This document shows positions 1-20,000 of a stretch of 20,000 bases of DNA, piece after piece. Origin of the DNA: an uncultured virus (IMG/VR IMGVR_UViG_3300037840_000505) (taxonomy: Duplodnaviria > Heunggongvirae > Uroviricota > Caudoviricetes); IMG/VR virus record IMGVR_UViG_3300037840_000505; one strand, written 5' to 3'. Made by a program: the position numbers and the translations under genes. Positions within the stretch are counted from its first letter, which is position 1; every line of letters starts with the position of its first letter. A model generated the notes under the pieces. It had not been told where the DNA came from. It ran no database searches and worked only from the letters and a program-made list of their open reading frames with translations.

Positions 1-867
1 TGCCTCATCGCTGGATCGGCCGCCTTCGATCGGCAGCACAAAGGAACGCTGCGCCGGTGGCGGCTGGTGCTTGCGTTTGGCGCTCAGCACCTCGAGATGC
101 TTTTTGACCCATTTCGGCATGGGATGCGCCTTGCGGTCACGAGCGAACGCCACGATGGCGCTATAGGGCAGCGCCTCTTCGATCGCGCTCATCTGAGGAT
201 AGCCGATCTCGATCCCGAAGAGCAGCGTCGCCTGGGCCCAGTTCACCGTCCATTGCTGGGCTGGCGTCAACGCTGGCTCAAGCTCCGCGTCGCCAAGCCT
301 CTTTATATCGTTATAGTTATCTACGTTTACGGGATTTTGGGAATGTGACGCCTTCCCGTGACGCGGCGCAACACCGCGGCCGGGAACGCCATCTGTTTGA
401 TATCGCGTCGGTTTATAATCCGTGAGGCGCGCTATCCCCGTCACGTCTCGCGTCACATGTGACGCTTGCGCCGTCACCGAAGCGTCACCAGCGTCACGCC
501 CGTCACTCGCTGTGACGGTGGATAACCCGGGGGACAACTCGGCGGCTTTCCGCCGTGCGCGCAACGCTCGCATGCGCCGCGTGCCCGGCCGCAGCATGGC
601 TTCGGCCGGCGCTTCCGGCGCATCGTCGACCAGGCGCCCGTCTTCGATCATGCCCAGATGCTCGAGCGCGCCCAGCGCACGGGCCGCCGCGCCTTCCCCG
701 ATGCTGATGCGCTCCGAGAGATAGGCGGTACGTCCCGCCATCGGCAGATCGGCGAGTTCCGGGCTGTCGCGCAGCTCGGCGCGGATCGCCAGGATGACCG
801 AGCGCGGCAACCGCGCGTGCCGCGCTGCAGCGACACAGAGCAGGTGCGCTTTGAGGCAATCACACAT
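1..867 (-). CDS. Phage replication initiator (lambda O-like), running off the left edge
   Basis: Manual translation: stop-free from ATG 867 to the window edge (MCDCLKAHLL...YLSERISIGEGAAARALGALEHLGMIEDG...RRMRALRARRK...VTASDGRDAGDASVTAQASHVTRDVT...). N-terminal wHTH-like segment, basic helix, then an iteron-coded VT-rich linker. GAGGG RBS upstream. Not in the ORF track. Confidence 0.75.
   Translation of the reverse strand, partial: MCDCLKAHLLCVAAARHARLPRSVILAIRAELRDSPELADLPMAGRTAYLSERISIGEGAAARALGALEHLGMIEDGRLVDDAPEAPAEAMLRPGTRRMRALRARRKAAELSPGLSTVTASDGRDAGDASVTAQASHVTRDVTGIARLTDYKPTRYQTDGVPGRGVAPRHGKASHSQNPVNVDNYNDIKRLGDAELEPALTPAQQWTVNWAQATLLFGIEIGYPQMSAIEEALPYSAIVAFARDRKAHPMPKWVKKHLEVLSAKRKHQPPPAQRSFVLPIEGGRSSDEA
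301..537. repeat. Putative replication origin: about 10 CGTCAC/GTGACG iterons, AT-rich tract and DnaA-box-like pair
   Basis: CGTCAC or its complement near 345, 358, 439, 451, 459, 472, 483, 492, 501, 512; perfect palindrome GCGTCACATGTGACGC 450-465; AT-rich 301-345; TTATCCACC (517-525, minus) and TTGTCCCCC (529-537, minus) 3 bp apart. Confidence 0.7.
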
Positions 868-894
868 TGGCGCATTCCCTCGCGAAAATAGCTG

Positions 895-922
895 TTGACA
901 GGTGACAGAATGTCACTATGCT
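895..922 (+). promoter_or_regulatory. Sigma70-type promoter with a palindromic operator in the spacer
   Basis: TTGACA (895-900), 16 bp, TATGCT (917-922); inverted repeat GTGACA-gaa-TGTCAC at 902-916. Confidence 0.75.
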
Positions 923-933
923 TTGACCCGTTC

Positions 934-968
934 GCCGCGGGCTGCAACCCCGGCACTCACCAACGGAG
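934..968 (+). promoter_or_regulatory. CTGCAA-loop hairpin copy 1 plus CCAACGGAG RBS
   Basis: GCCG(C)GGG-CTGCAA-CCC-CGGC 934-954; CCAACGGAG 960-968; ATG 976. Confidence 0.65.
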
Positions 969-975
969 TAACGCG

Positions 976-1152
976 ATGAGCGATCTTTCCATGTCGGTCG
1001 GGCGCGATTACCGCACCTCGAGCCAGTACGAATATGTGATCTACCGCGATGAGCGCGTTGTCGCGCGGCAGGGTTTTTACCGCAACTACAGCCAAGCCAA
1101 ACGCGCCGGGCTGGCAGCCGCGGCGAAGCTCACCGTTAAGACGGAGGCTTGA
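976..1152 (+). CDS. Small hypothetical protein (58 aa), first gene of the cassette
   Basis: GGAG RBS 7 nt before ATG 976; MSDLSMSVGRDY...TEA. Confidence 0.75.
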   Translation: MSDLSMSVGRDYRTSSQYEYVIYRDERVVARQGFYRNYSQAKRAGLAAAAKLTVKTEA

Positions 1153-1155
1153 GCC

Positions 1156-1386
1156 ATGACCATACATTTGAGCGTCGATCCCGATGCCTCGCTGCTGGCT
1201 CGGCTCTACGAAGTCGATATTCAGCGCTGCGGCGAGCACTGGGGAACCTTGAGCACCATCGCGTTGAGCCCGATGCGCGCCTGCGAGATTGCCGAGCGCA
1301 AGGCATTCGAGGCCAACGCCCGCGCCGGCGATCTCTCGGACTGGTTCGCCAGTGCCGTGCGCGAAGTCACCGACGAGGAGGGTTGA
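1156..1386 (+). CDS. Small acidic hypothetical protein (76 aa)
   Basis: GGAGG RBS; follows the previous stop by 3 nt. Confidence 0.75.
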   Translation: MTIHLSVDPDASLLARLYEVDIQRCGEHWGTLSTIALSPMRACEIAERKAFEANARAGDLSDWFASAVREVTDEEG

Positions 1387-1389
1387 GCT

Positions 1390-1599
1390 ATGAACTACGC
1401 AATCGAGTGCCGGCGGGTGCACACTCGCGGCCATTGGCTGTTTCTCGGCAATCATCGGTGCGACTTGGCGACCGCGAAATGCGTTGCGCAAGACACCGCG
1501 ACCGAATTGCAGCGCGAAACGCGGGTTGTGAATTATGGGAAAACCTTTCGCATCTTTGCCGAGTTTAGCGCGCTCGGGCAGCCCTTGCGGCCAGAATAG
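1390..1599 (+). CDS. Small hypothetical protein (69 aa)
   Basis: GGAGG RBS; follows the previous stop by 3 nt. Confidence 0.7.
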   Translation: MNYAIECRRVHTRGHWLFLGNHRCDLATAKCVAQDTATELQRETRVVNYGKTFRIFAEFSALGQPLRPE

Positions 1600-1604
1600 C
1601 GCGA

Positions 1605-1647
1605 CCCTGCTGTCTCGCCCGTACCTGGTGCGGGCGAGGTGGCAGGG
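1605..1647 (+). other. 20-bp intergenic RNA hairpin
   Basis: Arms 1605-1624 and 1628-1647 pair fully with 4 G-U wobbles on the + strand. Confidence 0.6.
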
Positions 1648-1667
1648 CCGTCCGGCTCTGTACCCTG

Positions 1668-1699
1668 GCGCCGCCTGCAAGCGGTGCGACCCAACGGAG
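1668..1699 (+). promoter_or_regulatory. CTGCAA-loop hairpin copy 2 plus CCAACGGAG RBS
   Basis: GCGCCGC-CTGCAA-GCGGTGC 1668-1687; CCAACGGAG 1691-1699; ATG 1708. Confidence 0.65.
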
Positions 1700-1707
1700 G
1701 ATCTACG

Positions 1708-2577
1708 ATGTACGCCAACACCATTTACGACGCCCGCGCTCGCTTCGACGGTTCCGCTCGCGCGATGACCGAGGACGAAATGCGCCGCAAGGCACCTTCG
1801 ATCTTCGCGACCCAAGCGCACGAAAGCCGCTCCGAACGCTTTGCGCCCATCCCCACGATCGACGTCTTGCGCGGGCTGCAGGAAGAGGGATTTTACCCGC
1901 TCGCCTGCCGCCAGGCACTTACCCGCGTCCCGGGCAAGGAGGATTTCACCAAGCACATGATCCGCCTGCGCCGATTGGATCAGGACGCCGCCTATAAAGT
2001 CGGCGACACGGTTTGCGAGATCGTTCTCAAAAATGCCAATGACGGCACGTCGGCCTATGATCTGATGGCCGGATTGTTCCGCATCCGGTGCTTGAACAGC
2101 CTTGTCGCGCAAACCGGGACGATAGACACCGTCAAGGTGCGGCACTCGGGCGACGTGCAAGGCAAGGTGATCGAGGGGACCTATCACGTGCTCGAGGAGG
2201 CGCAGAAAGCTTTGGCCGCACCGCAGGACTGGAGCCAGCTCACCATGGGACGCGACGCCAAGACGGTTTTTGCGGAAGCGGCGCACGTGCTGCGCTTCGG
2301 TGACGCGGAGGGTAATGTCACGACGCCGATCGCCGCGGACCAGCTGCTCAGCCCCCGGCGCTACGATGACCGGGCGGACGATCTGTGGACGACCTTCAAT
2401 GTCGTGCAGGAGAACACCATCAGGGGCGGCTTGCATGCCTGGGGACGCGACGCCAATAACCACCGGCGCCGCACCACAACCCGCGAGGTGAAGGGCATCG
2501 ACCAGGACGTGAAGCTGAATAAAGCGCTTTTTGTCCTTGCCGATCGGATGGCGCATATCCTCAAATCGGCCGCCTAA
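1708..2577 (+). CDS. DUF932 domain protein
   Basis: Motifs APSIFA..AHESRSERF.PIPT, FTKHMIRLR, EIVLKNANDGTSAYDLMAGLFRIRCLNSLV, DLWTTFNVVQEN.IRGG, GIDQDVKLNKAL; ATG 1708 with GGAGG RBS. Confidence 0.92.
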   Translation: MYANTIYDARARFDGSARAMTEDEMRRKAPSIFATQAHESRSERFAPIPTIDVLRGLQEEGFYPLACRQALTRVPGKEDFTKHMIRLRRLDQDAAYKVGDTVCEIVLKNANDGTSAYDLMAGLFRIRCLNSLVAQTGTIDTVKVRHSGDVQGKVIEGTYHVLEEAQKALAAPQDWSQLTMGRDAKTVFAEAAHVLRFGDAEGNVTTPIAADQLLSPRRYDDRADDLWTTFNVVQENTIRGGLHAWGRDANNHRRRTTTREVKGIDQDVKLNKALFVLADRMAHILKSAA

Positions 2578-2589
2578 CCACGCAACGCA

Positions 2590-2627
2590 CGGGCGTCCTG
2601 GCTGCAACCAGGCGCCCGCCTTTTTTT
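2590..2627 (+). terminator. Intrinsic terminator-like hairpin whose loop is CTGCAA (copy 3)
   Basis: CGGGCG(T)CCTGG-CTGCAA-CCAGG-CGCCCG 2590-2618 followed by CC and T7, then CGGAG RBS. Confidence 0.7.
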
Positions 2628-2640
2628 CGGAGCACAGGCA

Positions 2641-2850
2641 ATGACGCTGTACGAAGCCTATTTGGCCGGCTGGCAAAGCTGCTGCGATGGGGTTGACGGC
2701 CGATATTGGTTTACGCGACCGCAGGACGTGGAACGCGAGCCCGCGCTGAGACGCGCGTGGCAACAAGGATGGAGCGACGCATTCGAGCGCGAAGAAGAGG
2801 ACGAAGAGCCGTTGCCCGAAAGCTTCCTGTCGTTGGAAGATCAGACGTAA
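2641..2850 (+). CDS. Rmf/CrpP-fold-like small protein with an acidic tail
   Basis: AYLAGW...RRAWQQGW pattern resembles the ribosome modulation factor fold; GGAG RBS. Confidence 0.55.
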   Translation: MTLYEAYLAGWQSCCDGVDGRYWFTRPQDVEREPALRRAWQQGWSDAFEREEEDEEPLPESFLSLEDQT

Positions 2851-2858
2851 GCGCGGTC

Positions 2859-2921
2859 GCGGGCGGCGCCCCTGCAAGGGCCCGCCCGCTGCCCGCATTA
2901 TCCCTCGCGACGCCAACGGAG
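2859..2921 (+). promoter_or_regulatory. CTGCAA-loop hairpin copy 4 plus CCAACGGAG
   Basis: GCGGGCGG(C)GCCC-CTGCAA-GGGC-CCGCCCGC 2859-2889; CCAACGGAG 2913-2921. Confidence 0.65.
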
Positions 2922-2959
2922 CCGTCGGGAGGGGATACGAGAGAAAAGGGGATATCACG

Positions 2960-3178
2960 ATGTCAGCAGCGGAATTCAAGGCATGGCGCGAGCGTCTGGG
3001 GTTGAGCCAGCGCGGCGCCGCGGCGCGGCTTGGCCTCTCCAAGCGCACGATCATCCGCTACGAGAAAGGCACGCACCGGGTCAACCGTCATGTCGCGTTG
3101 TCCTGCGCGATTGCCGAAAGCATGGTCAAGCCTCACCCGAAGGCCGCGCGCGCGGCGCTGCAGCCCGTCGAGGAATAG
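2960..3178 (+). CDS. XRE-family helix-turn-helix regulator (Aca-like position)
   Basis: EFKAWRERLGLSQRGAAARLGLSKRTIIRYEKG HTH signature; last gene of the cassette. Confidence 0.9.
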   Translation: MSAAEFKAWRERLGLSQRGAAARLGLSKRTIIRYEKGTHRVNRHVALSCAIAESMVKPHPKAARAALQPVEE

Positions 3179-3543
3179 GTGAGCGGCGCATTGCCGAGCT
3201 TCAGGGGCGAACCCGGATCCAGCCGGGCTCGAGGATCATCGGTAAACCTCGGCCCTTCCCATACCGGGTGAGGAATGCGCGGCCTCACTCCGCCCATGTT
3301 GCCGGTGCGCGCGCGACCCGCTTGCGCCTTTTTGATACGGTCGGCATTGGCCTCGGCCTTTTCCTCCCGAGTGCGCTCGCGCAGTTCGATGCCTTTGTCG
3401 CGCAGGCGCTTCAATCGGCCACCGATCGCGAATTCGTTGCGCCGCGGCATCTCTGCCGCGATCTCGAAGGCGCGCTTGCCGGCGTTCCACGCGAGGATCA
3501 GGATTTCGTCTTCAACCGAGGACCATTTAGGGGATGTGCTCAT
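3133..3543 (-). CDS. GcrA-like / Myb-like HTH protein
   Basis: WSSVEDEILILAWNAGKRAFEIAAEMPRRNEFAIGGRLKRL resembles the GcrA N-terminal HTH. Confidence 0.65.
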   Translation of the reverse strand: MSTSPKWSSVEDEILILAWNAGKRAFEIAAEMPRRNEFAIGGRLKRLRDKGIELRERTREEKAEANADRIKKAQAGRARTGNMGGVRPRIPHPVWEGPRFTDDPRARLDPGSPLKLGNAPLTYSSTGCSAARAAFG

Positions 3544-3941
3544 AGTAGCCTCTTGCCAAATTCGAGGGTTTCCAGGACGGCTTTAGCCTGCTCGCGGAGT
3601 TCGGCGCGCTCGCGATCGGTCCTTGCGTGATTGATCCGGCTTTTGAGGTGCGAGGGCATCATGGACCAGTGGCCGGAGCACCAGCTACGGCCCAAAGGCA
3701 CGTCGCGCTCGCATCCGATCGCCTGGCATTTCGGCAAAATGGGCTCGCGTCGGTGGATTGGCGTCGTATCATCAGGCGAGAGTTTGAGGACGTCGTCACC
3801 CAGCGGCGGCAGCACTTCGAGCCCGTCGGCGCACGCATCGGGAGTGCGGCAGGCCGCGGGCAAGCGGATCTGCTGGTCGTCGATCGTCTCGGCAACCGCC
3901 AGGCATATAGGGCACTGGAAGAATTCGTGGACGACGCTCAC
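3540..3941 (-). CDS. Cys-rich hypothetical protein (putative Zn-binding)
   Basis: CPIC and CQAIGC...WCSGHW motifs; 4-bp overlaps with both neighbours. Confidence 0.7.
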   Translation of the reverse strand: MSVVHEFFQCPICLAVAETIDDQQIRLPAACRTPDACADGLEVLPPLGDDVLKLSPDDTTPIHRREPILPKCQAIGCERDVPLGRSWCSGHWSMMPSHLKSRINHARTDRERAELREQAKAVLETLEFGKRLL

Positions 3942-4282
3942 GGCCCGGCGTCCTTGCGGCGATGCCGAGCGATTTCGCGCTCGATGTGCACCTGCGCCTT
4001 CAAGAGATCGAGTAGCGCGCCGTTGCCCGGCTTGCGGCCGGCGCGCACGATGTATTTGACGATGGCGCCGCAGTTGTAGTTGAGCCCGAACGCCTCGATC
4101 ACATCGCGGATGTCATGACCGTCGGCGATGTAGTAATCCGCCGTCGCTGCCCACGGCCGAGGTGCGAAATCGCCGGTAATGCTACCCGGCTTCGCAGGCG
4201 CCGCGACGTTTTCGGATTGCCAATTCGGGCAGAGCGAGTGCTCGCTGAAGCACCGGCAATCCGGGCCGATCAAGCAGCTCAT
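3938..4282 (-). CDS. DUF3310 domain protein
   Basis: YY...DIRDVIEAFGLNYNCGAIVKYIVRAGRK...DLLKA; ATG 4282 overlaps the upstream stop. Confidence 0.8.
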   Translation of the reverse strand: MSCLIGPDCRCFSEHSLCPNWQSENVAAPAKPGSITGDFAPRPWAATADYYIADGHDIRDVIEAFGLNYNCGAIVKYIVRAGRKPGNGALLDLLKAQVHIEREIARHRRKDAGP

Positions 4283-4530
4283 TCGACCGCTCCGGGCTGA
4301 GCACGGGGAGCGAGGCTCGGGCGAGCGAGCTTCCCATTGCGCTGCGCTACAGCCCTTGTCGCTAGTACCGGGTCGATCCGGTCCAGCGCTGCGACATCGG
4401 CAAAGAGCGCTACACACCCATCGCAGATATGCGGGGCCAAGGCTCCCAGCCCCTGGAAGAGGAGGGATACCTCGCTCTTCCCCTGGGCACAGAAAGAGCA
4501 ATGGAGGTTGAGGTTGGGGCGGGTGGTCAT
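4279..4530 (-). CDS. ClpX C4-type zinc finger protein
   Basis: LHCSFC...EVSLLFQG...HICDGCV signature, no ATPase domain. Confidence 0.85.
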   Translation of the reverse strand: MTTRPNLNLHCSFCAQGKSEVSLLFQGLGALAPHICDGCVALFADVAALDRIDPVLATRAVAQRNGKLARPSLAPRAQPGAVE

Positions 4531-5213
4531 GCCGGATCATCCAGCCAGAAGGTGATCGGAGGGCCTTCATGCCGCCAATCCCAGAGATACCAGGCATAGG
4601 GGAAACGGGGGCTAGCCTTGTCGTCATCCGACCATTTGGGGCGGCGCGGGAGGATCAGCTTTGCCGCGTAGGGCCAGGCGAAGAGCGGGCGGTTGATGGC
4701 TGGCGCGTCGAATTCGTGGCGCTGCAGGATCGCGACCTTCCCTCTCCAAGGCTCAGTCACGATCAGCGCCTGCCGAACGAATTCACGCGCGAGATCGAAT
4801 GGCGGATTGGTGACGACCGCCGGCATTCGTTGCGGCCGGCGCCGGTCGTGCACGAAGTCGATTATCTGTGTGTCCGGCCAGCCGTAATCATGGATATCCG
4901 AGGCGAAGACGCGATATCCGGCGCGCTCCAGTTCGGCTGCCATGCGGCCATCGCCAACCGCCGGCTCCCACACTTCAACTACCGTATCGGGCTGTGTGAC
5001 CGCAGTACCCGGCAACTGAAGTCGAAACGACACTTCCGCCAGCAGCGCCCGCGTCACCCACGGTTCGGTAAAGTACGCATCCCTGGCATTGCGCACATAC
5101 CCGGCTTCACCGTGACTCGCGCTCTTGCGTGCCGGGGCGACCGGACCGAGGAGATCGGCCTCATCCGGCCGCTCGGCGCTGCGCTTGAAGGTGGCGTTGC
5201 CGAGCGGGCTCAT
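4527..5213 (-). CDS. Phage DNA amino-methyltransferase (probably N6-adenine)
   Basis: DAYFTEPW, motif I-like WEPAVGDG, catalytic VTNPPF, YAWYLW. Confidence 0.85.
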   Translation of the reverse strand: MSPLGNATFKRSAERPDEADLLGPVAPARKSASHGEAGYVRNARDAYFTEPWVTRALLAEVSFRLQLPGTAVTQPDTVVEVWEPAVGDGRMAAELERAGYRVFASDIHDYGWPDTQIIDFVHDRRRPQRMPAVVTNPPFDLAREFVRQALIVTEPWRGKVAILQRHEFDAPAINRPLFAWPYAAKLILPRRPKWSDDDKASPRFPYAWYLWDWRHEGPPITFWLDDPA

Positions 5214-5272
5214 CGCCGCACCCAATTACTGGCGTCGCCCGGGCTGCGCTCGAACGATTTCACGACGCTCAT
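5210..5272 (-). CDS. 20-aa coupling mini-ORF
   Basis: MSVVKSFERSPGDASNWVRR*, ATGA overlaps at both ends. Confidence 0.4.
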   Translation of the reverse strand: MSVVKSFERSPGDASNWVRR

Positions 5273-5505
5273 TGCCGGTAATCCCGCATATGGCCTATCA
5301 CGCGGCCCTCGCGCCAGATCGCGCCATCCGGCTCGACATGCGCATAGCTCGGCGGCGGCTTCAGCGCGGTGCCGTCGCGGTCAACCTGGTCGAGGTAGCA
5401 CAGCGCGCCGCTTCCGTCGTCGTGCCTGACGTAGCGCACCGGGACGCCGTCGATGGTGAATTCGCCGATCACCTCGCCGAGCTTCACGCCACAGGGCTCA
5501 GCCAT
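5269..5505 (-). CDS. Hypothetical protein
   Basis: Coupled to neighbours; GGAGG upstream. Confidence 0.7.
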   Translation of the reverse strand: MAEPCGVKLGEVIGEFTIDGVPVRYVRHDDGSGALCYLDQVDRDGTALKPPPSYAHVEPDGAIWREGRVIGHMRDYRQ

Positions 5506-5719
5506 TGCCGCCCTCCAGCGCTCGCCGCTCTACCTCGCGACCGAGATCAGTAAGAACGAATCGATTGGAGCGCGGATCGTATATCGTCCAACCACGCTCG
5601 ATGCTCCGGCGCAACCGAGCGCGCCGAGCTTTCGAGATTGGCCGCCGCGCAGGAGCCCGATCAAACGCCCGCATCTGCTCGCCGATCGACAGCACGGGAA
5701 AAGGGGCCTGCTCAGCCAT
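5498..5719 (-). CDS. Hypothetical protein (possible short winged helix)
   Basis: MAEQAPF...LRRSIERGW...FVLTDLGRE; starts at ATG 5719 overlapping the upstream stop. Confidence 0.65.
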   Translation of the reverse strand: MAEQAPFPVLSIGEQMRAFDRAPARRPISKARRARLRRSIERGWTIYDPRSNRFVLTDLGREVERRALEGGNG

Positions 5720-5843
5720 TGCCGCCCGCCCGCGCCAGGGCCATGCGCTTCCTTGTTGCGGCGGCGCGTTTCGCCAGGAGCTGGCCGGCGACACGCGCCT
5801 TGCTGCCGAACTGGCGATGAACTGTAAGGCTGCCGGCGCTCAT
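5712..5843 (-). CDS. Small basic hypothetical protein (43 aa)
   Basis: Manual: MSAGSLTVHRQFGSKARVAGQLLAKRAAATRKRMALARAGGNG*, fills the gap with coupled ends. Confidence 0.55.
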   Translation of the reverse strand: MSAGSLTVHRQFGSKARVAGQLLAKRAAATRKRMALARAGGNG

Positions 5844-6082
5844 CGCCGCACCCTGCGGATCGGGATGATCTGAGCCTCGGGTTTGGGCTCAACCAGCTGC
5901 AGCCAGAACGGCAACCCCTTGTCGTTCAACCGGTCGATCAGCCGCTGGGCTTTTGATTCGGCGTCCTGTTGGGTCTCTCCGAGGACGATCAATTCCGGGC
6001 AGAGGTCATTATCCTTGAAGACCTGGCAGAGACACGCCGGGGATTGACCGAAGGAGGGGCCGAGGCGGTAGGGCTTCGTCAT
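5840..6082 (-). CDS. Hypothetical protein
   Basis: ATGA overlaps at both ends. Confidence 0.7.
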   Translation of the reverse strand: MTKPYRLGPSFGQSPACLCQVFKDNDLCPELIVLGETQQDAESKAQRLIDRLNDKGLPFWLQLVEPKPEAQIIPIRRVRR

Positions 6083-7263
6083 GCCGGCGCCCCCTTCGGT
6101 AGGGCGAGGGGTTTCAGCCCATCAGCGGCCCTCAGCTGGTTCGCTAGATCGTAGAGGCGCTGCAGCGAGCTCGGCTTGCCGTCGAGCACCACTTCGACTT
6201 TCTCAAGCCAAACCGTTCGGCCATCTTGCGCGTCGGAAGGCTGGCCCTCGCGAATGATCGCGCTTCGGCCTTTGCCGCGCAGAAACGCCGCGACCTGCTC
6301 CGGCGATTGCACCAGGCTCACGCCCTTCTCGGCGATGAATTTGGCAATCGCGTCTCCGTCGGGCCCGGCGGGCTTCGGTTTCAGCGGCGGGGCTGTTGGC
6401 CGCAACGGCACCGCGGCGCGCGGGACAACCGGTCTAGCCGGTTCCGGCGCAGCGAGCGGCTTGGCTGCGGCGGCGCGTTGCGGCGTCAGCGCTCCGCGCA
6501 GCCCCGCGACGAGGAGCGGGATCGCGCCGGAACCACCGAGCCCGAGCGGGCTTGTCGCCGCCCATCGCTCGGGGCCGAGTTTTTCGAGCGCCCGGCGCAG
6601 CTCTTCGGCGCTTCCGTTTTCGTTCAGGAACCGCGCCGCCGCCTCAAAGAACGCGCCGTGCAATACTCCCCGTTCGCGGCCCCAGCACGCCATCAGCACC
6701 GCGATGGCAGAACCGAGATTAGCCGCGCCCTGGGTTTTCAGCGCCCTGCGCAGCGACGGGATCGCCGCGGTTTTGCCTGGCGGCACCTGTTTGATCGCCA
6801 TCGCGTAACCGAGCAATTCGAGACCGGCCGCATCGGCAAGGCGCTTGAGTTCTACCGCCTCCGGGCGCCCCGCGAGCAATTCCCCCTTGAATAGAGCTTG
6901 TGGGCTAAGCCCAAGGCGGTCGCGGTTCGCCGACGCGAAGATTTCAGCGGCCTGGTCAGTCGAGGTGACGCCGACGACGACCGCCGGCACCAGCGGCTGG
7001 CCGACCGCCCGCGCCGCGGCGACGCGGTGCTGGCCGTCGATAATTTCCCAACGGCCGCCCTCCTTCGCCATGACGATGACGACCTGAAACTTCGCCCAGC
7101 GAAAATTCGCGGCTATTCGGGCGATATGACGCTGCGAGGCAGGACGGTCGATCGTGCGCTGATACGCCTCATCGACGTCGAGCCGGTCGACCGGGAGCCA
7201 CGCGAGCTCCGGACGCGGACCCGGACCGGGCGCGTCGGCAGCGTTCAGCACCGCGTCCACCAC
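6079..7263 (-). CDS. ParB/Srx N-terminal domain protein
   Basis: LAWLPVDRLDVDEAYQR...WEIIDGQHRVAAA...VPAVV; Pro/Ala linker and an extra C-terminal domain. Confidence 0.85.
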   Translation of the reverse strand: MVDAVLNAADAPGPGPRPELAWLPVDRLDVDEAYQRTIDRPASQRHIARIAANFRWAKFQVVIVMAKEGGRWEIIDGQHRVAAARAVGQPLVPAVVVGVTSTDQAAEIFASANRDRLGLSPQALFKGELLAGRPEAVELKRLADAAGLELLGYAMAIKQVPPGKTAAIPSLRRALKTQGAANLGSAIAVLMACWGRERGVLHGAFFEAAARFLNENGSAEELRRALEKLGPERWAATSPLGLGGSGAIPLLVAGLRGALTPQRAAAAKPLAAPEPARPVVPRAAVPLRPTAPPLKPKPAGPDGDAIAKFIAEKGVSLVQSPEQVAAFLRGKGRSAIIREGQPSDAQDGRTVWLEKVEVVLDGKPSSLQRLYDLANQLRAADGLKPLALPKGAPA

Positions 7264-7511
7264 GGACCTTCAGCGGGTTCTTCGGCGAGTTCTTTATCAC
7301 CCTCGGCGCTCAGCCAGTTGCCTTCCCTGCGGGTGACCGCGCGCGTCCCGGTGACCCGGTTGACGATCTCGACCTCGCCTTCGGGCCAATGCTCGTCCGC
7401 CCATCCTTGGGCGCCGAGGAGCGACTTGAAATGCTTGGGTCCATGGATGCCGCGCCTGGCGCTCCACGGCCGCTCCAGGCGCCTATCGTGCTGTTCCTTG
7501 CGGCTCAGCAT
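7245..7511 (-). CDS. Hypothetical protein
   Basis: ATG 7511 overlaps the stop of the upstream small ORF. Confidence 0.6.
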   Translation of the reverse strand: MLSRKEQHDRRLERPWSARRGIHGPKHFKSLLGAQGWADEHWPEGEVEIVNRVTGTRAVTRREGNWLSAEGDKELAEEPAEGPWWTRC

Positions 7512-7609
7512 CGCCTCAGCCACAGATAAAGCTTCTCAAGACAGCCCATCGCAAAGGCAAACCCGCAGCTAATACTGACGAGCGAGACCAGGAGGAAAAG
7601 ATCGCTCAC
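7505..7609 (-). CDS. Small membrane peptide (34 aa)
   Basis: Manual: MSDLFLLVSLVSISCGFAFAMGCLEKLYLWLRRC*, GTGA overlap with the upstream gene. Confidence 0.55.
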   Translation of the reverse strand: MSDLFLLVSLVSISCGFAFAMGCLEKLYLWLRRC

Positions 7610-8130
7610 GGATGCGCCGCCTCGGCTTCGGTCTCGCGCTTGACGAGCAAAACCGAGAACCCTCCCCGGCCGAAAAGATAATTGAGCGCGCGCCGCCAGT
7701 TAAGGGAACGCAGTTCATCCGCTCCCGAGTAGGCGATGCCTTGATCCGCCAGAGCCGCGCGGATGACGTGAAGGACAACCGATTTGCCGGCACCTTCGGG
7801 CCCGCTTACCTCGACGGTTACTGGGTGCAGCTGGCGTGCGGCCGGCGGCGGGGCGCGATCTACGTCTGACCCCTCCCCGCCGGCCTTCTCCTCGCTCGGT
7901 GTATCCCAGGATGCGGCGACTAACTCAACCACGTCCCCGTATAGTTGGGTGGCAATGCCCAGCGCGTCCTCTGCGCGCGTCGGCGCCATCGGGCACGGTA
8001 TCGGCTCGGGCAGCTGTGGCGCCGCGGATTCGCCGTTGCGCCAGCGCTCCAAGGCTTCGGCGCGCCGGTTGAACTCGGGCGCAGCCATATTGGCTTTGGC
8101 ACGGAAGCGAGTCTTGAAGAAGGCCGTCAT
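7606..8130 (-). CDS. Hypothetical protein with a C-terminal P-loop motif
   Basis: VEVSGPEGAGKS Walker A-like motif in a short C-terminal domain. Confidence 0.65.
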   Translation of the reverse strand: MTAFFKTRFRAKANMAAPEFNRRAEALERWRNGESAAPQLPEPIPCPMAPTRAEDALGIATQLYGDVVELVAASWDTPSEEKAGGEGSDVDRAPPPAARQLHPVTVEVSGPEGAGKSVVLHVIRAALADQGIAYSGADELRSLNWRRALNYLFGRGGFSVLLVKRETEAEAAHP

Positions 8131-8540
8131 GCGACAGCCTCAAGATCGGCTGCCTCGATCCTCGGCGGGAGCGCCGGGAGGGCGAGCTCGACCCTGCCGT
8201 CATCGGCCTTCCATTGCCGGCGCATGCCGTGCGACAGCGGCCACAGGCTCTCGGCGGCGCCGGGAAACTCTTTGATATGCTCTTCGATATCTTCGAGGAC
8301 ATGATCGAAGACCCAGCCCCCGCAGTTGAGCACGAGCCATTCCGTCGCGACCGTGCAGTGCCGGCAGGTGAAATGCGTCAGCGGGTCACCGTCGTAGACC
8401 ATGAAAATGCGGCGATACCGCTCACCCGGCTCGATCGCGCGACGACACTCGCTACAGCTGTAGGGCTTGCGCGCGATCGGGTTTACTTCGGACCTAACCG
8501 TTGGGCCGTCACCGTCATAGTCGCCGCCCATGCACATCAC
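8127..8540 (-). CDS. Zn-finger phage protein
   Basis: ARKPYSCSECRRAIEPGERY...FTCRHC. Confidence 0.8.
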   Translation of the reverse strand: MMCMGGDYDGDGPTVRSEVNPIARKPYSCSECRRAIEPGERYRRIFMVYDGDPLTHFTCRHCTVATEWLVLNCGGWVFDHVLEDIEEHIKEFPGAAESLWPLSHGMRRQWKADDGRVELALPALPPRIEAADLEAVA

Positions 8541-8713
8541 GCAGCCTCCGGGCTCTGGAAGAACCCGCGCGCGTGAAGAAAGGCGCGCCCGTCATCGTCG
8601 AGCGGCTCCAACGCGAGGCACTGGGCGACCCAGCTTTCGTCGCCGGCGAGCGCGCGCAGCGCGTCGTAGAGCTGTTCGCCCGTGGGGCGCTGGCGCTGGG
8701 TGGTGCGGTCCAC
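8537..8713 (-). CDS. Hypothetical protein (58 aa)
   Basis: Manual: GTG 8713 with AAGGGG RBS, MDRTTQRQRPTGEQLYDALRALAG...PEAA*, stop overlaps the next start. Confidence 0.6.
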   Translation of the reverse strand: MDRTTQRQRPTGEQLYDALRALAGDESWVAQCLALEPLDDDGRAFLHARGFFQSPEAA

Positions 8714-8791
8714 GGTTTCCCCCTTCTCTTCAGCCCAATAACCGGGTGCCTCTTTGCGCCATCGCCTCGGGGGAGGAGGCGATTCGCCCGA

Positions 8792-9028
8792 CTACGCCAC
8801 CCAACTCCCGCGATTGCGGGGATCGTGCCGCTCCTCAAAGATCTCGTCCGGAGCATCGATGCCGCGCTCTTTCGCGAGCGCCTTAACCTTGCGCATGAGC
8901 CGTGGCGGCAGGCATCCTGCCCGGCGCCATTGGTAGACGGCGCCGACCGTCACTCCGGTCAATTCGGCGAACGGCTTGGTGCCGCCGAACGCGTCGATCA
9001 GTTCGTTGGTTTGCGCTATCAAGCCCAT
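8792..9028 (-). CDS. Cro-like transcriptional regulator
   Basis: LIDAFGGTKPFAELTGVTVGAVYQWRRAGCLPP; first gene of a divergent operon; AGGAGG upstream. Confidence 0.85.
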   Translation of the reverse strand: MGLIAQTNELIDAFGGTKPFAELTGVTVGAVYQWRRAGCLPPRLMRKVKALAKERGIDAPDEIFEERHDPRNRGSWVA

Positions 9029-9137
9029 AGGCCGCTTTTCCTCCTCTCGATCGCATTTGTCAATTGCCTTTTAAGTGTGAGGTCACCTATTCTCATTTTG
9101 ATGATGATCCCTCCCTCCCCACGGAAAGGCATCCCCC
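9029..9137. promoter_or_regulatory. Divergent promoter region
   Basis: AT-rich; TTGACA on minus at 9058-9063; TTGCCT-N18-TATTCT on plus at 9064-9093 containing the GTGA-gg-TCAC inverted repeat 9077-9086. Confidence 0.55.
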
Positions 9138-9389
9138 ATGCCCCAGTTACTGCAAGGCGCACCGCTCCCCGGTATGCAGCTCGGTTCCCGCTTTGGCCGG
9201 CGCCAGGCCTTCGATTTGCGCCAGCGGGTGACGATCAGCGGCACTCTCGTCCATTCGACCGACAAGAGCTATCTCATAGCGGGAACCAAGGCGCGGGCCT
9301 TTGTGCCGCGCGGGTTGGTCAGCCACAGCAAGGAAAACGGCACCTTCACGATGCCGGCTTGGCTCGCCCGGCATCGGGGGTTTGTCTGA
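9138..9389 (+). CDS. Small phage hypothetical protein
   Basis: AAAGG RBS; TDKSYLI...FVPR...TMPAWLA..RG pattern seen in small phage proteins; TGATG coupling. Confidence 0.7.
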   Translation: MPQLLQGAPLPGMQLGSRFGRRQAFDLRQRVTISGTLVHSTDKSYLIAGTKARAFVPRGLVSHSKENGTFTMPAWLARHRGFV

Positions 9390-9841
9390 TGCCCGGCTGG
9401 GTGAAGCTCGGCAATATCGCCGTGGTACGCCAGCCCTACCCGCTCCCCAAACGCCGGAAGCGCGAGAAGCTCGGCGTCCAGAAGGCGCCGCAGCGGATCT
9501 GGCCGAGGCATCGCCGGTGGGTGAAGAGCCATGAATGCTGCGTCGCCGGCTGCCGGGCCCTCGAGGTTGATTTCGCGCATATCAGGACGGCAGCGACAGC
9601 CGGGATGGCGCTCAAGAGCCACGACAGTTTCGGCGTACCCCTCTGCCGGTTGCATCATGACGAGCAGCACCGCTGCGGTCAGGGGACGTTCGAGGACCGC
9701 CACGGGATAGACCTCGACCAGATCGCGGCCGAACTGGTCCGCACCTCACCCGACCACAAGATGCGCCTGATGCTGATGCTGGAGGCGAGCGCAGCCTCGG
9801 AGACGATTGCGAACCCGGTTGTGGGGAAAGGCTTCATCTGA
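9389..9841 (+). CDS. DUF968 / Ref-like HNH-type nuclease
   Basis: HRRWVKSHECCVAGC...AHIR...KSHD.FGVPLCRLHHDEQH..G..TFE; true start ATG 9389. Confidence 0.85.
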   Translation: MPGWVKLGNIAVVRQPYPLPKRRKREKLGVQKAPQRIWPRHRRWVKSHECCVAGCRALEVDFAHIRTAATAGMALKSHDSFGVPLCRLHHDEQHRCGQGTFEDRHGIDLDQIAAELVRTSPDHKMRLMLMLEASAASETIANPVVGKGFI

Positions 9842-10308
9842 TGAAGACCGCCCTGAGTGCGATTTTGCTGATCGGGATGACCGCGGGCGCCTGGATCCAC
9901 GCCTTCTTCCAGGCGCCGCCTCCGCCGCAGAGGTTTCCCGAGTTGGAGTTCTTCAAGGCGGGCGAGATCGTGCCGGTCTACATCGCCGCGGCCTCTGGCG
10001 CAGTCCTGCGGTTCACCACCGACACCGTGGGGTGGCACGACAGGGATATGTGGGAGGTCAGGCCGGTCAAGGCGCGCAATGACGATATCGGCGACGGCGA
10101 CTATACCATCGCCGGCCTCTTTCGCGCCGAACGCCTCAGCGACGCCGATTGGGTGATCGAGGATGGGCGCATGAATATGTTTGTCGGCTGCCCCGCCGAC
10201 ATGCGCCAGCGCGCCGATAAAGACGATCACTGCGATGACCGCGCCTCAGCCTTTCACGATCTCGTTCCGCATCACCGCTGGTGGATGCACGGAGAGGGCG
10301 GCGAGTGA
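9841..10308 (+). CDS. Membrane-anchored or secreted hypothetical protein
   Basis: N-terminal hydrophobic segment; TGATG coupling. Confidence 0.7.
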   Translation: MKTALSAILLIGMTAGAWIHAFFQAPPPPQRFPELEFFKAGEIVPVYIAAASGAVLRFTTDTVGWHDRDMWEVRPVKARNDDIGDGDYTIAGLFRAERLSDADWVIEDGRMNMFVGCPADMRQRADKDDHCDDRASAFHDLVPHHRWWMHGEGGE

Positions 10309-10348
10309 TGGACCATTTTTGGCTCGAGCTTGAGAAAGGTTTCATCTG

Positions 10349-10462
10349 ATGAAGACCGTTCTCATCATCGGCAGCCTCGCCATCGCCAGTTGGCTTCTGG
10401 TCGGCGCGATCTTCTTTGTCGTCTTCACCCTCGCCAGTGCGATTTTTGGAGGAGCGGCATGA
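10349..10462 (+). CDS. Small membrane peptide (37 aa)
   Basis: Manual: MKTVLIIGSLAIASWLLVGAIFFVVFTLASAIFGGAA*, coupled ends. Confidence 0.6.
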   Translation: MKTVLIIGSLAIASWLLVGAIFFVVFTLASAIFGGAA

Positions 10463-10818
10463 CCAAGATCACCGAGAAGGAGTGGAACGTCGACGGTGAT
10501 GACCGACCGGGCATGGCGTGGAACCGGCACATCGTCCTCGCCGAAAACGCCGACATGCGCATCTGCTTCATGGCGCACGGCAGCGGCGTCAGCGATGACG
10601 AATTTGCCGAAGCGGCCCTGCTGATCGCTGGCGCACCGGCTCTCTTGCGTGCCGCACTGTTGCTCGAAGCGGCCGAGGAGGTACACGCCAATTGTCCGGA
10701 ATGCGACGGTGAAGGCGTACCGGAACTTTGTCCCGCGTGTTTCCCGCTTTTTGACGATGCCCGGATTGCCCGGCGCGCGGCGCTGGAGAAAGCCGCCAAT
10801 GGCGCGGTGATCGGATGA
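10459..10818 (+). CDS. Hypothetical protein with a CxxC..CxxC motif
   Basis: ATG 10459 with GGAGGAG RBS; A.LIAGAPALL motif typical of phage early proteins; CPEC...CPAC. Confidence 0.75.
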   Translation: MTKITEKEWNVDGDDRPGMAWNRHIVLAENADMRICFMAHGSGVSDDEFAEAALLIAGAPALLRAALLLEAAEEVHANCPECDGEGVPELCPACFPLFDDARIARRAALEKAANGAVIG

Positions 10819-11006
10819 ACGACAACACCCCAGCCGATCCCCTCATCGAAACCCGCATCAAGGGCGGGCTCCAGCATGGCGGTTTTGGCGTCGACTACCT
10901 GGACGGCGCCAATCTGGTAGAGCTGCACGGCGCCTACAGTATCGCTGAACTGGAAGCCGTTGCCCGGTATATGCGCGAGAAGGGAGCCCGACCCGATGGC
11001 GAATAG
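10815..11006 (+). CDS. Hypothetical protein
   Basis: ATGA overlap with the previous gene. Confidence 0.7.
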   Translation: MNDNTPADPLIETRIKGGLQHGGFGVDYLDGANLVELHGAYSIAELEAVARYMREKGARPDGE

Positions 11007-11283
11007 CGAACTCATCTCGCCGCCTGATCGGATTTCCGCCGGGTACGAGGATCGCCCCGGGCGCTTGCCGCAGACGATCGTCGCGGAGGTGTCAAAGAAC
11101 TGGCCGGGCGACCCCGAGGACTTGCTGTCGATGCGCTTCGAGGAGGTGATCGAGGTCAATCGGGAGCGCGGATACCAGCTCCAGTCATGGCACCTCAGCC
11201 GCGTCTACGTCGAAGAGGCCCTCAACGAGACGATCATCGCCGTCTTCGTGTGGGAAAAGGTAGCTGAGCCCGATGGCGAATAG
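10996..11283 (+). CDS. Hypothetical protein
   Basis: ATG 10996 with GGAG RBS; FEEVIEVNRERGYQLQSW...ETIIAVF. Confidence 0.7.
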   Translation: MANSELISPPDRISAGYEDRPGRLPQTIVAEVSKNWPGDPEDLLSMRFEEVIEVNRERGYQLQSWHLSRVYVEEALNETIIAVFVWEKVAEPDGE

Positions 11284-11641
11284 CGCTTTCGACCCGTGCA
11301 CCGAATGCGGCGCAAAATGGTATGGACCTCACGCGCCGAGATGCTCGATCGCGGCCGAGAAGTTTCTTAAGACCTTAGCCCAAGATGGCCGGGCAGTGGC
11401 GGCCGATAATCCGCGCTGCCCAAGCTGCGGTGCCGTCGAGGAGCGTTGGACCGAGACGGTGCCGCGCCATTCGGGCGATGGCGATAGCTGGTCGATCTCG
11501 TGCGGCGATTGCGGGCGCGACTACGAGGTCGAATTCCTTGTCAGCTACAGCTTTCGCGTGCGCGCGACCAAGCCAGAGCCCATCCCAGCGCCGGGGGTAT
11601 CCGGCGCACATGACCAACCCCCAGGGGAGACAAAGCCATGA
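11273..11641 (+). CDS. Zn-ribbon hypothetical protein
   Basis: CTEC..H...C, CPSC and CGDC motifs. Confidence 0.7.
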   Translation: MANSAFDPCTECGAKWYGPHAPRCSIAAEKFLKTLAQDGRAVAADNPRCPSCGAVEERWTETVPRHSGDGDSWSISCGDCGRDYEVEFLVSYSFRVRATKPEPIPAPGVSGAHDQPPGETKP

Positions 11642-11928
11642 CGAGAGACGAACTAGCAAAGCAACTGGCGGACGCGGGCCTTCTGCCATTGTCGCGCGCC
11701 GATACAATCATTCGCGCGATCGAGCACCGGATTTCCGAGGCATTGGCGCGGGGCGAGAGCGTCGAATTCTACGGGTTCGGCCGCTTTTCGGCGGTGACGA
11801 CCTTGCCGCGCACGGGAACCAATCCGCGCTCTGGCGAACCGATCCAAATCGGCCAGAAGAAGCGCGTCACCTTTAAGCCCGGCTCGGTCTTGAAGCGCGC
11901 GGTCGACCCAACACGCCAAGCCGCCTGA
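11638..11928 (+). CDS. hup: HU/IHF family DNA-binding protein
   Basis: MTRDELAKQLA...ALARGESVEFYGFGRF...RTGTNPRSGEPIQI...FKPGSVLKRAV. Confidence 0.95.
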   Translation: MTRDELAKQLADAGLLPLSRADTIIRAIEHRISEALARGESVEFYGFGRFSAVTTLPRTGTNPRSGEPIQIGQKKRVTFKPGSVLKRAVDPTRQAA

Positions 11929-12066
11929 ACCCCGCACGGCAGGAGGCTTGATCGTGGCCGGCCGCACTTTTGCCCTTGACGGGTAGCGGGCCGGCCGATG
12001 GCCGGCCTGAGTGCGATCCCTGAAACAGCGCGGAATTCCTAGCTTCTGCGCTAGTTAGGAGGTTAA

Positions 12067-12258
12067 ATGGTTTCCGACTTTGTTTTGGTATCGTCGGCCG
12101 TGTTGGCACTGGCACCTGAAAACCCGATGACCGCGCTCGCAAGCGCGTGGGCATCGCGCCATTACGGGATAGACGTTCCTTCCGTTGCAAGCTGGAGCCG
12201 CGTGCTGCAATTCTGGTTTCTGGTAATTGCAACTGGCTTCATCGAAAAACTACTTTAA
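12067..12258 (+). CDS. Small hydrophobic protein (63 aa)
   Basis: AGGAGG RBS 4 nt upstream; hydrophobic C-terminus. Confidence 0.45.
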   Translation: MVSDFVLVSSAVLALAPENPMTALASAWASRHYGIDVPSVASWSRVLQFWFLVIATGFIEKLL

Positions 12259-12298
12259 CCCGGCCGGCGCCCGGCCGGCCGTTCACCGGAGGAAGGAC

Positions 12299-12793
12299 AT
12301 GACCAGGCTACCGCTCGCGCTTTTGTTCGTCTTTGCGCTTGGCGCGGGAGCGCAGGCCCAGCAATGCAAGCTCGGGCCGATACCGGATCAGAGTGCGGGA
12401 TGTACGCCGGGGCTCGCGGCCTCAACCAATGAGGCGGATGTCTGCTCGCATGCCGGGGGAACCTACAGCCAGCGCCATCGACTGACGCAGAACCCCGAGA
12501 CGAAGCTCGAGGTCATGACCCGCTACGGGGTGCCCTTTGCGCAAGCCGGGAAGTTCGAGGACGACCACGACCTGCCGCTTTGCCTCGGAGGGTCCGATTC
12601 GGTCGCGAACCGCTGGCCGCAATCGCGCACGGGAGATTGGACCGCGGCGGAAAAAGACCAGCTCGAAGCCTTTGCCTGCCGCGAGGTCTGCGCCGGTCAT
12701 GTGCCGCTGGCAACCGCGCAGGGCTGGTTTCTTGCCCCCGCCGATTGGCGCCAGGCATACCGTGCTATGGCAGCGGGGACGCTGGTACCCTGA
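12299..12793 (+). CDS. Secreted HNH-like domain protein
   Basis: Signal peptide MTRLPLALLFVFALGAGAQA; EDDHDLPLCLGGSD...NRWPQ...KDQLE...C..VC.G...AQ. Confidence 0.75.
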   Translation: MTRLPLALLFVFALGAGAQAQQCKLGPIPDQSAGCTPGLAASTNEADVCSHAGGTYSQRHRLTQNPETKLEVMTRYGVPFAQAGKFEDDHDLPLCLGGSDSVANRWPQSRTGDWTAAEKDQLEAFACREVCAGHVPLATAQGWFLAPADWRQAYRAMAAGTLVP

Positions 12794-12908
12794 TCTCGTG
12801 ATTGAGCGGTCCGCGCTCGCTGCCTTCCGGCACGAACGGGCCGAGCGAAGGCGCGCAGCCGCACAGCCCCAACAGCAAGAACGCCAAGAAGAAGGCGAGC
12901 GCCCGCAT
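12765..12908 (-). CDS. Small lipoprotein (47 aa)
   Basis: Manual: MRALAFFLAFLLLGLCGCAPSLG...PLP*, lipobox-like LCGC; starts 1 nt after the lipase stop. Confidence 0.55.
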   Translation of the reverse strand: MRALAFFLAFLLLGLCGCAPSLGPFVPEGSERGPLNHEIRVPASPLP

Positions 12909-12909
12909 T

Positions 12910-13578
12910 TTACCCCAGCGCTCGCGCGCCCTTCTGGTAGAGCGCGATCGAGTGCCATTCGGCGTCGGGACTGATCTTCGAGAGGATCGTCGGCGGCGCG
13001 TTCGGATCGGGCGCCTCGTTGATCGCGGTGAAGGGCACGAGGTCGCGCCATTCGAGCCAGGGCGCGAACGGTTCGGGCACCTCCGGCACCGGGTCCGGAC
13101 CGTTGCGCAGGCTCGTCACCGGGACGCCCGAGGATTTGACCAGCGTCACCAAGTGGATCATGCCGGGTTTGGGGCAGCCGCAGAGGGCCACTTGAGCGAC
13201 GGGCAGATCATCGAGGATCGCCATCGCCGCAAGCTCCGCGGCGTGCGCGCCGCCGAGGCTGTGTCCGCTATAGGCCAATTTTGCCAAGGGGCGCAGCGCC
13301 TGGCAGATGGCCTCGTGCGCGGGGACGAGGCCGATTCCGAAGCCGTAGGGGACGAGACCGAGCGAGGGATAGCCGGGAACCGCGCGCGAGCCCTCCGATA
13401 TCCCGTCGATCCACCAATCCCTCAGATCGTCCGACCCGCGACAGTCGACGATATCGAAATCGCCCACCTGGCGGATCGCCCAGGCGATGCCGGCGGTTTG
13501 CTGCTGGACCGCGAAATGCCCCACGGGCGGTGCGTAATGCGCCGCCATCGTGTCGACCAGCTCAGGGAGCGGGATCAC
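12910..13578 (-). CDS. Lipase class 3 (alpha/beta hydrolase)
   Basis: CRGSDDLRDW, GHSLGG nucleophile elbow, GCPKPG, DPVPEVP, C-terminal His; GTG 13578 overlaps the upstream stop. Confidence 0.88.
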   Translation of the reverse strand: MIPLPELVDTMAAHYAPPVGHFAVQQQTAGIAWAIRQVGDFDIVDCRGSDDLRDWWIDGISEGSRAVPGYPSLGLVPYGFGIGLVPAHEAICQALRPLAKLAYSGHSLGGAHAAELAAMAILDDLPVAQVALCGCPKPGMIHLVTLVKSSGVPVTSLRNGPDPVPEVPEPFAPWLEWRDLVPFTAINEAPDPNAPPTILSKISPDAEWHSIALYQKGARALG

Positions 13579-13829
13579 TTGATTTTCGACCAGGGGTCGG
13601 AGCCATCGGCGCTCCACGTCTGTCCGTTGTGCTGAGTCGCGCCGCGTTCACAGTGCGCGCCTTGCGAGGCGTACCAGCCGTTACCCCCGAGGCTCCAGGG
13701 TTGAGCGGCTTGATCTATCTCACGAACGCGATCCCAGCATTCGGCCAGCGAAGGAAATTGCTCGTAGTGAGAGCTTTCCCCGCAGCCGAAGCCGCAAACC
13801 CATGCGACCAAAACGAATGTTTTGATCAC
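13575..13829 (-). CDS. Small Cys-containing exported hypothetical protein
   Basis: MIKTFVLVAWVCGFGC...FPSLAEC; GTGA overlaps at both ends. Confidence 0.65.
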   Translation of the reverse strand: MIKTFVLVAWVCGFGCGESSHYEQFPSLAECWDRVREIDQAAQPWSLGGNGWYASQGAHCERGATQHNGQTWSADGSDPWSKIK

Positions 13830-13981
13830 GGCGCCCTCGCGTGCTTGATGCCGCGGGCGTTGAAGCCGTGCAGCGCCTTGGCGAGCCCGACAACGGCGCC
13901 GAAGACCGCCGCGCAGAAGATCGCGCCGATGACGACGAAGGTCAGCAGCCATCGCGCCGCATCGGCGAGGAGCGGGATCAT
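13826..13981 (-). CDS. Small membrane protein (51 aa)
   Basis: MIPLLADAARWLLTFVVIGAIFCAAVFGAVVGLAK...; TGATG coupling. Confidence 0.65.
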   Translation of the reverse strand: MIPLLADAARWLLTFVVIGAIFCAAVFGAVVGLAKALHGFNARGIKHARAP

Positions 13982-14547
13982 CAGCCGCGATCGGCGCGTG
14001 CTGAGGGGCTGCTGTGGGTGTTCTCGGCTCCGACCAGGGCGAGCGGTGCCACTGCGGGTGCGATCCCCTGCAGGCCGCCGAGCGCTGTGCCGATGATCAG
14101 CGCCGGGTTCGATGCGGCCGTGATCGACGAATTGACCGTACGCGCTTTGATGAAGCACTGCGATCCAAGGACATCGACGACGTTGTTGAACTGATCGGAG
14201 TCCGGGATCATCACCGACATGACTTCGGCGGCGGGAATGCCCCCGAGTTGCTGGCCCTGAAGGACCGCTTGGGTCTTCTGCAGCTCTTGCACGACCGTGA
14301 TGCCGCCGCCGGCGCATTGCGCGCCGCCCGTATCCGGCGGGGTGAACGAGAGCGCGACGTTCTGCGTCAAGGTGAGCTGCTGCACTCCGGTGTTGAGCAG
14401 CTGGTCGACGTAGTTCTCGATCGCGAGGCTGTCCGCCTGGCTGAGGGTCAGCGGCGGCGACGGCAGGGTTGTGGGCGTCGTGCCCGGCCCGGTCGGTGCG
14501 CACGCGGCCATGAGGAGAAGCGCCGCGACCGCAAGGATGCGTTTCAT
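13981..14547 (-). CDS. Lipoprotein
   Basis: MKRILAVAALLLMAAC signal/lipobox; AAAGGA RBS. Confidence 0.8.
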   Translation of the reverse strand: MKRILAVAALLLMAACAPTGPGTTPTTLPSPPLTLSQADSLAIENYVDQLLNTGVQQLTLTQNVALSFTPPDTGGAQCAGGGITVVQELQKTQAVLQGQQLGGIPAAEVMSVMIPDSDQFNNVVDVLGSQCFIKARTVNSSITAASNPALIIGTALGGLQGIAPAVAPLALVGAENTHSSPSARADRG

Positions 14548-14565
14548 GGGTTCAGTCCTTTCGGT

Positions 14566-14817
14566 TTAGCGGCTCGAAAAAGCCGCAAGATGTTGTTGAG
14601 CTTCGGCGATCGACTTGCCGTAATCGGCATCAGCCGCAGCGCGAGCCGCCTCGAGGCGGGTAACCTGATCGCGCCAGCGAGAGGCTTCGCAATTAGTCAT
14701 CGCGGCGGGTGTCGGCTCACCGCCGCACGCGCCATTCATAACGTAGCTGTAATCTGTTCTTCCGCCGCCACAGCCCGAAAGCGCCAGCAAGAATCCCATT
14801 GCGAGAATGCGTTTCAT
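14566..14817 (-). CDS. Lipoprotein
   Basis: MKRILAMGFLLALSGC lipobox; AAAGGA RBS. Confidence 0.75.
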   Translation of the reverse strand: MKRILAMGFLLALSGCGGGRTDYSYVMNGACGGEPTPAAMTNCEASRWRDQVTRLEAARAAADADYGKSIAEAQQHLAAFSSR

Positions 14818-14869
14818 GACCGATCCTTTCGGGTTGAGGTGCGTCAGGCAAACGGTGGATCATCGATGT

Positions 14870-15211
14870 TCAGGGTTTGGTGACGGGCGCGCTTGTCGCG
14901 AGCGCGGCGGAAGAGGCGGCGATCGTGTCGTCTTTCTTCGCGCTGCCCATCGAAGATCCGAAGAAAAAGCCCATGGCGCCGGCGGCGAGGTTCAGGAGGC
15001 CGGTCGCCAGCACGGGCTTCAATGTCGCGTCTCCGGTAAGAAAGGCGACTCCGGTCACGAAATCGAGCGAGAGCACGAGGACCAGACCGAGCCCCGGCAG
15101 CACCCACCACGGCATCCCCTGTCGCAGGTTGTCGTTGGCGGGGGCCGCTGCCGGCGGCTGGGTCTGCGGCACAGCCGGGCGCGGCGGGCTCGGGCTTTCA
15201 GCGATCGACAT
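14870..15211 (-). CDS. Putative holin (2 TM)
   Basis: Two hydrophobic helices followed by FFFGSSMGSAKKD, typical of phage holin-like proteins; downstream of the endolysin. Confidence 0.7.
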   Translation of the reverse strand: MSIAESPSPPRPAVPQTQPPAAAPANDNLRQGMPWWVLPGLGLVLVLSLDFVTGVAFLTGDATLKPVLATGLLNLAAGAMGFFFGSSMGSAKKDDTIAASSAALATSAPVTKP

Positions 15212-15316
15212 TGCAACTCCTTGTATATATCGGAACGGCGCAAAATACCACCGTCAGCGTGACGATCGCCGATTCTGGGATGACCATGCGGGCCGATATC
15301 GGAATTCCGATGACGC

Positions 15317-15433
15317 TCAAATCCAGCCCACGACCCTTGCGGTCCAGAACACCAGGAGGATGACGAGGATGCCGAGCGCGCAGATCGCGCTGGCGATCGT
15401 CGCGTCCTGCGGTATCGCGCGCCGGCGGGTCAA
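15317..15433 (-). CDS. Small membrane peptide (38 aa)
   Basis: Manual: TTG start, MTRRRAIPQDATIASAICALGILVILLVFWTARVVGWI*. Confidence 0.5.
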   Translation of the reverse strand: MTRRRAIPQDATIASAICALGILVILLVFWTARVVGWI

Positions 15434-15614
15434 CTCTTCTCGGGCCCAATCCAATCGGCCTTGAAAGGGCAATCGTCGCCGCAGGGCGAGGAGGATCGTA
15501 GGCAGTTGTAAATTTCATGCCACCGGTTTTTGGGCACCGGGGACCTTCCTCGTCGCGGATGCGGTCGCGCGCCGCGCGAATCGTGTCGTAATCGTCGGCC
15601 CAGCGCGTCGCCAT
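15430..15614 (-). CDS. Small Cys-rich protein apparently split by a -1 frameshift
   Basis: MATRWADDYDTIRAARDRIRDEEGPRCPK then, in the -1 frame, YNCLRSSSPCGDDCPFKADWIGPEKS*; that stop overlaps the next TTG start. Confidence 0.4.
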
Positions 15615-16249
15615 CACGCGGTCCACGCGTCGAGATCAGCTGGCGAATTGGCGTGCGGCGCGAAATCCGAATCGATGGAAATGCCGAGGTGCAGCCCGCG
15701 GACGTCGCCGACGTCCTGTTCCATGTCTTCCTTGCCTCCGGTCACATCGACCCGGGTCCCCCGCATCCCCATACCCCCCGCATCCCAGGCGAACTTGGCG
15801 ATCCCGGCCGATTTCAGTTCCTCGGTGAAGGCGCCGTTGCCGTAGGCGATCATCGGACAGACCGCGCCCGTGAGATCGTTGACCTTGGCGACGCAAACCG
15901 AGGCATAGGCCCGGCACGCCGGGTCTTGGCTCGCCTGTTCATCGAAATCGAAGGTCAGGATGTAGCTCGTGCCGGGCGGCTGCCCGCAGACCTTCATGTA
16001 GACAGCAATCCCTTCGCCGTCTTCGCTCCCGGCGCCCGCGCCCTGCAGCGCCCGTTCCGCGGTCGTCTCGAAAATCGGGATGATCCCGACCGCGACATAG
16101 GCAGCCTCGGCCGCGGCGAAAATCTGGTCGCGGTCCGCCGTCGAGAACAGTTTGTAATAGGGCAGGAAGATGCGCACGCCTTTCTTTATCGCCAGAGGGG
16201 CAATGGCGCCCAGATGCTGGTCGGCGTCGAAGGCTAAAAGGCCGGTCAC
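15614..16249 (-). CDS. Endolysin, DUF1906 (GH25-like) glycoside hydrolase
   Basis: IPIFETTAERALQGAGAGSEDG...GQPPGTSYILTFDFD...AYG; lysis-module context. Confidence 0.8.
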   Translation of the reverse strand: MTGLLAFDADQHLGAIAPLAIKKGVRIFLPYYKLFSTADRDQIFAAAEAAYVAVGIIPIFETTAERALQGAGAGSEDGEGIAVYMKVCGQPPGTSYILTFDFDEQASQDPACRAYASVCVAKVNDLTGAVCPMIAYGNGAFTEELKSAGIAKFAWDAGGMGMRGTRVDVTGGKEDMEQDVGDVRGLHLGISIDSDFAPHANSPADLDAWTA

Positions 16250-16473
16250 GGCTCGTCTCCTTGGTTGTTTTGGGGTTGGATCGCATCGCGCAGATCCTTG
16301 ACGGCGCGCTCGATTGCGTCGAGCTTCTGGTCGGTCTTGTCGAGGACCTTGGTCGCTGGCGGCGGGTTGGGGACCGGCGGCGACGATATCTCGATCGGCG
16401 CCGGGCGCGCGAGGAGTGCCGCGGCGCAGCCCGAGACCGCAAGCGTCAGCACGAGGCTAGCGGCGGCCCGCAT
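16246..16473 (-). CDS. Pro-rich lipoprotein (o-spanin candidate)
   Basis: MRAAASLVLTLAVSGC lipobox, Pro-rich linker, coiled coil; overlaps the upstream gene by 17 bp. Confidence 0.6.
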   Translation of the reverse strand: MRAAASLVLTLAVSGCAAALLARPAPIEISSPPVPNPPPATKVLDKTDQKLDAIERAVKDLRDAIQPQNNQGDEP

Positions 16474-16759
16474 CGGATTTCGCGACGGCGGCGCGCAAAT
16501 CGGATAATTGGTCATAGATCTTGTCCAGTACCGTTGCGATCCTGGTGTCCCGGGTGCGCTGGTCGTCGCGCTCGGTTATTGCGGTTTTCTCGTCCTGTTC
16601 GACCCGCTGCTGGAGCAGGCTTGCTTCGCTGTGGAGCGCGTTGATCTGCGCTTCCATGTTGGCGTAGCCCCATAACCCCCAGCCGGTGAGAGTGGCGCAG
16701 GCGATGATCGCCTGCATGATGTGACCCAGTTCGATCGTCGGCGAGAACCGCACCGCCAT
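16457..16759 (-). CDS. N-terminal TM plus coiled-coil protein (i-spanin or holin-like candidate)
   Basis: Single TM (IIACATLTGWGLWGY) followed by a heptad-rich helix. Confidence 0.7.
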   Translation of the reverse strand: MAVRFSPTIELGHIMQAIIACATLTGWGLWGYANMEAQINALHSEASLLQQRVEQDEKTAITERDDQRTRDTRIATVLDKIYDQLSDLRAAVAKSDAGRR

Positions 16760-16766
16760 GAAAAGA

Positions 16767-16931
16767 TTACCGTCCCGACAGGGTACGCTTCGCGGTGGGG
16801 GATTTCGCGGTATTGCGGGGCTGCGGGCGCTGCGGTCGGCCGGGCCGCAAGGGTGTCGCCTTCGCCTGGATCATCTGCGGCGCGGCGCGGGGCGCTGGAG
16901 AGGGCGCCGGGTTATCGGGCGAATCGGGCAT
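16767..16931 (-). CDS. Possible Pro/Arg-rich small protein
   Basis: ATG 16931 fills the gap within the operon; low complexity, weak RBS. Confidence 0.35.
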   Translation of the reverse strand: MPDSPDNPAPSPAPRAAPQMIQAKATPLRPGRPQRPQPRNTAKSPTAKRTLSGR

Positions 16932-16941
16932 CAGGGAGGCT

Positions 16942-17457
16942 TCACCCAGCGAGCGACAGAGCGGCCAGTGGCGCCTCGAATTCACGGCGCCTCGGGTAGC
17001 GTTTGGCCGCCCGGTCGTAGAGCACCACGTTGACGCTGGCTGCGAGGTTCATGCACCCACGCGTCGGCACCACGATGATGTTCCGGCAGCGATCGGTGAT
17101 CTGTTTGCCGAGCGTTCCGTCTTCCGGACCGAAAATATAAAACGCGCGCTCCGGGTGGTTGTATTCAGGGAGCGGAATGGCCCCTTCGATCAAATCCACC
17201 GCGACGGGAACGCAGCCGAATGGAATGACCGAGAACAGGTCATCCACATTGATGAGAGGAAAGTGACGATGGCCTTTCATGGTGTCCGTACTGGCCTCGC
17301 GATAGCGCCGACCCGTAGTGACAACCATCGCGGCATCGTAGACCCAAGCGGCACGGAGGACCGACCCGACATTGTTGTGGTCTTTGGGCTGGAACAGCCC
17401 GATGGCAGCATATCCGCGCCCGCGCGGCAGTTCGACGATCTTCCCCATCAAACGCAT
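16942..17457 (-). CDS. SpoU/TrmH-family (SPOUT) RNA methyltransferase
   Basis: PKDHNNVGSVLRAA (motif 1), YIFGPEDGTL (motif 2), VPTRGCMNLAASVNVVLYDR (motif 3). Confidence 0.92.
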   Translation of the reverse strand: MRLMGKIVELPRGRGYAAIGLFQPKDHNNVGSVLRAAWVYDAAMVVTTGRRYREASTDTMKGHRHFPLINVDDLFSVIPFGCVPVAVDLIEGAIPLPEYNHPERAFYIFGPEDGTLGKQITDRCRNIIVVPTRGCMNLAASVNVVLYDRAAKRYPRRREFEAPLAALSLAG

Positions 17458-17470
17458 CCCTTAGTCGGCA

Positions 17471-17668
17471 TCAGAGGAACTTCACCAGCTTTGCCTCGAG
17501 CTGCAGCTCGCCGAACTGATTGCGCGAGAACATGAGATTGACATCGATCTTGTGGCTGTTGGCTTCTCTCGCCAGGGCGAGAACAGGCTGCAGCCCCTCG
17601 GCGAACCGGCGCTTCAGATCGGTTACGACATCCGTTTCCGACACCAGCTTGGCGACGTTCTCGTTCAT
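17471..17668 (-). CDS. Hypothetical protein
   Basis: GGAG RBS; in operon. Confidence 0.7.
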   Translation of the reverse strand: MNENVAKLVSETDVVTDLKRRFAEGLQPVLALAREANSHKIDVNLMFSRNQFGELQLEAKLVKFL

Positions 17669-17698
17669 TCTCGCTCCGGGGCCGATAAGGGCGTGATT

Positions 17699-20000
17699 CT
17701 ACCGTGGCGCGAGCGCTCGATCAACCGCCTGCATCTGCTCGCGGCCGGCATGGGCGATCTGAATTTCGCTGTAGTAGATCGTGTCGATGAGCTGGCGCTT
17801 TTCGTCGGGGGCGATCCCCGGATCCTTCCAGATATCGCGGATCAGGTGCGAGTGCTCGGCCAAGGCCGAATGGATACCGTCCAACTGGACAAAGAGCCGC
17901 GGGCCGCCCGCGGCCTGGATGCGGTCGAGCGCTTCGAGGTCGCCTTCCTGGGCTTTGGCCTTCCAGGTATCGAAGAAGCGCTTGTTGCGTTCATAATCGT
18001 CATAGAAGCGCTGGATCGATTCGGCGCTTCCCGAGGGATAGCGCACGGCAAAGGCCTTGATGACCGGGATATCCGCGAGGGTGTCGGCAGGCCTGGGAGG
18101 ATCCGGAACGAGGCCCGCCTTGCGCAGACCCGCATCGGCGATATTGAGCGCGTAGACCCCGAGATTGCCGGTCCACGCCCGCAGGTAGTTCTCGAGGAGA
18201 ATGGGCGTCGTCAAGGCGCGCGCGACGCCGCCGGCCATCGGCGAATCCATGTCGAGGCTTTCCTGCCGCACCCGGGGAAAAGCCGCGATCAGTTGGCCCA
18301 GCTTCTTCGCCGTCTCGCTGGTATAGGGCGCGTACTGGTATTCCGGCAATTGGCCTTCGAGCTCGGCCGGGACCAGGGTCCTGTTGGTGAAGGCCGAGCG
18401 GTTGGCGAACTGGTCGATCACCGGCGAGATGGCGGAGGGGTAGAAATTGGGGACCACAGTATCGGCGATCGACTTGCCGAATTCCCGGAAGGCGTCGGGG
18501 TTCGAATTATTGTAGGCTTCCAAGGCTCGCTCGGTCCCGGACCCGAAGATGACGCCCATGCCCCAGGGTTTCGGCACGCGGAAAATATGGCCGCCGTCTC
18601 CGCCGTCCTCCTTCGCCTTCCCAGTCATGATGATCCAGAAGAGGTCTTTCTCCCATTGCGGGATTTCCTTGTACCGCGGATCGTCATGGTTGGCGGCCCA
18701 GAGCAGCGCCGAGGGCAGCATGATTCCCCCGGCGATCTTCAGGGTCGTGGGTATCGGGTTCTGGATGAACGCTCGCGCCACCCGGTCGGTGTCTTGCAGG
18801 GTGATATTGGCAAACGCGGTTATCATGTTGTAGGCGCGCATCTGCGCCCCGATTCGCGCGGCGTCGACCGCGACGTCACGCGAGGCAAACCCCGCCGCCT
18901 GGATCTCTGCCTTTGCTGTTTGTGCGCCCTCGGGCAATTCCGCTTCGCGCAGGGTCTTTTTGAAGGCGCCGAGATGCGACGCGTTCTCGGCAAGCTCGGT
19001 CACCATCCGCAAGGGGTTGAGGATGAACTTGTCCGCGGCATGAAAAGGCGCGGCGATCGCCGCTCCCATCTTTTGCCGATAGAGCGTCGCCGGGTCGGCG
19101 ATGACGTTCCACGCCCGCTCCAGGATCCCGGTCTCGCCGTTCAATTTTTCGAGGTTCTCCTGCAGATAGCGCCGGTCCATCGCCACCCGCGAGATGTTGG
19201 AGCCGCCCGATTTGAGCCAGTTCTGGAAATCCTCGTCCTTGGAGAGAAGACCGATAAACCCGCGCGCCATGTCGACCGGCGAGAAGACGCCTTTCCCGGT
19301 CATCGCGGCGTACATATAATCGCGGAAGGTGTGGCGCAGCTGGAAGTCCGGCGTCAGCACCGCCCCGGCCCTGAGCCACGAGGCCGGCTTTGCCAGGAGA
19401 CTTTCGATCGCCCCGACCGACTGGCGGTCCAAGGCCTTCATCGCCGAGGCGAGCTCGGGGTCGACCGCCCAGGTTTCCCTGACACCATCGCGGAAGACGC
19501 CGATCTCGCCTTCCCTGGGAGCCGCGCCCTGCGCCATGAAGTCGAAGAGTTCGTCAGAGAGACCCTGGGCGCGCAGCACTTCGCGGATCTGGTCGGCGAT
19601 GTCCTGCGGCAGGGCTTCGCCCGGTCTGATCGGCGCTTCGGCCTCGCGCGCGATCGGCCCGCGTTCCGGGAAGAGGTCGGGCTGACGCGGTTCGGGAGGC
19701 AGTACCGACCCGTCGACGTCGGTCACCGGCACATCGGCGAAGCGGGTCGCCGGGTTGGCGACGGCATCCCTCAGATGGGCTTCGCTCACATCGCCGATCG
19801 CGCCGTGCGCGTCGGAGGCTTCGCGCAGGATGTCGACGAGCTTTTGTCCGACCGCGTTCTTCTCCGCCATCGCGATGTAGGTATAGGTGTTGCGTACGAT
19901 CGATTCGATCGGGTCGATGATCTCGCGCTCCGATCCCTCGATGCGGTGTATCGGATTGGAGGCCTGGAGCGAGGCACCCATTCCCTGGCCGCGCTCGGCG
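17699..20000 (-). CDS. Large polyvalent / virion ejection protein, C-terminal LPD38 domain (N-terminus outside the window)
   Basis: Frame stays open to the window edge; DDPRYKEIPQWEKDLFWII...FRVPKPWGMGVIFGS..ER...PVIDQFANRSAFTNRTLVP...Y..YTSETAK signature. Confidence 0.85.
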   Translation of the reverse strand, partial: AERGQGMGASLQASNPIHRIEGSEREIIDPIESIVRNTYTYIAMAEKNAVGQKLVDILREASDAHGAIGDVSEAHLRDAVANPATRFADVPVTDVDGSVLPPEPRQPDLFPERGPIAREAEAPIRPGEALPQDIADQIREVLRAQGLSDELFDFMAQGAAPREGEIGVFRDGVRETWAVDPELASAMKALDRQSVGAIESLLAKPASWLRAGAVLTPDFQLRHTFRDYMYAAMTGKGVFSPVDMARGFIGLLSKDEDFQNWLKSGGSNISRVAMDRRYLQENLEKLNGETGILERAWNVIADPATLYRQKMGAAIAAPFHAADKFILNPLRMVTELAENASHLGAFKKTLREAELPEGAQTAKAEIQAAGFASRDVAVDAARIGAQMRAYNMITAFANITLQDTDRVARAFIQNPIPTTLKIAGGIMLPSALLWAANHDDPRYKEIPQWEKDLFWIIMTGKAKEDGGDGGHIFRVPKPWGMGVIFGSGTERALEAYNNSNPDAFREFGKSIADTVVPNFYPSAISPVIDQFANRSAFTNRTLVPAELEGQLPEYQYAPYTSETAKKLGQLIAAFPRVRQESLDMDSPMAGGVARALTTPILLENYLRAWTGNLGVYALNIADAGLRKAGLVPDPPRPADTLADIPVIKAFAVRYPSGSAESIQRFYDDYERNKRFFDTWKAKAQEGDLEALDRIQAAGGPRLFVQLDGIHSALAEHSHLIRDIWKDPGIAPDEKRQLIDTIYYSEIQIAHAGREQMQAVDRALAPR

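Follow-up and report, generated by a model that had tools for sequence, protein, structure and literature searches.

The + strand block at positions 895-3178 of the window (the whole 20,000-nt stretch of DNA analysed here, from an uncultured soil phage of roughly 65 kb) is a genuine accessory block of a fairly ordinary kind and probably an early accessory operon that limits itself. It consists of a promoter, four small ORFs, a DUF932 gene and an XRE HTH gene, with minus-strand genes on both sides. The reading that we prefer, tentatively, is an early accessory transcription unit, opposed to replication-module genes, whose promoter would be fired by the host and whose HTH protein would exert negative feedback. 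An earlier sequence-only reading had proposed an autoregulated anti-defence or host-takeover operon. The regulatory part of that proposal gained indirect support from promoters before 5 of 8 related units, from HTH relatives in 3 of 7 related loci and from the gene order of one of them (L111), while the anti-CRISPR or anti-defence part found none: no cassette protein matched an anti-defence role in the libraries searched (PHROG, Pfam, NCBIfam and PADLOC).

Layout and coding signal of the block

The features of the block and its flanks are as follows.

1-867, - strand: 316-aa protein (full length in L001:1958-2908), no family match
895-922, + strand: sigma-70-type promoter, TTGACA-16 nt-TATGCT, 10/12 consensus match
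902-916, no strand: perfect inverted repeat GTGACA-GAA-TGTCAC, candidate operator, filling the promoter spacer
976-1152, + strand: ORF 976, 58 aa, basic (pI 9.7), lead gene, member of an undescribed small-protein family
1156-1386, + strand: ORF 1156, 76 aa, acidic (pI 4.55), GC3 79%, Shine-Dalgarno sequence GGAGG
1390-1599, + strand: ORF 1390, 69 aa, basic (pI 9.05), GC3 71%
1601-1651, + strand: long hairpin between ORF 1390 and DUF932, 20-bp core with four G-U pairs
1708-2577, + strand: DUF932 (PF06067) protein, 289 aa, Pfam E 1.3e-36, phrog_12094 E 4.6e-102
2590-2627, + strand: intrinsic-terminator-like hairpin, 11 bp with one bulge, then T7 (centroid fold of -22 kcal/mol, and sequence)
2641-2850, + strand: ORF 2641, 69 aa, very acidic (pI 4.06), W-rich, small family
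2851-2896, + strand: strong GC hairpin without a T run, 3' of ORF 2641 (z -2.73 for 2851-2959)
2960-3178, + strand: XRE-type HTH protein, 72 aa, pI 10.9, candidate repressor, HTH_31 E 9.9e-10 and HTH_3 E 2.2e-9
3133-3543, - strand: protein with a GcrA-like N-terminal domain, 136 aa, Pfam GcrA (PF07750) below cut-off

The sequence-only reading had described a + strand unit between minus-strand genes with four small ORFs of 58-76 aa, two of them acidic; both flanks do lie on the - strand, and the four ORFs were found as described. A Shine-Dalgarno sequence can be read before each of ORFs 976, 1156, 1390 and 2641. The four have a GC3 of 69-79% and a GC2 of 46-49%, as neighbouring genes do, and by codon-position GC all six ORFs of the block share a coding look. 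A long antisense ORF (916-3054) shows the shadow pattern in its codon-position GC. The GC content of the block is the same as that of the flanks, with no anomaly in the composition profile, and a direct-repeat search of 1-4000 gave weak chance families only. The initiator-like flank protein, used as a query, matched only the phage's own contig, and no relative without the block came to light. The stretch was found in two soil-metagenome DNA runs only, and in no RNA run. The nearest related record (G001) covers only 4634-19008 of the window.

The names given earlier to the two flanking genes need qualifying. The match of the 3133-3543 protein to GcrA is below threshold (14.9 bits against a cut-off of 26.9, E 0.036) and is confined to the N-terminal region; this gene and the HTH gene are convergent, and their 3' ends overlap by 46 nt. 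The 316-aa protein, called a replication initiator, matches no family, and its gene holds an iteron-like cluster at 345-517, in which ten copies of GTGACG/CGTCAC surround an AT-rich stretch; from composition, about 0.1 copies are expected. It is a probable replication initiator.

Three of the small ORFs have few or no relatives. A word-index search of 5.8 billion clusters, at lengths of 41-133, returned nothing for ORF 1156 but the ORF itself, and ORF 1390 likewise matched only itself in the cluster search. ORF 2641 has four relatives of 70-77% identity; its profile found only weak partial matches in metagenome contigs and, among viral contigs, only the phage's own, and a PDB profile search gave nothing relevant. 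A match of ORF 2641 to Pfam RMF (PF04957; E 0.025, 15.1 bits, below the cut-off of 27.9) covers only 18 residues and the Atlas score for an RMF-like lead, a lead only, is 0.80, so that an RMF-like nature is weakly hinted at.

Promoter, candidate operator and predicted ends of transcription

The near-consensus promoter and the inverted repeat between its -35 and -10 elements were both borne out. The promoter lies within the 108-bp gap immediately 5' of the first + strand gene and is the sole sigma-70-type site in 1-9000, both strands considered, to match at 10/12. Matches of 9/12 or better show no overall enrichment there (3, against 1.5 +/- 1.3 in shuffles). The perfect repeat at 902-916 is unique in the window even when 2 mismatches are allowed, and the -35 hexamer supplies a third TGACA half-site beside it. 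In this window a perfect 6+6 repeat with a spacer of 0-8 would occur by chance in 4.4% of 28-nt (promoter-sized) spans and in 1.2% of 18-nt spans, a level that is suggestive, not overwhelming.

The repeat could also serve the other side of the gap, as an operator for the replication-initiator-like neighbour and not for the HTH protein. Its arms, GTGACA/TGTCAC, share 5/6 bases with the iteron-like unit that is repeated inside the initiator-like gene, and it sits 35-49 nt upstream of that gene's ATG (at 867, - strand). In iteron plasmids, such as those with RepE of F or RepA of pPS10, Rep dimers recognise part of an iteron, in inverted form, before rep and thereby control rep and/or a divergent unit. 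We consider this arrangement unlikely here. The 316-aa protein has no replication family match, no promoter of at least 9/12 was found on the - strand of the gap, and GTGAC is not enriched 5' of the other units led by ORF-976 relatives (3 observed against 1.6 expected). Moreover, the palindrome within the cluster, CGTCAC-AT-GTGACG, has its half-sites in the reversed orientation.

The claim of a self-contained single operon was not confirmed. Immediately 3' of DUF932 lies a terminator-like hairpin (stem region 2590-2618, T7 at 2621-2627), a second hairpin follows ORF 2641, and no promoter of at least 9/12 precedes ORF 2641 or the HTH gene in the scan of 1-9000; on these predicted signals the block is therefore not clearly one operon. 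A rule-based terminator scan flagged neither hairpin. A further hairpin, at 1601-1651, would be specific to + strand RNA because of its four G-U pairs. The fold of 1600-1707 has -61.6 kcal/mol (z -3.99), and none of 200 shuffles was equally stable; in the mononucleotide-shuffle control over 130 nt upstream of DUF932, the window reached only z -1.57, and the same control upstream of DUF932 relatives gave z < -2.5 in 6/34.

Relatives of the ORF 976, HTH and DUF932 genes

The family of ORF 976 has 38 cluster representatives at E <= 1e-3; one relative, P0009, is 76% identical to ORF 976 and is encoded on a 64,982-bp contig. Of 8 units led by a member of this family, 5 have a promoter matching at 9/12 or better within the 160 nt upstream, L112 and L115 sharing one promoter and not being independent, against a background of about 0.04 (0.038) per 160 nt. 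A relative of the window's HTH protein occurs in 3/7 ORF-976 loci and in 0/82 DUF932 loci (Fisher p 3e-4). In L111 the order is promoter, ORF-976 relative, 103-aa ORF and, as the last gene, a translationally coupled HTH gene. In L114 an ORF-976 relative is followed by DUF932 and a coupled ORF of 105 aa whose likeness to an HTH protein is weak: it matches the window's HTH protein at E 0.013 only and no HTH family of Pfam. Promoter-spacer dyads are also present in L113 and L114. These two and the window's own dyad are unlike in both sequence and spacing (N9, N7 and N3), and all three may be unrelated or due to chance. The pentamer GACAG was observed 11 times against 1.36 expected, an enrichment that was picked post hoc and is partly the -35 hexamer itself. 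Taken at the sequence level, the conserved promoters and the nearby HTH relatives support an HTH-linked, probably autoregulated early unit.

Like a classic moron, the block has a promoter, genes, a terminator-like hairpin and a direction opposite to its flanks, and it might accordingly be an unregulated unit, with a constitutive promoter, a dyad that arose at the chance level given above and an unrelated small phage regulator downstream; HTH proteins of this type do turn up across numerous unrelated phage arrays of small genes. The co-occurrence of the HTH gene with the ORF-976 family and its place in L111, where it is coupled and closes such a unit, argue against this. So does the finding that the family was present in 0/401 sampled genomes from the order of the Labrys genome (positive control 4/4), which does not indicate a prophage-expressed role and fits expression at the time of infection better than a prophage moron. 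We regard an unregulated moron-like unit as improbable.

The predicted structure of ORF 976 (pLDDT 91.5) has a beta-beta-beta-alpha fold of three strands and a helix. Its best structure matches were 6d7k (MmoD; Z 7.0) and 6q2z (VIA Z 5.9, rmsd 3.4, 56 aligned; Foldseek probability 0.97, TM 0.58), and none reached Z >= 8. The entry 6Q2Z is a single DUF1508 domain (HVO_2922), and 3bid, which we take to be another DUF1508 entry, gave Z 5.0 (VIA). At the sequence level, Pfam DUF1508/YegP (PF07411) matched neither ORF 976 at E <= 10 nor 33 family members at E <= 0.01, and a PDB profile search returned no DUF1508 chain. The modelled fold may be closest to DUF1508/YegP; with all Z < 8, it may be just a common small fold.

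The terminal XRE HTH gene claimed earlier is confirmed by two Pfam families, both above their gathering scores (HTH_31, 39 bits against 27; HTH_3, 37.6 bits against 23). Comparison with Aca1 and Aca2, of the Aca families that the sequence-only reading had invoked, gave a mixed result. The protein has no DUF1870 and is thus not Aca2, while its HTH motif, and that only, matches Aca1 of JBD30 at 13/21 residues (E 2e-5). A true acr-aca operon, in which one or more small proteins would inhibit host CRISPR-Cas and the HTH protein would be an Aca, could draw on this motif, on the like layout (strong promoter with inverted repeat, small ORFs, HTH gene downstream), on the ...ACA-N-TGT... core shared with Aca1 operators and on the many unannotated genes reported in Aca-regulated operons (PMC13551039). 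The main text of that paper makes no mention of DUF932. In Pfam, Aca1 of JBD30 matches another profile (HTH_24, E 0.003), the half-sites are spaced by 3 nt against 1 nt in Aca1 sites, and the terminator-like hairpin lies between the genes. Among 50,697 phage records searched by tblastn, 39 matched and none was annotated as Aca or anti-CRISPR-associated. We judge a true acr-aca operon very unlikely.

The neighbourhoods of HTH relatives gave the anti-defence claim no support either, 0/30 flanking genes falling in an anti-defence or host-takeover PHROG and 23 having no PHROG at all. Across 37 other loci with HTH relatives (16 + 21), an ORF-976 relative was present in only one, on the same contig as L110, and DUF932 in none. 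The association between the ORF-976 family and the HTH gene is one-sided.

The DUF932 gene was likewise correctly named, with a full-length Pfam match (126.9 bits, cut-off 23) that aligns residues 37-274 to positions 1-226 of the 227 in the profile. No function is known for the family, and the term was found in 13 papers, in the title or abstract of none. The structure model (pLDDT 83.9) had 0 Foldseek matches in the PDB at E <= 0.001, the best being CapZ at 4.9e-2 (TM 0.22); in a wide VIA search no match reached Z 8, the best having 6.5, and the PDB profile search was empty. AcrIIA11 appeared among the structure matches at Z 4.9, which is within noise. Recoding in relatives with in-frame stops was also rejected, since those stops are alignment overruns at gene ends.

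The nearest DUF932 relatives are in Hyphomicrobiales. The other cassette genes accompany DUF932 relatives in 0/82 loci, and the three small genes that precede DUF932 in the window are shared by none. In phages its neighbours are ERF, YqaJ, SSB, DUF2800, primase, clamp and methylase genes, and in plasmid-like and integrative elements DUF736, TraG, ParA/VirC1, RepC and NikA. This agrees with the earlier placement of DUF932 in early or leading regions, since in phages, plasmids and integrative elements the gene lies in early or establishment regions.

Proposed mechanism and comparison with known systems

In the early accessory unit that we prefer, the host sigma-70 RNA polymerase would fire the promoter at 895-922, as its sequence and the promoters conserved in relatives suggest. 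The transcript would carry the DUF1508-like ORF 976, ORFs 1156 and 1390 and DUF932, and most transcripts would end at the hairpin and T7 after DUF932. Read-through, or a weak promoter that the scan does not recognise, may then express ORF 2641 and the XRE HTH gene, and an HTH dimer would bind GTGACA-N3-TGTCAC in the promoter spacer and shut the unit off, by a logic like that of Aca repressors. Elsewhere DUF932 has turned up only next to genes for replication, recombination and conjugation establishment, and for this reason the payload most likely targets DNA of the element as it arrives or replicates, or serves host takeover; a counter-defence role is possible and unsupported.

At present the block is yet another group of hypothetical-protein genes in the early region of a phage. 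If the HTH protein truly represses the promoter, the block would be a compact, synthesisable test bed of about 2.3 kb for DUF932, a new small-protein family and two relative-less genes, and the HTH gene could do in alphaproteobacterial phages what Aca genes do elsewhere, namely serve as a marker for guilt by association. A bolder reading, which we think quite unlikely, is that the ORF-976 family and the XRE HTH gene, with DUF932 in some phages, form a new autoregulated 'arrival' module whose lead protein and relative-less neighbours inhibit host proteins of defence or DNA metabolism. If true, it would give the large DUF932 family its first regulated, testable phage context.

Compared with DUF1508/YegP (PF07411; HVO_2922, 6Q2Z), the ORF 976 model shows the beta-beta-beta-alpha arrangement too and differs in having no sequence-level match and in scoring higher with MmoD (6d7k). 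The DUF932 protein is a full-length PF06067 member in a DNA-metabolism region of a mobile element, as its relatives are, and differs in the three unshared small genes before it.

With Rep autoregulation in iteron plasmids, the window has in common an inverted repeat with the GTGAC core of clustered direct repeats, placed before an initiator-like gene; it differs in that the initiator is putative only and that no promoter was found on the - strand. A moron is an autonomous promoter-gene-terminator unit between genes of another operon. Like phage morons, the block has a predicted promoter of its own, a predicted terminator-like end, a direction opposite to its flanks and variable accessory content. 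Unlike them, it has several genes, a candidate operator and a candidate regulator, and its lead-gene family was absent from the sampled bacterial genomes.

In contrast to the acrIF1-aca1 operon of Pseudomonas phage JBD30, the window has no known Acr, only one repeat and no known CRISPR context, its 289-aa DUF932 gene and the terminator-like hairpin stand between promoter and HTH gene, and its HTH protein falls in a Pfam profile set other than that of Aca1 or Aca2. The two are alike in a promoter with an internal inverted repeat, in small ORFs that come first, in a same-strand HTH gene downstream and, by analogy, in negative feedback as the proposed logic.

Promoter, inverted repeat and predicted transcript anatomy

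The promoter, inverted repeat, small ORFs, DUF932 gene and XRE HTH gene of the sequence-only reading were all found where it had placed them; the block is real and was correctly described. The features are as follows.

1-867 (-): initiator-like gene, encoding a 316-aa protein
895-922 (+): promoter, TTGACA-16-TATGCT
902-916: inverted repeat, GTGACA-GAA-TGTCAC
976, 1156 and 1390 (+): starts of three small ORFs
1601-1651: 20-bp hairpin with four G-U pairs and no T run after it, between ORF 1390 and the DUF932 gene
1708-2577 (+): DUF932 gene
2590-2627: 11-bp hairpin followed by seven T, directly 3' of the DUF932 gene
2641 (+): start of the fourth small ORF
2851-2896: strong hairpin, 3' of ORF 2641
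2960-3178 (+): XRE HTH gene
3133-3543 (-): GcrA-like gene

The promoter is the top sigma-70-type site within 9 kb (10/12). Its spacer is filled by the inverted repeat, which occurs only once in the window, and a third TGACA half-site is part of the -35 hexamer. A perfect 6+6 repeat is expected by chance in 4.4% of promoter-sized spans. Each of the six ORFs has a Shine-Dalgarno sequence and a coding-type GC3 excess, which the antisense 712-aa ORF does not have.

Because of its four G-U pairs, the hairpin at 1601-1651 folds in the + strand RNA only, and it is a candidate processing site, stabiliser or attenuator. None of the three hairpins was flagged as a terminator by a rule-based scan, and the rule-based promoter scan returned nothing for ORF 2641 or the HTH gene. 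The block therefore reads best as four genes that are led by the promoter and closed by a terminator-like structure, followed by two more, ORF 2641 and the HTH gene, whose transcription needs read-through or an unrecognised promoter. The self-contained cassette proposed earlier is thus promoter-led but not clearly one operon as far as the HTH gene. At 3133-3178 the HTH gene runs 46 nt into the 3' end of the convergent GcrA-like gene; transcription of the block and of the minus-strand array should therefore collide here, or their transcripts pair as antisense RNAs.

Ten copies of GTGACG/CGTCAC lie at 345-517 within the initiator-like gene, where they flank an AT-rich stretch (about 395-420) and include the palindrome CGTCAC-AT-GTGACG. 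By its sequence this region resembles an iteron-type origin internal to the gene, comparable with the lambda origin in the initiator gene O. As the promoter repeat has GTGAC in common with these copies and lies 35-49 nt upstream of the start codon of the initiator-like gene, an operator bound by the initiator-like protein is a serious alternative. However, no promoter was found on the strand of that gene, nor is GTGAC enriched in front of the other units with an ORF-976 relative.

Surroundings and likely host

The window is viral DNA of 64.4% GC. An IMG/VR contig (L069) matches window 1-8175 at 99.99% identity and adds 2,041 bases upstream, and the proteins of the window occur on five contigs, the largest of 65,283 bp. 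The stretch is present in two soil-metagenome runs, and no RNA runs were listed with it. The closest DUF932 relatives among bacterial genomes (66-73% identity) are in Labrys, Ensifer, Stappia, Bosea and Roseibium, which makes a host among the Hyphomicrobiales likely.

The minus-strand genes on one side of the block encode a ParB-like protein, a DNA methyltransferase and the GcrA-like protein, and those on the other the initiator-like protein, DUF5131 and a GapR-like protein. In the part of L069 upstream of the window (7994-9321), the DUF5131 (Gp37/Gp68-like) gene is followed by that of the GapR-like DNA-binding protein; a DUF5131-like gene also adjoins an HTH relative at another locus (L128). 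No integrase was found in the 26 kb examined.

A mechanically listed 229-aa ORF (3938-4627) is probably two genes, a DUF3310-like one (3938-4240) and a stand-alone 83-aa ClpX C4-type zinc finger (4279-4530, - strand; PF06689, E 1.4e-8, above cut-off). Such a phage-encoded copy of the N-terminal domain of ClpX might disturb ClpXP of the host. The window also encodes an HU-like protein (11638-11928, +), a SpoU-type RNA methylase (16942-17457, -) and a 760-aa protein with the LPD38 'large polyvalent protein' domain (17699-19981, -). Section 23 of PMC13551039 discusses polyvalent proteins in the role of counter-defence carriers.

The ORF 976 family, DUF932 and the remaining small ORFs

The ORF 976 family counts 38 cluster representatives with E<=1e-3, of which seven reach <=1e-10; those looked up were all metagenomic and unnamed, and no Pfam family was found for family members. 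Structure prediction with Foldseek, which the sequence-only reading had proposed, was run on ORF 976. The model, from a 33-sequence alignment, has three strands and a helix (pLDDT 91.5). Its top structural match was MmoD (6d7k; Z 7.0, rmsd 2.0, 54 aligned), and HVO_2922 (6q2z), a single DUF1508 domain (PMC11601603), matched with Z 5.9 and a Foldseek probability of 0.97. Because every Z is below 8, the predicted likeness to DUF1508/MmoD folds is a fold-level lead only.

Seven more viral loci (L110-L116) encode an ORF-976 relative. Three of these, L110, L111 and L116, also have an HTH relative, as compared with 0/82 DUF932 loci (Fisher p 3e-4). In L110 the HTH relative is divergent and 0.8 kb from the ORF-976 relative, and in L116 it lies 3.7 kb away on the other strand. 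L111 has the order promoter, ORF-976 relative, 103-aa ORF and 60-aa HTH, the start of the HTH overlapping the stop of the ORF before it. In L114 the ORF-976 relative is followed by DUF932 and a coupled 105-aa ORF, weakly HTH-like and with no Pfam match. By the rule of the scan tool (background 0.038 per 160 nt), a promoter of at least 9/12 lies within 160 nt of the first gene in 5/8 units (window, L111, L112, L114 and L115), L112 and L115 having one promoter in common and so not being independent. Short dyads are present in the promoter spacer of L113 and L114 too, with sequences and spacings unlike those of the window. DUF932 is absent from a complete 59.7-kb phage that carries an ORF-976 relative. 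The family was found in 0/401 sampled genomes from the order of the Labrys genome (positive control: 4/4 viral records carrying the family detected), which, within the limits of a sample, argues against ORF 976 as a prophage-expressed moron in those hosts.

DUF932 and the XRE HTH have solid Pfam matches. The DUF932 model (pLDDT 83.9, pTM 0.81) has no clear relative among solved structures. No function was described in the literature searched, where thirteen papers contain the term but none in its title or abstract; one preprint describes mutations in DUF932 of an integrated plasmid following exposure to phage. Neighbours of DUF932 in the phage group are genes of replication and recombination, namely ERF, YqaJ, SSB, an Enc34-type ssDNA-binding protein, DUF2800, primase, sliding clamp and methylases, and in the plasmid/integrative group DUF736, TraG, ParA/VirC1, RepC, NikA and toxin-antitoxin pairs. 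Neither the small ORFs nor the HTH had a relative in 49 viral DUF932 loci (tblastn, all cassette proteins, E<=1e-3) or in 33 genomic ones (tblastn, E<=1e-2); at this level of comparison the cassette as a whole is not conserved.

In Roseomonas-group loci (L077:5923-7665, also L078, L081 and L082), an 89-aa ORF follows DUF932 on the same strand. In L077 a 123-aa HTH_31 protein, matched by an ORF that starts the downstream gene of L078, and then an H-NS-like gene come next; ParA is nearby in L080 and L081. The order DUF932, small ORF, HTH is analogous to that of the window, but the small ORF has no detectable homology.

ORFs 1156 and 1390 gave only self-matches in a 5.8-billion-cluster collection (word-index search, proteins of similar length only). 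ORF 2641 has four relatives (70-77% identity) and a sub-threshold RMF hint (Pfam E 0.025; Atlas 0.80), for which comparison with the PDB gave no support.

The HTH protein compared with Aca regulators

Among 16 + 21 loci found via the HTH, only one, the L110 contig again, has an ORF-976 relative, and none has DUF932. The reverse association, from HTH to ORF 976, is weak. This HTH type typically stands in arrays of small phage ORFs, often translationally coupled. Of 30 HTH-neighbour proteins, none had a match among the PHROGs for anti-defence or host takeover (23 were without a PHROG), so that the neighbourhood survey gave nothing for the proposed anti-defence role. A tblastn search of 50,697 phage records matched 39 (36 Ralstonia phages, two Caudoviricetes sp. 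and one Campylobacter phage), none with an anti-CRISPR-associated annotation, and PADLOC returned generic HTH matches only. For an anti-CRISPR or anti-defence operon, layout is the sole basis.

The autoregulated operon fared better: the 3/7 against 0/82 loci and the 5/8 promoters suggest that the block is probably an HTH-linked, self-limiting, promoter-led unit, although the weak reverse association counts against it. Two modest gains are a small-protein family (ORF 976) that is uncatalogued and predicted to fold like DUF1508, and a phage setting for DUF932 that is probably regulated.

Unlike Aca2, whose HTH is DUF1870 according to PMC13551039, the HTH of the window has no DUF1870 domain. Its alignment with JBD30 Aca1, taken from the annotated record, covers no more than 21 residues, all within the HTH motif (E 2e-5, 13 identities), and Aca1 scores differently in Pfam. 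The JBD30 operators have an ...ACA-N-TGT... core in common with the repeat of the window, but a half-site spacing of 1 nt, against 3 in the window. As a probable accessory operon of a phage early region, ending in a small regulator, the block belongs to a familiar kind.

Follow-up and report, generated by a model that had tools for sequence, protein, structure and literature searches.

The closest described counterparts of the locus reported here are the operons of the Aca1 and Aca2 regulators, and autoregulation by Aca2 has been described previously (PMC6765145). The 5'-UTR motif of Aca1 is around 20 nt long, lies right after the transcription start, has a 3-bp upper stem flanked by unpaired bases and ends around 20 nt upstream of the start codon, and Aca RNA motifs have also been reported between genes within one operon (PMC13551039). 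A covarying 5'-UTR RNA motif has been predicted for Aca10 operons as well.

The window, that is, the whole stretch of 20,000 nucleotides analysed here from an uncultured Caudoviricetes virus, carries a six-gene early operon, probably of the counter-defence type, with a palindrome in the spacer of its sigma70-like promoter, a DUF932 gene and an XRE-type HTH gene in last place. Two DNA runs that may be the source agree with it in sequence. The operon has the following features.

895..922, + strand: sigma70-like promoter, with -35 TTGACA (895-900), a 16-nt spacer and -10 TATGCT (917-922)
902..916, no strand assigned: GTGACA-N3-TGTCAC, a perfect palindrome that takes up the spacer between -35 and -10
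934..954, + strand: hairpin 1, with a 4-bp lower stem, a bulged C, a 3-bp upper stem and a CUGCAA loop
960..968, + strand: CCAACGGAG of ORF1, an A/C-rich spacer plus Shine-Dalgarno
976..1152, + strand: ORF1, 58 aa, no family
1156..1386, + strand: ORF2, 76 aa, no family, 3 nt after ORF1 with no hairpin between
1390..1599, + strand: ORF3, 69 aa, no family, 3 nt after ORF2 with no hairpin between
1605..1647, + strand: 20-bp hairpin past the ORF3 stop and upstream of hairpin 2, from folding (z = -3.36 for region 1600-1712)
1668..1687, + strand: hairpin 2, with a 7-8-bp stem including one G-U, and a CUGCAA loop
1708..2577, + strand: DUF932 (PF06067) protein, 289 aa, Pfam E 1.3e-36, phrog_12094
2590..2618 (element to 2632), + strand: hairpin 3, with a 6-bp lower stem, a bulged U, a 5-bp upper stem and a CUGCAA loop
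2641..2850, + strand: ORF5, 69 aa, no family
2859..2889, + strand: hairpin 4, with an 8-bp lower stem, a bulged C, a 4-bp upper stem and a CUGCAA loop
2902..2933, + strand: second hairpin with CCAACGGAG (2913-2921) in its loop, from folding, start-less
2960..3178, + strand: XRE-type HTH protein, last gene, 72 aa, HTH_31 E 1e-9, HTH_3 E 2e-9

The promoter fits the consensus at 10 of 12 positions, promoter-like sites number 3 in 4 kb as against 0.7 in shuffles, and among the hairpins the promoter scan placed such a site ahead of copy 1 only, with transcription of the operon predicted to start near 926-930. The palindrome, a candidate DNA operator for the HTH, occurs once in the window and was not found within 16.4 kb of upstream sequence at locus L471. 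ORF1-3 and ORF5 had no match in Pfam, PHROGs, NCBIfam or PADLOC, and no acr gene was recognisable in the operon by these searches. A likeness of ORF5 to RMF was a weak lead only and was dropped, its score of 0.80 falling within the chance range. The 20-bp hairpin at 1605-1647 is possibly an RNase III-type site or a terminator.

The CUGCAA loops lie at 942-947, 1675-1680, 2602-2607 and 2872-2877, all on the + strand and all intergenic, which confirms the four stem-loops proposed in a first-pass annotation of this DNA, and its further claim that the other CTGCAA hexamers it checked are stemless also holds, since four of the eight sites in the window are closed by a stem and the remaining four have stems of 0-1 bp. 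The stems differ yet pair, as had been claimed, over 7, 8, 11 and 12 bp in hairpins 1-4 with one bulge allowed, and one hairpin stands in the leader of the operon and one in each of its three long gaps, with none in either of the two coupled gaps (3 nt). Six-nt loops closed by at least 7 bp were found at 0.79% of 39,908 positions, and the binomial P for four of eight CTGCAA sites being closed is ~3e-7 for a loop chosen after the fact. With no loop preselected, the top stem-closed hexaloop between 800 and 3300 in the window occurs four times, as against at most twice in each of 400 dinucleotide shuffles. The hexamer by itself is not enriched in the window (8 seen, 8.4 expected), and the folding z-scores of single hairpins with flanks are modest (-0.3 to -2.2), so the signal is one of repetition and not of stability. 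A bulge on three of the four copies was also part of the annotation and is indeed present in hairpins 1, 3 and 4, hairpin 2 having none, but its distance from the loop varies (3, 5 and 4 bp), so its position is not conserved.

The sequence CCAACGGAG, which the annotation placed after three of the copies, does occur at 960, 1691 (1691-1699, following hairpin 2 and followed by the DUF932 start) and 2913, but the third occurrence, 24 nt past hairpin 4, is not followed by a start codon at the distance expected of a ribosome site and sits inside the loop of the further hairpin at 2902-2933. A comparable arrangement is found ahead of the regulator gene in L122/L175. As CCAAC preceding GGA is also found after the Aca1 hairpin of phage JBD30, the most fitting interpretation of CCAACGGAG is a Shine-Dalgarno preceded by an A/C-rich spacer. 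A CsrA-type site, with the consensus ANGGA, was considered and dropped, as CCAACGGAG sits at Shine-Dalgarno distance and its L122 equivalent is without ANGGA. Hairpin 3 is followed by U7 (2621-2627) and CGGAG, which makes it ribosome-site-proximal and terminator-like together; with its U-tract it resembles an intrinsic terminator, though it was not among the sites listed by the consensus scan, and a U-tract is missing after the other three window hairpins.

The same loop class recurs elsewhere, in a set, kept by hand, of 45 (C/U)UGCA-loop hairpins with swapped stems from 10 unrelated AAA/vWA phage cassettes, and this recurrence bears out the claim that the structure is under selection as a single strand and keeps its loop. 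The hairpin ends 5-15 nt ahead of the ribosome site in all 45, a spacing partly set by the filter. The loops span 5-9 nt, as against 6 nt for all four in the window; CUUGCAA on a 5-bp stem is the commonest (11 of 45), and a second helix lies ahead of 32. At least three TGCA-loop hairpins were present in 8 of 100 AAA loci, as against 0-1 loci with 14 of the 15 control loop cores; the remaining core overlaps these sites. In G012 the module is retained with non-palindromic CUUGCU loops. A first viral pattern scan gave at least 119 stretches, with a CTGCAA stem of at least 6 bp in two among the matches listed, one of them off-match; a second gave 79 stretches, two of them self, with stems of at least 5 bp at the match in six non-self loci, including real leaders in L417/L454 (one phage type) and L432. 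Another three loci from that scan, L394, L437 and L455, were set aside for ORF overlap or lack of a start. Pairing on a MAFFT alignment was 59.5% as against 51.1% when shuffled, with none of 500 shuffles as high, a value not relied on here, as the alignment is non-structural, mixes loop lengths and understates pairing.

Rfam covariance models gave no match at E<=10 over positions 1-4000 of the window, with no ribozyme core of a known class, and none at gathering threshold over the hairpin arrays of 15 loci; the three matches on L469 were sub-threshold and at chance level. The literature searched holds no description of a CUGCAA-loop hairpin, in agreement with the first-pass statement that this is not a described family. 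Likenesses to twister-sister, to RNase P substrates and to attC were considered and dropped with other defining parts missing, twister-sister being covered by the Rfam scan.

Among DUF932 relatives, equivalent slots are filled by other hairpin loops or by hammerhead ribozymes, and TGCA loops are not enriched in this set (49 sense, 33 antisense), at least three occurring only in the window's own locus. L227 has seven hairpins, every stem different, with the loop AUGGC and an HTH-like gene last; the five loop letters recur in the IR2 hairpin of ZF40, to which Aca2 binds. The Bosea prophage L122/L175 has four hairpins with a UGGCAG loop and, in last place, an RHH-like gene that recalls Aca14. L126 carries two Rfam Hammerhead_II matches in stop-to-ribosome-site slots; hammerhead-like regex matches were found in 8 of 192 loci, and among the five covered by the Rfam scan L126 alone passed the cut-off. 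The cargo genes vary widely among relatives. On the sense strand, G-U pairs outnumber A-C in related modules (16 vs 4, P=0.012), a bias that points to RNA more than to ssDNA of the template strand, where the first-pass annotation had allowed for RNA or ssDNA; the excess is due to the upstream hairpin of the modules (13 G-U, 0 A-C), the loop-bearing hairpin alone being balanced (G-U 3, A-C 4).

The predicted model of the terminal HTH (pLDDT 90) aligns with Aca10 (7xi5) at Z 9.4, with an rmsd of 0.9 over 54 residues and 30% identity, tied with NE0471 at Z 9.7; a Z of 9.4 says nothing of function, as XRE folds are common, and Foldseek gave no match at E<=0.001. The family profile found Aca2 among its best solved relatives (E 1.6e-6, including a chain of 8W35), with Aca10 at E 3.2e-5 and Aca1 at E 5.9e-5. 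The window HTH has no match to PF08965 (the Aca2/YdiL profile) at E<=0.01, whereas Aca2 of ZF40 does match. Word search found no close HTH homologues, the best single-domain relatives standing at about 40-55%, and none of 16 non-self HTH loci has a CTGCAA array. In the hairpin-bearing records compared, the HTH is the sole credible match of the window phage besides DUF932 (43% in G017, 39% in G013), and the recognition helix of the G017 HTH is nearly identical to that of the window.

Pairwise comparison of seven cassette-end HTHs, a small sample from partly incomplete records, gave two groups, one of the window, G017 and G013 and the other of G003, G012, G019 and G022. The co-occurrence check proposed in the first-pass annotation thus gave a mixed outcome: the (C/U)UGCA-type loops accompany both groups, and the second also occurs with AUGGC loops (G022) or without hairpins (G019). 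With three hairpin states in one subfamily, RNA motif class was not found to track regulator phylogeny. G003, rated complete, has at least five ribosome-site hairpins but matches the profile of the window-type HTH only weakly (E 5e-4 at best); G015 (62% complete) has seven hairpins and no HTH profile match, and in G018 and G019 the HTH match is present and such hairpins are absent. The HTH gene of G003, G012 and G013 stands apart from the hairpin-bearing genes, past a terminator or behind its own leader.

The hairpin is probably a tag for joint handling of the whole block by one regulator or host enzyme. We tentatively suggest, at a little under an even chance, that the four copies are RNA operators of the Aca type, through which the operon's own Aca-like HTH, as their reader, would bring about autogenous shut-off. 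The Aca precedent named in the first-pass annotation proves apt, given the promoter palindrome and a last-gene HTH near Aca1, Aca2 and Aca10 in profile and fold. In all its positional features hairpin 1, which lies directly downstream of the predicted start and stops 21 nt short of the ATG at 976, agrees with the Aca1 5'-UTR motif as published, and the locus combines a terminal small HTH, an inverted repeat in the promoter and, with the start predicted, a covarying hairpin around 20 nt before the ATG. On entry, the strong host-type promoter would fire, and the HTH, as the last gene, behind the terminator-like copy 3 and the start-less ribosome site after copy 4, would accumulate late. It would then bind the DNA palindrome, halting transcription, and the CUGCAA hairpins, damping translation or altering the stability of existing mRNA; alternatively, the HTH may be titrated by these hairpins. 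There is precedent for HTH action on mRNA, as Aca2 acts in this way and Aca1 may. Against this, the loop class does not follow regulator subfamily in the small sample available, and the CUGCAA loop differs from the probe loops of Aca1, Aca2, Aca10 and Aca12. Moreover, no RNA binding has yet been seen for Aca10, whose fold is the closest, Aca1 gave no translational silencing, and occlusion of the ribosome site is not guaranteed, because the hairpins end 5-15 nt ahead of it.

The main alternative, possible though rather unlikely, is that the hairpin is an mRNA processing or stability tag for host machinery (a nuclease, chaperone or ribosome), with the HTH acting on DNA only. By this account, held with the same reserve, it would mark out or shield the 5' end of each monocistronic fragment and leave the ribosome site open. 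The same loop in phages sharing no protein with the window but a distant HTH is consistent with this, as are the place of copy 1 at the predicted 5' end, the 20-bp hairpin ahead of copy 2, the second helix before 32 of the 45 AAA hairpins and the self-cleaving ribozyme that can fill an equivalent slot in DUF932 relatives (L126), such hammerhead ribozymes being suggested, in the available part of a review, to process polycistronic transcripts (PMC6765202). A plain protective hairpin, however, would not need an invariant loop, and two exact hairpin plus ribosome-site patterns were not enriched before host genes, with 1 match against 2 for the control in 201 genomes and 1 against 4 in 121, both narrow tests. 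We know of no host enzyme with a preference for CUGCAA-type loops. Convergence of unrelated Alphaproteobacteria phages on one portable tag, set at a constant distance ahead of each ribosome site of the early cargo genes, swappable slot by slot with self-cleaving ribozymes and read by a shared factor and not by the repressor of each phage, seems improbable; the shared factor would possibly be one that normally reads the tRNA-Ala(UGC) anticodon arm.

A role as operator or decoy through mimicry of the anticodon loop of tRNA-Ala (UGC) or tRNA-Cys (GCA) is highly unlikely, and so is a synthetase, modifying enzyme or anticodon nuclease as the reader that binds or cuts the loop. The commonest AAA loop does resemble the Stappia tRNA-Ala(UGC) arm (5 bp, loop UUUGCAA), the Stappia tRNA-Ala(GGC) loop AUGGCAU starts like the L227 loop, and a SpoU-family RNA methyltransferase is encoded in the window. 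The canonical 7-nt register, though, is found in 16 of 45 loops only, spread over two anticodons (11 UGC, 5 GCA), and in none of the four window loops; loop size also varies, the AUGGC letters are already accounted for by the Aca2 target, and the SpoU gene is unmatched in the other phage records compared. Termination or antitermination signals of boxB or put type, at which a loop-bound protein would give read-through of internal terminators, are most improbable, despite the terminator-like copy 3, the promoter-proximal copy 1 and a G003 gene that by eye resembles a NusG paralogue. For antitermination, one site close to the promoter would do, with none required ahead of each ribosome site; the hairpins keep to a set distance from the Shine-Dalgarno (5-15 nt in all 45, in part a filter effect), three of four window hairpins have no U-tract, and no N-like or NusG-like gene was found among the window proteins scanned (Pfam, PHROGs). 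With no boxA identified either, the first-pass analogy to boxB is left without support. It is just as improbable that the hairpins act as DNA (an ssDNA promoter, a cruciform or a cassette-shuffling site) or kiss through the self-complementary UGCA. The palindromic UGCA, the balance of G-U and A-C in the loop-bearing hairpin and the variable cargo, as in the available description of PeSL cassettes (PMC4122927), fit such a role, but the adjacent helix, whose sense strand shows 13 G-U and no A-C, does not, and neither do the CUUGCU loops of G012; unlike stems are a poor substrate for homologous recombination, and transcription is already accounted for by the sigma70-like promoter. That the array arose by chance, or as neutral copies of a single ancestral spacer, is barely credible: single hairpins fold just modestly better than shuffles, but more than two copies arose in 0 of 400 shuffles, stems without shared sequence still pair, and the excess in AAA loci over control cores points the same way, so that the conservation pattern already largely refutes this reading.

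Should the HTH prove to be the reader, the dual DNA/RNA autoregulation seen with Aca2 would extend well past acr operons and would reach a regulator that is not of the Aca2 family and has a gene-by-gene regulon; the hairpin would then flag candidate genes for anti-defence, in this operon four orphans and DUF932. If the host provides the reader, unrelated phages would be exploiting an undescribed mRNA signal. A portable tag, if real, would amount to a new batch control of counter-defence mRNAs as well as a marker for such genes. With either reader, the locus offers a compact test system, in which a single promoter and palindrome are combined with four naturally differing stems and a protein of 72 residues.

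Compared with known systems, the array resembles the PeSL cassettes of T4-type phages in that a hairpin is repeated before variable early genes, as set out in the available portions of the sources (PMC4122927; PMC2839356). PeSLs are there described as promoter-terminator composites with conserved stem bases (PMC4122927), whereas the window stems are free, the loop is fixed and the promoter is at copy 1 only. Intergenic hammerhead ribozymes (Rfam RF02276) occupy equivalent stop-to-ribosome-site slots, as in L126, but the window element is a single hairpin with no ribozyme core and no Rfam match. Gene context is shared with the candidate RNAs of Fremin et al. (2023), of which, in the part of the source available, seven rows list DUF932 and three DUF2201 (PMC10690425); four rows from marine or freshwater samples, 45-77 nt long and two of them flagged as terminators, are compared by description only (PMC10690425). 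Aca10 (PDB 7XI5; PMC9410881) has the closest Aca fold and binds a palindrome overlapping its own promoter, with a different operator sequence (21 bp, 15 bp in the window) and a different loop. Set against the operons of Aca1 and Aca2, this locus differs in its CUGCAA loop, which is common to phages with an HTH of another subfamily, in having no acr gene recognisable by the profiles searched, in an HTH outside the Aca2 Pfam family and in four copies, one per separately translated gene. It is like them in the palindrome within a strong sigma70 promoter, the hairpin of around 20 nt directly after the start and around 20 nt ahead of the first start codon, the further copies between genes and the small last-gene HTH of the same structural group, and as in JBD30 (Aca1) the hairpin is followed by CCAAC and a ribosome site.

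The four CTGCAA-loop hairpins (CUGCAA in the RNA) claimed by the first-pass annotation were all confirmed in the window. Of its 8 CTGCAA sites, 4 close stems of 7–12 bp, and the other four close 0–1 bp, in agreement with the annotation's remark that the other hexamers it checked are stemless; the background rate of stem-closed loops is 0.79% of positions. The commonest stem-closed hexaloop in 800–3300 has 4 copies; in 400 dinucleotide shuffles of this region the top one occurred once in 385 and twice in 15. The location of the bulge differs among the hairpins, and the conserved part is therefore only the loop, the GC-rich stem and the position. The annotation had not recognised a described family, and an Rfam search of the hairpin region likewise gave zero matches at E up to 10. 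No description of a CUGCAA-loop hairpin was found in the literature searched, although supplementary data could still contain one. The hairpins are a real, selected RNA element that is not catalogued.

The window is phage DNA, with Cro-like, ParB-like, HU and methyltransferase genes and an LPD38 polyvalent protein, and the record G006 (locus L120) matches it identically across 901–3200. The host is probably an alphaproteobacterium, because Hyphomicrobiales genomes hold DUF932 relatives at about 70%. The hairpins sit in a six-gene plus-strand operon surrounded by minus-strand genes:

895–922, + strand, predicted promoter at the start of the hairpin operon
902–916, palindrome inside the promoter spacer
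Operon genes in order, + strand: three orphans, DUF932, one orphan, 72-aa HTH

The hairpins are intergenic and ahead of cassette genes, as first described, with one in the leader and one in each of the longer gaps (three, of 108, 63 and 109 nt); the two 3-nt gaps are without one. In locus L471, the 16.4 kb upstream contained neither a CTGCAA hairpin before a ribosome site nor a second palindrome. A 20-bp hairpin (1605–1647), possibly an RNase III-type site, lies between ORF3 and hairpin 2, and long hairpins likewise lie 5' of fixed-loop hairpins in the DUF932 loci L227 and L122. A second hairpin follows the last fixed-loop hairpin in two independent cassettes (window 2902–2933; L122 6680–6740), containing the usual spacer and ribosome-site letters without a start codon, and in both the regulator gene uses its own ribosome site downstream. 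Such a start-less hairpin may uncouple the regulator from cargo-gene control. ORF5 (2641–2850) resembles ribosome modulation factor by eye, and its Atlas lead is weak (score 0.80, cluster with 11% PF04957). The minus strand carries a SpoU-family RNA methyltransferase gene (16942–17457; PF00588, E 4e-14), unmatched in ten other compared records, and, at 17699–19981, the C-terminal portion of a large LPD38-bearing polyvalent protein.

A viral scan for the loop with CCAACGGAG (79 stretches) pointed to two unrelated phage types. In phage record G003, an AAA_5/DUF3150/DUF2201 cassette contains five or more hairpins at ribosome sites, all with (C/U)UGCA loops, and G004 has three. The reported combination of a conserved loop with differing, paired stems recurs in unrelated phage AAA cassettes. 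Among 100 AAA ATPase family loci (duplicates kept, sense hits de-duplicated), TGCA-loop hairpins near a ribosome site numbered 64 sense vs 20 antisense, and three or more were present in 8 loci. Of 15 control cores, 14 gave 0–1 such loci, and the remaining core overlaps the same sites. By hand, 45 hairpins from 10 loci were kept; hits within ORFs or in atypical context were excluded (two from L482, one each from L484, L503 and L507, and all of L492, L511, L519 and L571). Both C-G and G-C pairs occur at every one of five stem positions in this set, in which pairing and spacing were imposed by the filter and pair-type swapping was not. Loops are 5–9 nt long (6 nt, n = 15; 7 nt, n = 24), the stem ends 5–15 nt upstream of the ribosome site, and 32 of the 45 are preceded by a second helix. 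A Watson-Crick-anchored count found a hairpin at 47 of 62 ribosome sites in 11 loci, with G-U vs A-C at 3:4 in the loop hairpin and 13:0 in the adjacent helix. The window retains just the last hairpin of this larger AAA-cassette module.

In the AAA/vWA cassettes of L482–L508, 44 of 45 leaders have GTCAC or GTCAA after the Shine-Dalgarno, and other lineages (L505, L494, L496) have different fixed endings; 16S pairing is not known to account for these letters. The TGCA hairpin is missing from the L505 and L494 AAA cassettes, whose intergenic regions hold repeated structured leaders of other kinds, with no Rfam match at gathering. A NusG/RfaH paralogue-like gene (by eye) lies downstream of the early cassette of G003 (L469 14765–15265).

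Of the 192 unique DUF932 loci compared, only the window's own showed the CUGCAA array. At least three copies of a single loop on distinct stems occurred in the sense direction at two loci, the window's own and L227, and at none antisense (permutation expectation 0.022); with a threshold of two copies, there were 15 sense vs 2 antisense. Most DUF932 cassettes therefore lack fixed-loop arrays. L227 has 7 AUGGC-loop hairpins with seven different stems (3555–7598) and an HTH-like gene at the cassette end (7926–8126), and from its sequence would test Aca2-like RNA recognition more cleanly than the window does. In L122/L175, an RHH-like gene comes last and there are four UGGCAG hairpins, of which three are near-identical in stem; L285 has a single 14-bp CUGCAA hairpin (4819–4852) immediately 3' of the DUF932 stop, not ribosome-site-proximal. 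L126 has two Rfam-confirmed type II hammerheads in these slots (5847–5907 and 6150–6211). Pattern-level hammerheads in L121, L125 and L137 lie directly after DUF932 or neighbouring stops, as in L126.

Processing or stabilisation of the mRNA by host machinery at the hairpins is the main rival explanation, possible but less likely than an Aca-like one. It is supported by the exchange of hammerheads with hairpins in the same slots and by a review that proposes a role for such ribozymes in processing polycistronic RNA (PMC6765202). In 201 + 121 host-group genomes, however, two exact hairpin patterns were not commoner than reversed controls, which is a mild argument against a general host leader signal. 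It is also tempting to read the loop as a tRNA anticodon mimic, as the Stappia tRNA-Ala(UGC) loop equals the commonest related loop save one base, but all four window loops, and 29 of the 45 related ones, are off-register. Antitermination, for which boxB had been offered as a precedent, and ssDNA or kissing-loop functions are weaker readings.

The suggested co-occurrence of hairpin and HTH held in part. An HTH lies near the cassette end in 4 of 6 hairpin-positive records searched whole (G003, G012, G013 and G017; the window-type profile matches G003, rated complete, weakly), but a fifth, G014, has its match ~19 kb off, G015 has none, and the hairpin-negative G018 and G019 both have one. The seven cassette HTHs form two groups, and loop class does not track this grouping. 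These mismatches of loop and regulator count against a cognate HTH. No protein other than the HTH was found to link the window's phage to the hairpin-bearing phages over the 35.6 kb compared, which is a part of that phage, as a 65-kb contig encodes the same HTH.

No close homologue of the window HTH was found. The top structural alignments of its model (pLDDT 90) were NE0471, at Z 9.7 with an rmsd of 3.0, and Aca10, at Z 9.4 with an rmsd of 0.9; Aca1 (Z 7.3) and Aca2 (Z 7.1) came amid many XRE domains, and Foldseek gave zero matches at E ≤ 0.001. A 39-sequence HTH profile matched Aca2, Aca10 and Aca1 with E-values from 1.6e-6 to 5.9e-5, outranked by NE0471 and a designed protein.

Among known systems, the PeSL cassettes of T4-type phages (PMC4122927) differ from the window, where a promoter precedes copy 1 only, and the array is therefore not PeSL. 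For Aca1, Feussner et al. (2026, PMC13551039) report binding at ~61 nM that did not silence translation; they also describe copies of an Aca RNA motif between genes, and so far no RNA binding by Aca10 and Aca12. The Aca1 motif geometry given there fits window copy 1. The JBD30 and ZF40 leaders, read from their records, have loops unlike the window's; the Aca2-bound ZF40 IR2 hairpin includes the AUGGC letters of the L227 loop. The Aca2 precedent was apt to the extent that the hairpins most plausibly work, by analogy, like Aca1/Aca2 RNA motifs, but they cannot be classed as an Aca RNA motif, because no acr gene is recognisable in the operon, the HTH does not match the Aca2 family, and motif and regulator are discordant. 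The window adds a lack of simple co-variation of loop with regulator and, within a DUF932 operon that is unrelated to the AAA cassettes and has a complete Aca-like layout, a bare loop hairpin.
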